From contig CAZCMD010000007.1 in assembly GCA_964499695.1 (NCBI GenBank), positions 1-59,771 of the forward strand: DNA of 59,771 nt. The letters are read 5' to 3'. Source of the DNA: an uncultured Desulfatiglans sp. Lineage in GTDB: Bacteria > Desulfobacterota > DSM-4660 > Desulfatiglandales > HGW-15. Position numbers and translations under genes: made by a program. This document shows, in pieces, positions 1 to 59,771 of the stretch. Under the pieces are notes generated by a model. The model searched no databases and had not been told where the DNA came from. It saw only the letters and a list, made by a program, of their open reading frames with translations. Every line of letters starts with the position of its first letter. Position 1 is the stretch's first letter.

Positions 1-284
1 TACTTAAAATAAAACTGTTTTTCTTGGTGTTCTTTGCGGCTTTGCGTGATAACTTACCTTTTTATAATGTTGTCATTTTTCACAATTTCCTCATGGGACA
101 TTGAGACTGACCGATAGGAATATCATTATAAATATAGCTAATATAGCTGAAATATGAATATTTTTATTGCATTAATGTTCTAATAGTATATTATTCCGAA
201 CTGAAAAAAGATCACAACTAACTGGATTTTTTATAAATTAGCTTTTATTTAATCATAATATATTAATATCAAGGAGGAAGGTTT

Positions 285-1445
285 ATGGATTTTCAATTAA
301 GTGAAGAGTTGCAGATGCTGCGAGACATGGCAAGGGATTTTATCAATGAAAAGGTAATGCCATTTGCAGATGAATGGGATGAAAAACACTATTTCCCATA
401 TAATGAAGTTATGAAACCAATGGGTGAGCTTGGTTTTTTTGGCACAGTTATCCCCGAAGAATACGGCGGAAACAATATGGGCTGGCTTGCCGCAATCATC
501 CTTACTGAAGAGATAGCAAGGGGCTCAAGCTCCCTCAGGGTACAGATGAACATGCAGACACTTGGCTGTGCATACACAATTTATAAATATGGCACCGAGG
601 CCCTCAGAAAAAAATATGTAGAGAAACTCGTAACAGCCCAGTATGTGGGCGGTTTTGGTATCACAGAACCCAATGCCGGTTCTGACGTTATGTCCATGAA
701 ATCAACAGCCGTAGACAAAGGCGACCACTGGCTTATAAACGGCTACAAGACATGGATATCAAACGCTTCAGCAGCCGATGCAATTCTTTTTTATGCATAT
801 ACAGACAGGGAAGCCAGGGGCAAGGGGCTTTCAGCATTTGTTGTTGAACCCAAAAACTTTAACGGCATTACAACAACTGACCTTGACAAGATGGGAACAA
901 GGTCAACACCTACCGGCGAGATCATCCTTGAAGACTGCAAGGTGCCCAAGGAAAACATTCTGGGGAATCCCGGTGACGGCGCAAAGATAGTCTTCGGTTC
1001 ACTCAACCAGAGCAGGTTATCTGCAGCAGCAGGCGGGATTGGCCTGGCACAGGCAGCCCTGGAGTCAGCCATAGCTTACTGTAAAGAACGTGAGCAGTTC
1101 GGTCAGGCAATTGGAAATTTCCAGATGAACCAGGATCTTATTGCCCAGGTAGCATGCGAACTCGAGGCAGCAAGGCTCGTTGTATACAAGGCCGCAGTGC
1201 AGAAGGACAACGGCAACCTCGGAAATACCATTGAAGTCGCCCAGGCAAAATATCTTTCAGGTGAGATAGCTGTAAAGGCTGCCAATGTTGCCATGAGAAT
1301 CCTCGGTGCATACGGTTATTCAACAGAATACCCTGTCGCAAGGTACTATCGCGACGCCCCGGCCTATCAACTGGTTGAGGGTTCAACAAATATCTGTAAG
1401 ATGATCGTTGGCCAGGAACTTGTTAGCGTAAAGAAATCCAAGTAA
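285..1445 (+). CDS. FAD-dependent acyl-CoA dehydrogenase, possibly glutaryl-CoA dehydrogenase type given the adjacent gcdA
   Basis: 386-aa ORF with an AAGGAGG RBS at 271-277. Full-length ACAD layout with a GITEPNAGSD motif and the C-terminal catalytic-base context QLVEGSTNI. Confidence 0.88.
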   Translation: MDFQLSEELQMLRDMARDFINEKVMPFADEWDEKHYFPYNEVMKPMGELGFFGTVIPEEYGGNNMGWLAAIILTEEIARGSSSLRVQMNMQTLGCAYTIYKYGTEALRKKYVEKLVTAQYVGGFGITEPNAGSDVMSMKSTAVDKGDHWLINGYKTWISNASAADAILFYAYTDREARGKGLSAFVVEPKNFNGITTTDLDKMGTRSTPTGEIILEDCKVPKENILGNPGDGAKIVFGSLNQSRLSAAAGGIGLAQAALESAIAYCKEREQFGQAIGNFQMNQDLIAQVACELEAARLVVYKAAVQKDNGNLGNTIEVAQAKYLSGEIAVKAANVAMRILGAYGYSTEYPVARYYRDAPAYQLVEGSTNICKMIVGQELVSVKKSK

Positions 1446-1522
1446 TTTTTTATCCGCCCGTTTTAATATTACGGGCGGATATCATTCCTGAGATATAATT
1501 TCAGGCTTTATGGCTTATATAC

Positions 1523-1560
1523 GATCACCCATTCCCCCAAAGGTATGGGTGATCATTTTT
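1523..1560 (+). terminator. Hairpin plus T-run between the acd gene and gcdA
   Basis: GATCACCCAT (1523-1532) pairs with ATGGGTGATC (1545-1554), followed by ATTTTT. Confidence 0.5.
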
Positions 1561-1594
1561 AGTGTGAAAAATCAAAAAGAACCAGGAGGAGTAA

Positions 1595-3328
1595 ATGAGA
1601 CGCTATTTTGAACAGATGACACCTTTTGGCAAGGCGCTTTCTGAAAAGCAGATAAAAGATGCTGTAGAAAACATTGCCGATATTAAAAAGGTTGAAGAGG
1701 AAGTTAATAAGGCTGTTGAGGCCGTTAAAAATGCAGGCATACCTGCTGCAAAGATAATAGAGAGAGGCCAGATGACCGTGTGGCAAAGGATCGAGTACCT
1801 TGTTGATCCGGGCACATGGACACCTCTCCACACTATCTATGACCCCCAGTTTAACGAAGAAGGGACAACCGGTGTAATCGATGGGCTGGCCAAGATTCAC
1901 GGGAAATGGGCTGTTGTTATCGGTTTTGACAACAAGGTAATGGCAGGCGCATGGATTGCAGGCCAGGCAGATAACCAGCTCAGGGTTACCGATATGGCCA
2001 AAAGGCTGAGGGTTCCCCTTGTATGGATAGTAAACTGCAGCGGTGTAAAGCTCCCTGAGCAGGAAGAGGTTTATGCCAACAGGAGAGGCAACGGCACAAC
2101 ATTCTTCAGGCACGCTGAACTGGCAAAACTCGGTATCCCGATAATTGCAGGTATTTATGGGACAAACCCGGCTGGCGGCGGTTACCAGGGCATTAGCCCC
2201 ACAGTTATTATTGCCCACAAGGACGCAAACATGGCGGTTGGCGGCGGCGGTATTGTTGGCGGCATGAGCCCCAAAGGTCATTTTGATGAAGAAGGTGCAG
2301 AGGCACTCATAGAGGCAACAAGACATTTTAAGGAAGTCCCCCCGGGAAGTGTTAAGATACATCACAATGTTACAGGTTTTTTCAAGGAAGTGCATGACAC
2401 GGAAAAGGGTGTGCTTGACTCACTCAAGAGACACATGGATATGATGCCTGCTTATGATCCTGAATTCTTCAGGGTTGCAGAGCCTAAAGATCCCAAATTC
2501 AGCACAGAAGAACTCAACAGTATAATAGCCTTTAACCAGAAACGCGGTTATAACTTTGAGGAGATGCTTGCAAGACTCACTGATAACAGTGAACATATGG
2601 AATTCAGGCCCGGATACGGCCCTGAGGTTTACACCGGACTTGCAAAGATAGACGGTTACCTGATGGCATTTATCGGTAACAGGCAGGGTTTCCTGGGCGC
2701 CAAGTATCCGGAGTATGCCAACTACCCCGGAATCGGCGGAAAGCTATACCGCCAGGGTCTTATCAAGATGAACGAGTTTGTAACACTCTGCGGAAGAGAC
2801 AGGATTCCTATAGTGTGGCTCCAGGACACATCAGGTATCGATGTTGGCGACATCGCCGAATCAGCAGAACTTTTAGGTCTTGGGCAGTCACAGATCTACT
2901 CAATTGAGCAGACCGATGTTCCCCAGATATGTATAGTTGTTAGAAAGGGTACTGCTGCTGCCCATTATGTTATGGGTGGCCCAACAGCCAATAACCAGAA
3001 CGTATTCACCCTTGGCACCCCCATGACAGAGATATACGTTATGCACGGTGAAACAGCTGCTGCTGCATCATATTCAAGACGTCTTGTAAAGGAAAAGGAT
3101 GCGGGCAGATCACTGCAACCTACCATCGACAAGATGAATGAACTGGCACAGGATTATTACAATAAATCAAGGCCGGTCTACTGCGCAAAACGCGGCTTTG
3201 TAGATGAAATAGTGTTCCTGCCTGATCTTAGAAAATATATCAAGGCATTCGCCGGATGCGCATATCAGAATCCCGCATCCATCTGTTCAAGAAACCACAT
3301 GATCCTTCCAAGGATTATCAAGGGTTAA
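1595..3328 (+). CDS. gcdA: Glutaconyl-CoA decarboxylase alpha subunit (carboxyltransferase)
   Basis: 577 aa. Colinear with my recollection of Acidaminococcus GcdA, for example NCSGVKLPEQEEVYANRRG, GIYGTNPAGGGY, IGGKLYRQGLIKMNEFVTLC, VWLQDTSGIDVG and YQNPASIC..MILPR. Confidence 0.85.
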   Translation: MRRYFEQMTPFGKALSEKQIKDAVENIADIKKVEEEVNKAVEAVKNAGIPAAKIIERGQMTVWQRIEYLVDPGTWTPLHTIYDPQFNEEGTTGVIDGLAKIHGKWAVVIGFDNKVMAGAWIAGQADNQLRVTDMAKRLRVPLVWIVNCSGVKLPEQEEVYANRRGNGTTFFRHAELAKLGIPIIAGIYGTNPAGGGYQGISPTVIIAHKDANMAVGGGGIVGGMSPKGHFDEEGAEALIEATRHFKEVPPGSVKIHHNVTGFFKEVHDTEKGVLDSLKRHMDMMPAYDPEFFRVAEPKDPKFSTEELNSIIAFNQKRGYNFEEMLARLTDNSEHMEFRPGYGPEVYTGLAKIDGYLMAFIGNRQGFLGAKYPEYANYPGIGGKLYRQGLIKMNEFVTLCGRDRIPIVWLQDTSGIDVGDIAESAELLGLGQSQIYSIEQTDVPQICIVVRKGTAAAHYVMGGPTANNQNVFTLGTPMTEIYVMHGETAAAASYSRRLVKEKDAGRSLQPTIDKMNELAQDYYNKSRPVYCAKRGFVDEIVFLPDLRKYIKAFAGCAYQNPASICSRNHMILPRIIKG

Positions 3329-3335
3329 TCATTTC

Positions 3336-3364
3336 GTAGAGACGGGTTTTAAACCCGTCTCTAC
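3336..3364. repeat. REP-like hairpin of the GTAGAGAC...GTCTCTAC family
   Basis: GTAGAGACGGGTTTTAAACCCGTCTCTAC followed by AATAAAAAAT. The same outer stem and flank occur at 42394-42421. Confidence 0.55.
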
Positions 3365-3570
3365 AATAAAAAATACCATCCTCAGATGCCATAGCATAAT
3401 ACAAAGGAGCTTGTTGTCGGTAAGTATTTCAGTTAATGTACTGACAATATATCATGCAATTTTTAAATGTTGTAATTAGCGGGATATTTACGTATCTTTT
3501 ACCTTCGATTCAATCACAAATGGGAGTCTTAATAATTTTATAAAGGTTTCTAAAGCACAGGAGCAGGGCA

Positions 3571-4752
3571 ATGACTAGAAAAAACAATCCTTATGTCAGG
3601 CTGAATCTTATTTTTATTAACCTGTTTGTAACACTCCTTACCACATCCATATTTATAGCATGTATGCCTGATACGGCTTTTTCCGGTACTGTGGAACGCA
3701 GTTGCAAAGGCGCTCAAATGATCCGATATGAAATTGACGGGAAAAAGTATACACATATAGAACCCTTTATATACAGCGCCAAGGGTGTAAGCGAAGGGGC
3801 AATACCAAGTCCGGTCAAGGCACGTGAACGGGCCTGCAGAGATGCAGCCGAAAAAGCACACGATGTGGTTTTCAGTGGGAATGGACGTGAACGACTATTG
3901 GAAATAGTCTGCACTAAACATCTTAATGCAAAAGCTACTATTTTATTTTTAGGCGGTATCGGCCGCAGCGAGGATGTGGAGAAAACCCAGGGTAGACCGG
4001 ATTATCCCTATGATTTTCAATGTTACAACGGAAAGGTCGTTCATCCAGTTCTTTGTGGAGATGGTAAAAAGGAAGGGCCGGAAGAGTGTGACAATGGTGC
4101 GAACAACTCTGATGTCGGTCCAAATGCCTGCCGTACAGACTGCCGACTTCCGAGATGCGGTGATGGGGTTATTGACAGGAATGAAGAGTGTGATGACCAA
4201 TATAAAAATAGCGATTTGATACCCGGGGCATGCCGCACTGACTGTAAAACCGCTTATTGCGGTGATGGAGTTCTCGATCTTTCTAAAGGTGAGATGTGTG
4301 ATGATGGTAACAGTGATGCCTATGACGGATGCCATCAGTGCCAGAATTGCGTTCGGCCCAAAGATAACCTTAATATAAACATGGATACTCAGTTATGTGC
4401 AGGCACTTACACCCTTCGTGATCCAGGCAATGACGGTCTTATCCGCGTTACAGGTAATGATATAACCCTTGATTGCAGGGGCAGCAGTCTTACAGGATCT
4501 GGAAAGAGAGGGACAGGTATTCTGGTAACCGGATCCAATGTTGTTCTGAGGGGATGTACTGTAAGTGGCTTTGAGACAGGTATTGAAATAAAGGGGCAGA
4601 ATGCAGTTGTTTTTGATAACACTATCTGCGGTAACACTACTGACTTTAAAAAAAGTACAGACATGATTTTTCCGGCAAGAAACACCTGTACAAATGTTGG
4701 TGATGGCTGGAATGAGTCAGGTAAAGCAGGGTGCAGCTCCAATTGCCCTTAA
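3571..4752 (+). CDS. Lipoprotein with three cysteine-rich CGDG..EECD repeats and a C-terminal beta-helix-like region
   Basis: Signal peptide with lipobox IFIAC (Cys31). Repeats CGDGKKEGPEECDNG / CGDGVIDRNEECDD / CGDGVLDLSKGEMCDDGN at aa 162-260. The C-terminus is rich in G-x-N/V-x-L turns (ITLDCRGSSLTG, VVLRGCTVSG). Confidence 0.6.
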   Translation: MTRKNNPYVRLNLIFINLFVTLLTTSIFIACMPDTAFSGTVERSCKGAQMIRYEIDGKKYTHIEPFIYSAKGVSEGAIPSPVKARERACRDAAEKAHDVVFSGNGRERLLEIVCTKHLNAKATILFLGGIGRSEDVEKTQGRPDYPYDFQCYNGKVVHPVLCGDGKKEGPEECDNGANNSDVGPNACRTDCRLPRCGDGVIDRNEECDDQYKNSDLIPGACRTDCKTAYCGDGVLDLSKGEMCDDGNSDAYDGCHQCQNCVRPKDNLNINMDTQLCAGTYTLRDPGNDGLIRVTGNDITLDCRGSSLTGSGKRGTGILVTGSNVVLRGCTVSGFETGIEIKGQNAVVFDNTICGNTTDFKKSTDMIFPARNTCTNVGDGWNESGKAGCSSNCP

Positions 4753-4770
4753 TAAAATAAATAGTATGCC

Positions 4771-5457
4771 ATGAAAAAACCTGATTACATAAAGAAGAAT
4801 ATCCATGCTGCCATTGAAAATGTCCGCAAAGGTTCGGAATCAGTGCTTACAGGTCTTACCGGTGGCATTGCTGCCGGTAAGAGCACTGTAGCTGAAATGT
4901 TCAGGACACTCGGTGCTGTAATTATCGATTTTGACATACTTGCACGAAGGGTTGTTGAACCGGGCAGCAAATCATATGAGCTGATATCCAATTTTTTTGG
5001 CAAAGAGATATTAAACCCTGACAAGACAATAAACAGAAAGAGGCTATCAGGTATAGTGTTTAATGATCAGGTAAAAAGGGAACAGCTTGAATCCTTTACA
5101 CATCCGTATATCTGGGACGAATTTATTACCTTAACAGGAGAGGCTATATCCCGTGACAAAAAGGCAATCATCCTTGCCGTTATACCGCTTTTAATAGAGG
5201 GGGGTATGCAGGATATATTTTCGAGGGTAATCCTTGTCTACTCATCACCGGAAACACAGGTTTCAAGGCTCATGGAAAGAGATGGGATCAGCAGAGAGAT
5301 GGCACGAAAGATACTGGATGCCCAGATGCCCATTGATGAAAAGGTTCGATATGGAGATTTTATAATTATCAATGAAGGGTCCATTGAGGACACTAAAAAT
5401 GATGTCGGCGATATATGGGATGAACTGAAACACCTGCAATCGGGAAGAAAGGTTTGA
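4771..5457 (+). CDS. coaE: Dephospho-CoA kinase
   Basis: P-loop GLTGGIAAGKST. Length and layout fit CoaE, with a short N-terminal extension. Confidence 0.8.
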   Translation: MKKPDYIKKNIHAAIENVRKGSESVLTGLTGGIAAGKSTVAEMFRTLGAVIIDFDILARRVVEPGSKSYELISNFFGKEILNPDKTINRKRLSGIVFNDQVKREQLESFTHPYIWDEFITLTGEAISRDKKAIILAVIPLLIEGGMQDIFSRVILVYSSPETQVSRLMERDGISREMARKILDAQMPIDEKVRYGDFIIINEGSIEDTKNDVGDIWDELKHLQSGRKV

Positions 5458-5459
5458 TA

Positions 5460-6617
5460 TCAACTGTCAATACATTGTCTCAGTAGTTTTCGCGCTGTTT
5501 CATTTTCCGGTTGAACTTTTAATATCTCATCTAAATGCTCTTCAGCGAGCACCGGTTTATTCATGGCAAGATAATCCTTGGCAAGGTGCAGCTTTATTTC
5601 CATATTTTCTTTATCCATTTGACTGGCCCTTGTTAAATGATTAACAGCCCTGATGAGCTCATTTTTCTTTTCCAGTTGTATACCGAGCTTTAGCAGGAGA
5701 TCAGCCCTTTTTGGCTTCTCAAAAATAAGACCTTCGAGTAATTTTATTGAATAATCGGTCAGGTCATTTTCAATACAGAAATCGATTACTTCTTCCTTTA
5801 ACCCGATAGTACTGCCTGATAATTCCAGGGTCCAGTTGAATACTTCAATCGCTTTTTTAGTTTTTCCCATCCTGACGAGGGTCCTGGCAAAATCTATGCC
5901 TCTTTCAAGATGTCTGGGGCTGATCTTCATTGCCCTGTCAAGATAAATCAATGCCTTTTCTATATCGTCCTGTTTGAGATATATCTGACCCAGATAATGA
6001 CACGAAAACACATCAAGCTTATTCAAACTCGCGGCCTTTTCAAACCATTTTTTTGCCTCTTCCAGATCATTATTTTTATAATAGATATATCCCAGCTCCC
6101 TTATAGGCTTGGTGAGATTAGGGTTGGCCTCCATAGCAAGACGGGCTTCATTAATAGCAGATTCATAATCGCCGGATTCAGCAAGATATCTTGCGCTTTT
6201 CAGATGTAAATCGACAGGAGGCGGATTATTTACCTTTTCAACTAACTGCCTGATTTTTTCTTCCAGCACCTTTATATTTAGTGGTTTTAATATGTATGCA
6301 TCAACCTCTGATTCACCCATTTCAGCTACAAAATCACTGTATCCCTCTGCTGTTACCATAATAACAAGGATGTCCTGCAATTTACTGTCTTCTCTAATCC
6401 GGCTTAGCACCTCGCTGCCTGATATATCAGGCATATTATAATCAAGAAGGACAAGATCAACTTTTTCCCTGGTCAATATCTCGATTGCCTCTCTTCCACT
6501 GTTAGCAACAAAGAATTCCTTACCAAAACCCAGATTCTTCATCATTTTATAAATAAATTTTGTCATGGAAGGCATATCATCAACAAGCAATACGTTTATC
6601 TGCTGAACATCCATCAT
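5460..6617 (-). CDS. Response regulator (REC) fused to TPR repeats
   Basis: N-terminal receiver (VLLVDD...LLDYNMPDISG...KP) followed by repeated TPR-like helices. RBS AGGGGG lies upstream of ATGATG. Confidence 0.8.
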   Translation of the reverse strand: MMDVQQINVLLVDDMPSMTKFIYKMMKNLGFGKEFFVANSGREAIEILTREKVDLVLLDYNMPDISGSEVLSRIREDSKLQDILVIMVTAEGYSDFVAEMGESEVDAYILKPLNIKVLEEKIRQLVEKVNNPPPVDLHLKSARYLAESGDYESAINEARLAMEANPNLTKPIRELGYIYYKNNDLEEAKKWFEKAASLNKLDVFSCHYLGQIYLKQDDIEKALIYLDRAMKISPRHLERGIDFARTLVRMGKTKKAIEVFNWTLELSGSTIGLKEEVIDFCIENDLTDYSIKLLEGLIFEKPKRADLLLKLGIQLEKKNELIRAVNHLTRASQMDKENMEIKLHLAKDYLAMNKPVLAEEHLDEILKVQPENETARKLLRQCIDS

Positions 6618-6693
6618 TGGTACAACCCCCTATCTGATTTTATTACCATGTGCATCTCTATATTATAATCCATTATACAGGGTTCTCTGAAGA

Positions 6694-9576
6694 TTAACTG
6701 CTTTTCCCTTTTGACTCAAATACAGATTTTCTTGTTTTAATAAACTTCTCAATACTGTTCAGTTCATCTTTAATTTTCTTCAAAAGAAGTGCCCCGTTTT
6801 CTAAATGTCCTGTCTTTCCGCAGACCTCAAGCTCATAAGACACAGCCGAAAGTGCTTCTGCACCTATATTCAGCGCCCCTCCCTTTATGGCGTGGGCCTC
6901 CTTTCTGATCTTTTCACAATCTCCTTCTATAAGGCCCTCCTTGATAGCACTTAACTGGAGGGAAACATCACTGATATAGTCTTCAATTACCTCAATCAGA
7001 AACCCTTCATCCCCATTAAAATCCTCCATCATCCTGCTGAAATCGACAGGGTCTCCAGTGCCTTCTTTAATTTTTGTATCAGTAACATCATTTACTGTAT
7101 TATTTCCGGCAACAATTCCTGTTTCCGGCCCATCAGGATTTCCTTTTTCCCAGCCAGAGATCATTGAAAGCAATGATCCCTTTCTTAGCGGCTTTGTAAT
7201 ATAGTCGTCAAATCCCTCGGCAATGCACCTCTCACGATACCCTTCCATTGCATGCGCTGTCATTGCTATGATAACAGAACTGGTAGATTTCTGCCCCTTT
7301 CCCCTGTTTTCTTTTTCCAGATTTCTGATATTGCGTGTTGCCTCGAAACCATCCATCACAGGCATCTGAATATCCATCAGGATAATATCATATTGTCTGT
7401 TTCTGAACATCTCGATTGCCTGCTTGCCGTTTTCCGCAAGGTCAACATTATAACCTGCACTGGAGAGATGCTGCAAAGCAATTTTTTGATTTGTCGGATA
7501 ATCCTCAACCAGAAGGATACTGCATGCCGTTTGTTTAACATGAGCTGCATCATATCTTGTAACCGTGTTTTCATGACCATTTAAGACCAGTTCAACAACC
7601 TTTGCAAACTCATCTTCACTGAACGGCCTTGAGAGATATCCGTTTATCCCGGCCTCTTTACAGATATTGATATCTCCCGGCTTTCCAACAGAGGTAAGAA
7701 GGATGACCGGGGTTCTTTCAAGCCTTTTGTATTCCCGTACCTTTTTACAGGCAGAAAAACCGTCCGACCCGTCTATTTTATAATCCACCAGTACAAGATC
7801 AAAGGTATCACCGGATTTTGCCGATGAATCAAGGCATATAGCAAGAGTATCCATATCCGGTGCCTCTTCAGTAAAACAGCCAAGAGACCCGAATCTCTGT
7901 TTCATATGATTCAACTCCATTGTATTGCTGTCAGCTATCAGTACCTTCATTCCTGCCAGAACAACAGGCGACTGGGGATGCTGTTGATCTGTCAGTTGGG
8001 CGCTGTTTATTTTAAATTCAGCAGTAAACCAGAATTTACTCCCCTCCCCTTCCCGGCTTTCAAGCCCAAGTGCGCCACCCATCAATTCTGCAAGCTGCTT
8101 TGATATGGTTGTACCAAGGCCGGACCCACCGTAATTTCTTGTTGTCGAGCTATCAGCCTGGGTAAACCTTTCAAGTACCTTTTGCTGCCTGTCTTCCGGT
8201 ATCCCTATGCCTGTGTCTGTTACGACAAAACGGAGTTTTGTATGATCCTGATGCCTCTCTTCCAGATAGATATCCAGAGATATCCTGCCCGCCTGTGTAA
8301 ACTTCAGGGCATTTCCAAGGAGGTTATTCAGTATCTGCCTGAGGCGGCCAGGGTCCCCTGTCAGATTTAAAGGGACATCTCCTGCAATAGAATAATTAAA
8401 TAATAGGCCTTTCCTTTTTGAATTTACTGTGTAAATGCGGGAGATATCCTTGATCATGTGTTTCAGATCAAAACCCTTCTTTTCCAGTTCAAGTTTACCC
8501 GATTCTATCTTTGAAAAATCAAGTATATCATTTATCAACCTGAGGAGGGATTCAGCTTCGGTGAGCATTGTTTTCATCAATTCATGCTGCCTTTCATCGA
8601 CCCCCGTGTCCAGCAGAACCTCTGTAAGCCCTACTATCCCGTTTAAAGGTGTCCTGATTTCATGGCTCATATTGGCAAGAAATTCGCTTTTAGCGAGATT
8701 ATGGGCCTCAGCTAATATCTTCTCCTTCTCGAGTGCTATTGCCTTTTTATGGAGAGAAATATCCTTCAGGTTTACCACAATACCATTAATAATATTATTC
8801 ATGCCTGTGAGAGGAGTTGCAGATAGTATGAATGGGATTAAACCTTTCCCTTCAATCTCCCTTTCTATCTCATATTCGACACGCTCATCACCATTAAGTA
8901 TACGCATAAGAGGACAATCAGGCCCCTTGCACATATTACTGGGAAAGATATCAAAACACTTCCGGCCCGCCACATCTTCATTTTCTCTGCCAATGAGCTT
9001 AAGAAACCTGTCATTCATTCTTATAACCGTATATTCCCTGTCAATAACCCATATCCCGTCACTTGACAGGTTAAAAACCTGCTTAAGCTCTGTATATGAA
9101 TTATTTACCTCAAGCACTGCCTGGGCAAGGTGTGAATGGAGCTCCTCCAGGGCAGTATTCTTTTTTTCAAGTGTATTATTGATATGTTTATATCTGTCTT
9201 CAAGTTCGACAATGCGGTACCCTGTCCTTACACGCGCGAGGACCTCCTCAGGGACATAGGGTTTTGTTATGTAATCATCAGCACCTGCCTCAAACCCTGT
9301 AAGTGCGCTGCTCTTGTTTTCCTTCCCGGTCAGCATTATTATGTGGATATAGTAATCAAGATTAAGCCTCCTGATCTTCTTGATCAGTTCAAGGCCGTCT
9401 ATCTCAGGCATGACCCAGTCAGTTATCAGCAGATTTATCCTGTTTTCAAGGAATAGCGACCATGCTACACCTCCGTTTTCCGCCTCAAGGACCTCATACC
9501 CTGCCTTTTGAAGTACCTTTTTAAGGAGCAGACGGGAAACAGGATCATCTTCTGCTACAAGTATCTTAATAGTCAA
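6694..9576 (-). CDS. Hybrid sensor histidine kinase with REC-PAS-HisKA-HATPase-REC-REC-Hpt architecture
   Basis: H-box FLANMSHEIRTPLNGI, G-box GGSGLGTTISKQLAELMGG, receiver motifs ITDWVMPEIDG and LMDIQMPVMDG, and Hpt motif HAIKGGALNIGA. TTG start after AGGAAA. Confidence 0.9.
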   Translation of the reverse strand: MTIKILVAEDDPVSRLLLKKVLQKAGYEVLEAENGGVAWSLFLENRINLLITDWVMPEIDGLELIKKIRRLNLDYYIHIIMLTGKENKSSALTGFEAGADDYITKPYVPEEVLARVRTGYRIVELEDRYKHINNTLEKKNTALEELHSHLAQAVLEVNNSYTELKQVFNLSSDGIWVIDREYTVIRMNDRFLKLIGRENEDVAGRKCFDIFPSNMCKGPDCPLMRILNGDERVEYEIEREIEGKGLIPFILSATPLTGMNNIINGIVVNLKDISLHKKAIALEKEKILAEAHNLAKSEFLANMSHEIRTPLNGIVGLTEVLLDTGVDERQHELMKTMLTEAESLLRLINDILDFSKIESGKLELEKKGFDLKHMIKDISRIYTVNSKRKGLLFNYSIAGDVPLNLTGDPGRLRQILNNLLGNALKFTQAGRISLDIYLEERHQDHTKLRFVVTDTGIGIPEDRQQKVLERFTQADSSTTRNYGGSGLGTTISKQLAELMGGALGLESREGEGSKFWFTAEFKINSAQLTDQQHPQSPVVLAGMKVLIADSNTMELNHMKQRFGSLGCFTEEAPDMDTLAICLDSSAKSGDTFDLVLVDYKIDGSDGFSACKKVREYKRLERTPVILLTSVGKPGDINICKEAGINGYLSRPFSEDEFAKVVELVLNGHENTVTRYDAAHVKQTACSILLVEDYPTNQKIALQHLSSAGYNVDLAENGKQAIEMFRNRQYDIILMDIQMPVMDGFEATRNIRNLEKENRGKGQKSTSSVIIAMTAHAMEGYRERCIAEGFDDYITKPLRKGSLLSMISGWEKGNPDGPETGIVAGNNTVNDVTDTKIKEGTGDPVDFSRMMEDFNGDEGFLIEVIEDYISDVSLQLSAIKEGLIEGDCEKIRKEAHAIKGGALNIGAEALSAVSYELEVCGKTGHLENGALLLKKIKDELNSIEKFIKTRKSVFESKGKSS

Positions 9577-9678
9577 TTCATTTCCTGATTTTTAAAAGCC
9601 GTATGTCAAGCAGGCCTGGATTGGGAGAGTAAAACAGGTTAAAAAAAATTCAGAGTATATACTCCAATATCAGACAAG

Positions 9679-10044
9679 CTATTCAACAGGCTTCTGTTTT
9701 ACCACAAGGTGGTTTTCCTTTAGTACACCAAGGCTTTCATAGGCTATATCCTGGATAACCATATTAAAACCCGTTGCCATAGGGATAGTGCCCATGGCAT
9801 TCCAGATAATCTTTAAATCCTCTCCCCTGTCAAGGAGTGCCTTTGAGAGGAGAATGGAGATAGTGTCATGTACTTCATCCTCAGTTACATTCGAGAAACG
9901 GACAGCCGATTTATTAACAGGCGCCTTTGGAGGCGGTTCAACCTTTTTATCTGAGTCATAACTTCCTTCAAGCCCTGCCTGCCCCAAAAGGGCATCAATA
10001 TCATCCTGCGCTAGTAGTTTATCCCCGGTTGTCATACCTTCCAT
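9679..10044 (-). CDS. Hypothetical 121-aa protein with an N-terminal LAQDDIDALL motif
   Basis: ORF with an AAGGA RBS. It is the first gene of the minus-strand signalling cluster. I recognised no family beyond the motif. Confidence 0.5.
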   Translation of the reverse strand: MEGMTTGDKLLAQDDIDALLGQAGLEGSYDSDKKVEPPPKAPVNKSAVRFSNVTEDEVHDTISILLSKALLDRGEDLKIIWNAMGTIPMATGFNMVIQDIAYESLGVLKENHLVVKQKPVE

Positions 10045-10295
10045 TTCTTGTCCTTTTGTTTTAAATTAGGGTTAATCCTAAATCAATAAACCCTGATAAT
10101 TATTATAGAATGCATGTATTATGCTTGTTTATATAGATTATCGGCAGGAGTATTTTTTTTATTAAAATTAAATGGATAAGGTAATTAAATAATAGAAGAA
10201 AGGTTTCATTTCCAGATCAATATAAGTTAATAATCCTAATTTAAATTTATCTTTTATTATTTAGTATTCATCCTGAAAGAAAAAACCTTGATGAA

Positions 10296-10372
10296 GCTTT
10301 CAGTTGTCAACGGTCAGCTGACTCTTTGTTTTAAATGCCTTTTGCTGAACACTGAAAGCTAAAGGCTGACAG
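10296..10372. repeat. Intergenic GCTGA(C/A)AGC-type structured repeat
   Basis: AGCTTTCAGT (10296-10305) pairs with ACTGAAAGCT (10351-10360). GCTGACAGC-like units are also present at 47923-47958. Confidence 0.5.
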
Positions 10373-10378
10373 CTTAAA

Positions 10379-10400
10379 TCCAAAAACGACAGTTTTTGGA
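10379..10400 (-). terminator. Hairpin downstream of the cNMP/PilZ gene
   Basis: TCCAAAAAC-GACA-GTTTTTGGA. The U-tract on the minus strand is weak. Confidence 0.35.
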
Positions 10401-10406
10401 TGCACA

Positions 10407-11093
10407 TTATTTTGCCAGTATAGACCCAATGTATCGATCAAGCAGGTGACGTTCACTTATATTCATATCGACAAATTTCAACCCCATACCTGCGGGGTTA
10501 TCAGGCGGGGAATCATCACTGTTTACCCATGCTACAACACAGTTAATTTTTAATTGCTCCTCCACACCTGGCAGTTTAAGCTTTAGGATAAATGCCTCAC
10601 CCTCAGGGAGCGGATTGGTCGTTTTAATAAAAAGACCACCCTTGCCAATATTGTGGGTATATGCATTAACAAAGCTTTCATGATCTTTATATGAGAGAGA
10701 AAGGGTCTTTTTGATCCTCTGTTCCTCACGTGAAGTCATCTCTGACACCCTGCCGTTCATGGTGGTGAATCTGCTTACCAGTGTCTTTAAAATAAACCTG
10801 AAATCCGAGGACAGTTTATTGAATTCCCGGTCAAGGGTGTCCTTGTCTATGGCTGCAATGGTAGTACTGCCCACAGCTATTGCCGAGGCAGTCCGTTTGG
10901 CATTACCGATAAAGGCCATCTCACCAAAAACATCACCTGCCTTTAGATTGCTTAAGACATATTTCTTTTCGTCTATGGTCCTGAAAATTTCCACATTACC
11001 CGAAAGAATAATATAAACCCAGTCACCCGGGCTGTTTTCCCGGAAAATGATCTGACCATCAGAATAGGTTTCTTCATTTGCAAGCATAAACAT
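10407..11093 (-). CDS. Cyclic-nucleotide-binding domain fused to a PilZ domain
   Basis: N-terminal cNMP fold (GDVFGEMAFIGNAKRTASAIA). The C-terminal half is PilZ-like (EEQRIKKTLSLSY ... GKGGLFIKT ... GMGLKFVDM). RBS AGAGGGA. Confidence 0.72.
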   Translation of the reverse strand: MFMLANEETYSDGQIIFRENSPGDWVYIILSGNVEIFRTIDEKKYVLSNLKAGDVFGEMAFIGNAKRTASAIAVGSTTIAAIDKDTLDREFNKLSSDFRFILKTLVSRFTTMNGRVSEMTSREEQRIKKTLSLSYKDHESFVNAYTHNIGKGGLFIKTTNPLPEGEAFILKLKLPGVEEQLKINCVVAWVNSDDSPPDNPAGMGLKFVDMNISERHLLDRYIGSILAK

Positions 11094-11307
11094 GATATTA
11101 TCCCTCTTGTACCGATAATCCTGAATTTAAAAATCTGTTTACATATGATTTTTTCATTTCAATATCAGATAAAACATAATAAATTGATTAAGTATGTTTT
11201 TAACACATATACTTTTCTAAAAAAAGGTTTTTTTCATGTTAAAAGGGCATAGTCGTAAGGTTTTGAATAATCCTTGATTTTTATGTGTCGATACTGGAGA
11301 ACCATTT

Positions 11308-12519
11308 ATGAACAGGATATGCCTGCTTAAAAATGAGATACTTGAATACCCCTGGGGTTCAGAGAGATTTATACCGGAACTGCTTGGAATAAAACCGCCA
11401 TATAAGAGGCCACAGGCAGAAATGTGGATGGGGGCACACAAAAAGGCGCCATCAATGGTGAAGATTGATAATACATTGATCCCCCTGAACAGGCTAATAG
11501 AAGAACATCCTGATGATATACTTGGTAAATCCGTCTCTAAAAAATTTTCAGGCGAAATGCCCTTCCTTTTCAAGGTGCTCTCCGCCTCAAAACCGCTTTC
11601 CATTCAGGCCCATCCTGATAAAATGCAGGCAGATACAGGTTTCAGAAAGGAAAACGCCAGCGGCATCCCTCTGGATGCCCCAGATAGGAATTACAGGGAT
11701 AACAACCATAAGCCTGAACTGATTTGCGCACTGACCGAGATGTGGGCGCTCAAGGGGTTCAGAGACCCTGAGGAGATCATAAGGTTATGGGAACCCCTTG
11801 AAGGCATCCTAGGTAAAGGGTTTACCCATGTACTAAAAAAGCAGCCTGATGAATCAGGTATAAAAACCTTTTTCATGTGCCTTATGGATATGGATAAACA
11901 CAAAGCTGTTGATCTTATCAATGATGCAATAAAGGTTATTCAGCCATTAAGGAATAAAGACCATGCATACGAATGGATGGTTAGACTTAACATAGAGTAT
12001 CCGGGTGACATTGGCGTTCTTTCGCCTCTTTACCTTAATGTACTTAAGCTTGCACCATGTGAGGCAGTATTTTTACCTGCAAGGGAACTTCATGCATATC
12101 TATCAGGATCAGGCCTTGAGATAATGGCCAACTCTGACAATGTGCTGAGGGGAGGCCTCACTCAAAAACATATTGATAAAGAAGAGCTCTCTAATATACT
12201 TTCATTCGCCCCTGACAAGCCGAAGGTGATTACCGGTGATAGCAGGGGCTTTGAGACCCTTTATAACACCCCATCCGAAGAGTTTATCCTTTCTGTTATC
12301 AACCTGCATGAAGAGGATTCAGTATATAAAAAAGAGGGAGAGAGGGGTATTGAGATACTGCTGTGTACAGAGGGTAAGGTCAGAATAACCGATACCGGCC
12401 AGGGAAGCACACTTCTGATAAAAAGTGGGGATTCAATACTTATACCGGCAGCTGTCAGAGGATATACTTTAGAAGGTAATGCGAAAATCTATAAGGCATC
12501 TGTACCGGGAAATTTGTAG
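11308..12519 (+). CDS. manA: Mannose-6-phosphate isomerase, class I
   Basis: 403 aa with LSIQAHPDK and the ELHAYLSG metal-ligand contexts typical of type I PMI. Confidence 0.85.
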   Translation: MNRICLLKNEILEYPWGSERFIPELLGIKPPYKRPQAEMWMGAHKKAPSMVKIDNTLIPLNRLIEEHPDDILGKSVSKKFSGEMPFLFKVLSASKPLSIQAHPDKMQADTGFRKENASGIPLDAPDRNYRDNNHKPELICALTEMWALKGFRDPEEIIRLWEPLEGILGKGFTHVLKKQPDESGIKTFFMCLMDMDKHKAVDLINDAIKVIQPLRNKDHAYEWMVRLNIEYPGDIGVLSPLYLNVLKLAPCEAVFLPARELHAYLSGSGLEIMANSDNVLRGGLTQKHIDKEELSNILSFAPDKPKVITGDSRGFETLYNTPSEEFILSVINLHEEDSVYKKEGERGIEILLCTEGKVRITDTGQGSTLLIKSGDSILIPAAVRGYTLEGNAKIYKASVPGNL

Positions 12520-12540
12520 GTAAGGTTTAATCGTTTCGGA

Positions 12541-12580
12541 CAAAAAACAAAGGGGCTGTTTAAAGCCCCTTTGTTTTTTG
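12541..12580. terminator. Bidirectional rho-independent terminator between convergent manA and the porin gene
   Basis: CAAAAAACAAAGGGGC-TGTTTAA-GCCCCTTTGTTTTTTG, a perfect stem flanked by A and T runs. Confidence 0.75.
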
Positions 12581-12592
12581 TCCTGATAGTTA

Positions 12593-13924
12593 TTACCAGG
12601 TAAATATCGCCGAGGTCTGGAACCTGTTTGCGGTTCCGTCTGCTGAGCCTTTATACTCTGTTTCCCAGTAACTGTATTCAAGTCCAATGGTAAGCATTGG
12701 GAGCACCTTGAACATGGTATTCACAAAATAAAAGCTGTTTTTATCCCTGTTAGTGCTGTTGAGATCATTTGTATCAGGGTTATCAATACCGTACCCGGCA
12801 TTGTACTGCCACGCCTTGTTAAATGTAAAATTGATCTGTGACCACATGCCTGTAGTTGATATCTCATTTCTTGTTGTAGTATTAACGCCCTGGGATATAC
12901 CGCCAAAGTAGTCATCAAGGTTTTCACCGGTAAATGCCTCTCCACTCAGTGTGAAACGCTCTGAAAGGGGGATAACAAAATCAATGTTCCCTGACCATGA
13001 ATCAAGATCAGTCTCAACACCGGCCCAGTCTGCCTCTTCCCTTCCAAAATGGCCTGATATGCCTATTACATTCTTCTTCCCTGCAAAACCCTTTGTTGTG
13101 AGGGCAAATCTTCCCTGGACTGTCGGAAACCCTGAATCATCACCGTCATTCACACCATTACCGTCAAGATCTTCGTTTGCAAGGCCAGTTGTCCTTGATA
13201 CTGCCAACTGTGTCAGGACACCTGTAAATTCATCAAAGGTCTTGTTGTAGCTTAGCCGTGCCTGTGGCCTTCTGTATCCGATATTGCCTGCGCTCCATCC
13301 CACTGTGTAGTTGAGTGTAGAGGGGCTCAGGGGAGAGATGACATCAGATGTCTGACCGGCAAGGATACCCAGGCCACCTTTGGTTGTCTCAAGAAATGCA
13401 TGTCTCAACATCAGTTCTGCCTTGTTTTCATGTACAGCGGAACCGTCACCGTAAAAATCCGCCTCTACCTTGGCCTTTGTCTTAAAGCCGCTGTATTCCG
13501 GCGCAGTGATATCAACACCAACGCGGCTCTGCCTTGCAGTAAAATTAACCGTATCATCATTATCTACAGTGCCTTCACCTGCAACATAGGTGGCAAAGTT
13601 ACCGTTTGTAAGCCTGCTGTCATTGTATGAGGCATCGAGTTTGATATAGCCGTAACTCTTGATTTCAAACCCTCCGGAAGCTTTTGCAGCCTCCTGTGCT
13701 GGTGCAGCCGGCTTTTCAGTGCTGGCGACCTTTTGAGTCAGGAGTGACTTTAATTCATTTAACTCCTTTTCAAGCCTTTCAATCCGTGCCTTAAGTGCCT
13801 CATTTTCAGTCTCTGCCATTACTGCAACAGGCATAGACAAAAGAAGCATGCTAAATATGATAGTAAATAGTAATGTTCTGTTAAAAATCTTTATTCCGAA
13901 TTTATTCCCCATAATATTCTCCAT
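12593..13924 (-). CDS. Outer-membrane porin with an N-terminal coiled coil (DcaP-like)
   Basis: Signal peptide ending VAVMA-ETE, then coiled coil LKARIERLEKELNELKSLL. Beta-strand-rich body ending in an aromatic terminal residue (IFTW). Confidence 0.6.
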   Translation of the reverse strand: MENIMGNKFGIKIFNRTLLFTIIFSMLLLSMPVAVMAETENEALKARIERLEKELNELKSLLTQKVASTEKPAAPAQEAAKASGGFEIKSYGYIKLDASYNDSRLTNGNFATYVAGEGTVDNDDTVNFTARQSRVGVDITAPEYSGFKTKAKVEADFYGDGSAVHENKAELMLRHAFLETTKGGLGILAGQTSDVISPLSPSTLNYTVGWSAGNIGYRRPQARLSYNKTFDEFTGVLTQLAVSRTTGLANEDLDGNGVNDGDDSGFPTVQGRFALTTKGFAGKKNVIGISGHFGREEADWAGVETDLDSWSGNIDFVIPLSERFTLSGEAFTGENLDDYFGGISQGVNTTTRNEISTTGMWSQINFTFNKAWQYNAGYGIDNPDTNDLNSTNRDKNSFYFVNTMFKVLPMLTIGLEYSYWETEYKGSADGTANRFQTSAIFTW

Positions 13925-14092
13925 TTTTATATTAATATCTTTCCGGTGTTTTAGTGCTCATAAATTGAGCAGGCTGATAATGAAACTACCAGATACTGGA
14001 AGGGAGATATGATATTTTCAGTGCAATATCATGTCAAGCTGTTTTATTAGATATGCTGCGTTTTACCTGCTGAGTTATATGGAATGGACCCC

Positions 14093-14842
14093 CTATTTAA
14101 GTCCCACCGCATGCAGGAGTCTATTAACCTCATCATCTGTTAACATACGGTATTTACCGATCTTCAGATTACCCAGTTCAAGTTCTCCAAAACCTGTGCG
14201 CATGAGCTGTATGACTTTGCATCCGACAGCCTCAACCATGCGCCTTACCATCCTGTTTCTTCCCTGTGTTACAGTAAGCCTGATGACAGAACGGTTACCT
14301 GTCTGTCTGATAAGGTTTGCCTTTGTTGTCCCGCTGAAACCGTCTTCAAGCTCAATACCGTTTCTTAATCTGTTCAGGGTATCCTCGCTGACACTCCCTT
14401 CGATGGTAACCTTGTATGTCCTCACCACATGGAACTTCGGGTGTGTAAGCCTGTATGCAAAATCACCGTCATTGGTAAGAAGAAGGAGGCCGATACTGTC
14501 AAAATCCAGCCTGCCTACAGGATAGAGTCTCTCGGGGATATCATTAATAAGGTCTGTAACAACCGCCCTTTCACCGGGATCGCTCATGGATGTAATGTAA
14601 CCGAAGGGCTTGTTCAGCATGATGTAGACCCTGTCACTTGGGCCTAAAATCTCTTTACCGTCAAGCCTGATACTGTCTTTTCCCCAGATGGCCTTTGTGC
14701 CGAGTTCAAATATCTTTTTTCCATTAACGGTTACACGGCCGCTTTTGATCAGTTCGTCGGCCTTTCTTCTGGATGTGACACCTGAGAGAGAGAGTATCCT
14801 GTTAATCCTCTGTTCCATCTCCATCCTGTTCATCAGTGCCAT
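14093..14842 (-). CDS. rluB: 23S rRNA pseudouridine synthase, RsuA/RluB family, with S4 domain
   Basis: S4 motif (SGVTSRRKADELIKSGRVTVNG) and catalytic VGRLDFDSIGLLLLTNDG. The start may lie a few codons downstream, since the ORF overlaps the scpB tail. Confidence 0.8.
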   Translation of the reverse strand: MALMNRMEMEQRINRILSLSGVTSRRKADELIKSGRVTVNGKKIFELGTKAIWGKDSIRLDGKEILGPSDRVYIMLNKPFGYITSMSDPGERAVVTDLINDIPERLYPVGRLDFDSIGLLLLTNDGDFAYRLTHPKFHVVRTYKVTIEGSVSEDTLNRLRNGIELEDGFSGTTKANLIRQTGNRSVIRLTVTQGRNRMVRRMVEAVGCKVIQLMRTGFGELELGNLKIGKYRMLTDDEVNRLLHAVGLK

Positions 14843-15614
14843 TATCCGTTATATAGGGCTCATCCGGTTCAGGCGCAGCATCATATGAGTTTTCTTCTTC
14901 AAGGCGTTCATCCTCATATGACTCGTTAAGCCCTTCTGAATACGGCGTCTCTGTTTCAGCCTCTTCCGAATGGCTGTACACCTCCGTAACAGGTGTTTGC
15001 TCCATCTCGTTTTTAAACGGCAGAACAGCCTCGGGAGGAGAGGTGTTTTCACCTGATTCCTCCCTGTTTACTACTGTCGGTTCATACTGGTCAGAGGCAA
15101 AGTCCTTTATCTCCTTTAGCTTTGGAAGAGAGGAAAGGTCTTTAAGGTCAAAGACCTCAAGGAACCTCTTTGTGGTGCCATAGATAAGGGGTCTGCCCGG
15201 CAGATCCTTGCGGCCCATAATCTTAACAAGGTCTTTTTCCATAAGGGTCTTAAGGATTCCCCCCACATCGACGCCTCTTAGCCTTTCTATCTCGCTTTTG
15301 ATAATAGGCTGCTTGTAGGCGATAATTGCAAGGGTCTCGATTGTTGCCCTTGAAAGCCTGTTGGGGGTCTTCTGGAACATCCTCAGGATATATGAGCCAT
15401 ATTCAGGGCGGCTCCTGAACTGAAACCCGCCGGCAACCTCCTTCAGGATAAAGCTGCGTTCAAGGGTATCATAATCATGCTGAAGGATGGTGAGAGAATT
15501 CTTAATCTCCGCCTTGTCCGCATCCGGAAGACAGTCATGTATATCCTTTACAGTGAGTGGCTTATCAGATGAAAAGAGCAATGCCTCAATTATCATCTTC
15601 ATGGATTTGGCCAT
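14802..15614 (-). CDS. scpB: Segregation and condensation protein B
   Basis: IEALLF..PLT N-terminus, double winged-helix layout and an acidic C-terminal tail. It lies downstream of scpA. Confidence 0.85.
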   Translation of the reverse strand: MAKSMKMIIEALLFSSDKPLTVKDIHDCLPDADKAEIKNSLTILQHDYDTLERSFILKEVAGGFQFRSRPEYGSYILRMFQKTPNRLSRATIETLAIIAYKQPIIKSEIERLRGVDVGGILKTLMEKDLVKIMGRKDLPGRPLIYGTTKRFLEVFDLKDLSSLPKLKEIKDFASDQYEPTVVNREESGENTSPPEAVLPFKNEMEQTPVTEVYSHSEEAETETPYSEGLNESYEDERLEEENSYDAAPEPDEPYITDNGTDEQDGDGTED

Positions 15615-16353
15615 TATCTACTTCCTCTTTTTCGTTAAACCGTGCTTCAATACGTATATCGCTTTCAACCGAGGGCTGGTAAACCCTTACAAGACCCATA
15701 TGGACTATCTCAAGCACTGCCAGAAAGGTAATCACAAACTCTTCAAGGCTCCTGCCTTCTTTGAAAAGGTCTTTAAAAAACAGGGTCTGTTTTATCTTCA
15801 ATTCATCCAGGATATAGGCAATCTTGTCATTTATTGTAAAATGTTCATCCCTGAAGGTAAGCTCAGCATCAGGTACAAAATTATCCAGTATCCTTTTAAA
15901 GGCATCCATGAGCTGGAAAAGATTGACCTCCATTGTGGCATCTTCCGGCTCAAAGTCAGCAGAATAATCCTTGTCAGGCTTGCGCTGGAACACATCCCTC
16001 TCGAGCACCTGCCTCTCCGAGAGATCATCTGCCAGCTCCTTAAACTTGAGATACTCAAGAAGGGGCCTTGTTATCTCTTCCCTCGGGTCTACCTCTTCAC
16101 CATCCTCATCTTTTCCGGGTAACAGAAGCCTTGATTTGATATGGATGAGGGTCGCGGCCATAACAAGAAAATCCCCTGCCACATTTATATTCAGGGCCTT
16201 CATCATATCTATGTACTCAAGGTACTGATCCGTAATAAGGGCAATAGGGATATCAAAGATATCCACCTCATTCTTGCGGATAAGATGAATCAGGAGATCA
16301 AGGGGCCCCTCAAAGATCTCCAGCCTGATTTTATAGTCTTCGTTCTCTTCCAC
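15586..16353 (-). CDS. scpA: Segregation and condensation protein A (kleisin)
   Basis: FEGPLDLLIHLIRKNEVDIFDIPIA N-terminal signature. Confidence 0.87.
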   Translation of the reverse strand: MEENEDYKIRLEIFEGPLDLLIHLIRKNEVDIFDIPIALITDQYLEYIDMMKALNINVAGDFLVMAATLIHIKSRLLLPGKDEDGEEVDPREEITRPLLEYLKFKELADDLSERQVLERDVFQRKPDKDYSADFEPEDATMEVNLFQLMDAFKRILDNFVPDAELTFRDEHFTINDKIAYILDELKIKQTLFFKDLFKEGRSLEEFVITFLAVLEIVHMGLVRVYQPSVESDIRIEARFNEKEEVDNGQIHEDDN

Positions 16354-16356
16354 GTA

Positions 16357-17340
16357 TTAAATTCCAATAACGGCCTTGACCTCTGCCATTGTTTCTATGG
16401 CAATAGATCTGGCCAGTTTGTTCCCTCTTTCCATTATCTCCCTGACAATATCAGGATGGGAATCGAGCTCTGCCCTTTTTGCCTTTATGGGCTGAAGGGC
16501 ATTTATCAGGTTTTCAGCCATCATCTTTTTACATGCCACACACCCAACTTCTGCCTTCCTGCATTCCAGATTGATCTGGTTCACGGTTTCAGGGGTGCTG
16601 TAGATCTGGTGAAAGGTGAAAACATTACATATATCAGGGTTACCCGGATCTGACTTCCTCATGCGTTGCGGGTCTGTGATCATCTGGCTTACACTGGTAC
16701 GTATATCATTATCCGTGTCTGTAAGGTAAATGGAATTATTATAACTCTTGCTCATCTTGCGTCTGTCAAGGCCGAGTATCCTTGATGTGGGGGCAAGGAT
16801 GGTGGCCGGTTCAGGGAAGACCTCCTTCTCATATAAAAAATTAAACCGCCTTGCTATCTCCCTTGTGAGTTCAACATGGGGGGCCTGGTCTTCGCCGACC
16901 GGCACCCCGTTTGCCTTGTACATGAGGATATCTGCCGCCTGAAGCACGGGATACCCCAGAAACCCATATGTATACAGATCCTTCTGGGTCAGCTCGCGGA
17001 GCTGCTCCTTGTAGGTGGGGTTTCTTTCAAGCCATGGGAGGGGTGTTATCATGGAAAACACCAGATGCAGCTCCGTATGTTCCTTTATCTCGGACTGCAC
17101 AAAAAAGGTGGATTTTAATGGATCAAGCCCGACAGAAATCCAGTCCTTTACTATCTCGTTTACAGAACCCTTTATGATCCTGCTATTGGCATATTCGCTG
17201 GTAAGGGCATGCCAGTCTGCAATAAAAAAGAAACATTCATACTCTTCCTGTAAATTCTTCCAGTTGTTCAATGCACCATGAAGGTGCCCGAGATGCATCC
17301 TGCCGGTAGGCCGCATACCGCTCACTATTCTTTTCCGCAT
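16357..17340 (-). CDS. trpS: Tryptophan--tRNA ligase
   Basis: Class I HIGH-type motif (GRMHLGHLHG), KMSKS, 327 aa. Confidence 0.95.
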   Translation of the reverse strand: MRKRIVSGMRPTGRMHLGHLHGALNNWKNLQEEYECFFFIADWHALTSEYANSRIIKGSVNEIVKDWISVGLDPLKSTFFVQSEIKEHTELHLVFSMITPLPWLERNPTYKEQLRELTQKDLYTYGFLGYPVLQAADILMYKANGVPVGEDQAPHVELTREIARRFNFLYEKEVFPEPATILAPTSRILGLDRRKMSKSYNNSIYLTDTDNDIRTSVSQMITDPQRMRKSDPGNPDICNVFTFHQIYSTPETVNQINLECRKAEVGCVACKKMMAENLINALQPIKAKRAELDSHPDIVREIMERGNKLARSIAIETMAEVKAVIGI

Positions 17341-17396
17341 TAATATATACTCCTCAATATCATTCCGGGATTGGCCCAGTCTTATTGGATATCAAT

Positions 17397-20057
17397 CTAT
17401 TTGCCCGGGAGATTCAGAAACCTGGCCCTGACAAATTCAACCTCTTCCTTTTTACTGTTGACCCTGTTTTTAAGCCTTGCCTCCAGGAGACAGGCGAATA
17501 TTTCCCTGTATAATGGCCCTGGTTCAAACCCCATTGCCTTCAAGTCCTTACCCTTAACGCTTACGGACATACCCTTTAACTTGGTGAAATAATTGGATAT
17601 AACCTTTTTTATCTTCTCATTGTTAGCCTTGGCCATTATGAAAAGCAGGAACTCTGTATCATATTGTGAGAGTAAAGTATAGATACTATAATTATCATCG
17701 GTTTCCGTCCTGAAGAGGCGGTCAAGCAACTGCCATACATCCTGCCTGTGGGCATTCATCCTTACGCACTCAAGGTCATTCATCATAAGTCTTGTAATAA
17801 GGCTGTTGTATTCTTCACTATCCAGATTTGAGGTAAATGCAAACCAGTATATCTTCCATGTGTCACAGGCCTCTTCCAGATAAAGAAGCCTGAACCAGGA
17901 GATTACATCGCCGATACTTTCCATTAATTTCAATAATTTGTCATTATAGTCAATATTGACTGAGATAAATTTCAACAGATCAAACTGATACATCCTGGTG
18001 ATCGCCTTTACAGGCTCATCCTCCATGAGGATAAGTTTTAACTCCATGAAAAGCCTTCTCCCGGACAGGTCTTTAAAACAGTTGATATCCACCGCATTTT
18101 TGATAAGGGACAGGGTAAGTTTCCCGATTTTAAAACCAAAACGCTGCTCAAATCTAATGGCCCTGAAGACACGGGTGGGGTCTTCAACAAAGGAGAGGTT
18201 ATGAAGCACCCTTATCACCCTCTCTTTAATATCCTTCTGGCCCCCGAAATAATCTATAAGCTCTCCGTAATCCCTGCTGTTAAGCCTTACAGCAAGGGTG
18301 TTGATGGTAAAATCCCTCCTGAAAAGGTCCATTTTTAATGAGCTTGTTTCCACGGTTGGCGGTGCAGCAGGGGTCTCATAGTATTCCATACGTGCGGTCG
18401 CCACATCCACCTTGAACCCATCCGGAAACACAAGGACCGCTGTCCCGAATTTTTTATGGCTCCTTACCCTTATGTTGTGATCCTTTGCAAACTCATGGGC
18501 AAAGGCGATGCCGTCACCTTCAATAACTATATCTATATCAAAATTTACCTGCTTTAAAAGTATATCCCTTACCATACCGCCTACCAGATAGGCCCTGTAT
18601 CCAAGTCTGTCCGCACAGTCACCGAATTGTCTCAGGATATTCAAGATATTTTCCGGCACCTGCTCCTTCAGCATGGGGGTAAGGTTTCGGCTTTTTGTAA
18701 AATGTAAACTATGGGAGGAATCATATAAGTAATCATTAATGACAGGGCCGCCCACAAGGATATTCATAAGATCCGTGCGTGTAATAACACCCATAATGGC
18801 CCCGTCCCTTAATACGGGAAGTACACGCAGGTTATTTTTAATGATCAGCTCCTGGACATCGCTTAAGGGGGTATCAGGCGTTACCGTATGAAAATCGATA
18901 TTCATATACTCCCTTACCGGTATATGACCAAGGTTAAAGAAGACCGCCTTCTCCATGATCTGCCTTGTGATATAACCCTCAAGCTTTCCGGCCTTGTTTA
19001 CCACGAGAAGGACATTGATATTGTATCTGGTTAAGAGTGAAGAGGCATCCTTTACGCTTTTTTCAGGCAGGATATGGATAACCGGGGATGTCATCATGTC
19101 CTTTGCTGTCTTGCCCTTTTTAATAAAGTTCTTGAGAAGGTTCATAAGGGTACTTTCAACCTGGATCACCGTCTTTTTTCCTATCGTTGCAGAGGCTGCC
19201 TGTGGATGCCCCCCGCCCCCGAATTCAAGGGCGATCTCTGCCACATTGACCGCATCATTTCTGCTTCTTGCAACAAGGTAGATCTTGTCCTCCATCTGGG
19301 CCATGGCAAAGAGAACCTGTATGTTTTCCATATCCATAAATTTATGGACAAGCATGGCAAAATCCCCGATATATTCCTCCCTTACAACCTTTGCCGTAAC
19401 CACCTCAACACCGTTGATTACGGTTTTTACAGCAGACTGGGTGAGATCATTCAGCACCCATACCTGTTCGGCGGTGAGTTCCCTTGTTAAAAGGCCTGAT
19501 AAGATATTCCTGTCTGCACCCTTTTCAGTGAGCCATGCTGCCACAATATGGTCATCAGGTGTAGTGGATGAAAAGGTGAATGAACCTGTATCCTCATGCA
19601 TACCCAAAAGCATAACAGTTGCCTCGTCAGAGGTAAGACTCAGGTTTTTATCCTTTATTATCTGTGCAAGTATGGTTGTTGTTGATCCAAGGGGTTTAAT
19701 AAACTCCTGATTCCCCTTGATATCATCATTTGAAGGGGGATGATGATCATATATGTGTATATCGAGCCCCTCTTTATCTATAATATCCGAGAACCTGCCA
19801 ATCCGGTCTTTCTGCCTTGTGTCTACAAGTATAAGCCTTTTTATGGCATTAAAATCTATCTGTTTTGTCCTGGCAAAGCTGAAGAGATATGACAATGAAT
19901 GGATAAAAAAATTCCTCAGGTTTTTTTCCTGTGAACCGGGGAAAACAATAGTGGCATCAGGGTAAAGCTTCTTTGCTGCCACCATTGAAGAGAGGGCATC
20001 AAAATCGGCATTTATATGGGTTGTTATGATCTCTGTAAAGGCTGTTTCGGACATCAT
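17397..20057 (-). CDS. DHH/DHHA1 phosphoesterase - tandem CBS - poly(A) polymerase/CCA-adding nucleotidyltransferase fusion
   Basis: N-terminal HINADFDALSS and DHH (IYDHHPP) with GGGH (DHHA1). The middle has a CBS pair. The C-terminus has YLVGGMVRDILL..DIDIV plus the RRDFTINT head-domain motifs. I chose the ATG at 20057 after AGAGGG; the ORF-track start is 20078. Confidence 0.8.
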   Translation of the reverse strand: MMSETAFTEIITTHINADFDALSSMVAAKKLYPDATIVFPGSQEKNLRNFFIHSLSYLFSFARTKQIDFNAIKRLILVDTRQKDRIGRFSDIIDKEGLDIHIYDHHPPSNDDIKGNQEFIKPLGSTTTILAQIIKDKNLSLTSDEATVMLLGMHEDTGSFTFSSTTPDDHIVAAWLTEKGADRNILSGLLTRELTAEQVWVLNDLTQSAVKTVINGVEVVTAKVVREEYIGDFAMLVHKFMDMENIQVLFAMAQMEDKIYLVARSRNDAVNVAEIALEFGGGGHPQAASATIGKKTVIQVESTLMNLLKNFIKKGKTAKDMMTSPVIHILPEKSVKDASSLLTRYNINVLLVVNKAGKLEGYITRQIMEKAVFFNLGHIPVREYMNIDFHTVTPDTPLSDVQELIIKNNLRVLPVLRDGAIMGVITRTDLMNILVGGPVINDYLYDSSHSLHFTKSRNLTPMLKEQVPENILNILRQFGDCADRLGYRAYLVGGMVRDILLKQVNFDIDIVIEGDGIAFAHEFAKDHNIRVRSHKKFGTAVLVFPDGFKVDVATARMEYYETPAAPPTVETSSLKMDLFRRDFTINTLAVRLNSRDYGELIDYFGGQKDIKERVIRVLHNLSFVEDPTRVFRAIRFEQRFGFKIGKLTLSLIKNAVDINCFKDLSGRRLFMELKLILMEDEPVKAITRMYQFDLLKFISVNIDYNDKLLKLMESIGDVISWFRLLYLEEACDTWKIYWFAFTSNLDSEEYNSLITRLMMNDLECVRMNAHRQDVWQLLDRLFRTETDDNYSIYTLLSQYDTEFLLFIMAKANNEKIKKVISNYFTKLKGMSVSVKGKDLKAMGFEPGPLYREIFACLLEARLKNRVNSKKEEVEFVRARFLNLPGK

Positions 20058-20132
20058 CCCTCTTTTTATTAACAGCAACTATAGATTTCCCTGACCTGGA
20101 ATGATACAGGATAGATTCATATTGGCCAGGGA

Positions 20133-20164
20133 TAAAAAAAGCCGGGCATCTATCCGCTCCGGCT
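20133..20164 (-). terminator. Rho-independent terminator after the dksA-family gene
   Basis: The minus strand reads AGCCGGAGCGGATAGATGCCCGGCT followed by TTTTTTT. Confidence 0.6.
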
Positions 20165-20194
20165 GTACTTTATAAAAAGAAAAAGGATCTGAGA

Positions 20195-20560
20195 CTATTT
20201 CCCTTTTAATTTTTCCTCATCTTCCTGTTTGGTTTTGCAATCTATACATAAAGTGGTTACAGGCCGTGCCTTGAGTCTTTCAAAGGAGATATATTCTTCA
20301 CAGGATTCACATATGCCGTATGTCCCGTTTTCTATACGCTCAAGCGCCTCCTTTATCTTTCCGATGAGTTTTCTTTCCCTGTCGCGTATCCTCAAGGTAA
20401 AATTACGGTCTGATTCAAGGGTTGCCCTGTCTGTCGGATCAGGTATATTTTCAATCAGATCGCTCATGCCGGATACAGTCTTATTGACTTCACCCAGAAG
20501 CTCATCCAGACGCTCTGTGAGATGTTTCCTGAAATAATCCAACTGTTCCGTATTTAACAT
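20195..20560 (-). CDS. dksA: DksA/TraR-family C4 zinc-finger transcription factor
   Basis: CESCEEYI...CIDC zinc finger and a coiled-coil N-terminal half. I chose the internal ATG at 20560 (MLNTEQL). Confidence 0.78.
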   Translation of the reverse strand: MLNTEQLDYFRKHLTERLDELLGEVNKTVSGMSDLIENIPDPTDRATLESDRNFTLRIRDRERKLIGKIKEALERIENGTYGICESCEEYISFERLKARPVTTLCIDCKTKQEDEEKLKGK

Positions 20561-20689
20561 GTTAACCCATTTAACTCCGTAACCAGAATATATATTCCGG
20601 TAAGATAACAAATATTTACCTGAAAAAGCAATCCATTTTTTATATCAGTCAGGCAAGACCCTGAGCCTGCCGATAATTACCTGACCCTT

Positions 20690-21784
20690 TTAACCAAACA
20701 GCTTTCTTTTCTTTTTCTTCCTGTCTATCCCTTCTGTTTTTGCAAACTCATCAAGAAGTTCCTGCTGTTTACTGCTCAGTTTTTTTGGTATCAGCACATT
20801 CAGTTTAACAAGGAGCTGTCCCCTTTTCCTGCTGTTGATGCCTGGCATACCCATTTCAGGGACTGATATGATATCGCCGGGCTGAGTGCCCTTTGGGATA
20901 TCCATTTCATAACCTTCTTCTGCGCCAATAACAGGGATTGTTATCGTATCACCAAGGGCAGCCTGTACAAATGAGACAGGTATCTCGCAATACAAATGAT
21001 CACCTTCCCTTTTAAAGAGGTTATGCTCTTTTACATGTATTACTACAAACAGGTCGCCAGCAGGGCCACCAAGATCTCCTGCCTCGCCTTCACCCCTGAG
21101 CCTGAGTTGCGATCCCGAGTCAACTCCGGGAGGTATCTTAAGATTGATACTGCGCTCAATCTGTACCTTGCCCCTGCCGCTGCAATCTTTACAGGGATCT
21201 TTTATTATACGGCCTGAACCGTTGCATGAAGGGCATGTTGTCTTTATCTGAAAAAAACCCTGAGAGCGCACTACCTGGCCATTCCCGCGGCATGTGCCGC
21301 ATACCTGGGGGGTGCTTCCCGGGGTTACACCTGAGCCGTCACATGTTTTACATGCGCCCCATTTTTTAAACTCTATAACCTCTTCCTTGCCGGAGAACGC
21401 CTCTTCAAGGGAGATCTCCATGTTATACCTTAAACTGTTACCCTGAACAGGCCTGTTCCGCCTCCTGCTACCCGAACCGAAGCTGAAAAAGTCCTCAAAA
21501 ATATCTCCAAAACTGGAGAAGATATCATCAAAGCCGGAAAATCCCCTGAAGCCTGTGCCCTGAAGTCCTTCGTGCCCATACTGGTCGTATATCTGCCTTT
21601 TCTCGCCGTCCCTTAAGACCTCATATGCCTCTGAGGCCTCTTTGAATTTTTCTTCGGCCTCCTTGTTACCGGGATTTCTGTCAGGGTGATACTGCATTGC
21701 AAGCTTTCTATAAGCCCTTTTTATATCGTCATCCCCTGCATCCCTGGATATATTAAGGGTCTCATAGTAATCTTTTTTATCCAT
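20690..21784 (-). CDS. dnaJ: Molecular chaperone DnaJ
   Basis: J-domain with HPD, a G/F-rich linker and four CxxCxGxG zinc-finger repeats. Confidence 0.95.
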
Positions 21785-21804
21785 TTTGATTCAACCCTGG
21801 CATC

Positions 21805-22077
21805 CTATAATAGATCATCTTCCGAGATTGTACTTTCCATCAGTTCAGGCAGGAGATCCTTCTTACTCTCACTTAAGAGACGGGCCTCTTCTTCGGTCTG
21901 AATAGTGATATTACCTTCAGCTATTTCCCTCAGCGAAAGCACTATATCCCTGTTCTTTGATGAAATTGTAGGCTCAGCGCCCTTTCTCAACTGTCTGACC
22001 CTTTTCGCAACCATATGGATCAGGGTAAACCGGTTATTAACATGATTAAGGCAATCCTCTACAGTTATTCGTGCCAT
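21805..22077 (-). CDS. rpoZ: DNA-directed RNA polymerase omega subunit
   Basis: MARITVEDCL..NRF.L..VAKRVRQL signature, 90 aa. Confidence 0.9.
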   Translation of the reverse strand: MARITVEDCLNHVNNRFTLIHMVAKRVRQLRKGAEPTISSKNRDIVLSLREIAEGNITIQTEEEARLLSESKKDLLPELMESTISEDDLL

Positions 22078-22321
22078 GTAATACTCCTTTAAATGTGACT
22101 TATATTCCCAAATTTAAAAACTTTACTTTTTAACACTTATGATATTAAATGTAAAGTCGATTTAAACACATGTTTTAAAGGGCTTATATCTTTTCTGCCC
22201 TGTAAGAATCAAATCAGATTTACTTATTTACCGATGACTTCATATTTAAAAGCACCGCCCGGGATATTTCACACACCATTTCTCAGGCGGCAAATTATAA
22301 AACCATACACCGGAGCAAGAT

Positions 22322-23851
22322 ATGATAGCCAGGGTACTAAGCAGCGCGGTAATCGGCATTGATGCCTACATCGTTGAGGTTGAGGTAGACATCTCACAGG
22401 GACTCCCTGCCTTTTCAACTGTCGGCCTGCCTGAAGGGGCAGTTAGGGAAAGCAAGGAAAGGGTCAGGACCTCAATAAAAAATTCAGGTTATCATTTCCC
22501 ATCTGACAGGATTACTGTCAACCTCGCTCCTGCCGATACAAAAAAAGAAGGAACCGCCTTTGACCTTCCTATGGCGGTCGGCATCCTGACTGCTACCGGT
22601 GTTATCCCTGAAAACCCCAATAAAAAATATCTTATTATGGGCGAATTATCCCTTGACGGCCTTATACGACCTGTAAAGGGAATTCTGCCTGTTGCCGTAT
22701 CTGCAAAGGAAACAGGCATTGACGGCATATTTCTCCCGGTTGAAAATGCTATGGAGGCATCTGTTGTAAAAGGCCTTAATATTTACCCTGTTAATACCCT
22801 CTCTCAACTGGTAGAAATTTTATCAGGGCAGGTAAATACTAACCCCTTTATCGCCGATTTCAACGGCCTTTTTGAAAAAAAAGAGATGGAGATAGATTTC
22901 AGTGACGTTAAAGGGCAGGATAATGTCAAACGGGCAATGGAGATAGCTGCTGCCGGAAACCATAATATAATAATGATCGGCCCGCCAGGCGCCGGTAAGA
23001 CCATGCTTGCAAAGCGTATACATACTATCCTCCCTGACCTTTCATTTGAAGAGGCCATTGAGACATCAAAGGTATACAGCGTAATGGGTCTTATGCCAGA
23101 GGCTAAGGGGCTGATCACTACCAGGCCATTCAGGGCGCCTCACCATACAGTCTCTGATGCAGGGCTCATAGGTGGAGGCCAGAACCCCAAACCCGGAGAG
23201 GTAAGCCTTGCCCATAACGGGGTGCTGTTTCTGGATGAGATACCGGAGTTCAAAAAAAACGTACTTGAGGTGCTGAGACAGCCAATGGAAGATGGGTATG
23301 TGACCATCACAAGGGCCAACTCCACAGTAACATACCCGGCAAACTTTATGCTGGTTGCTGCCATGAACCCATGCCCCTGCGGCTATTTCGGGAGCACCAA
23401 AAGGGAGTGTCACTGCTCATACACACAGATTCAGAGATATAGAACCAAGATTTCAGGGCCTCTTATGGACCGGATAGATATCCATATGGATGTACCGGCA
23501 GTGGAATACAGGGACCTCTCTGCAAAGGCAGAGGGCAAGACCTCCAAGGAGATACTACAAAACCTTAAAAAGGCAAGAGAGATACAGAAGGATCGTTTCA
23601 AGGGTTTAAAGATCCACAATAATGCGAACATGACAGGAAGGCACATAAAAAAATTCTGTGAGATAGACAATGATTCTGACCGGCTGCTGGAAACAGCCAT
23701 GGAAAAGCTGGGTTTAAGCGCCAGGGCACATTCAAGGATACTCAAGATAGCAAGAACGATTGCTGATGTGGATGGGAGCGAAAAAATCAGCGCAGATCAT
23801 GTTGCCGAGGCCATACAGTACAGGAGCCTTGACAGGAAGGTGTTAAGATAA
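22322..23851 (+). CDS. yifB: YifB/ComM family Mg-chelatase-like AAA+ ATPase
   Basis: N-terminal Lon-protease-like domain (ChlI N) and Walker A GPPGAGKT. Also GVLFLDE and the CPCGY zinc motif. 509 aa. Confidence 0.9.
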   Translation: MIARVLSSAVIGIDAYIVEVEVDISQGLPAFSTVGLPEGAVRESKERVRTSIKNSGYHFPSDRITVNLAPADTKKEGTAFDLPMAVGILTATGVIPENPNKKYLIMGELSLDGLIRPVKGILPVAVSAKETGIDGIFLPVENAMEASVVKGLNIYPVNTLSQLVEILSGQVNTNPFIADFNGLFEKKEMEIDFSDVKGQDNVKRAMEIAAAGNHNIIMIGPPGAGKTMLAKRIHTILPDLSFEEAIETSKVYSVMGLMPEAKGLITTRPFRAPHHTVSDAGLIGGGQNPKPGEVSLAHNGVLFLDEIPEFKKNVLEVLRQPMEDGYVTITRANSTVTYPANFMLVAAMNPCPCGYFGSTKRECHCSYTQIQRYRTKISGPLMDRIDIHMDVPAVEYRDLSAKAEGKTSKEILQNLKKAREIQKDRFKGLKIHNNANMTGRHIKKFCEIDNDSDRLLETAMEKLGLSARAHSRILKIARTIADVDGSEKISADHVAEAIQYRSLDRKVLR

Positions 23852-23925
23852 TGATTGGCTCACTTTTTCCTTTGAACAATAAAAGGCGATATCACAGGTA
23901 TTGATATGTGAGATGAATCTCTTTC

Positions 23926-23967
23926 TTGACAATGTAGTTATACTTTATTATTTTATTTGGTATAACT
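23926..23967 (+). promoter_or_regulatory. Putative promoter and operator of the AbrB/PIN operon
   Basis: TTGACA at 23926-23931 and TATTTT at 23949-23954 with a 17-nt spacer. An 8-bp inverted repeat, AGTTATAC (23936-23943) / GTATAACT (23960-23967), brackets the -10 element. Confidence 0.4.
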
Positions 23968-23989
23968 ATTGTATCAAGGAGGTTCAACA

Positions 23990-24289
23990 ATGGCTACCTT
24001 ATTAAAATCAAATGGCAATATGGAGATGAAGGTATTTCACAAAGGTCAGGTTGTTATCCCTGTGGTCCTTAGAAAAAAATACAATATTGGCATCGGAGAT
24101 AGTATTCAGGCAATACCCTCTAAAGATGGTATTTTAATAAAACTTTTACCAAAAACTAAAAAATCACCATCATTAACTGATAACTTATTCGGTATTTTTG
24201 CAAATTACACAAAAGGCAATAAAAAGATTAAAAAGAAAGAGATATCAGAGGCAACCGAAAAAGGGTTCATAGAGGGCTGGGGAAAATGA
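23990..24289 (+). CDS. AbrB/SpoVT (MazE-like) family antitoxin
   Basis: The core KGQVVIPVVLRKKYNIGIGD is a SpoVT-AbrB swapped-hairpin motif. AAGGAGG RBS lies before the ATG at 23990. A 4-bp ATGA overlap joins it to the downstream PIN gene. Confidence 0.75.
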   Translation: MATLLKSNGNMEMKVFHKGQVVIPVVLRKKYNIGIGDSIQAIPSKDGILIKLLPKTKKSPSLTDNLFGIFANYTKGNKKIKKKEISEATEKGFIEGWGK

Positions 24290-24687
24290 TAGCACTGCTT
24301 GATACCAATACTATTTTACGATTTCTTACAGCTGATAAAAATATAATATATAAAAATCTTCATTCTTTCTTCCATTCTATTGAAACCGGTAAAATAAACG
24401 TTGAATTAAAACTTATTGTTTTATTTCAGGTAATTTTTGTCCTCAAAAGTTTTTATAAAGTACCAAAAGAAGAGATTGCTCACGCATTATCAACGCTTAT
24501 CAGTTACAAAGGAATCAGGATCAAGGAAAAAAAGGTCGTTCTTCGCAGTCTTGATTTATGGAAAACAAAAAATGTTGAAATTGTTGACTGTTATCTGATT
24601 GCCTGCCTTGAGGGAGATAAACAGAATATCCTGTATAGTTATGACCATGATTTTGACAGGTTTAATATTAATCGTATTGAGCCTTAA
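24286..24687 (+). CDS. vapC: PIN-domain toxin (VapC-like)
   Basis: 133 aa. N-terminal LLDTN acidic motif and C-terminal SYDHDFDR. It is translationally coupled to the antitoxin. Confidence 0.72.
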   Translation: MIALLDTNTILRFLTADKNIIYKNLHSFFHSIETGKINVELKLIVLFQVIFVLKSFYKVPKEEIAHALSTLISYKGIRIKEKKVVLRSLDLWKTKNVEIVDCYLIACLEGDKQNILYSYDHDFDRFNINRIEP

Positions 24688-24758
24688 TAATAAAACAGGG
24701 AGGGTCAAAAATGCTGATGCACAGGTTTCAATATACAAAACTCACCAGGGATCAGATT
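24448..24758. repeat. Left copy of an approximately 311-bp direct repeat (PIN 3' end, intergenic spacer, first 48 nt of the MoaF-like gene)
   Basis: 24487-24758 reads identical to 38405-38676 at a constant offset of 13918. 24448-24486 matches with 1 mismatch plus a 6-nt divergent block. Confidence 0.88.
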
Positions 24759-24788
24759 AATAAAAAGTTTGCTGCGCTTAAGAAATGA
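24711..24788 (+). pseudogene. Truncated, diverging 5' end of a MoaF-like gene
   Basis: MLMHRFQYTKLTRDQI is identical to the start of the 38629 gene. It then diverges (NKKFAALKK*) with residual nucleotide similarity continuing to about 24800. Confidence 0.6.
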
Positions 24789-24935
24789 CCTGAATGTGCT
24801 TCAGGGCTATCAAACCCCAACATAGGCTTGGGGTCTGCCCTTGACTCTTACTCGTTTAAGCTGTCCAATCCTTAAGAGTCATCGACAGATCTGAGTCCTT
24901 TTCGGTTCGCCCCTTTTAGGTTCCCGCTCATATTA

Positions 24936-26833
24936 AGGTGGACGCTGTAAGGTTATTAGGTTAAATCGCACCAACCTAATAACCGATTCCTGAGAAGTAA
25001 CTCTTGCGCATGATGCAAGCATGTGTTAGGAAAAATCATGTACAAGAAAACCAATCCCCAACAAAAGTTATTCGGTGTAGGCAGTGAGTTATCAGCCAGC
25101 TTACGTAACCGCCTTGAAACCTCATGGGCACACCTGTTTAAAACTGAGATACTTCCAATACTCTTCAGGAACGAAGATCAGTATGCTTTTCTGTATGGTA
25201 AGACAGGCCGCCCTAATTTCAGTGTTGCACGCATGCTTGGTTTATGCCTACTGCAAGAGTTTAACAACTTGAGCGATCAGCAAGCCCTTGATACATTCAG
25301 CTTTGATATCCGGTGGCGTTATGCATTAGATATCAGTGACGATGGAGATTATCTGTCTCGCAGGTCACTGGTTGAGTTCCGGAGGAGACTAGCCGCCAAA
25401 GACCCGGAAATGAAACTGGTTCGCAATGTATTTGATACTGTCAGAAACCAGGCATTAAAGAAGCTTGGTCTATCTACCAACGATCAGAGGGTCGATTCAA
25501 CACATGTTATCTCAAACATAAGAATCCGGGGAAGGTTAGCCCTGTTTTCCGATACTATCTCACATTTTCTTAAAAGTCTTACTGAAGGCCAGTTTTCAAA
25601 AGTACCAGAAGCAATACAGAAGTGGCATACCACTGATCATGAAGGTTGGTTTGGATTGGGACCATCTGAACAAAGGGATAAACTACAGGATCTGGCCGAA
25701 TATCTGTACTCGCTAATTATCCTCTTTGAACATGATAATGAGGTAATAAGCAGTGAACCCTACCAACTCATGAATAGACTCTTTAATGAACAGTGCGAGT
25801 TAAAAAACAACCTTAAATCAGATGAAGGATCATCTAAGATTACTGTTAAAAAGAAGCTGGAAGGCGGAACAAACCTTCAATCCCCTTATGATCCTGATGC
25901 ATCCTATGGACACAAGGGCGCGGGATACAGTGTTCATATAGCCGAGACATGTAATAACCAAGAGAAGACAGAAATCATAACTGATTATGAAGTTCATGGA
26001 GCTGGCAGGTCAGACATAGGAAAAGCTGTTTCAGTTGTCGAGCGGTTAGATAATGCCGGATTAAAACCTAAAACTCTTTTTGCAGATGGCGGTTATCCAT
26101 CTGTTCCATCAGCACTAAAGATAACAGAACAGGAAATTGAGTTCATTACGCCGGTCAACCGTGCCAGGTTGTCTGAAAATATCATGGGCAGAGATAGTTT
26201 TGAGTATGACTCAGAAGGCTTTCTAGTAAAATGCCCCATGGGAAACAGCCCGATAGATCACAGGATGCTCAGCCATAACAACCAAAAGGGAAGCTCTCTT
26301 CATGCCATATTTGATGGAGATACCTGCCGTAAGTGCAGTCAGCTTGACAGATGCCCAGTAAGGGCTCCCAACCACCGCAGTAAAGGATGCAAACCAAGAG
26401 GAACTATTGGTAACTTTCGTCTTGAGATTACACCAGGAATCATCCTTCGGGATAGGATGTTTTTCATTCAGAAAACTCCTGATTGGAAAGAACGATACAG
26501 CATACGTGCAGGTATTGAAGCAACCAATTCTGAACTCAAACGTGTTCATGGCTTGGCCAAACTACGTGTACGCAGGGCAGCAAAAGTTTGTTTTGCGATA
26601 GCCTGTAAGTTGATAGCATGTAACATAAAGAGGTGGGCCAAGGCCCAGAAGGCTTCCAAAAGGCCATTATACGGCTTTTTATGCATGCTAAAGATCGGAA
26701 TGCGATATTTTTTCAGGATATATTCGGATATCATTTTTTCAAAGAACGAGTACTGCATATATAATTTTTAATACTTGTTCTGCTAAAAAAGGGCACTTAT
26801 TTCTCAGGAGTCATAACCTAACAGCGTCCCCCT
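24936..26833 (+). mobile_element. IS element of the IS1182/IS5 superfamily
   Basis: Terminal inverted repeats AGGTGGACGCTGTAAGGTTAT (24936-24956) and the reverse complement of 26813-26833, AGGGGGACGCTGTTAGGTTAT (19/21 match). They enclose a single DDE transposase gene. Confidence 0.75.
25038..26771 (+). CDS. DDE transposase with a DUF772-like N-terminus and a Y-x2-R-x3-E-x6-K signature
   Basis: N-terminal FSVARMLGLCLLQEFNNLSDQQALD..IRWRYAL and C-terminal YSIRAGIEATNSELK (YREK). I chose the ATG at 25038 after AGGA; the ORF-track GTG is at 25023. Confidence 0.85.
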   Translation: MYKKTNPQQKLFGVGSELSASLRNRLETSWAHLFKTEILPILFRNEDQYAFLYGKTGRPNFSVARMLGLCLLQEFNNLSDQQALDTFSFDIRWRYALDISDDGDYLSRRSLVEFRRRLAAKDPEMKLVRNVFDTVRNQALKKLGLSTNDQRVDSTHVISNIRIRGRLALFSDTISHFLKSLTEGQFSKVPEAIQKWHTTDHEGWFGLGPSEQRDKLQDLAEYLYSLIILFEHDNEVISSEPYQLMNRLFNEQCELKNNLKSDEGSSKITVKKKLEGGTNLQSPYDPDASYGHKGAGYSVHIAETCNNQEKTEIITDYEVHGAGRSDIGKAVSVVERLDNAGLKPKTLFADGGYPSVPSALKITEQEIEFITPVNRARLSENIMGRDSFEYDSEGFLVKCPMGNSPIDHRMLSHNNQKGSSLHAIFDGDTCRKCSQLDRCPVRAPNHRSKGCKPRGTIGNFRLEITPGIILRDRMFFIQKTPDWKERYSIRAGIEATNSELKRVHGLAKLRVRRAAKVCFAIACKLIACNIKRWAKAQKASKRPLYGFLCMLKIGMRYFFRIYSDIIFSKNEYCIYNF

Positions 26834-26856
26834 CACTGCACTATAAAGGCCGGTAA

Positions 26857-27081
26857 ATGTTTGCTACATTTCTGATAGAAAGCGGAGAGCCCGATCTTAT
26901 GCGTGATCCATCGGGTGAAAACCTGGGATGGGTACAGAAAATGATGGGCCATTCTTCCCTAAAGATGATAACTGACAAATATTTCTCTTACATCCCTAAT
27001 ATGACCCATCAGGATGGGAGTAAATTCCTGGAGGAGTATGAAAAAAATGGGGAGGATGGGAAAGAAAAGATTGTTGTTTAA
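26857..27081 (+). pseudogene. C-terminal fragment of a tyrosine recombinase (integrase)
   Basis: FATFLIESGE...VQKMMGHSSLKMITDKYFSY matches the box II region (LGHxS...T..Y) of phage-type integrases. The fragment starts immediately at the right end of the IS, and the N-terminal roughly 80% of the gene is absent. Confidence 0.65.
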
Positions 27082-27279
27082 GGAAAATAAGAATAAATAA
27101 AGGAAGAGCCATTAGATCCTGCATCACTGATTATGCGGTTGTAATCTTGAAGGTATCTGACCACCCCCCCCTTTTTGCAAGGTGTCAACTTAAGTTCGTC
27201 TTCTTACAGATTATCAGATATTTTTATTCTATTATAATATAATGACAATTGTTCTCTTCATGTAATAATAAGTCAATAG

Positions 27280-28824
27280 TTAACGGCTTTTTTTACCAAA
27301 AGGTATTCCTAATTTTTTCATCTTTGTTCTGAGTGTAGAAGGATTCAGATTAAGAAGTCTCGCAGCACCTTTTTCTCCTTCAATCCGTCCTTCTGTCTTT
27401 TCTAAAGCTTGATTAATAATTTGAGTTACAGCTATATTAAAATCTCGAGTATCGTTATTCATATGTGAAAAGACGACATTTTTTGAACTATCTTGAACAT
27501 CTATGTTGTCAAAAGAAAGTGTTTCACTGTCACATAAAATAAGAGCGCGTTCCACAACATTCTGTAATTCTCTTATGTTACCTGGCCAATAATAATTCAT
27601 TAATGATTGCATAGAACCTTGTTTAATTACAGGAATATTTACCCGTCCCATTTCTTGAGCCTTTTTTCTTATGAAATGATGGACTAAGATGGGGATATCA
27701 GTAAGTCGTTCTCGTAAGGGGGGGATTGTAATGGGAAAAACATTTAGACGATAAAACAGATCTTTACGAAATTTTCCTTCAAATATCATTTTTTCAAGAT
27801 TACAATGAGTTGCGGCGATTATACGAATATCTACCTTTATAGTTTCTGTCCCACCAACTCGTTCTATTTCTTTTTCCTGTAGAATTCTGAGTAGACGTAT
27901 CTGAGCTTCTAAAGGTAATTCTCCTATTTCATCTAGAAAAATGGTACCACTATCTGCCCGTTCAAATCGTCCTCTTTTTTTGCTGAAAGCACCTGTAAAA
28001 GCTCCTTTTTCATGTCCGAAAAGTTCACTGTCTATTAATGACTCAGGGATTGCACCGCAATTCACCTTAATGAATGGTTTATCACGACGAAGAGAAAGGT
28101 TGTGAATCGTTGTAGCCATTACCTCTTTTCCAGTTCCAGTTTCTCCCAGAATGAGAACAGGGCTCATCAGTGGTGCTACCTGAATTGCCATTTTCATTAT
28201 TTGCTGAAGGCCATACTGAGTTCCTATAATTTCACTATCGATATCCTGCAGAAGTTCATTTTGCAGATAGCGATTATCATCTAATACAATGTCTTTGAGC
28301 CTTAAAACTTCGCGGTAGCGTAGATAATTGCTCATTGCAATAGCCATGGGTTCATTGAGAAGAGAAAGTAGATGCATATGGTATTCTGTATATTTTTCAT
28401 TCATATGATTACCAATGAGGATACTACAGAAAAGGTTCCATTTGGGAATTGGAGAAAAAGCTATAAAATTAACATTCTGATCACCAGTTAGTAAACTTAA
28501 AGATTCTATAATCGCGGGATCACTCGATTGATTAAAAATCAAAACATCGGCTTTTTCATCAGGTTTTTTTTGAAGTTCATCTAAAATATTTTTTGCATTT
28601 TCCGGTAAAAGTAATTTAAGTGATATAAGTCGTCCACCATCAAGATTAGCTTTTGCCAGACTTTCACCTATACCGGTATCACTGTTGTATACATTTAAAA
28701 AAATAATATCAGCCGGGATGTGTTTACGGATGTATAGCAATACATTCCATAAGGCTTTTTCAATTTCGAGACTTCCGCATATTAGCAATGTTGCCTCTCT
28801 AAAGAATATATTTTCATCAATCAT
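27280..28824 (-). CDS. Sigma54-dependent transcriptional activator (GAF-like sensor, AAA+, Fis HTH)
   Basis: GETGTGKE Walker A, GAFTGA loop (EKGAFTGA), RVGGTE, and a C-terminal HTH ([21 protein letters not shown]). Confidence 0.9.
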
Positions 28825-28956
28825 AATAGACTCCTTTCTTTTTGGATACCGCTTTATTGCACGGCTATCTGTTCAATAAAGCAGCATTTTCTGTTTTATT
28901 AAACAGTTATTAGCATATAGACAGGTAACTGTCTAATATTATTCTAATAATTTTTT

Positions 28957-28972
28957 TGGCATAGCTCATGCT
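28957..28972 (+). promoter_or_regulatory. Sigma54 (-24/-12) promoter
   Basis: TGGCATAGCTCATGCT has GG and GC 12 nt apart, matching TGGCAC-N5-TTGCW at TGGCA and TGCT. It lies 37 nt upstream of the 29009 ORF and is divergent from the activator. Palindromes TAGACAG-GTAA-CTGTCTA (28918-28935) and CTGTTT-TATT-AAACAG (28891-28906) lie upstream. Confidence 0.6.
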
Positions 28973-29008
28973 TTATATAACGTCAATGAAAAACTGGGGA
29001 GGTGGCAT

Positions 29009-29308
29009 ATGAAACAATTAGAAATTATTATTACTCGAATCCCGGCATTCCCTAAAAAAGACAACTATCAGGACCTAATAGAAATATTGAAAGTTACAGA
29101 AAAAATCGGTGGAGAAAATGCCCATATTGGGTTTTTTCAAAATAATGATGCGCCGGATGATTATGCAATTATTGCAGTGTTGCCGTCATACAATTATGAA
29201 AATAATAAAAGTGATTTAGGAATATTTTTAGTTGATGCCATGAGGCATTTTGGGCTTGTCAGTTATTCTTGCTGGAAGGCTACAGATATTAAAGACATAT
29301 TAAACTGA
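29009..29308 (+). CDS. Hypothetical 99-aa protein, first gene of the sigma54-driven efflux operon
   Basis: GGGGAGG RBS before the ATG. I recognised no family. Confidence 0.5.
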   Translation: MKQLEIIITRIPAFPKKDNYQDLIEILKVTEKIGGENAHIGFFQNNDAPDDYAIIAVLPSYNYENNKSDLGIFLVDAMRHFGLVSYSCWKATDIKDILN

Positions 29309-29320
29309 AGAGAAATTAAA

Positions 29321-30640
29321 ATGAATTTAATCAGTCGAAGTTTATTGAAATTTGTTTTTGCAATGTTATTAATCCAATCATTTAAGGCAGTTGCCCAAGA
29401 TGACCCAGGTATCACTCTTTCCGAAGGATTAAAAATCGTTACAGAAGATAGCCGTATAGTGAAAATTGCCAAATTCAGTGAGCTACTTGCAGAAACAAAT
29501 ACAAAAATAGCTAGATCAGATCTTCTTCCTAACATTAGAGCAGGTTTGTTTTACACTGACCTTTCTCATCAGCCTGCAATGAAATTTGGGACACAAATAG
29601 TTCCTGCATCTGATGCTGAATTTTATTCTTACAGCATCGAGGTCGAACAGATTCTTTTTGATTTTCGAGGAAGCCTATCAAAATATGAAGCATCTAAAAT
29701 GATTCTGGAAGCACAGAAGTTTGATACTGTCAAGACTAGCAATGATATTGCAATTGAGTTTACTAATTCATTCTATGATCTTCTGGAATCAATACACCTT
29801 ATGGATTTGGCTGCAAAAGAAACAGAACGTTTAACAGCCCATAACTCAGACACAAAAAATCTATTTGAAGCAGGTGTAATAACAATAAACGATCTTTTAC
29901 AGGTCCAAGTAAGGCTTTCAGATGCGCGAAGAAGGTACCTTACAACAAAAAATCTTGTTGATATACGGTCATCAAATCTAAACAATCTTCTGCTGCGCCC
30001 TCTTAAAAAAAATATTAAACCTTTGGAGCCTGAAGTAAATATTATTCCTCCCTCTATTAGCTATGAAAATGCATGTGATGTTGCTCTTTCTATGCGTCCT
30101 GAAATTCTCATTTTAGATCATACTCTTAACGCTCTTGATCTGGAAGAGGTTGTAAAACGATCTGAATCTTTACCAAAATTTTTTCTCAGTGGCACTAAAG
30201 AATATAAGGAGAATTCATATCAGGTCCATGAAGATAATTGGATCATTTCTCTAGGTGTTAAGGTTAATCTATTTGATGGCGGCAGATCTTTTTCTGACCT
30301 TCAGAAAACAAAAATCAGCAAGAGACAACTTATAGAGCAGCGGGAAAAACTTGTAGATGAAATAAAACTTCAACTACAAAGTTATATACTTTCGCTCGAC
30401 AATGCCTACGCGAGCATCCTTGTAAACCGCGATGCAATAGTCCAGGGAGAAGAAAATCTACGGATTAATAAAAAACGATATGAAGAAGGTGAAGGAACAG
30501 CCACAGAGGTACTTGATGCTGTAACTGATCTATCAATCTCTGAAACAAATCAAATACAGTCTGTTTATAATTATCTCAGGGCTGAAGCTGCGGTGCATTA
30601 TGCAATGGGTAAAAATTTGAGTAATATCTATAAGCAATAA
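29321..30640 (+). CDS. TolC-family outer membrane efflux protein
   Basis: 439 aa with a signal peptide and two-fold repeated coiled-coil/beta layout. It sits upstream of the MFP and RND genes. Confidence 0.8.
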   Translation: MNLISRSLLKFVFAMLLIQSFKAVAQDDPGITLSEGLKIVTEDSRIVKIAKFSELLAETNTKIARSDLLPNIRAGLFYTDLSHQPAMKFGTQIVPASDAEFYSYSIEVEQILFDFRGSLSKYEASKMILEAQKFDTVKTSNDIAIEFTNSFYDLLESIHLMDLAAKETERLTAHNSDTKNLFEAGVITINDLLQVQVRLSDARRRYLTTKNLVDIRSSNLNNLLLRPLKKNIKPLEPEVNIIPPSISYENACDVALSMRPEILILDHTLNALDLEEVVKRSESLPKFFLSGTKEYKENSYQVHEDNWIISLGVKVNLFDGGRSFSDLQKTKISKRQLIEQREKLVDEIKLQLQSYILSLDNAYASILVNRDAIVQGEENLRINKKRYEEGEGTATEVLDAVTDLSISETNQIQSVYNYLRAEAAVHYAMGKNLSNIYKQ

Positions 30641-30656
30641 GAATTTTGAAATTAAT

Positions 30657-31793
30657 ATGACAAAAGGAGCTTTAAAGGTGTTTAACTTAAGCAAAAAAAC
30701 AAAAAATATTTTTATCATAGTGAGTATTATCTTTACCCTTGGAATACTAATAGCAGTTCTTATGCATAGTGATCATGACCCACAGACCGAAACCGTAAAA
30801 CAGGACATTTTACAGGTTCAGGCCATGTCAATAACTCCAGAATTGTCAGGGCAACTGCATATCTATGCTGGAGAGGTATGTGGACGTTATGAAAGTCAAC
30901 TTGCTTTCCAGGTGAGTGGTAAAATTATAAGCCGCCATGTTGAGGTGGGTTCCTATGTCAAGAAGGGACAGCCTCTTATGCAGATTGATCCAAAAGATAT
31001 AGAGCAAATTGTTAAAAGCCAATTGGCAATGGTTGAAGCGGCTAAGTCACAGCTTCAATTTTCAGAAAAAAATAACAATAGATATCGTTTACTCTTTGAA
31101 CAGGAGGTGATCAGTCGATCCCAAATGGATCGTTTTCAAACCGCTTATGACGTAGCAAGTGCTGAATACAGGAATGTCAGCGCAATGTATGCTCAGAGTC
31201 TCAATCAGTTAAATTATTGTAGTCTTAATGCAAATTACGATGGAGTAGTGTCATCTATCCAGGGTGAAATCGGACAGGTAGTGGGTGCCGGGCAACCTGT
31301 TATGACAATTGTCAGAGACGGTGATCGTGAAATTGAAATATATATACCTGAAAATCATTTGCAGAATATTCACAATAATCAACGAACACGAATTACATTC
31401 TGGGCGATAACAGGCATTGATTGTTCAGCCACCATACGCGAAATTGCACCAATGGCTGATCCTGTCACAAGGACCTATAAAGTCAGGGTGAGTCTTACGG
31501 AACAACTTCCCGAAGTCAAATTAGGTATGACAGCTTCTGTAGAAATGCTCGGCGATCAGGATAACAGGATATTTATCCCTCTTTCCTCCATTTACCAGAC
31601 GAAAGAGGCTCCATTTGTTTGGGTTATACGAAATGGAATACTACAACTACGACCCATAAAAACTGGCGACTTTGGAAATAATATTATCCAGATACTAGAA
31701 GGTCTGAATCCTGGTGAAATAATTGTGACCGCTGGAGTTCATAAATTGAAGGAAGGACAGCAGGTAAAAATATTGGGAGGCGGCAGATCATGA
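30657..31793 (+). CDS. RND efflux periplasmic adaptor (MFP)
   Basis: N-terminal membrane anchor, lipoyl/hairpin/beta-barrel pattern (VEVGSYVKKGQPLMQID ... VTAGVHKLKEGQQV). An ATGA overlap joins it to the RND gene. Confidence 0.85.
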   Translation: MTKGALKVFNLSKKTKNIFIIVSIIFTLGILIAVLMHSDHDPQTETVKQDILQVQAMSITPELSGQLHIYAGEVCGRYESQLAFQVSGKIISRHVEVGSYVKKGQPLMQIDPKDIEQIVKSQLAMVEAAKSQLQFSEKNNNRYRLLFEQEVISRSQMDRFQTAYDVASAEYRNVSAMYAQSLNQLNYCSLNANYDGVVSSIQGEIGQVVGAGQPVMTIVRDGDREIEIYIPENHLQNIHNNQRTRITFWAITGIDCSATIREIAPMADPVTRTYKVRVSLTEQLPEVKLGMTASVEMLGDQDNRIFIPLSSIYQTKEAPFVWVIRNGILQLRPIKTGDFGNNIIQILEGLNPGEIIVTAGVHKLKEGQQVKILGGGRS

Positions 31794-34700
31794 AGCAGTT
31801 CAACTTGACTCAATGGGCGCTCAGCCATAAACAGTTTATATATTATTTGATCATCGTTGCTTTTATCGGAGGCATTTATTCCTACATAAACCTTGGAAGA
31901 ATGGAGGATCCCGATTTTACCATACGTCAGATGATTGTCAGCGTTGCCTGGCCAGGGGCAACCGCCCGGGAAATGGAAGAGCAGGTAGTAGATAAAATAG
32001 AGAAAAAACTTCAGGAAACACCAGGATTGGATTATTTAAAGAGTTTTTCTACACCAGGTCAGTCTGTTATTTATGTTTCTCTTAAAGATGATGAGGTAAC
32101 AGTAGATGAGATTCAATCCATATGGAAGGAAGTCCGTAATCTGGTAGGAGATATGAAGGATACCCTGCCGAAAGGAGTGGTAGGTCCTTTCTTCAACGAT
32201 CGCTTCAGTGATGTATTCGGGTGTGTATTTGCCCTTACCGGGGATGGATTAACTTATGAGGAAATGAGGGAGCTTGCAGAAAGGATCAGGCGCAAGATTC
32301 TGGGTATTCCCAGAGTCAAGAAAGTGGAACTACTGGGTGTCCAGGCCGAAAAAATAACAGTGGAAATGGAAACGAACAAGTTGGCCAAGATGGGATTTGA
32401 TCCTTCGATTATAGCCCATTCACTGGAAAGTCAGAACGCCATGACTCCTTCCGGAATGATCGAAACAAACTCAGATCGTGTATACCTCAGGGTCAATAGG
32501 ATGTTCAAGGATTTGGAAGACCTGGGTAATGTCCCTCTTAATGTCGCAGGTAAGACCTTCCGTCTAGGTGATATTTCCAAAATCACACGCGGATATTCAG
32601 ACCCTCCGGATACCATGATGTTTTTTAATGGATATCCCGCCATCGGTATTTCAGTCTCCATGCAGGAAGGGGGAAATATTCTTACCCTGGGTAAAAATCT
32701 AGAACAACTGGTGACTAGGATTCAAAAGGATCTTCCAGCAGGAATTGAACTCACCTCTGTATTTGATCAGCCAACGGTTGTAAAAAATTCTATTGAAGAT
32801 TTTGTCCATGTACTGGTCGAGGCAGTGATTATTGTACTCATCGTCTGTTTTATAAGCATGGGTCTGCGTTCTGGCGTGGTAGTCACATTGTGCATCCCCT
32901 TAGTCATTCTGACGGTGTTCATTGTTATGAAATTTTCAGGAATCGACCTGCATAAGATATCTCTGGGAGCGCTCATTGTGGCATTGGGACTTCTTGTTGA
33001 TGATGCCATTATTGTCATTGAGATGATGCTCGTCAAGCTGGAACAGGGTTGGAAACGAGTTGATGCAGCTTCTTTTGCCTATACTGCCACAGCCTACCCC
33101 CGTCTGACAGGTGCCCTTGTCACCAGCGCCGGATTTCTACCCGTTGGCTTTTCAAAGGGTTCGGCTTCAGAATTTGTAGGATCTCTTTTTTATGTGGTAG
33201 CGATTGCCCTCATCATTTCATGGATTGTAGCTGGAACAGCGGCTCCTCTTATCGGATCACTTCTGGTCAAACCAAAATCACACGATGAAGGGCATGACAT
33301 ATATGATACTCCATTTTATAGGTGGTTTAAAAGGCTTTTATCCTGGTGCATGAGACATCGATGGTTGGTAATCATGGCGACCTTAGTAAGTTTATTATGC
33401 GCTGTAAAGTTGATGAGTTTTGTAAAAAAGGAGTTTTTCCCTGCGTCGGTTCGACCAGAGGTCGTAGTTGATATTCGTCTTCCTCAGGGGGCTTCCATTA
33501 AGGCAACAGAGCAGATAACAACCAGATTCGCTAAACAATTTGACAATGATTCTGATGTGATTAATTATTCGTATTATGTTGGCCAGGGAGCACCCAGATT
33601 TATCCTGACTGCTGAACCTGTACTTCCTGACAGTAATTTTGCCCAAATAATACTACTTGCTAAAGATCGTGATGCGCGGGAACGACTCATATCAAAAGCT
33701 AACATGCTTTTCAGTACTAAATTTTCGGAAGTTCGTAGCAATGTTAAGATAATTAAATCAGGTCCTTCTGAATCATATCCTGTACTTCTCAGGGTTTCCG
33801 GAATTGAACATGACAGAGTTCGGGAGATAGCGGAGAGTGCTCTTGAAGTGATGTATGCAGACCCCAATCTGAAAGATCCTCATTTGGATTGGTACAAGAA
33901 AAACCAGGTTATGCATCTTGATATCGATCAGGATAAGGTCAGAGCTCTTGGGCTTGATAACAGAACTCTTGCCGCAAACCTACAGACTCTCCTTTCAGGC
34001 GCACAGATTGCTGAATTTCGAGAAATGGACAAAACGGTCAGTGTCCTATTTCGAATCGATGCTAACAATAGGGCTGATTTGTCACAGGTAAAAAATCTGA
34101 ATGTCCATGTGGGTGAAGGGCGTTTTGTTCCTTTGGACCAGATTGCAAGAATAAGTTATGATGCGGAAGATGGGCTTATATGGCGACGCGATCTGAAACC
34201 GACTATTACTCTGCAGGCTAACGTTGTTCCAGGGGTTACAGGTAATGATGCGACTCAAAAAGTATATGCCAATCTGGAGTCTCTCAGAAATTCGCTGCCG
34301 CAGGATTATACCATCGAGGTCGCTGGAACCTTAGAGAGTAGCAACAATGCATCTAAATGGTTGATGGTACCTGTTCCCATGATGATTATCATTATCATGA
34401 CTCTTTTGATGTTCCAGTTACAAAGCATCTCAAAGATGATCATGACACTTCTTACCGCTCCAATGGGTTTAATCGGGGTGAGTCTGGCTTTATTCCTGAC
34501 AGGAAGTCCGATGGGTTTTGTAGTACAGTTAGGGATTCTTGCTCTTTCGGGCATCATCATGCGTAACAGTGTCATCCTTATTGATCAAATTGATCAGCAA
34601 CTTAAGGCAGGTGAGTCACTCTGGGATGCAATCATAAATGCAACAACCCTGCGTTTTCGACCAATTATGCTGACAGCAGCGGCGGCCATTCTTGCTATGG

Positions 34701-34834
34701 TCCCTATTTCTTTTAATGTATTTTGGGGTCCCATGGCAGTTGCCATAGGTGGAGGTTTGGTCGGTGCTACCATACTAACTCTTTTGGTTTTGCCGGCCAT
34801 ATATGCTGCTTGGTATAAAGTTAAACAGGAATAA
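31790..34834 (+). CDS. RND family efflux permease (AcrB-like)
   Basis: 1014 aa with 12-TM pseudo-repeat topology and two large periplasmic loops. Has the VGLLVDDAIIVIE motif. Confidence 0.9.
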   Translation: MKQFNLTQWALSHKQFIYYLIIVAFIGGIYSYINLGRMEDPDFTIRQMIVSVAWPGATAREMEEQVVDKIEKKLQETPGLDYLKSFSTPGQSVIYVSLKDDEVTVDEIQSIWKEVRNLVGDMKDTLPKGVVGPFFNDRFSDVFGCVFALTGDGLTYEEMRELAERIRRKILGIPRVKKVELLGVQAEKITVEMETNKLAKMGFDPSIIAHSLESQNAMTPSGMIETNSDRVYLRVNRMFKDLEDLGNVPLNVAGKTFRLGDISKITRGYSDPPDTMMFFNGYPAIGISVSMQEGGNILTLGKNLEQLVTRIQKDLPAGIELTSVFDQPTVVKNSIEDFVHVLVEAVIIVLIVCFISMGLRSGVVVTLCIPLVILTVFIVMKFSGIDLHKISLGALIVALGLLVDDAIIVIEMMLVKLEQGWKRVDAASFAYTATAYPRLTGALVTSAGFLPVGFSKGSASEFVGSLFYVVAIALIISWIVAGTAAPLIGSLLVKPKSHDEGHDIYDTPFYRWFKRLLSWCMRHRWLVIMATLVSLLCAVKLMSFVKKEFFPASVRPEVVVDIRLPQGASIKATEQITTRFAKQFDNDSDVINYSYYVGQGAPRFILTAEPVLPDSNFAQIILLAKDRDARERLISKANMLFSTKFSEVRSNVKIIKSGPSESYPVLLRVSGIEHDRVREIAESALEVMYADPNLKDPHLDWYKKNQVMHLDIDQDKVRALGLDNRTLAANLQTLLSGAQIAEFREMDKTVSVLFRIDANNRADLSQVKNLNVHVGEGRFVPLDQIARISYDAEDGLIWRRDLKPTITLQANVVPGVTGNDATQKVYANLESLRNSLPQDYTIEVAGTLESSNNASKWLMVPVPMMIIIIMTLLMFQLQSISKMIMTLLTAPMGLIGVSLALFLTGSPMGFVVQLGILALSGIIMRNSVILIDQIDQQLKAGESLWDAIINATTLRFRPIMLTAAAAILAMVPISFNVFWGPMAVAIGGGLVGATILTLLVLPAIYAAWYKVKQE

Positions 34835-34881
34835 AATATGTGGCGATAGAAGATAAGTATGTTTCATAGAGGAGATGTTAA

Positions 34882-35313
34882 ATGAATAATAGTAATGATT
34901 TGGAAAATAGAGAATTATTTATTACCCCAGAAGAAACTCTTAAAAATAAAACTATAAAGTCATTCTATTCATTTATAAAACAATTTCATAAACTGGAAAA
35001 AAAATTGCATGATGAATTTAAAGTCACTGTTTACCAAATTGAATTACTTGACAATTTGTTTAATCATGAGCCAAACAAATTAACCCCTACGCAGATATCA
35101 ATATGTATCCGTCTCAGTAAGAGTACTATCACAGAGTGTATTGATTCACTTGAATGTAAAGGATATGTGTGTAGAGAATCCCATGATCTAGATCGTCGTA
35201 AAATTATCATACGATTAACAGAAAAAGGGAAAGTTTTCTGTAAACAAAAAATACCCTTAATATATGAAATTATAAATTTCTATTTTAATAAACTATACAA
35301 TGAAAGACGATGA
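34882..35313 (+). CDS. MarR-family transcriptional regulator
   Basis: 143 aa with the winged-helix core LTPTQISICIRLSKSTITECIDSLECKGYVCRESHDLDRRKIIIRLTEKG. Confidence 0.75.
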   Translation: MNNSNDLENRELFITPEETLKNKTIKSFYSFIKQFHKLEKKLHDEFKVTVYQIELLDNLFNHEPNKLTPTQISICIRLSKSTITECIDSLECKGYVCRESHDLDRRKIIIRLTEKGKVFCKQKIPLIYEIINFYFNKLYNERR

Positions 35314-35432
35314 AAGCGGGAGGGAGAGGGATGTAAGGTAATCCCTTCTATTAGCCATCGGAGGTCCTCCAATATATTTTTTATCTCCTCCTCCGGTGGC
35401 TATAATAATAAATTCATATATGGAATTATCAA

Positions 35433-36221
35433 TTGATAAAAATATGTGATAAAAAAATATGGTTTCAAATAACTATAAATATAGTCAACAAATTAGGCTT
35501 AGTTTTTATTTTTATGTGTAAAGGTTTTTTAAGAGTTTTCAGCCGTAGACAATTATTCCCTGTAATAGAACAAATCTATTTTATTGGAGCAGGGTCAACC
35601 CATATAGTCATACTTGTGGCGCTGTTTACAGGCATGGTACTGGGTCTGCAACTCTACAGTACTTTAATAAGGGTCGGTTCCACAGGTTATCTTGGTTCAG
35701 TTGTTGCACTATCGTTAATAAGAGAGCTTGGTCCTGTCCTTACTGCGATTATGGTCACTGCAAGAGCCGGATCATCTATGGCTACAGAAATTGGGATTCA
35801 ACGTATATCAGAGCAGATTGATGCCCTCCAGTCTATGCGTATTGACCCTATCAGATATTTAGTGAGCCCGAGGATTGCAGCTACCATTATAAGTTTTCCA
35901 ATTTTGACTACTCTGTTTAATATTGTAGGTATATTTGGTGGGTACCTTAGTACTGTCCTCCTTCTGGGTTTAAATCCCGGCACCTACTTTAATAGTATTC
36001 AAACAAGTGTAATCATGGATGATATCATTGGTGGGTTAATAAAATCTCTGGTTTTTGGGATTGTCATTTGTACAATATGTTGTTTTAAAGGATATTATAC
36101 ACATACTTTTTCCGGTGCATATGGAGCTAAAGGTGTCGGACTTTCCACAACCTCTGCCGTAGTACTTTCATGTATCATTATTCTTATTTCAGATTATACA
36201 ATTACTGCTTTAATACTGTAG
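35433..36221 (+). CDS. mlaE: MlaE-type ABC transporter permease
   Basis: RELGPVLTAIMVTARAGSSMATEIG.QRISEQIDALQSM is the MlaE/Ttg2B signature. The start is uncertain (TTG at 35433; an internal ATG gives MCKGF). Confidence 0.8.
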   Translation: MIKICDKKIWFQITINIVNKLGLVFIFMCKGFLRVFSRRQLFPVIEQIYFIGAGSTHIVILVALFTGMVLGLQLYSTLIRVGSTGYLGSVVALSLIRELGPVLTAIMVTARAGSSMATEIGIQRISEQIDALQSMRIDPIRYLVSPRIAATIISFPILTTLFNIVGIFGGYLSTVLLLGLNPGTYFNSIQTSVIMDDIIGGLIKSLVFGIVICTICCFKGYYTHTFSGAYGAKGVGLSTTSAVVLSCIIILISDYTITALIL

Positions 36222-36227
36222 GTTCTC

Positions 36228-37034
36228 ATGGAATGCCCTTTAATAGAATTCCGTAATATATCAAAAAAATTTAGAGACAGAGTTATTCTCGATAAAATTG
36301 GTCTAAAGATATTCGAAGGGCAAATTACTGTTATTATTGGGAAGAGCGGCGTGGGAAAGAGTGTATTATTAAAACATATCATTGGATTACTCGAACCGGA
36401 TGAAGGCGATATATTTTTTCATGGAAAGCTTATAAAGGAATTTTCCAAGAAGGAATGGTATTTCTATCTAAGTCGAATAAGTTATATGTTCCAGAATAAT
36501 GCTCTTTTCGATTCCTTAACTGTCTATGAAAATATTGCTCTTCCTCTTCGTCAGACAACTAAAATGACTGAGAAGGAAATAGCATTAAAAGTAATGGCCC
36601 GTATTGAACAGATAGAACTTTTAGAAGACATATATAAATACCCGGCTGAGCTTTCAGGAGGTATGCAGAAAAGAGTTGCTTTGGGTAGAGCATTGGTTAC
36701 AGATCCTGAAATTGTTCTTTTTGATGAACCGACCAGTGGGCAGGATATAATGAGAAAGAATGCTATATTAAGTATGATCTCACAATATCAGAAAAAATTG
36801 CAATTTACAGCAATCCTGGTTAGTCATGATCTGCCGGAAGTATTGTTGATCTCAAATCGTGTGCTTTTACTTCACAATAGAAGACTTGTTTTCCAAGGTA
36901 CAATCAAAGAATTGAATCATTTTGAACACCCTTTTATTGATGAAATCCGATGTATAGATGATCTTAGACGTCAGATAATTGGAAATATAGATTCAAATGT
37001 TATGACCAAAGAATTCATGAGAAAAAGGAGCTGA
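36228..37034 (+). CDS. mlaF: MlaF-type ABC transporter ATP-binding protein
   Basis: Walker A GKSGVGKS, signature LSGGMQKRVALGRAL, Walker B VLFDEP. Confidence 0.85.
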   Translation: MECPLIEFRNISKKFRDRVILDKIGLKIFEGQITVIIGKSGVGKSVLLKHIIGLLEPDEGDIFFHGKLIKEFSKKEWYFYLSRISYMFQNNALFDSLTVYENIALPLRQTTKMTEKEIALKVMARIEQIELLEDIYKYPAELSGGMQKRVALGRALVTDPEIVLFDEPTSGQDIMRKNAILSMISQYQKKLQFTAILVSHDLPEVLLISNRVLLLHNRRLVFQGTIKELNHFEHPFIDEIRCIDDLRRQIIGNIDSNVMTKEFMRKRS

Positions 37035-37062
37035 TTTTAAGGGGAATCAAAGGAGTGAGGAA

Positions 37063-37515
37063 GTGAGAAAAATAACAATTGAGACGATAGTGGGTATATT
37101 TGTTCTTATTGGAATAATAAGTATTAGTTATATGACCGTAAAGCTCGGTAATGTAAATCTTTTAAAATCTGATTCATACAAATTATATGCCAAATTTACA
37201 TCTGTCTCTGGGTTGAGAATAAATAATAATATTGAAATTTTTGGTATGGAAGTAGGTAGAGTCAAGGGATTAATAATGGATCAGGAAAAGCAGTTGGTTG
37301 TAGTAGAAATGCAAATAGCTAATGGTATTAAGATATACGAAGATGCTATAGCTTCGATTAAAACATCAGGTCTGATTGGAGAGAGGTACATAAATATAAA
37401 TCCAGGTGGAGCTTATGAACGTTTGCTTCCAGGTGCTACAATAATAGATACAGAACCACCCATAGACCTTACAGATATCATTAGCAAATATGCTTTTGGA
37501 GATATTAGCAAATAG
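37063..37515 (+). CDS. mlaD: MlaD/MCE-domain substrate-binding protein
   Basis: N-terminal TM anchor followed by an MCE fold (YKLYAKFTSVSGLRINNNIEIFGMEVGRVKGL). Confidence 0.75.
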   Translation: MRKITIETIVGIFVLIGIISISYMTVKLGNVNLLKSDSYKLYAKFTSVSGLRINNNIEIFGMEVGRVKGLIMDQEKQLVVVEMQIANGIKIYEDAIASIKTSGLIGERYININPGGAYERLLPGATIIDTEPPIDLTDIISKYAFGDISK

Positions 37516-37562
37516 TAATAAGAGAAAAGAATTTAGGAGTATAACGAAGGTATTTTTACATT

Positions 37563-38144
37563 ATGGAACATAAATTGTTTATAGTTTTAGTTATTTTGGT
37601 TATGGGGAATTGTACTTCTGATAGGATTGCGTCGGCGGAACAGGGATCAAAAAGCACAGAGTATGTAGGCATATCTCATCATTATGCAGAGGAGGCTAAC
37701 GGACTCTTGAAAAATTCTACTATTGTCGATTATGAAAGTCGACAGTTAAGGATTTATGCAGGAAAATATTTAAAGGATTCATATAGAATGGAATGCGAAA
37801 TTATTTTTGCAAATATCAAAGAACAAGGTGACATAAAGAAAGAAGAAATACTATATGGTATCCAAACTGGAATTTTATACGACATTCTACGTTTTGATAA
37901 ATTTAATCTTTTTACTGGTGTTTTAGCCGGGTTGGGTTATCTAAATCATCCAACAGGTTATGTAGCACTTGGCGAGGAAAGCCCCTTTGGTCTGTTCGAT
38001 GGTAGACTGGGAGTTGAATACATATACAATAAAAAAATATCAGTAAGAGCTCAGGTTGGTGTATGGCATATATCTTCAGCTTTTAATAATGATCAGGGAC
38101 AAAACTACCGGGATTTCAGTGTTCATATTGGCTATCGTTATTGA
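37563..38144 (+). CDS. Small outer-membrane beta-barrel, acyloxyacyl hydrolase (PagL-like lipid A deacylase) candidate
   Basis: Signal peptide. The C-terminal WHISSAFNNDQGQN resembles the H-x-S-N catalytic motif of the PagL family. Ends in aromatic YRY. Confidence 0.42.
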   Translation: MEHKLFIVLVILVMGNCTSDRIASAEQGSKSTEYVGISHHYAEEANGLLKNSTIVDYESRQLRIYAGKYLKDSYRMECEIIFANIKEQGDIKKEEILYGIQTGILYDILRFDKFNLFTGVLAGLGYLNHPTGYVALGEESPFGLFDGRLGVEYIYNKKISVRAQVGVWHISSAFNNDQGQNYRDFSVHIGYRY

Positions 38145-38235
38145 CCAAGAGGTGTTGGATGTAAAGCTCTCTTTTGATTACTAATTTATCTAAGGAGAAA
38201 TAATCTGATAATTATACTTCGTTGAGGTTTAGTAA

Positions 38236-38376
38236 ATGTGCGGCAAACCCACCTTTGAAGAACAAGAACAAAAAATCAAAAATCTTAAAAAACTCCTTAA
38301 AAAACAAGAGGAGGCTGAAATAAAGCTTCTTAAAGATCTAAGCGAGTTAAAACAGACTGAAAAACAGTTTTTATAA
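38236..38376 (+). pseudogene. 46-codon coiled-coil ORF, possible 5' fragment of a sensor gene cut off at the right repeat
   Basis: MCGKPTFEEQEQKSKNLKKLLKKQEEAEIKLL.. runs into the start of the right direct repeat and stops at 38374-38376. Confidence 0.25.
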
Positions 38377-38676
38377 AATACCAAAAGAAGAGATTGCTGG
38401 GGTGTTATCAACGCTTATCAGTTACAAAGGAATCAGGATCAAGGAAAAAAAGGTCGTTCTTCGCAGTCTTGATTTATGGAAAACAAAAAATGTTGAAATT
38501 GTTGACTGTTATCTGATTGCCTGCCTTGAGGGAGATAAACAGAATATCCTGTATAGTTATGACCATGATTTTGACAGGTTTAATATTAATCGTATTGAGC
38601 CTTAATAATAAAACAGGGAGGGTCAAAAATGCTGATGCACAGGTTTCAATATACAAAACTCACCAGGGATCAGATT
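38366..38676. repeat. Right copy of the approximately 311-bp direct repeat
   Basis: See 24448-24758. The identical core is 38405-38676. Confidence 0.88.
38402..38605 (+). pseudogene. 3' fragment of the PIN toxin gene (C-terminal 67 codons only)
   Basis: Residues LSTLISYKG...NRIEP are identical to the C-terminus of the 24286-24687 product. It has no N-terminal PIN acidic residues and no partner antitoxin. Confidence 0.8.
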
Positions 38677-40407
38677 GATGAAGAGTTAGGTGCACTTTTC
38701 GGTGGGCCGGAATGTGTTTCTGAACGTTCTGATATTCTTGCAGGCAAATCAATGAAAATTGTAACTGATAACGGCCCGGTGCTTGAATACACATTTAGAG
38801 ATATCAGCAGGTTATCTCTTATTGAAGATGGTAAAAAGGCGGTTGAATGCGGTTATGGAGCACTGACCCTCAAGCATGTTGTTTTCTTTTCACATATGAT
38901 CCCCGGCACACAGAAGGGTTACAACATTGCTATAGACCTGAAATCCGGCCTTGCCACGGTTATTGAGATATGGTTCTGCGGGTATGAAGATAACAGGGAG
39001 GTACAGAGGGAGATATACTATGGTTATGTTGATACAGGCAAATCTGCTCCTCATGAACGTCACCATATAACAAACAGGATATCAGGCAAGGGTTTTCACT
39101 GGAAAACGGACATGGGCATAGAAACCCTGGAATTCTTCCTTTCAGTTACATACTCCTCTTTTCTGGAGCTGACCCGAAATAATGATGAACTTGTCTATTG
39201 CGCCCCTTCGGATTTTATTCAGGTAGATGAAAATATATTTTTATATGACAGGGTCGAATGTGAATTCTCCGGCATTATGACTATGTATATCCTTGACCTC
39301 TTCACACTCACACAGGCAGGCGTAAGGCTCGGGTTCAATGAAAAAGATGAACTTGAATATTACATGTTCAGGGGAGAGGGAGAGATAACAGGCCAGATAG
39401 CACAGTTCCATGCCTTTGATGATCATGGTAAAGAGATTATTTATGAAATGAAGACACCCCCTGTGCCTAAAGGCAAAGAACCTCCGCCGCCCCCACCAGT
39501 AGTAAAAAAGAAAGGATTCAGGCCTGTGTACCGGCCCTTTAAGGATCTCCCTCCATTAACTGAAAAACGGGTAAATGAAATTGTTAAGCAAAGCCCGCCT
39601 CCGTTTAATGATGCAGGGGTTATGGATTCAGGCACATTAGGTAACAAGATGCCGTTAAGTGATTATCTCGTGGGTAAAGAACTAACTCTCCGCTATGACA
39701 ATAATGGCCCTGTATGGAATTACAGATTTGATGAGATAAAAAAGCTCAAATACCGTCGTGAAGGAGAGGTAAGATGGCATGAAGAGCTTTATGAGGCATT
39801 TGAGCCTGCTGAAAACATGATCGTTTTCGTGAATCCACACAGTGATGTTACCCCGCATGAAAGTGTTTACATCGTATTAGATCTTGCAAATGGTCTTACT
39901 ACATGCGTTTACTCAATGCTTGGTTCTCCTTACATGGCAAATGAGGTGTCACAGGAGGTTTTATTCGGCATCATCGAGATGGAAGGTATCAAAGCTCCCG
40001 GTATGTTAAGGCACCACTTTACAGATGAAATGGTAGGCACTTCACTCACATGGTCATACAGTGATTTCATGTCATCCATCCATGTATACAGCACGCCCTT
40101 CTCATACTCATGGACCATCTTTTATAAAAATGATGTGCCCGGCATGATGTGGAGTTCCCCATGCAAATATGTAAAACTGAGGGAAGACACATACCTTTTT
40201 ACATGGATAGAAGAGGCATGCAATGGCAGCCAGGGGACGATCGTTTTTAACAAAAGAACCATGCATGATTGCGGATGCTTCTATGGCGTGAATGAGATTG
40301 GCAAAACGCCACCCAGCGGTTTAACACTGGGCACCTTCGGTGCACTGGCACGTAATGCAGGATATTATGATATTAAGAAATATCTGGGGGCGAAGGTGAA
40401 GAGATGA
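38629..40407 (+). CDS. Tandem-duplicated MoaF-like (calycin / phenolic-acid-decarboxylase-like fold) protein with a proline-rich linker
   Basis: There are two internally homologous halves. GKSMKIVTDNGPVLEYTFRD and HHITNRISGKGFHW in the first correspond to GKELTLRYDNNGPVWNYRFDE and HHFTDEMVGTSLTW in the second. They are joined by KTPPVPKGKEPPPPPPVVKKK...SPPPF. The family assignment is from memory of MoaF N/C domains. Confidence 0.5.
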   Translation: MLMHRFQYTKLTRDQIDEELGALFGGPECVSERSDILAGKSMKIVTDNGPVLEYTFRDISRLSLIEDGKKAVECGYGALTLKHVVFFSHMIPGTQKGYNIAIDLKSGLATVIEIWFCGYEDNREVQREIYYGYVDTGKSAPHERHHITNRISGKGFHWKTDMGIETLEFFLSVTYSSFLELTRNNDELVYCAPSDFIQVDENIFLYDRVECEFSGIMTMYILDLFTLTQAGVRLGFNEKDELEYYMFRGEGEITGQIAQFHAFDDHGKEIIYEMKTPPVPKGKEPPPPPPVVKKKGFRPVYRPFKDLPPLTEKRVNEIVKQSPPPFNDAGVMDSGTLGNKMPLSDYLVGKELTLRYDNNGPVWNYRFDEIKKLKYRREGEVRWHEELYEAFEPAENMIVFVNPHSDVTPHESVYIVLDLANGLTTCVYSMLGSPYMANEVSQEVLFGIIEMEGIKAPGMLRHHFTDEMVGTSLTWSYSDFMSSIHVYSTPFSYSWTIFYKNDVPGMMWSSPCKYVKLREDTYLFTWIEEACNGSQGTIVFNKRTMHDCGCFYGVNEIGKTPPSGLTLGTFGALARNAGYYDIKKYLGAKVKR

Positions 40408-40412
40408 AGAAA

Positions 40413-40453
40413 GGGTTCAAGGATTCAAGGGTTCTAGGGGTCAAAGGTCGAGT
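40413..40453. repeat. GGTTCNAGG-type intergenic repeat
   Basis: GGGTTCAAGGATTCAAGGGTTCTAGGGGTCAAAGGTCGAGTG. Related copies in inverse orientation lie at 41470-41497 and 44466-44499. Confidence 0.6.
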
Positions 40454-40692
40454 GATTACAGAGGGAAAGGGTATTTTTCATCCTGGTATCTCAAATTGTT
40501 ACATGCCACATCTTTCACATAACGAGGTAAATACAATGAAAGCAATATTTTATTAATTGTATGTATTTTTATTCCTGGTTGTACAAATAATTTAAAGTAT
40601 AGCGAACAATGGGGCACAATTAATACCGGCAATGAAATGTAGAGTGTTAAAGCAAATAACAAGTGGTAAGCCTGGCGTTTAGGATAAGGATA

Positions 40693-41370
40693 ATGAGCAC
40701 TGAAAGAGATACAATCATTGATTACTATTCACATCGAGCAACTGAATATGAACGCATCTATGACAAAGCGGAGCGTCAGGATGATTTGAATACTCTGAAG
40801 GATTTTCTGAGCAATGCATTTTTACATGAGCAGGTACTTGAAGTCGTATGTGGCACCGGGTACTGGACCCAATGCATAGCTAAATCAGCAACAGCCATCC
40901 TTGCTACGGATTTCAATTTGAATGTGATTGAGCTCGCGAGTCAAAAGAATTTCGGCACCTGTAACGTTCAATTTGTCATTGCTGATGCCTATTCACTTCA
41001 TTCCATATCCCGTGATTATACTGCGGGATTTCACGGATTCTGGTGGTCTCATATCCCAAGAGCCAAAATAAACGCCTTTCTTTCGATCTTCCACTCCAAA
41101 CTCACTCCCGGTGCAAAAGTTGTAATGATTGATAATATTTTTGTAAAAGGAAGCAGTACCCCAATCTCAAGACAGGATTCGAATGGCAATACTTATCAAC
41201 TCCGTAGATTGGATGATGGCACTGAACACGAAGTCTTGAAAAATTTTCCGTCAGATTCAGACTTGCATGAGTCTCTTTCTGACTATGCTACCGACATCAG
41301 GATTAGGCGTCTTCATTACTTCTGGATAGCTGAATACAAAACAATTGGGTTACCTCACAACTGGGTTTGA
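40693..41370 (+). CDS. Class I SAM-dependent methyltransferase
   Basis: Motif I VLEVVCGTGYWT. I chose the ATG at 40693 (MSTERD); the ORF-track GTG is at 40663. Confidence 0.72.
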   Translation: MSTERDTIIDYYSHRATEYERIYDKAERQDDLNTLKDFLSNAFLHEQVLEVVCGTGYWTQCIAKSATAILATDFNLNVIELASQKNFGTCNVQFVIADAYSLHSISRDYTAGFHGFWWSHIPRAKINAFLSIFHSKLTPGAKVVMIDNIFVKGSSTPISRQDSNGNTYQLRRLDDGTEHEVLKNFPSDSDLHESLSDYATDIRIRRLHYFWIAEYKTIGLPHNWV

Positions 41371-41469
41371 GGGTTGACCAGACAGGTTGATATTTTTAAT
41401 AACAAGACACAGAATGTCAAGGCAGACATTTTCACAATGGCTGTAAGATAAGAAGTAAAACGGTCTTTC

Positions 41470-41497
41470 CTAGAACCCTCGACCCCTTGGTCCCCAA
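41470..41497. repeat. GGTTCNAGG-type intergenic repeat (inverse orientation)
   Basis: CTAGAACCCTCGACCCCTTGGTCCCCAAC. Its reverse complement resembles 40413-40453. Confidence 0.55.
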
Positions 41498-41501
41498 CAA
41501 T

Positions 41502-42278
41502 TTACTCCAACGCCTTTATAGATCGTAGAATAGCCCTAGAAATTTCTATCCGTTTTGGAACATCTTCATCCTTGTTAATATCAATATTTAGAGCAAAAAA
41601 CACGGCCCCATCAGGGTGCTCCACCCATCCAACATACCAACCATATTTTAAATAGGTACCTGTCTTTGCGCGGAGTATCCAGTATTTTTGTGCTTCAACA
41701 ATCATGATGTCTTTTACAAGTCGCTGATGTTCGATTGAAAAGGGTAACTCATTTCTATATAGCCGCTGTAAAAATGCAATCTGCTCAAATGCTGATATCT
41801 TTAAGCTTTCATTAAGCCAGAAATAATCGACTGGCCCGGAAAAGTCAGCATTCCCGTAATTTATCTTTTTGAGATACGCTTTTTCTGCCTTTTCACCAAT
41901 AGCAGTAGCAAAATTCTGATACACCCATACAACAGAATCACGCATTGATGACCGCAGTGTCTGGTCTTTGTTCCAGAAATCATATGTTCTTTTCTTACCA
42001 TCCCATTTAATCACTTGAAATTCATCATTAACAACACCTGCATCAAGGGCAAATAAGACATGTGGGATTTTAAAGGTTGAAGCCGGTGAATAACGCTTAT
42101 GGGCACGATCCTTTTGATATACCCAATGACCGTTCACACGTTCGTCAATTACAACGATTGTTCCATCAACACCCTGGTCAGTGAAAAAATGTTTCCAGTC
42201 AGGACGTTCCTGAAAATCCTCTGCGATAACCAGAGTTTGAACTATAAAAATAAAGAGCACAGTAAAAATAGATTTCAT
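41502..42278 (-). CDS. Class D (OXA-type) beta-lactamase
   Basis: All class D boxes are present: STFK (PASTFKIP), SxV (DSVVW), YGN (INYGNAD), KTG (AKTGT) and WxxG (GWYVGW). A signal peptide follows the ATG at 42278 (GAAAGG RBS). Confidence 0.85.
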   Translation of the reverse strand: MKSIFTVLFIFIVQTLVIAEDFQERPDWKHFFTDQGVDGTIVVIDERVNGHWVYQKDRAHKRYSPASTFKIPHVLFALDAGVVNDEFQVIKWDGKKRTYDFWNKDQTLRSSMRDSVVWVYQNFATAIGEKAEKAYLKKINYGNADFSGPVDYFWLNESLKISAFEQIAFLQRLYRNELPFSIEHQRLVKDIMIVEAQKYWILRAKTGTYLKYGWYVGWVEHPDGAVFFALNIDINKDEDVPKRIEISRAILRSIKALE

Positions 42279-42370
42279 TTTAAAACCTTTCTTGAAAACA
42301 AATAGAATTTTTACTACCAAACTGTGTCACAATGTTATTCCTATTTAATTTTATAAAAGTTTTTTCGTAG

Positions 42371-42421
42371 GGTGGTGTTTCATACACCACCAAGTAGAGA
42401 CAAGGCATGCCTTGTCTCTAC
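42371..42421. repeat. Two adjacent REP-like hairpins, the second of the GTAGAGAC family
   Basis: GGTGGTGT-TTCAT-ACACCACC (42371-42391) and the 28-nt perfect palindrome GTAGAGACAAGGCATGCCTTGTCTCTAC (42394-42421), followed by AATATAAAAAT. Confidence 0.6.
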
Positions 42422-42488
42422 AATATAAAAATAAAAATTAAGCCAGAAATATCTACCAGAGGCAGGTAAACCTACAGTTAATCCATAA

Positions 42489-43214
42489 TTATTTTTGACC
42501 AATCATGGTCATAAAACCATTTTTAAAATCAGATACCAGTATTTTAAATCCGCTTTGAATAAGCTGTTCCTCGACCCATTCCCTTGATAGTCGCAGCTTT
42601 CTAAAAAAACTTTTAGAGAGATTCCATTTACCATCAATCTTCCTGTAAACAATGTCATGGACTTTAACTGTTTCCGGTTCATACTCAAGAAAACAGGTAA
42701 AAACTGCATTATCATCGCTCCTTACAGGTATAAATCTATCCTGGTCTTTCAGTTCATAGGTCAGGTCACGGAATGTGATGACAAACCTTCCACCCGGTTC
42801 CAGTGCCGCAAAGACCTTTCTAAAAAGTAAATAAACCATATCCTTTGAATCAAGGTGTAGAATAGTATCGGTCATGCATACTATCAGCTCCGGTTTATTA
42901 TTGACGTAACTATCAAACTCAAGCAGATCACCCTGAACAATGGTTATCGGGAGATCTTTTGAATTAACCATGAGTTCATTAAGTAATTTTACGCTCAAGT
43001 CAATTGCAGTAACATGATATCCGGCCTCAGCAAGTGGGATTGTCTGGAACCCGCTTCCTGCACCCAGATCAACAGCCAGGGCCGAACCTTTTGGTGTTAA
43101 TCCATGTTTCTTTATGAAATCTCTGTTACGATTAAGCCCATTCTCAAACCCGCCGTACATCCAGGAATAGACATCGGCCAATACCTCTTCGTAGTGTTGC
43201 TTGACAGTTGCCAT
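42489..43214 (-). CDS. Class I SAM-dependent methyltransferase
   Basis: Motif I VDLGAGSGFQT, 241 aa. Confidence 0.75.
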   Translation of the reverse strand: MATVKQHYEEVLADVYSWMYGGFENGLNRNRDFIKKHGLTPKGSALAVDLGAGSGFQTIPLAEAGYHVTAIDLSVKLLNELMVNSKDLPITIVQGDLLEFDSYVNNKPELIVCMTDTILHLDSKDMVYLLFRKVFAALEPGGRFVITFRDLTYELKDQDRFIPVRSDDNAVFTCFLEYEPETVKVHDIVYRKIDGKWNLSKSFFRKLRLSREWVEEQLIQSGFKILVSDFKNGFMTMIGQK

Positions 43215-43217
43215 AAT

Positions 43218-43838
43218 CTATTTCACCCTGATAAACTTTATTACCTCATCCACAAACTTATTCCCTTCCGAATTGATAAATTTGACCATATTCTCGGAAG
43301 TATCGGTTATCTTTACGTTATCAATTGTTTTTTCCTGAGTTGTTTTTTCTTTATTCCCACTTTCAGTTACAGGGTTTGTTGTTTCTCTGTAGTATATTTC
43401 TCCTTTAAGAATCCCTGATTGTACTGCGGATTTTATTATCTCAGGATCAAATTGATAGAAGGAGAGCGTGTTATCATCAGAAAAGGAATATTTTACAAAT
43501 ATAAATCCTTTATCAGCTTCTGATACACCCTTTTCGATATCTTCATACCTGATATTTAAATAATTATTTGTACCTGTTCTGGATATAAAAAAGGGGATTT
43601 CTACAATATCAAGGCTTCCATCCTCCTTATGCTCAACACTAAGTGCTATCATATAGTTTTCATTCTTTTTTCCGATGTGAAGGTATACCTTATCATTCTC
43701 TTTGGATTCCAGTTTCCATAGACCTTCCATTTTTTTATCCGGTTCAGCCGGAGGGGAAAGAGGATTAACAGAAATCCAGTGAGAGCAGGATGATAGAAAA
43801 ATGACAATTAAGGCAACAATGAAAATATTTTTATACAT
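43218..43838 (-). CDS. Hypothetical lipoprotein
   Basis: Signal peptide with lipobox LSSC. I recognised no family. Confidence 0.55.
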   Translation of the reverse strand: MYKNIFIVALIVIFLSSCSHWISVNPLSPPAEPDKKMEGLWKLESKENDKVYLHIGKKNENYMIALSVEHKEDGSLDIVEIPFFISRTGTNNYLNIRYEDIEKGVSEADKGFIFVKYSFSDDNTLSFYQFDPEIIKSAVQSGILKGEIYYRETTNPVTESGNKEKTTQEKTIDNVKITDTSENMVKFINSEGNKFVDEVIKFIRVK

Positions 43839-43850
43839 TGCAGTCCTCCT

Positions 43851-44357
43851 TTATAGATAAAGTCGATATAGATTATGAGGCATATCATGAAATATTACCT
43901 CTTTCTCAAAAACTAAACCATTCTTTTCTGCTACCCTTATAGATTGAATGTTAACAGAACGAATGAGTGAAATTACTGATGACAAATTTAATTTTGTTTT
44001 TGCATAATCTATACAACCTGATGCTGCTTCAGGGCCATAACCCTGTCCCCAGAACTTGTCAAAAAAACGATATCCGACTTCAACCTCTTTTTGCCCTTCA
44101 ATAACCTGAGAAAAAAGTCCGCAGATGCCAAGTAAGATATCATCGCTTTTTCTAATAACAGCCCAAAAGCAATATCCGTCAGTATTATACCTGATTTGTA
44201 TCTTCTCATAAAAGTCTTCTGCTTCTTTTCCAACAAGCGTTTTGGGGAAATATTTATGAACCTTTGGATTGGAGAGTAGTTTAAAGAGATCTTTCTTGTG
44301 CTCTTCTCCGATTTTTTCTAGTCGCAGCCTTTTGGTTGTCAGGATTATTTCGGACAT
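43851..44357 (-). CDS. GNAT-family N-acetyltransferase (RimJ/RimL-like)
   Basis: 168 aa. The WGQGYGPEAA acetyl-CoA-binding motif (Q/R-x-x-G-x-G/A type) is present. Confidence 0.8.
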   Translation of the reverse strand: MSEIILTTKRLRLEKIGEEHKKDLFKLLSNPKVHKYFPKTLVGKEAEDFYEKIQIRYNTDGYCFWAVIRKSDDILLGICGLFSQVIEGQKEVEVGYRFFDKFWGQGYGPEAASGCIDYAKTKLNLSSVISLIRSVNIQSIRVAEKNGLVFEKEVIFHDMPHNLYRLYL

Positions 44358-44403
44358 AATGTTTATATTACACTCTGATAAAGTATAAAAGATAATATAA
44401 AAA

Positions 44404-44423
44404 GGGCACGCTGCCGCGTGCCC
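44404..44423 (-). terminator. REP-like hairpin acting as terminator after the tannase-family gene
   Basis: The minus strand reads GTAGGGGCACGC-GGCA-GCGTGCCC followed by TTTTTAT. Confidence 0.5.
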
Positions 44424-44465
44424 CTACAAAAGTAAACTATGCAATAAAAATCAGAAAAGGTTTTT

Positions 44466-44499
44466 CACTCGAACCCTGGAACCCTGGAATCCTTGGCCC
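44466..44499. repeat. GGTTCNAGG-type intergenic repeat (inverse orientation)
   Basis: CACTCGAACCCTGGAACCCTGGAATCCTTGGCCCC. Its reverse complement aligns with 40413-40453 (CAAGGATTC.AGGGTTC.AGGG...GAGTG). Confidence 0.6.
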
Positions 44500-46053
44500 C
44501 TATTTTTTCACCCTGCACTCAAAATTTGCAGCATCATCGGTGCTACCTGAGCCCTTGTAAACAGCAACCTTTGGATAGGGGCACAAAGGACGAGTCATCT
44601 GTTTCTGACCAGGCATTGGAGCTGTGCTTGCTAAAATAGTTTCAGGTGCCTTTCCGGTAGTAACCCATGTATCTATTACAGAGAGCATATCAACAACACT
44701 TGGGCCGTTACCGCCTGCACAATGACCCATTCCGGGGATCATGAAGAGCCTTGCGGAATCAGCAACCTTATCCTTATCCAGCTTTTCTGTCATGGTCTTA
44801 TAAAATGTTACTGTATTTGCAGCAGGTATGAGTCCATCTGCCCAGCCGTGTGAAAGCAGAAGTTTTCCACCGCCATTAATAAATTTTGAAAGCCCATCAG
44901 GGGGCACATCCACGATATCAGACGCCGCCTTGTAGGATGCGACAAGGTCTTTATCATAATCAAAGGACTTGAAATCCCAGGCGGGGTTATTGAATACGAC
45001 ATCACGGAAGTATGAGGTTGCACCTGCAAATGGCTCCGGACCACCTGCCAGCATGGCAAGCATCTGTTCGCTTCCAGGAGTAAAACCAGCGAATACCTGT
45101 TCTCCTGTCCTTGGATTTTTTACACCGCCATAAATATCCCTTAGTGCCTCAAGTTGTGGATTGGTCAGACAGCTTTCCTGATCCCCATCCTTGCACTGAA
45201 TGATGCCAGGATCATAACTGCACATCTCAGGCCATGAGACAAGCCCATCCTTTACACCGTCTACTTCATCACATTTATCAGTGTATGCCTTGTTTGAGAC
45301 CATAAGTTGCGCAGGAGTCAGTTTATGTGCATCATCTCTGAGAGATACATAGCCTGACCATAAAGAGCTTATCATAAGGCCCACCATAGGGTTAGCCGGC
45401 GCCATTGATGAGATGCCATTAAAATCTCCAGGATATCTGTAGGCAGCCATGAGTCCCTGTCTTCCGCCTGTGGAGCAACTTACCCAGAATGCCTTATCCT
45501 CCTTTTTACCGTAATAGGCAACCAGCATCTCCTTTGCCTTTACCGTCATCTCATGAACCGCACGATGGCCGAAATCAACAAGCTTTTCTTTATGACCTAT
45601 TGCCCACTTTACATCCATACCCGTGCCCGCATGACCGGTATCTGTTGCTACTGTTGCATACCCTTTGGCGATCGGTTCAGCCATTGCTGAATGGCTTATT
45701 GTTCCTGCCCATACACCATTACCGATGCCTACAAGCTTACCGTTCCATTTTTCTACAGGCATCCATACCTCTATCTTGATATCCGAATCAGTGGTAGGCG
45801 TAAGGGTTGCAGTAACACGGCAGAAGGCCGGGGTATTTTGAAATGGATTCATACCTCCAGGCCCTCCCATCATGAACCCTCCTGCAGGAGGTTTAAACTG
45901 GCCTTTATCAATGATGGTTGCTGTATCTATCTTTCCATCTTTGATTTTAAGATTTATAAGACCTTCGCAGCTGTCAGCTGCTGAAGCGCTGACAGCGGAT
46001 AAAGCCAGACAGACTGATATAAAAAGTATTGCCTGTAATAATTTCTTAATCAT
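44500..46053 (-). CDS. Tannase/feruloyl esterase family secreted hydrolase
   Basis: Signal peptide, WNGK motif, nucleophile elbow SCSTGGRQG, and a C-terminal RPLCPYPKVAVYKGSGSTDDAANFEC typical of the family. Confidence 0.8.
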   Translation of the reverse strand: MIKKLLQAILFISVCLALSAVSASAADSCEGLINLKIKDGKIDTATIIDKGQFKPPAGGFMMGGPGGMNPFQNTPAFCRVTATLTPTTDSDIKIEVWMPVEKWNGKLVGIGNGVWAGTISHSAMAEPIAKGYATVATDTGHAGTGMDVKWAIGHKEKLVDFGHRAVHEMTVKAKEMLVAYYGKKEDKAFWVSCSTGGRQGLMAAYRYPGDFNGISSMAPANPMVGLMISSLWSGYVSLRDDAHKLTPAQLMVSNKAYTDKCDEVDGVKDGLVSWPEMCSYDPGIIQCKDGDQESCLTNPQLEALRDIYGGVKNPRTGEQVFAGFTPGSEQMLAMLAGGPEPFAGATSYFRDVVFNNPAWDFKSFDYDKDLVASYKAASDIVDVPPDGLSKFINGGGKLLLSHGWADGLIPAANTVTFYKTMTEKLDKDKVADSARLFMIPGMGHCAGGNGPSVVDMLSVIDTWVTTGKAPETILASTAPMPGQKQMTRPLCPYPKVAVYKGSGSTDDAANFECRVKK

Positions 46054-46067
46054 ATTCTGCTCCTTTT

Positions 46068-47707
46068 TTATTTTGCTGTTTTACACTCAAAATTGGCTGC
46101 ATCATCAATACTGCCATTGCCTTTGTATTTTGCTACTTCAGGGTATGGGCAAAGAGGTCTTGTTCGTATTGGCTTTCCATCCTTAACCTGTTTTGCAATA
46201 ATCCTCTCCGGCGCCTGCCCCTTTTCACGCCAGTTGATAACGGCTGTTACAGGGTCATGCTGATCAGGACATACACCCCCTCCGCAATGTGACATGCCGG
46301 GTATCATAAAGAGTCTGAAAAATTCCGGTGTGTCAGCACCATTTACCTTTAATGCCTCTTCATAATAATTAACACCCGCCATGGGTTGTAAAACAGGATC
46401 AGCCCATCCATAGGTCATGAGAAGTTTTCCGCCCCGTTTTCTGAAGCTGGAAAGATCAGGGTTCTTGGCATCTACAAGTTTGCTCCATTCATCAAGCATA
46501 TGGATATCTTTATCAAAATCAAACGTCATTGGGTCATAGTCAGGCTTTGGCGGCTTATGTACAAGGTATTTCATTGTGCCATCAGCAAGGCCAAAGTCAG
46601 CCGATGGAAACCCAGGTTGTGCACCTATAATAAGGCCCATCCAGCCGCTCTGGGAAGGGCCACCAAACATGCCCGGCATAACTGTTTCACTGCCCGGCAT
46701 AAAACCGGGAAAGATATTTTTCCCGTTACTCATAGGACCCTGGTAGACCTTTGCTATTGCCTCAGCCTGGGCAGTGGTAAGACAATCAGCGCTATCCACT
46801 CCTTCTTTACATGCAGGAACATCCTTTGCAGGATTAAAATCACACTTACGCGGGTCATCAATAAGTTTGTCCTTTAATCCGTCAATCGCATCACACTTTG
46901 CCATTACTCTATCCGCTACAAGGGCCATCTTTTCTGCTGTAATCTGAACATTACTAAATGCCTTCTGGTTCCACATGGCGCCGATTGTAAAACCAGTCTG
47001 ATCCACCCAGGGTGCGGTTGCTACAATACCGTCAAAATCCTCTGGATAGCGCTGTGCCTCTATCAGCCCCTGACGGCCCCCGTTTGAGCAGGAGTTCCAG
47101 TATGAATATTTTACCGGTGTTGAATAATAATCCTTTGCGATGGCCTTTCCTGTCACAGCAGTCAGGTGCACTGCACGATAGGCATAATCTATTGCCTTCT
47201 GCGGGTTACTCATTACAAAGGAGGCGCCTGGTTCCTTTTTGGTATCATGACCTGTATTTGTCTGTGCAACTGCAAAACCGTTTTCGATGGCCTGTTTGAC
47301 CTGTGAAATCCTCATAGGGTCATCCAGCGCCTCGCCTGCATGACCTCCATTACCGAACATGAAAAACCTGCCATTCCATTTTCAGGAAGATTTACCTCAA
47401 AAGCGATCTCAGGGTCAATCATACCCTTGACCCTGCAGAAACCTGGAGTCGCACCGTCAGCAGGTATCTTCTCAGCGGCTATGTTAACGATGTCATCGGC
47501 TTTATATGTGCCTATTTCATCACAGGATTTGGCAGGTGATATATCTGCCTTTGAATAATCATTAAGCGCTTTATCAATATCCTCAAAAGGTTGTGCATTA
47601 ACTGATATAGCTGATGCACAGGTTAAGATGATTGAAAGACTAAGAAATTCACAAACCTTTCTGAAGTGTTTCCCTGACCAATATTTTTTATTTTTTTTTG
47701 TCTCCAT
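46068..47707 (-). pseudogene. Tannase/feruloyl esterase paralogue disrupted by a 1-nt frameshift
   Basis: ORF 47312-47707 (signal peptide ... FEVNLPEN) and ORF 46068-47360 (MFGNGGHAGE ... SCSNGGRQG ... RPLCPYPEVAKYKGNGSIDDAANFEC) join into one protein. This requires restoring one T in GAAAATGGAATGG (reverse complement of about 47373-47385), which gives ENWNGRFFMFGNGG. Confidence 0.75.
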
Positions 47708-47828
47708 ACCCTCTTCCTTTTTTAATTATTAATGATGAGACACAGTTAATTAGATCCTGTGTTGTTATATTTGCAGAAAGTAAATAAGTCTATTAATTGC
47801 TGACACAGCAAATATCTTTAAAACCTGG

Positions 47829-47881
47829 ATTTCCCAGTCCAGCCTTCGCCAAGGCTACGGCTTGGCAGGCAAGCCGGGAAA
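47829..47881. repeat. Structured intergenic repeat with an outer stem and two inner hairpins
   Basis: The outer stem is ATTTCCC...GGGAAAT. It encloses GCCTT-CGCC-AAGGC and GCTTG-GCAGG-CAAGC. Confidence 0.5.
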
Positions 47882-47922
47882 TGACAAGCTTACGAAAATA
47901 TTCATAACAATTTGTCAATTAA

Positions 47923-47958
47923 GAGCTGACAGCTGAGAGCTGATGGCTGACAGCTAAA
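47923..47958. repeat. GCTGACAGC-type intergenic repeat
   Basis: AGAGCTGACAGCTGAGAGCTGATGGCTGACAGCTAAAAG. Related to 10296-10372. Confidence 0.55.
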
Positions 47959-47962
47959 AGTA

Positions 47963-47990
47963 CAGGGCCAAAACAGGTGTTTTGGCCCTG
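47963..47990 (-). terminator. Hairpin immediately downstream of the GRE stop codon
   Basis: CAGGGCCAAAAC-AGGTG-TTTTGGCCCTG. There is a T-run on the plus strand and a weaker one on the minus strand. Confidence 0.45.
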
Positions 47991-47996
47991 CATTTT

Positions 47997-50453
47997 TTAC
48001 AAACTATGTTCGCTCCTGTTTATTACATCATCCTGTATGCCAGGTGATAGTTGTGTAAAATATGCGCTGAAACCGCCTATCCTCACAATGAGATCCTTAT
48101 GTTTTTCAGGATTCACCTTTGCATCCTTCAATTCATTTGTATCAACCATGTTGTATTGAATATGTGAGCCGTCATTACCCATAAAGGCATTTGTATATGC
48201 AACCAGTTTTCCGATGCTCTCTTCGCTCTGTACTATGGATGAAGAAAACTTCTGGTTAAGCACAGATGCATATGACTCCCTTGATCCAGCCTTTAAGGCA
48301 GAACGGAGCACAGCTGTAGGCCCTTTCTTGTCTGCGCCGCGCATGGGTGAAAGTGACCCGTCATTGAGGGGCTCAAGGGCCTTTCTCCCGTTCGGAAGTG
48401 CACCTACACCGAGGCCGCCAAAATAATGCCAGGCAAGGCCTTCCCGTGCCACAAGATATTTTCTGTATGGGGAGTTATCATAACTCCTGATTATTTTGTA
48501 TGAATCCTTACTAATCTTTGCGACAAGGCTGTCCACTTCATCAATATCATTTCCATACTTGGGCTGTTTTATACACATCTGGCGAACCTCTTCACCCTTT
48601 TTGCCTTCAAAGTCGCTGTTGAGCACATCAAGCAGTTCCGACATGGTCAGTTTCTTATCGTCAAATACAAGTTTCTTTACCGCCATCAGGGAGTCAGCAG
48701 TATCGATCATGGCCCGATCTGAAAAACCGAAGTTTGAGTAATCGGGATGCGGAATCAAAAGGTCCTGCCCGTTTTCCATGGTTTTTTCTATACCCATCAC
48801 TGAGAGGAACGGGAGTCTCACATATTTGGGTTGTTCCTTTCTGGCAATAGCGCCAAGCCAGAAAACCCTGTGGGTAAAAAATTTATGCTGGACCATCACG
48901 GCATTATAGAGATCATCAAAGCTCTTAAATTCCCTCGGATCACCTGTCTGAACACCGGTTAACTTTCCATTGATATCAATCCCGTTATGCAGGGCCAGGT
49001 GCAGCATTCCGGCCATATTGGTGGCAGCCACGCCATCAGAGCCGTAATGCTCAGCCCTTGAAGGCAGACACGGGTACACGCAGCCCAGGCCGCACCACTC
49101 TCTGGCCTCTTCCGCTGGAATTCCATCCTCAACAAAATGAGAGATAACAACCTCATCATTCTCAAAGAGGGGTATGCCGCCCTTTGTAGCCATGTTTGTG
49201 CGTATGGCCTTGCTCATAATCCAGTCTGGTGTGCCTTTGTTCCATCTGAGTCCGACAGTAGGGGAAGAAAGCTGTAAAAGTCCAACCATATGGAGGAAAA
49301 GATAGGTCAGTTCGTTTGTGGCATCAACACCGTTTTTATCAACACCACCCAGCATAATATTATTGATTGCAAAATTGATCTGGTGTGACTGCTTTAGGCT
49401 TTCAGCTGCGATAAAGGTCTGGGTCCCCCAGCGGCCGATCAATTCTGCCAGAAGTTCGGCAGCCTTTTCCAGTGTAATACGGCCACTGTTTATATCATTG
49501 ATAAAGTATTTGTACAGGTACTGATCGCCCCTGCCCCACTGTGGATTATTGTGCATGGGGTTTTCATAATTTTTGCATACCCCCATGATGGACATGCACT
49601 GCAGGGCCTCATGAAAGGTTCTTGCTGGATGTTCGGGCACATATTCGCAGATACGGGCTATTTCAAAAAGCTCCGCCTTACGTTCTGCTCTTGTTTCACT
49701 CTCTGCCATCTTTCTTGCTAAGGCAGCATACCTGTGAGCATGGGCTATAGCTGCCTCGCACACGATGATGGCCGATCTCCAGAAATGAAGTTTATCAATG
49801 TTAGTATCCTTATTCCTTATAAACTCATCTATATGGGCCTTTGCATCATCGATAAAACTCCTTACACCTTTATTTATGATCTTTTCCCACATGAGCACGG
49901 ATGTACATTGCGGGAAAAAGCCTGTATCAAGTGTCGGGTCTTTCAGCTTTGCATCTTCGGCATCCTTTGCCCATGAACCAACAACCTCTTCCCATGCCTT
50001 GTATGTCATTTCAGGGGCAGTCTTACCTATAAATACTCGGGCACTGTTTCTAAGTATCTCAAGGCTTTCCTTATCCAGACCGACATTTGCATCCATTGTG
50101 ACATTGATTTTTCCCTTATCGTCCCACAGGCCGGGGATATAGTCTCCTGAAATATCAAATGATGTGGCACACCCGATAACATTGGGAGTTAATCGGCCAA
50201 CGATCACGTCATAGTTCTGAATGCGGATCTCTATATTTTTAAGGATCTTTTCCAGGAGCTTCGCGCGCCTGATCTGTATATCCTCACCCTCGGTCTCCTT
50301 CCATGATTCTGCTGTCCATTTTGCCCTGTCGGCAAAAAGCATCCACCCGGATGATTTCACTGCCTGCTTCCATTGCTGGATACGTTTGCTGAGTGTAAGC
50401 TTATCAATCTGGTCAAACAGTTTTTTATTAATATCAGTCATGTTATTCTCCAT
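47997..50453 (-). CDS. Glycyl radical enzyme (PFL2/PflD-like family) of unassigned substrate class
   Basis: 818 aa. Has the C-terminal glycyl radical motif VRIGGFSAYF (48057-48083), the DKKGPTAVLRS motif, and Cys loop GLGCVYP (49071-49085). The start may be the second ATG at 50441, which follows GGAGAA. Confidence 0.9.
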   Translation of the reverse strand: MENNMTDINKKLFDQIDKLTLSKRIQQWKQAVKSSGWMLFADRAKWTAESWKETEGEDIQIRRAKLLEKILKNIEIRIQNYDVIVGRLTPNVIGCATSFDISGDYIPGLWDDKGKINVTMDANVGLDKESLEILRNSARVFIGKTAPEMTYKAWEEVVGSWAKDAEDAKLKDPTLDTGFFPQCTSVLMWEKIINKGVRSFIDDAKAHIDEFIRNKDTNIDKLHFWRSAIIVCEAAIAHAHRYAALARKMAESETRAERKAELFEIARICEYVPEHPARTFHEALQCMSIMGVCKNYENPMHNNPQWGRGDQYLYKYFINDINSGRITLEKAAELLAELIGRWGTQTFIAAESLKQSHQINFAINNIMLGGVDKNGVDATNELTYLFLHMVGLLQLSSPTVGLRWNKGTPDWIMSKAIRTNMATKGGIPLFENDEVVISHFVEDGIPAEEAREWCGLGCVYPCLPSRAEHYGSDGVAATNMAGMLHLALHNGIDINGKLTGVQTGDPREFKSFDDLYNAVMVQHKFFTHRVFWLGAIARKEQPKYVRLPFLSVMGIEKTMENGQDLLIPHPDYSNFGFSDRAMIDTADSLMAVKKLVFDDKKLTMSELLDVLNSDFEGKKGEEVRQMCIKQPKYGNDIDEVDSLVAKISKDSYKIIRSYDNSPYRKYLVAREGLAWHYFGGLGVGALPNGRKALEPLNDGSLSPMRGADKKGPTAVLRSALKAGSRESYASVLNQKFSSSIVQSEESIGKLVAYTNAFMGNDGSHIQYNMVDTNELKDAKVNPEKHKDLIVRIGGFSAYFTQLSPGIQDDVINRSEHSL

Positions 50454-50461
50454 AAAAAATA

Positions 50462-51370
50462 TTACCTTGAGATCGTGCAGTTTATTCCACGATCCGTATA
50501 TGCCTTTTTAACGGCCTCAATATCATTATACTCCATTATGCCGGTCTCTCCAAAAGGGTATTTCATATCAAGGGCCATGTACTTATTCTTGCCCATCCTG
50601 TGAAAGGGCATAAGTTCAAATCTTAATGCCTTTGCTCCGAGCCCCTTTAAAAATTCCGAAGTCGCATCAATATTTGACTCAGTATCGTTTACACCCGGGA
50701 TCAGCGGATTGCGGAACTTTACATCTGCACCAGATGCGAGCAAGAGGGCGGCATTCTTTAGTATCCTGTCATTAGGATGCCCGGTATATCCCTTATGTAT
50801 ATCGGTATCAAGGTGTTTCAGATCAAATAGAAAATGGTCGGTTACAGGCAGTACCTCCTTAAAGGCCTCTGTCCTGACATTACCGCAGGTCTCAATGCAG
50901 GTATCTATCTTTTCACCATGGCACAACTCGAACAACTCCCTCACAAATGCAGGATGGAGCAGAGGTTCGCCGCCCGAAACAGTAACCCCGCCACCTGACT
51001 CATCATAAAACATCTTGTCGCGCCTTACCTCATCCCAGACCTCTTCAACAGTCATGGTTTTACCATATTTAACGAGGGCCCCATACATACAGTTATCAAC
51101 GCATTTACCGCAGGCATCACAGAGGTTATAATCAATGCGGTGCTTTGCTTTATCTTTGCTGATTGCGTTTTTAGGGCAGGTTTCAATACATTTACCGCAT
51201 CCTTTGCAGAGTAATTCCAAAAAACCGATCTGGGGCTTGCCTGATATGCATTCAGGGTTTGCGCACCATTTGCATGAAAGGGGGCATCCCTTGAAAAAGA
51301 CAACAGTCCTTATACCCGGACCATCGTGTATTGAATACCCCTGAATATTGGTAATAACGGCACTTTCCAT
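50462..51370 (-). CDS. Glycyl radical enzyme activating enzyme (radical SAM with two auxiliary 4Fe-4S motifs)
   Basis: N-terminal SIHDGPGIRTVVFFKGCPLSCKWCANPE (CX3CX2C) plus CKGCGKCIETCP and CDACGKCVDNC ferredoxin-like motifs. Confidence 0.9.
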   Translation of the reverse strand: MESAVITNIQGYSIHDGPGIRTVVFFKGCPLSCKWCANPECISGKPQIGFLELLCKGCGKCIETCPKNAISKDKAKHRIDYNLCDACGKCVDNCMYGALVKYGKTMTVEEVWDEVRRDKMFYDESGGGVTVSGGEPLLHPAFVRELFELCHGEKIDTCIETCGNVRTEAFKEVLPVTDHFLFDLKHLDTDIHKGYTGHPNDRILKNAALLLASGADVKFRNPLIPGVNDTESNIDATSEFLKGLGAKALRFELMPFHRMGKNKYMALDMKYPFGETGIMEYNDIEAVKKAYTDRGINCTISR

Positions 51371-51697
51371 ACTAAAACTAAAACCTCAACCACTAATCGG
51401 CAATCCATTCAATTACCTAGTAAAATTAAGCAGATATTATAGGCATGTCAACCAAATGTAAATAAATAAAATGCCAATTATCCTGTGATTTCTGAAAGTT
51501 ATAGAAGCTTCAACAACTTAGGGCCTAAATTTTCTATGATGACAAACCCGGTTTTTGCCTATATATTTTTGTTTGCTGGTTTGAGATAAGAACCGGATGT
51601 TTTTATAGTAACCAGACATGAAAACAGCTTTATTATTTTTTTACCCACATGACAACATTATAGCTGTATGAATATAAATAATCTTAAGGTAAACAGT

Positions 51698-52804
51698 ATG
51701 TCCTTTCGGAATATAATATTATATGTGATGAGTGGTACAGGCAATACCTATCGTGTGGCCGAATGGATGAAAGAGATAGCTGAATCCCACGCTGTACCCG
51801 CAGAGATCAAAATGATCGACCATGTAAAACATGGAGATAAAATAAAACCGGAAAAAGAAAGTCTGTCAGGTATAATGTTCCCCGCTCACGGTTTGATGGC
51901 CCCATGGTCGATGATCAAATTTTTATTTTGTATGCCTTATGGCAATAATGCACCGTTGATCATCATCTCTACCAGAGGTGGCATAAGGCTGGCTTCTGTT
52001 GTTATCCCGGGGGCTGTAGGTTTTGGAAATTTTCTGGCCTCCCTCATATTATTGTTTAAAGGATACCGGATCAAAGGCCTGTTCAGCCTCGATATGCCGG
52101 TGAACATGATCAATTTTCACTGGGGTATGAATACTAAAAATATTGAGGTAATGTTAATCAGGGCAAGGAACAAAATTGGCCCGGTAATGGATCGTATTCT
52201 AAATGGTAAAAAGGTGTTTTATCTCAGGAATAACCTCTGGGAGCTGGCCTGGGCTGTTCTATTATTCTGGATGATCCCGGTATTCCCGATCATTTACCTC
52301 CTTGTTGGCAAGCTATTTATGGCAAAGATGATGTTCGCAGACAACCGGTGCAATGGTTGTGGTGTATGCGCCGAATTTTGCCCTAATCATGCAATCAGGA
52401 TGAGACAGGCCGGAAAGAATAAAGTGCCTTTCTGGACATATCACTGTGAAGCCTGTATGCGATGCATGGCATACTGTAAAAAGGAGGCAATAATTGCAGG
52501 CCATTCATGGGGAGTATTACTCTTTTTAATAACATCTGTACCATTAAATTTTTTATTATTGCGAAAGACCGACCTCTTTTCCGCTATGGGGATTGAAAAC
52601 TTCTGGTTAAAACAGACTGTTGAAATGGTTTATGTTATTCCTGCCATAATTATTTCATACTGGATATACTGGCTGCTTATACAAATACCGTTTGTTAACA
52701 CCCTGTTTACCTACACCTCTCTCACAAGATATTTTCGCAGGTATCATGAGCCGGAAACCGGACTAAAGGATTTTGAGATAAAAAATAAACAATCTCTTCA
52801 TTAA
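51698..52804 (+). CDS. Membrane-anchored flavodoxin-like / 2x[4Fe-4S] ferredoxin protein (EFR1-like N-terminus)
   Basis: N-terminal ILYVMSGTGNTYRVAEWM (flavodoxin-like). Central CNGCGVCAEFCP and CEACMRCMAYC motifs. At least four hydrophobic helices are present. I chose the ATG at 51698 after AAGG; the ORF-track start is 51668. Confidence 0.6.
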   Translation: MSFRNIILYVMSGTGNTYRVAEWMKEIAESHAVPAEIKMIDHVKHGDKIKPEKESLSGIMFPAHGLMAPWSMIKFLFCMPYGNNAPLIIISTRGGIRLASVVIPGAVGFGNFLASLILLFKGYRIKGLFSLDMPVNMINFHWGMNTKNIEVMLIRARNKIGPVMDRILNGKKVFYLRNNLWELAWAVLLFWMIPVFPIIYLLVGKLFMAKMMFADNRCNGCGVCAEFCPNHAIRMRQAGKNKVPFWTYHCEACMRCMAYCKKEAIIAGHSWGVLLFLITSVPLNFLLLRKTDLFSAMGIENFWLKQTVEMVYVIPAIIISYWIYWLLIQIPFVNTLFTYTSLTRYFRRYHEPETGLKDFEIKNKQSLH

Positions 52805-52868
52805 AATTGTCTGATCGGCTTCAGACAAAAACCTTATAAACCCTTATTGATTGAGTCGGTACTATGGT

Positions 52869-52885
52869 GTACACTTTTAGTGTAC
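52869..52885 (+). promoter_or_regulatory. Palindrome upstream of the Phd-type antitoxin gene (possible operator)
   Basis: GTACAC-TTTTA-GTGTAC, directly before the AAAGGAGG RBS. Confidence 0.3.
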
Positions 52886-52900
52886 AAAAGGAGGTTCAAT

Positions 52901-53134
52901 ATGCTGGAAGTCAACATAAGAGACGCGAGAGCCAATCTTAGCGCTCTGTTAGACAGGGTTGAGACCGGAGAAGAGATCATCATAAAACGAAGAGGAAAGG
53001 CAATAGCTAAAATAGTTTCTCCTCAGACTAATTGCATGCTGCCGAGTCTTAAGGATTTTCGGTCATCAATAAAGATAAGTGGTAAATCTATGAGCCAATC
53101 GATTGTGGATGCCCGAAAAGAGGATCGTTTTTAA
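52901..53134 (+). CDS. Phd/YefM-family antitoxin
   Basis: 77 aa. MLEVNIRDARANLSALLDRVETGEEIIIKRRGKAIAKIV is a typical Phd/YefM N-terminal fold. RBS AAAGGAGG. Confidence 0.7.
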   Translation: MLEVNIRDARANLSALLDRVETGEEIIIKRRGKAIAKIVSPQTNCMLPSLKDFRSSIKISGKSMSQSIVDARKEDRF

Positions 53135-53208
53135 TGATATTTGTCGATACAAGTGTCCTTATTTCCTATTATTGTCCTGAACCTCTTAGTTTGATGATTT
53201 TAACCTAA
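53134..53208 (+). pseudogene. Remnant of a PIN-domain toxin (first 24 codons only)
   Basis: A TAATG overlap joins it to the antitoxin. MIFVDTSVLISYY is a canonical VapC N-terminus (first acidic Asp), but the frame stops at 53206-53208, and the SDR gene ends at 53229. Confidence 0.55.
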
Positions 53209-53228
53209 TAATCTGACCAGTTAAGAAT

Positions 53229-54023
53229 TTAACATGAGAGCATATACCCGCCATCAATAACCATTACAGTGCCTGTTACCTGAGCCGATGCAGGTGCAGC
53301 AAGGTATACAGCCATTGCCCCTACCTCTATCGGTTCACCGAATCGCCCGGCAGGCATCTGGTTGATTATATAGGCATATTGATCATTGGGGATAAATTTG
53401 GACAGCTCGGAATTGGTAAACCCGGGTGCAATCGCATTTACACGGATATTATATTTGCCCATTTCAACAGCCATGCAGCGTGTAAAGTGGCTGGCTGCTG
53501 CCTTGGCAGTACTGTAAGGGCTCATGGGCTGGGTCTTGTTTACAATAAACGCGGCATTGGATGTAATATTTATTATAGAGCCGCCCTTGCCGGAGTCACG
53601 CATCCTTTTTCCCACCTCATAGGTCATATGGACGGTACCATTAAGGTCTGTATTAACCACATTATACCAGTCGGTAAGCTCATCATCCATATTAAGGAGT
53701 TCATTGAAGCACGATATCCCTGCATTATTAACAAGTATGTCAATGTTTTTAAAGGCATCAAATGCCTCGGCTACGGCCTTTCTTACGCTTTTCATATCTG
53801 TAACATCACACGAAAAACTCTCATATCTGCCGCCATTGGGCTTAAGCTCAGCTATGGCCTCCTTTGCCTTTTCGCTGTCTCTGCAAAAAACAGCGATATT
53901 GGCGCCGCTCTGCGCCATAGCCGTAGCGATCCCAAGGCCAAGTCCCCTGTTTCCCCCTGTAACAAGGGCATTCTTTCCGGTAAGATCAAAGGCGTTTTTC
54001 ATACTGGTAATTGACTGGATCAT
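53229..54023 (-). CDS. Short-chain dehydrogenase/reductase (classical SDR)
   Basis: TGGNRGLGLG (TGxxxGxG), NNAG, catalytic YSTAKAA (YxxxK). Confidence 0.9.
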   Translation of the reverse strand: MIQSITSMKNAFDLTGKNALVTGGNRGLGLGIATAMAQSGANIAVFCRDSEKAKEAIAELKPNGGRYESFSCDVTDMKSVRKAVAEAFDAFKNIDILVNNAGISCFNELLNMDDELTDWYNVVNTDLNGTVHMTYEVGKRMRDSGKGGSIINITSNAAFIVNKTQPMSPYSTAKAAASHFTRCMAVEMGKYNIRVNAIAPGFTNSELSKFIPNDQYAYIINQMPAGRFGEPIEVGAMAVYLAAPASAQVTGTVMVIDGGYMLSC

Positions 54024-54077
54024 TTTTTCTCCTTTTATGCTCTAGATTTTATAAGATGCGGCATTCTATTTTATGAC

Positions 54078-56249
54078 TTAAACCCTGGCAAGGGCTGCCT
54101 TCACCCTCTCAGGCGTCATGGGCATTTCAAAAAGCCTTGCACCTGTTGCATCAAAGAGACCCGTTGCAATCACTGCACCCATGCCTATAACAGCAGGTTC
54201 GCCTGCGCCATGCGGCGGATCATTATCCTTTTTCAATATCACTGTCTCGATCTTCGGCGCCCATGAAAACCTGGGTATCCTGTAGGTATCAAAATTTTTA
54301 TCCAGTATAACACCATTATTGAATCTTATACCTTCAGAAAGGGCATACCCCATACTCATCATGCATGCCCCCTCCATCTGTATCTTTGTCCCCTGGGGAT
54401 TTATGCAGAGTCCCATGTCATATACACAGACGACCCTTTTCACCCTTATTTCACCTGTTTTTTTATCTACCTCGACCTCGCCTATGTGGGCCACATAGGT
54501 ATCAACATCTATACCGCATGATATGCCAATGCCCCTGCCGCTTAAAGGTTTTGCAGGCTTATAACCAAATTTTTTGGCAGCGGCCTTTAATACCCCGATC
54601 ATCTTTTCATCCTTAAGGTTTTTTAATCTGAACTCAAGCGGGTCAACACCTGCCTTTGCCGCCATCAGGCTTATCTGCATCTCCTTTGCATGAATATTAT
54701 TAGGGACGCCGGGTGCCCGCCAGGGGCCAATCCTGAAGGGATGAGCACCAGGCGGAGGCATCATCCATGTGCCATAAATATTCACCATGTGGTGAGGTAT
54801 ATCATATATAATCTCAGCACCTCCATCACCGGCCATATACACATCATAATTCCAAAAGACAATTTTACCCGAACCATCAATCCCTGATTTTATCTTCACA
54901 ATTGCAGCGGGTCTGAAGGTGTCATAAAAAAATTCCTCCGCCCTGGAAAATGAGACCTGAACGGGCCTGCCTGTGAGCTGGGCAAGCCTTGCTGCCTCAA
55001 GCGCCTCAAGGTTACTATCTGTAGCCAATGTAAGTTTACCGCCAAAGGCCCCTCCCACAAAAGGTGTGATGACCCTCACCCTGTCAGCAGGAAGCTTCAT
55101 ACCCTCGGCAACTGTTCTCTGGATTGCAAACGGAGACTGGGTTGATGCCCAGATGGTGACCTTGCCGTTTTCTATGGTTGCAAGGCTCGTGTGTGTTTCT
55201 ATTGGTGCATGGGCTACATAGGCGCTTGTATAAGTCTCTTCAAAAAGCTCTTTTGCCAGTTTTACCCCCTCCTCAATATCCCCCTTTTTCTCCTTAATCT
55301 GTGGCTGCACAGGGGTCTTAAGAAGGTGCTCATATAAATTTTTATCATTGAGAGATGTACTGGGAAGATCAAATTCGGCCTTTATCATGCTTAAGGCTAT
55401 TCTGGCAATGTCAGGGGCTTCATGCAGGACAGCAATAATATTTTCATCTTCAATAACCTGTACCCCTTCTATCTTTTTTGCCTCGGAAAGATCTGCGCTT
55501 TTCATTAATGCCCCATGTACAGGGGACCTCAGGATGCCTGCATACAGCATGTCAGTGAGCCGGATATCACCGGCATATTGTGCCATACCTGTGACCTTTT
55601 TGTATGCATCCTGATGAAAATATGGTTTACCGATAGACTCAAAACCATCCGGAGATGTAACAGATGGCTTTGTTTGCAGATGTTTTTCTATTATATTTCC
55701 CTTTGCAAGGGTACCGTAGGTGACCTTTGCATCAGCCCTTTTTTTGTCAAAGATAACACCATCTTTTGTTTTAAGTCTCTCAACCGGGCATTTCAGATAC
55801 TCTGCCGCGAGCAGTTTTAATACACCCTTTGCCTCGGCAGCAGCACTTCTGACTTGCACACCTACAATTCGAATTGACATTGAACCGCCTGTACCAATGT
55901 CCCACGGACATGTATCAGTATCGCCCATGACCATGTCCACCCTGTCATATGCAACATCAAGCTCCTCTGCCACCAACTGTGGAAACGATGTAATGGTGCC
56001 CTGCCCCATATCCACCTTGCCAATAAAGCATGTAACCCGTTCGTCAGTGCCTATCCTCAAAAATGCATTAAAATCAGGGGTAGAACCAAACCCAGGTTGT
56101 GCTATCGAACTGCCTGTGTCACCTATGGTGCAGTAGATAATGATGCCTCCCCCGATTAACCCCATTTTTTTCAGGAAGTCGCGCCTGTCATAATCAATAT
56201 CTTTACCGGAAGTGCCTTTCATGAAATCACCTTTTTGATTTTGTTTCAT
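54078..56249 (-). CDS. Molybdopterin-binding large subunit of a xanthine dehydrogenase-family hydroxylase (IorB-like) with a Tat signal
   Basis: A twin-arginine motif RRDFLKKMG is followed by a hydrophobic stretch. 723 aa with the aldehyde oxidase/xanthine dehydrogenase a/b-hammerhead and Mo-binding layout. No FAD subunit is adjacent. Confidence 0.82.
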   Translation of the reverse strand: MKQNQKGDFMKGTSGKDIDYDRRDFLKKMGLIGGGIIIYCTIGDTGSSIAQPGFGSTPDFNAFLRIGTDERVTCFIGKVDMGQGTITSFPQLVAEELDVAYDRVDMVMGDTDTCPWDIGTGGSMSIRIVGVQVRSAAAEAKGVLKLLAAEYLKCPVERLKTKDGVIFDKKRADAKVTYGTLAKGNIIEKHLQTKPSVTSPDGFESIGKPYFHQDAYKKVTGMAQYAGDIRLTDMLYAGILRSPVHGALMKSADLSEAKKIEGVQVIEDENIIAVLHEAPDIARIALSMIKAEFDLPSTSLNDKNLYEHLLKTPVQPQIKEKKGDIEEGVKLAKELFEETYTSAYVAHAPIETHTSLATIENGKVTIWASTQSPFAIQRTVAEGMKLPADRVRVITPFVGGAFGGKLTLATDSNLEALEAARLAQLTGRPVQVSFSRAEEFFYDTFRPAAIVKIKSGIDGSGKIVFWNYDVYMAGDGGAEIIYDIPHHMVNIYGTWMMPPPGAHPFRIGPWRAPGVPNNIHAKEMQISLMAAKAGVDPLEFRLKNLKDEKMIGVLKAAAKKFGYKPAKPLSGRGIGISCGIDVDTYVAHIGEVEVDKKTGEIRVKRVVCVYDMGLCINPQGTKIQMEGACMMSMGYALSEGIRFNNGVILDKNFDTYRIPRFSWAPKIETVILKKDNDPPHGAGEPAVIGMGAVIATGLFDATGARLFEMPMTPERVKAALARV

Positions 56250-56253
56250 GGCA

Positions 56254-56727
56254 TCACCCCTTTTTTATAGTTTTAGCAGCATCGACTATGGCATCTATTA
56301 TCCTGGGATGGGCGCCGCAGCGGCAAAGGTTTCCATCCATGGCATTTACTATATCTTCTTTTTTGACATTGGGGTTTTCTATGAGAATACTGTGGGCCTT
56401 CATGATCATCCCCGGTGTGCAGAACCCGCACTGGAGTGCATCATGATCCACAAAAGCCTTTTGAATGGGATGGAGCTTACCATCCTTTTCAAGTCCTTCA
56501 ATGGTAGTGACCTTTGATCCGGCAACATCCCTTATACGGATCTGACATGACTGTATGGCCTCATTATCCACAAGTACAGTGCATGCCCCGCATAGCCCTT
56601 CGCCGCAACCATATTTTGTCCCGGTAAGGCCAAGCTCGGTCCTGAGTACCCATAGAAGCTTTCTGTCACCTTCAACCTCAAGTGTAACCGGTTTGTCATT
56701 AATAGTGAAGCTGATCTTTTCTTTCAT
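56254..56727 (-). CDS. [2Fe-2S]-binding small subunit of the Mo hydroxylase (IorA/CoxS-like)
   Basis: GCGEGLCGACTV plus CGFCTPG and CRCG cluster motifs, 157 aa. Confidence 0.9.
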   Translation of the reverse strand: MKEKISFTINDKPVTLEVEGDRKLLWVLRTELGLTGTKYGCGEGLCGACTVLVDNEAIQSCQIRIRDVAGSKVTTIEGLEKDGKLHPIQKAFVDHDALQCGFCTPGMIMKAHSILIENPNVKKEDIVNAMDGNLCRCGAHPRIIDAIVDAAKTIKKG

Positions 56728-56805
56728 TTTGTGACTCCCTCCTGGGGTTTGGATGGATATCTATAAAAATGGATTGTAAAGGATTTTTCCTATTTTGCAA
56801 AGCAG

Positions 56806-56843
56806 TAAAAAATAAAGGCCGGTTACAGAGATAATAACCGACC
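56806..56843 (-). terminator. Rho-independent terminator after the MFS transporter gene
   Basis: The minus strand reads GGTCGGTTA-TTATCTCTG-TAACCGGCC followed by TTTATTTTTT. Confidence 0.55.
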
Positions 56844-56858
56844 TTCAGGATGATCTTT

Positions 56859-58229
56859 TTATTGTACCTTTGCTGCTGCCCTTTTAAGTTTATTTGCCTC
56901 CATGATCTTTGCCATATTGGTCTCATTAAGGGAATAAAAAGAGATAATCAAAATGGCAAGAATACCGCAGCCGGCAGGTATATAACATATAATATCTGCA
57001 AGTTTACCTGCAACTTCGCTCGTTACCTCCATACCCGCAACATATCCTATAAAAGAGAGCCCAAAGCCTGCAATTGCCCCGGCAAGAGAAGAGGCTATTT
57101 TTATTGGCAGGGTAAACATAGACATTGTAAAGGCGCTGGCATCCTTGCCTGTTTTATAATAGCCGTATTCAGCAGCATCCATATACATTGCCTGGCGCAT
57201 TGGTCCGGCAGTTCCAAAGATAAAGCTTCCAAGGCAGATAATACCTGTAAAATAATATTCGCTCGATGCCCCGAATGCACGAAGAAGAAGATATGAGGCA
57301 ACACCCCAGGCAGTTGCAACCAGGTATGTCTTTTTCTTTCCCAAAAGATTAATCACCACCGGGGCATATAATGAGGTCACAAAGCTTACAATACTTGTTG
57401 CGAGTGTATGATATGACATCCATCCTTCATTCCGGATTATATATTTTAAAAAGTAGATTGCCATATTCATGAGGCTGAATAAAGCCAACTGGTACATTAC
57501 ATCGGCTGCCATTAAAACCTGGAGCTGCCTGTTTGCAAATACCTGTTTTACTATTTCCCAGAGGGTAATATTAGTAGATGCATCAAGTTTTTTACCGGGA
57601 TCATATTTTTCATAGTCCTTTGTCTGGTAAAAAAGATTCCAGTACCCGAACATCTGGATAACTCCCAGGATTGCAACAGTATAAAAATAACCCCATGAAG
57701 GACTCTGAAGGCTGAAATAATTTAGTAATTTTATTATGACCAGGCTGAAGACAATCTGGCTTGCCATGCCAAACTGGATATTCCTGGCAGATATCCTGAG
57801 CCTCTCCTTAAGCTCTGTTGACATTACCGAGATAAAACCCATGTGCGCATTAAATGCAAAATTAAGGCTGATGTGGCCTATGATAAAGGCGAGGGTCAGA
57901 TATATTATTTTAGCGCCATAGCTTAATGGCAGGTTTGTAAAGGAAAGAGTGAAAAATATAAATGTCGTGATTGGTATAAACAGGAACCATGACCTGAACT
58001 GTCCCCATCGCATCTGGATCTTTTGAATCATAGTGCCGGAGATAAAAATTGAGATGGTGTCAATAGTACCTGCTACAGACATTATAATCCCCATATGAAG
58101 TGGTGATATCATGGCAACATCTGTAAGGAATATAGAATAGTACATCATGCCAAGCGACATCATCAGTGAGAGAGAAAAATTTGCAGCGCCGTAACTGTTA
58201 ACAACTATACCGGGAAGTTTCTTTTCCAC
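56859..58229 (-). CDS. MFS transporter of the glycoside-pentoside-hexuronide (GPH) cation symporter type
   Basis: 456 aa with about 12 TM helices. The N-terminus SYGAANFSLSLMMSLGMMYYSIFLTDV is typical of GPH/MelB-like carriers. GTG start after AAAGGAGAA. Confidence 0.75.
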   Translation of the reverse strand: MEKKLPGIVVNSYGAANFSLSLMMSLGMMYYSIFLTDVAMISPLHMGIIMSVAGTIDTISIFISGTMIQKIQMRWGQFRSWFLFIPITTFIFFTLSFTNLPLSYGAKIIYLTLAFIIGHISLNFAFNAHMGFISVMSTELKERLRISARNIQFGMASQIVFSLVIIKLLNYFSLQSPSWGYFYTVAILGVIQMFGYWNLFYQTKDYEKYDPGKKLDASTNITLWEIVKQVFANRQLQVLMAADVMYQLALFSLMNMAIYFLKYIIRNEGWMSYHTLATSIVSFVTSLYAPVVINLLGKKKTYLVATAWGVASYLLLRAFGASSEYYFTGIICLGSFIFGTAGPMRQAMYMDAAEYGYYKTGKDASAFTMSMFTLPIKIASSLAGAIAGFGLSFIGYVAGMEVTSEVAGKLADIICYIPAGCGILAILIISFYSLNETNMAKIMEANKLKRAAAKVQ

Positions 58230-58269
58230 TTTAGAGTTCTCCTTTAAGACAAATAGTTAAGTATATTCC

Positions 58270-59400
58270 TTAAGCGCCGCATGATTTCCGCACAACAAGA
58301 GCAGGTTTAACCAGGATATCACGCGGAGGCAGCAGGGGGTTTTCTATGCGTTCAAGCATTACCTGCATGGCAATTGTTCCGATATCCGTGCATGGCTGGT
58401 GAATGGTGGTAAGAGAGGGGCTCAGGAGTTCCGCATACCGCACGTCATCAAAGCCTGCAACACGGATCTTCTGTGGTACAGGATACCCTATTGCACCAAG
58501 CGTCCTCATAAGGTTTGCAGCAGTAAGATCATTGGCGCAGATTATGGCTGTTGCACCCTGATCAATAACACCTCTTATAAAATCCTGATCTGCGGGATCA
58601 CCACTGTGTACCCACTTGAGGTCAGGTAAGATCCCGCTGTTTAACAGCGCCTCGCGATAACCTGATATACGCAGGCTTACTGTGGGCGCAGACCCGGGCC
58701 TTGAAAGAAAGTCGATCCGCCTGCATCCCAATTTTATAAGATGGTCTGTTATAAGAAAGCCTGCAAGCCGGTTATCGATACCGACAAGGTCAAGGCCGCT
58801 ACGCTGCGGGAAAGGCACTATATCACGGTCAAGCAGAACAATCGGTATGCCTGCATCCTTCATAGCTGAGATAACCGCCTTATTTATCCTGTCCTTGTCC
58901 TCTGTCAGCTCAAGCGGGGCAAAAAATACACCTGCCACCCTCTGCCTTATATAGCTTTCGCAGACCTGTTCAATCAGCCCGGGATCAGGGTCACTATGTT
59001 TTTCACCAAAATCGCCCCATAAAAGTGTATGGTTATTTTTTTGTGCAAGACGGGCAATCTGCCCGCAGATGGGTTCAAATATCTCTGTACTTCCAAGCCC
59101 TGGTATCAGAAGGCCAAACCGCCATGATTCAACCTGTTTTTGAACCCTGTGCACATATGTGCCTGACCCGACCTTTCTCGTTAAAAGCCCCATATTCTGA
59201 AGATCATGAAGCGCACGGGCAACTGTTGGACGTGATGCCCCGAACTGCCTGACAAGCTCGGCCTCGGATGGAAGGCGGTCACCTTCGTTCAGTTTTCCCG
59301 ATTCAATATCAGACAGGACACTTTCAAAAACCTGCCGGTGTTTGGTCTTGTGATTTTCAGTATCTTCATCTTTAACAGATTGTTTTTGATTTTCAGCCAT
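58270..59400 (-). CDS. GntR-family HTH regulator fused to a LacI/PBP1-type sugar-binding domain
   Basis: N-terminal winged helix (LPSEAELVRQFGASRPTVARALHDLQNMGLL). The C-terminal half is periplasmic-binding-protein-like (VAGFDD, LTTIHQP). Confidence 0.8.
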   Translation of the reverse strand: MAENQKQSVKDEDTENHKTKHRQVFESVLSDIESGKLNEGDRLPSEAELVRQFGASRPTVARALHDLQNMGLLTRKVGSGTYVHRVQKQVESWRFGLLIPGLGSTEIFEPICGQIARLAQKNNHTLLWGDFGEKHSDPDPGLIEQVCESYIRQRVAGVFFAPLELTEDKDRINKAVISAMKDAGIPIVLLDRDIVPFPQRSGLDLVGIDNRLAGFLITDHLIKLGCRRIDFLSRPGSAPTVSLRISGYREALLNSGILPDLKWVHSGDPADQDFIRGVIDQGATAIICANDLTAANLMRTLGAIGYPVPQKIRVAGFDDVRYAELLSPSLTTIHQPCTDIGTIAMQVMLERIENPLLPPRDILVKPALVVRKSCGA

Positions 59401-59771
59401 TTTATCTCCCTGAAAGTGGCTGATACTACCTATTCAATGAAGAAATTGTCAATACAACTTTTCGATTATGGGTCAGGAAGTGTGAAAATAAAATCTGAAA
59501 GTCTGTTGGAATATTTATCTCTCTGATTTAAATACATAATCAGCAAATATAAGTGGTGCATAACATACAGATAAATCAGAGATTATGTTGAATTGCATAT
59601 TACTTTTTATTGACAATAAGCTATCATTTATAGCAAATATGATTTTACATTATTTGAGAAAACTGAAGTTTCAGAGGAAATAAAAAGGTTGGGTATAAAA
59701 CCTAATGTTGTTGAATTAAGGGTCAACTGAAGCTCCTCTCCCTGGATGGGAGAGGTCGGGAGAGGGTGGAA

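Follow-up and report, generated by a model that had tools for sequence, protein, structure and literature searches.

A probable recombination mosaic between comM and a MoaF-like gene in an uncultured Desulfatiglans sp.

In this study, we analysed a stretch of 59,771 nt from an uncultured Desulfatiglans sp. (contig CAZCMD010000007.1; the window), in which a long direct repeat brackets a segment of cargo genes and mobile-element remnants (Table 1). On the left, the segment is bordered by the core gene comM, whose product is 92–94 % identical to those of the relatives L001, L002 and L009, and on the right by a second core gene, the intact MoaF-like gene; the accessory DNA between them amounts to 14.8 kb (23852–38609). 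An antitoxin–toxin pair follows comM. The antitoxin also matches the NCBIfam AbrB domain (E 3e-4), and while its mechanically called ORF begins with TTG at 23969, its start is likely the ATG at 23990, which is preceded by AAGGAGG. Its gene overlaps the start of the PIN toxin gene by 4 nt. The toxin has 639 homologues, mostly of 133 aa among the matches listed. Public Logan unitigs from the same bioreactor community (samples X1–X6) were used for haplotypes, depth and phasing, and in these the intact toxin gene differs from the window by W92F, at a position invariant in eight aligned sequences, and by five synonymous changes. Downstream lies a 5' stub of a MoaF-like gene, which ends at nt 101 (24812) in a gene-truncating illegitimate junction. 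Over MoaF nt 48–101, stub and right copy share 59 % identity; against L001, L002 and L009, the left copy (24692–24802) reaches ~80 % identity and the right copy ~90 %. An 887-nt contig of X3 (15×) matches 24732–24812 with six differences and continues as a MoaF-like gene, and the stub is ~93 % identical to a full-length allele found at 15× in X3. Judged by its sequence, the stub is of an allele type (B) other than that of the intact gene (A).

Table 1. Features of the comM–MoaF region, with positions in the window
Feature	Position	Strand	Basis or remark
comM/yifB, Mg-chelatase-like AAA ATPase	22322–23851	+	NCBIfam TIGR00368, 658 bits
AbrB/MazE-fold antitoxin	23990–24289	+	Pfam MazE_antitoxin E 2.5e-4, below cut-off
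PIN-domain toxin, intact, 133 aa	24286–24687	+	Pfam PIN 31.4 bits, cut-off 23.6
Left repeat copy	24445–24758	+	Repeat search, alignment
MoaF-like 5' stub, 101 nt	24712–24812	+	Divergent B type, in-frame TGA
Spacer S4, 123 nt, two hairpins	24813–24935	.	Not integrase coding sequence
IS1182-like insertion sequence	24936–26833	+	Transposase 25023–26771
Tyrosine recombinase C-terminal remnant	26834–27081	+	~80 aa, internal stop
Sigma-54-dependent transcriptional activator	27280–28824	-	Sigma54_activat 240 bits, AAA_lid_14, HTH_8
Candidate sigma-54 -24/-12-like site	28957–28972	+	TGGCAT-N5-CATGCT; 37 nt upstream of orf99
orf99	29009–29308	+	
TolC-like OEP	29321–30640	+	Pfam family on identical L013 product
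Periplasmic adaptor	30657–31793	+	Pfam family on identical L013 product
RND pump	31790–34834	+	Pfam family on identical L013 product
MarR-family regulator	34882–35313	+	26.9 % GC
MlaE	35433–36221	+	
MlaF ABC ATPase	36228–37034	+	
MlaD	37063–37515	+	
Small outer-membrane beta-barrel protein	37563–38144	+	OMP_b-brl E 1.9e-4, below cut-off
PAS hybrid histidine-kinase gene head, 43 codons	38236–38376	+	Fused to PIN fragment
Right repeat copy	38363–38676	+	PIN 3' remnant from codon 54 at 38363–38605
MoaF-like gene, intact, 592 aa, A type	38629–40407	+	Two MoaF modules; Pfam MoaF, MoaF_C

The stub is separated by a spacer, part of which (24859–24894) is also present in other community contigs, from an IS1182-like element. 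The transposase matches Pfam DUF772, DDE_Tnp_1_6 and DDE_Tnp_1 as well as NCBIfam IS1182 with 196 bits, below the cut-off of 270; the inverted repeats agree at 19 of 21 positions, and no target-site duplication was seen at the ends of the element. It has one copy in the window by self-BLAST and is multicopy in the community, and unitigs have loose ends at its left edge (24930–24942). The adjoining recombinase remnant matches Phage_integrase at profile positions 144–166 (E 0.13) and has 85 homologues at 56–94 % identity, many of them annotated as 'integrase' at source. This integrase is dead, and neither a tRNA nor an att-like core is present at the island. The cargo that follows combines a sigma-54-dependent activator with an efflux system, a MarR-family regulator and Mla genes. 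The candidate sigma-54 site has two mismatches and its pattern is no more frequent in the window than by chance, its position being the sole argument for it; the only homologue of the small outer-membrane protein (64 %) comes after a different RND pump in L011. Family searches agree with an earlier, sequence-only reading of this DNA on the presence of an IS, an integrase remnant and a regulator/efflux/Mla cargo, and revealed no replication, transfer or working recombinase genes in the cargo. The cargo is foreign by composition, with 37.6 % GC in the insert vs 43 % in the flanks and a tetranucleotide distance peaking at 0.032 vs 0.0159 ± 0.0024 in the flanks; these profiles bear out the AT-richness noted earlier from spot counts (14 G+C in the line at 36241 and 34 in that at 18361), which were exact on recount. 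The histidine-kinase head at the right end matches residues 1–45 of P0213, a 670-aa protein with PAS, HisKA, HATPase_c and Response_reg domains, at 60 % identity (E 6e-5), and its join to PIN codon 54 is again a gene-truncating illegitimate junction.

According to a repeat search and pairwise alignment of the window, the two repeat copies match at a constant offset of 13918 nt. All seven mismatches fall in the first 42 nt (24447, 24460, 24481–83 and 24485–86), and the remaining 272 nt are identical (24487–24758 = 38405–38676); an exact repeat of this length cannot have arisen by chance within 60 kb. Each copy is made up of 243 nt of the PIN 3' end, a 24-nt spacer and nt 1–47 of the MoaF-like gene, so that the left copy joins an intact toxin to a MoaF start only and the right copy a toxin 3' fragment to the intact gene. 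Beyond the core, weak similarity extends to 24812/38730 (32/54 nt), from which it follows that the left copy holds the 101-nt MoaF stub. The self-alignment thus recovered the repeat, its content and its whole and cut genes as the sequence-only reading had described them, with the alignment starting at 24445/38363. The claimed identity of the copies holds in the window sequence but probably not in the community. Two haplotypes of 24530–24726 are present in X1 and X2 at equal single-copy depth (10.4 and 9.8 in X1), and because the haplotype with eight differences is phased to the unique flanks of the left copy in X5 and X6, the perfect 272-nt identity is probably an assembly or consensus artefact, the true identity being ~95 % (15 of 314 positions differ). 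The haplotype of the right copy is given by elimination, without direct phasing, and X3 has the variant haplotype only; both points count against the reading preferred below. With the left variant, the copies show a dN of 0.040 and a dS of 0.153, and the ratio of 0.26 marks them, on this measure, as old alleles and not as a fresh duplication. The exact blocks common to both copies, of 73 nt and 62 nt, could be crossover or conversion tracts instead of conserved sequence, a further point against that reading. Since all four flank-to-core junctions were found as unitigs at single-copy depth, the two copies are real, though k=31 unitigs show flank-to-core joins and not which in-flank pairs with which out-flank.

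In L001, only 19 nt of spacer lie between comM and the MoaF-like gene, and the segment in the window is therefore accessory DNA. The same interval holds a different VapBC pair on the opposite strand in L002 and 4 kb of other genes in L009, L003 has another context at the locus, and the empty site of relatives is without the toxin–antitoxin pair too. In no relative examined is the same island present at this site. The same AbrB–PIN module (~92 % nt) adjoins a glyoxalase gene both in L010 and on the P0209 contig (92-aa-identical cluster), and this glyoxalase gene flanks MoaF in L009. The empty site expected by the sequence-only reading, with PIN and the MoaF-like gene contiguous, was seen in none of the loci compared (9 from genomes, 62 from metagenomes), and these searches yielded neither a donor or intermediate genome nor any close relative of the cargo, which also counts against the reading preferred below. 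A co-resident sister strain is ~99.6 % identical; its genome-wide difference of only ~0.4 % is in keeping with old alleles in the repeat copies, and its divergence is confined to the stretch between the 3' end of comM and a point some two thirds along MoaF. In comM, an X3 unitig (22453–23496) is identical up to 23343, with all six differences in 23344–23461; the first 887 nt of the MoaF side (38650–39536) are 92 % identical, and identity is back to ~99 % after ~39910–40370 (98.6–99.8 % from 40370 on). The outer boundaries of the variable region fall inside both core genes.

The anatomy of the locus, the divergence of the alleles, the variability of the hotspot and the divergence profile against the sister strain are observations, and we read them, with a probability of about 0.55, as a hotspot mosaic that took two or more recombination events, with homologous ends in the flanks and illegitimate ones inside. 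On this reading the repeats are two xenologous versions of one toxin-3'/MoaF-5' junction in tandem; they are neither attL/attR sites nor a duplication from one insertion. The left version would comprise the intact AbrB–PIN module followed by 101 nt of the B-type MoaF allele, and the right version what is left of the 3' end of a different PIN allele, joined to the intact A-type gene. The two are separated by a decayed island with genes for efflux and lipid transport, which extends from the recombinase remnant/IS to the histidine-kinase head. First, in a lineage with the order cargo, histidine kinase, AbrB–PIN, MoaF, a deletion may have joined the kinase head to codon 54 of PIN. A second event would then have stacked both versions, with its homology anchor in one flanking core gene, either comM (divergence from ~23344) or MoaF (divergence to ~39910–40370), and its other, illegitimate end at MoaF nt 101, a pattern that would correspond to homology-facilitated illegitimate recombination, or 'sequential displacement'. 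In a third step, the IS may have been inserted or rearranged beside the recombinase remnant. We infer this order and the one-sided homology with an illegitimate end from one genome and unitig fragments. The sequence-only reading had offered an integrated genomic island splitting a PIN/MoaF junction or a recombination-mediated insertion, of which the latter fits better: repeats formed by insertion of an island are contradicted by copies ~5 % apart (dS 0.15, dN/dS 0.26), and also by the B-type stub and the two gene-truncating inner ends.

A different course, which we regard as unlikely, is a Campbell-type integration, in which a cargo circle with a diverged PIN-3'/spacer/MoaF-5' stretch entered a resident comM/AbrB–PIN/MoaF site by a RecA single crossover; two chimeric direct repeats would result, and the island could be excised by the same reaction in reverse. 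A single crossover leaves exactly this architecture: in both copies the diverged ends face inward (GGGGTG at 38399–38404; B-type stub at 24759–24812), and the exact shared blocks are long enough for RecA. If the repeat connections are swapped, a 13,918-nt circle compatible with the unitigs is obtained, and cargo and flanks have ~1:1 depth in X1–X3. However, the circle itself needs two illegitimate junctions (kinase head/PIN' and MoaF stub/24813), its cargo has no replication, transfer or working recombinase gene, and the resident PIN/MoaF site is the one missing from the 9 genome and 62 metagenome loci. In X4, moreover, coverage is good for the left haplotype (AbrB to 24406, core 24530–24758) and almost nil for the cargo (word share 0.55 vs 0.06), which speaks for a continuous left module and against a chimera.

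Gene-restoring attP arms are long imperfect repeats with mostly synonymous differences, and phage 21 and e14 rebuild the icd 3' end on integration. In a classical island of this kind, the tyrosine recombinase at the left end would have integrated the element into the MoaF-like 5' end, leaving the repeats as attL/attR; a carried PIN'-spacer-MoaF 5' end would have rebuilt the gene, and the IS would later have destroyed the integrase. The recombinase remnant does read inward 2 kb from the left junction (~120 nt without the IS), as in an integrase-borne island, a position that counts against the mosaic, and the atypical composition, the empty site in relatives and the e14-like repeats, with one functional copy and one remnant, would suit such an origin. 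We nevertheless consider it improbable. Only ~80 codons with a stop are left of the recombinase, the sequence upstream (24813–24935) is not integrase, and the want of a tRNA or att-like core likewise speaks against the integrated island of the sequence-only reading. The right end consists not of an element arm but of two truncated genes, for a histidine kinase and PIN, fused to each other; the 8 % difference between the supposedly rebuilt MoaF gene and the sister strain extends over ~1.3 kb, much farther than an att arm could reach; the toxin–antitoxin pair is missing from the empty site, and no relative has the same island here. Unlike in e14 and phage 21, there is no working integrase, the junctions truncate unrelated genes, and the homology covers two genes and the intergenic spacer. 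An assembly chimera, in which the shared core or the multicopy IS served to join two strains or loci and the copies do not really lie 13.9 kb apart, is very improbable: as a contig, the window belongs to a metagenome-assembled genome from a community with several closely related strains, unitigs break at the repeat nodes of core and IS (24516, 24729, 25876–26712, 38434 and 38647) and two haplotypes were evidently merged by the assembler, but all four junctions occur at single-copy depth, core depth is about double in X1 (shared 73-mer at 30; the two haplotypes at 10.4 + 9.8), cargo and flanks track ~1:1 in three samples, the contig keeps the comM...MoaF synteny of L001, L002 and L009, and the alternative resolution is a 13.9-kb circle without replicon genes.

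The preferred mosaic has parallels in known systems. Chromosomal HGT hotspots are known to have conserved core genes on either side (Oliveira et al. 2017, PMC5635113). Here, comM and the MoaF-like gene take this place; the accessory content between them differs from relative to relative and includes toxin–antitoxin modules and mobile-element remnants, and recombination tracts enter the flanking genes. The comparison here covers a few uncultured Desulfatiglans-like MAGs and one bioreactor community rather than a species-wide pangenome with its turnover. Sequential displacement by homology-facilitated illegitimate recombination is described for the T6SS effector/immunity arrays of V. cholerae and for rhs loci with C-terminal displacement (PMC5361080), and here too an incoming module appears anchored by a conserved flank and stacked beside an older one, with truncated 'orphan' remnants in tandem. 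Here, however, the orphans are the 3' fragment of a PIN toxin gene and the 5' stub of MoaF instead of immunity genes, the two versions are set apart by a 13-kb island, and the mechanism is deduced. The AbrB–PIN pair resembles VapBC-type type II modules in its two small overlapping genes, its PIN domain, its widespread, mostly 133-aa family and its place at the edge of an accessory region, whereas it is predicted from sequence and, in community reads, its intact toxin has W92F at a residue invariant among the eight aligned sequences.

A mosaic island of this kind would be ordinary biology. Today the island is an immobile cargo with a probable role in envelope stress or efflux, and its ~95 % identical 314-nt copies could still permit rare RecA-mediated loss of the cargo.

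The direct repeats of approximately 311 bp claimed in the sequence-only reading were recovered by a repeat search and pairwise alignment, in which 24445–24758 matches 38363–38676 at an offset of 13918 nt. Pairwise alignment places seven mismatches between the copies in the first 42 nt. The following stretch (24487–24758 and 38405–38676, the core) is indeed identical in the contig; however, unitigs of the source community indicate that this perfect identity is probably an artefact. Past the core, the left copy remains MoaF-like as far as 24812 (identity at 32 of 54 nt, frame maintained, with one TGA) and thus bears a 101-nt stub of a MoaF-like gene. We refer to the intact window gene as A-type MoaF and to the divergent allele behind the stub as B-type.

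The sequence is present in six bioreactor metagenomes of the source community (X1–X6), all in the form of k=31 unitigs, which end 30 nt into the core on all four sides. The four flank-to-core junctions are all at single-copy depth (13.1, 11.4, 10.3 and 7.6 in X1), and a 73-mer common to both copies has a depth of 30 in X1. Each genome therefore really has two copies; their pairing across the core and the path through the multicopy insertion sequence (IS) are taken from the assembly. Two haplotypes of 24530–24726 occur in X1 and X2 and are equally deep (10.4 and 9.8 in X1); of these, one is the window sequence and the other differs at 24560, 24561, 24591, 24618, 24645, 24666, 24675 and 24696. 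In X6, one unbranched unitig (24442–24818) combines the variant haplotype with left-copy-specific edges, and an X5 unitig (24339–24686) ties it to the unique 5′ part of the PIN toxin gene, which shows that the left copy truly carries the variant. The AbrB gene and the PIN 5′ part are seemingly missing from X6, which we put down to patchy low coverage (word share 0.14–0.21). The perfect identity in the contig is most simply explained by the collapse of an assembly bubble, and this is probably what occurred. After this correction, 15 of the 314 positions distinguish the copies (dN 0.040, dS 0.153, dN/dS 0.26), which is the mark of alleles that diverged as working genes and not of a recent duplication. 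In X4 the left module (23820–24406, then variant core 24530–24758) is well covered and the cargo is near-absent (word share 0.55 versus 0.06), so that the left module exists free of cargo in another background.

The toxin gene and the AbrB/MazE-fold antitoxin gene just upstream overlap by 4 nt and form one operon, which is a VapBC-like layout. The PIN toxin scores 31.4 bits against a cut-off of 23.6, and the AbrB/MazE matches of the antitoxin fall under their cut-offs. Of the changes in the left-copy variant, five are synonymous and one is intergenic, and the toxin gains W92F, which may attenuate it. The tryptophan at this position is invariant in eight aligned sequences and is retained in the truncated right fragment. 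An AbrB–PIN module that is ~92% identical in nucleotide sequence is found in the metagenome contig L010, where it adjoins the glyoxalase gene seen at a relative's locus, L009. As seen by gene order, AbrB–PIN also lies beside glyoxalase in the contig that encodes the database protein P0209, which falls in the same protein cluster at 90% identity. Exact-protein look-ups with the window PIN and MoaF-like proteins returned no record.

A genome-collection scan with the MoaF-like protein yielded five close loci, in metagenome-assembled genomes (MAGs) labelled uncultured Desulfatiglans, Desulfobacteraceae and Deltaproteobacteria. The gap between comM and MoaF amounts to 0 kb in L001, 0.8 kb in L002, 4 kb in L009 and 14.8 kb in the window, and the contents are all unrelated. 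In L001 the comM stop lies 19 nt from the MoaF start, with neither the toxin–antitoxin pair nor the 13.9 kb; in L002 the gap holds an unrelated VapBC pair on the opposite strand; and in L009 it holds 4 kb of other genes together with the VapBC pair of L002 and the glyoxalase gene. L003 has no comM context and carries a distant MlaEFD (45–58% amino acid identity) upstream of MoaF. Since the fillers differ among relatives, the comM–MoaF interval is a variable, core-gene-flanked hotspot of horizontal gene transfer, and relative to the empty state the window insert is 23852–38609, toxin–antitoxin pair included. With its differing content and tracts ending inside core genes, the locus fits the core-gene-flanked hotspots described previously (PMC5635113). 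A full MoaF gene immediately preceded by PIN, the contiguous empty site to be sought under the sequence-only reading, was seen at none of 9 loci in genomes and 62 in metagenomes (PIN scan); nor was an empty site equal to one repeat copy found, the comM/MoaF junction of L001 being without PIN. No close relative of the cargo was detected in the searched collections, a metagenome scan for the RND pump was also blank, and the hotspot fillers of the relatives contain no further MoaF stubs. A conserved promoter-like region (TTGACAC...TATCAT) precedes the MoaF-like gene by ~85 nt in L002 (8020–8121), L009 (9906–10000) and L003 (9894–10000). It is missing from L001 and from both window copies, and therefore the window MoaF gene must rely on upstream transcription.

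A sister strain in X3, at 15–19x, is 98.3–99.9% identical to the window over 4200–23343 and 40370–58000. Its comM is identical through 23343, shows 6 differences in the next 120 nt and then separates; its MoaF is 92% identical over 38650–39536, with dense differences to ~39906, and the divergence stops at ~39910–40370, in or just past MoaF. Upstream of the sister MoaF lies an L009-type promoter region and not PIN. The left stub (24732–24812) is ~93% identical to the B-type allele of the sister, versus 59% to the intact window gene (nt 48–101). The divergence profile thus delimits a strain-specific tract that begins within comM and covers roughly the first two thirds of MoaF, the footprint expected of homologous exchange at a hotspot.

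Further strain differences were seen in X3. Immediately 3′ of the MoaF-like gene, a low-GC segment of 4 kb (40435–44465) is missing from a ~15x strain, with a 23-nt filler at the joint. It encodes a SAM methyltransferase, a class D (OXA-type) beta-lactamase, another methyltransferase and a GNAT acetyltransferase; the depth in X3 is ~140x at 41920–42583 versus ~16x nearby. In L004 the order MoaF–OXA-like–methyltransferase is kept. Other joints skip 1697 and 447 nt (51524–53220 and 52771–53217), many skips of ~120 nt fall within a triple-receiver hybrid kinase gene at 6694–9576 (region 8108–8657), and the depth is ~100x over a cNMP-binding/PilZ gene at 10407–11093 (region 10176–10839).

The IS, the integrase remnant and the regulator/efflux/Mla cargo reported between the repeats are all present (see the table). 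The spot G+C counts were exact on recount, and a composition profile bears out the AT-rich cargo: two blocks, at 27–31 kb and 35–38 kb, have a GC content of 34–35% and a tetranucleotide distance of 0.032, compared with 0.0159 +/- 0.0024 in the flanks, while the RND centre of the island is near-native in composition. The IS matches the NCBIfam IS1182 model at 196 bits against a cut-off of 270, and we therefore call it IS1182-like. It has no target-site duplication (flanks TCATATTA and CACTGCAC) and, by self-comparison, no second copy in the window; copies in the community are multiple. A composite transposon or IS translocatable unit was rejected, the IS being single-copy in the window with no pair bracketing the cargo. 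Likewise rejected was an integrase gene split by the IS, as the translation of 24813–24935 shows no integrase in comparison with homologues. An open reading frame (ORF) at 38236, considered as an integrase N-terminus on a weak MrpR_N_CB match (E 0.038), is actually the start of a hybrid histidine kinase gene, fused to PIN codon 54 in a different frame. No tRNA is present in the window, no Rfam family in 22–41 kb, and the IS/integrase region had no match in a plasmid BLAST.

Features of the comM–MoaF interval and its surroundings (window coordinates)
Feature	Coordinates	Strand	Remarks
comM/yifB	22322–23851		Core gene
PIN-domain gene	24286–24687		Last 243 nt form repeat part 1; Pfam PIN over cut-off
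Repeat part 2			24-nt spacer
Spacer	24813–24935		123 nt, two hairpins
IS1182-like element	24936–26833		DUF772 and DDE_Tnp_1_6 over Pfam cut-offs; terminal inverted repeats
IS inverted repeats	24936–24956 / 26813–26833		19 of 21 positions match
Tyrosine recombinase remnant	26834–27081		~80 C-terminal codons, internal stop, abuts IS; Pfam E 0.13
Sigma-54 activator	27280–28824	minus	Divergent from orf99-TolC-adaptor-RND
Candidate -24/-12-like site	28957		Between sigma-54 activator and orf99-TolC-adaptor-RND
MarR, MlaE, MlaF, MlaD, then small beta-barrel protein			3′ part of cargo
46-codon ORF	38236–38376		Head of ~670-aa PAS hybrid histidine kinase; P0213 (database protein) 60% identity over 45 residues
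MoaF-like gene	38629–40407		592 aa, two MoaF modules; first 47 nt form repeat part 3
Class D (OXA-type) beta-lactamase gene	41502–42320	minus	291 bits versus cut-off of 250

The small outer-membrane protein has a single homologue, at 64% identity, which is encoded immediately downstream of an RND pump in a Desulfobacteraceae MAG (L011, 1959–5602); in the window, MarR–MlaEFD (34882–37515, 27–36% GC) lies between pump and outer-membrane gene, as if inserted in an older operon. The spacer segment 24859–24894 recurs at ~90% identity in other contigs of X1–X3, and the first ~50 nt of the IS (24935–24984, with a 12-bp perfect hairpin) are also found with other flanks on both sides, which suggests MITE-like derivatives. 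Homologues of the recombinase remnant (proteins P0122–P0206; loci L077–L079) are all short (85 of 85, 44–141 aa), even on contigs of 20–38 kb, and several share a similar start point, e.g. ...RTRLRSKYVFLN; this suggests a recurrent family made up of C-terminal integrase fragments.

From the sequence relationships, we read the repeats as two xenologous versions of a single junction that came to lie in tandem: the B-type MoaF stub goes with the intact toxin–antitoxin pair, and the A-type MoaF, itself intact, is preceded by the PIN remnant. The inner ends are both illegitimate junctions that truncate genes, and the outer ends lie inside core genes. In the most economical history, the cargo would have lain upstream of a toxin–antitoxin/MoaF junction in one lineage, where a deletion joined the kinase head to PIN codon 54; the second version would then have been set alongside by an insertion with homology on one side only, in comM or MoaF, and IS activity beside the recombinase remnant would have accompanied the stacking. 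The truncated remnants at this one locus (MoaF stub at nt 101, PIN from codon 54, kinase head) fit such a pattern. By analogy, the proposed stacking would parallel the sequential displacement attributed to homology-facilitated illegitimate recombination (HFIR; PMC5361080).

A Campbell-type single crossover, in which a circle carrying its own copy of the junction is integrated, fits the geometry of the locus; however, it would require the same illegitimate junctions, and these in a circle without replication or recombination genes. It seems rather improbable to us that the island is an integrase-independent mobile unit, with the toxin-3′/MoaF-5′ copy as a homology handle for a RecA single crossover in and out. 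If it were, the island would enter or leave any strain with the AbrB–PIN/MoaF site, and the toxin–antitoxin module would serve as both addiction system and landing pad. The classical alternative, an integrase island whose att arms (attL/attR) restore the interrupted gene, agrees with the atypical composition of the insert but is weakened on several grounds. Its recombinase is dead, reduced to ~80 C-terminal codons with an internal stop, and the upstream 123 nt are not integrase; there is no short att core, but repeats of 314 nt that are ~95% alike in reads, with similarity graded to 24812; the inner repeat ends are truncated genes and not unrelated element arms, the right 'arm' being a truncated kinase gene; the MoaF difference from the sister strain reaches over 1.3 kb; and none of the relatives' loci searched has an empty site equal to one repeat copy. 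Of the sequence-only reading, an accessory, foreign and recombination-mediated insertion thus stands, but not an att-bracketed one that splits a PIN/MoaF junction. An assembly chimera, in which the arrangement would be a product of the assembler, is unlikely, as depths and synteny oppose it.

Under the stacked-junction reading, the locus is an ordinary hotspot mosaic that leaves the general picture unchanged. It provides a cautionary case, in which a metagenome-assembled contig has an island between long 'perfect' repeats that mimic an att duplication, the cause being two diverged alleles whose differences were collapsed by the assembler. It also adds one more core-gene-flanked hotspot, from comM/yifB to the MoaF-like gene in uncultured Desulfatiglans-like bacteria, where toxin–antitoxin modules and an efflux/Mla island turn over via recombination among co-resident strains.
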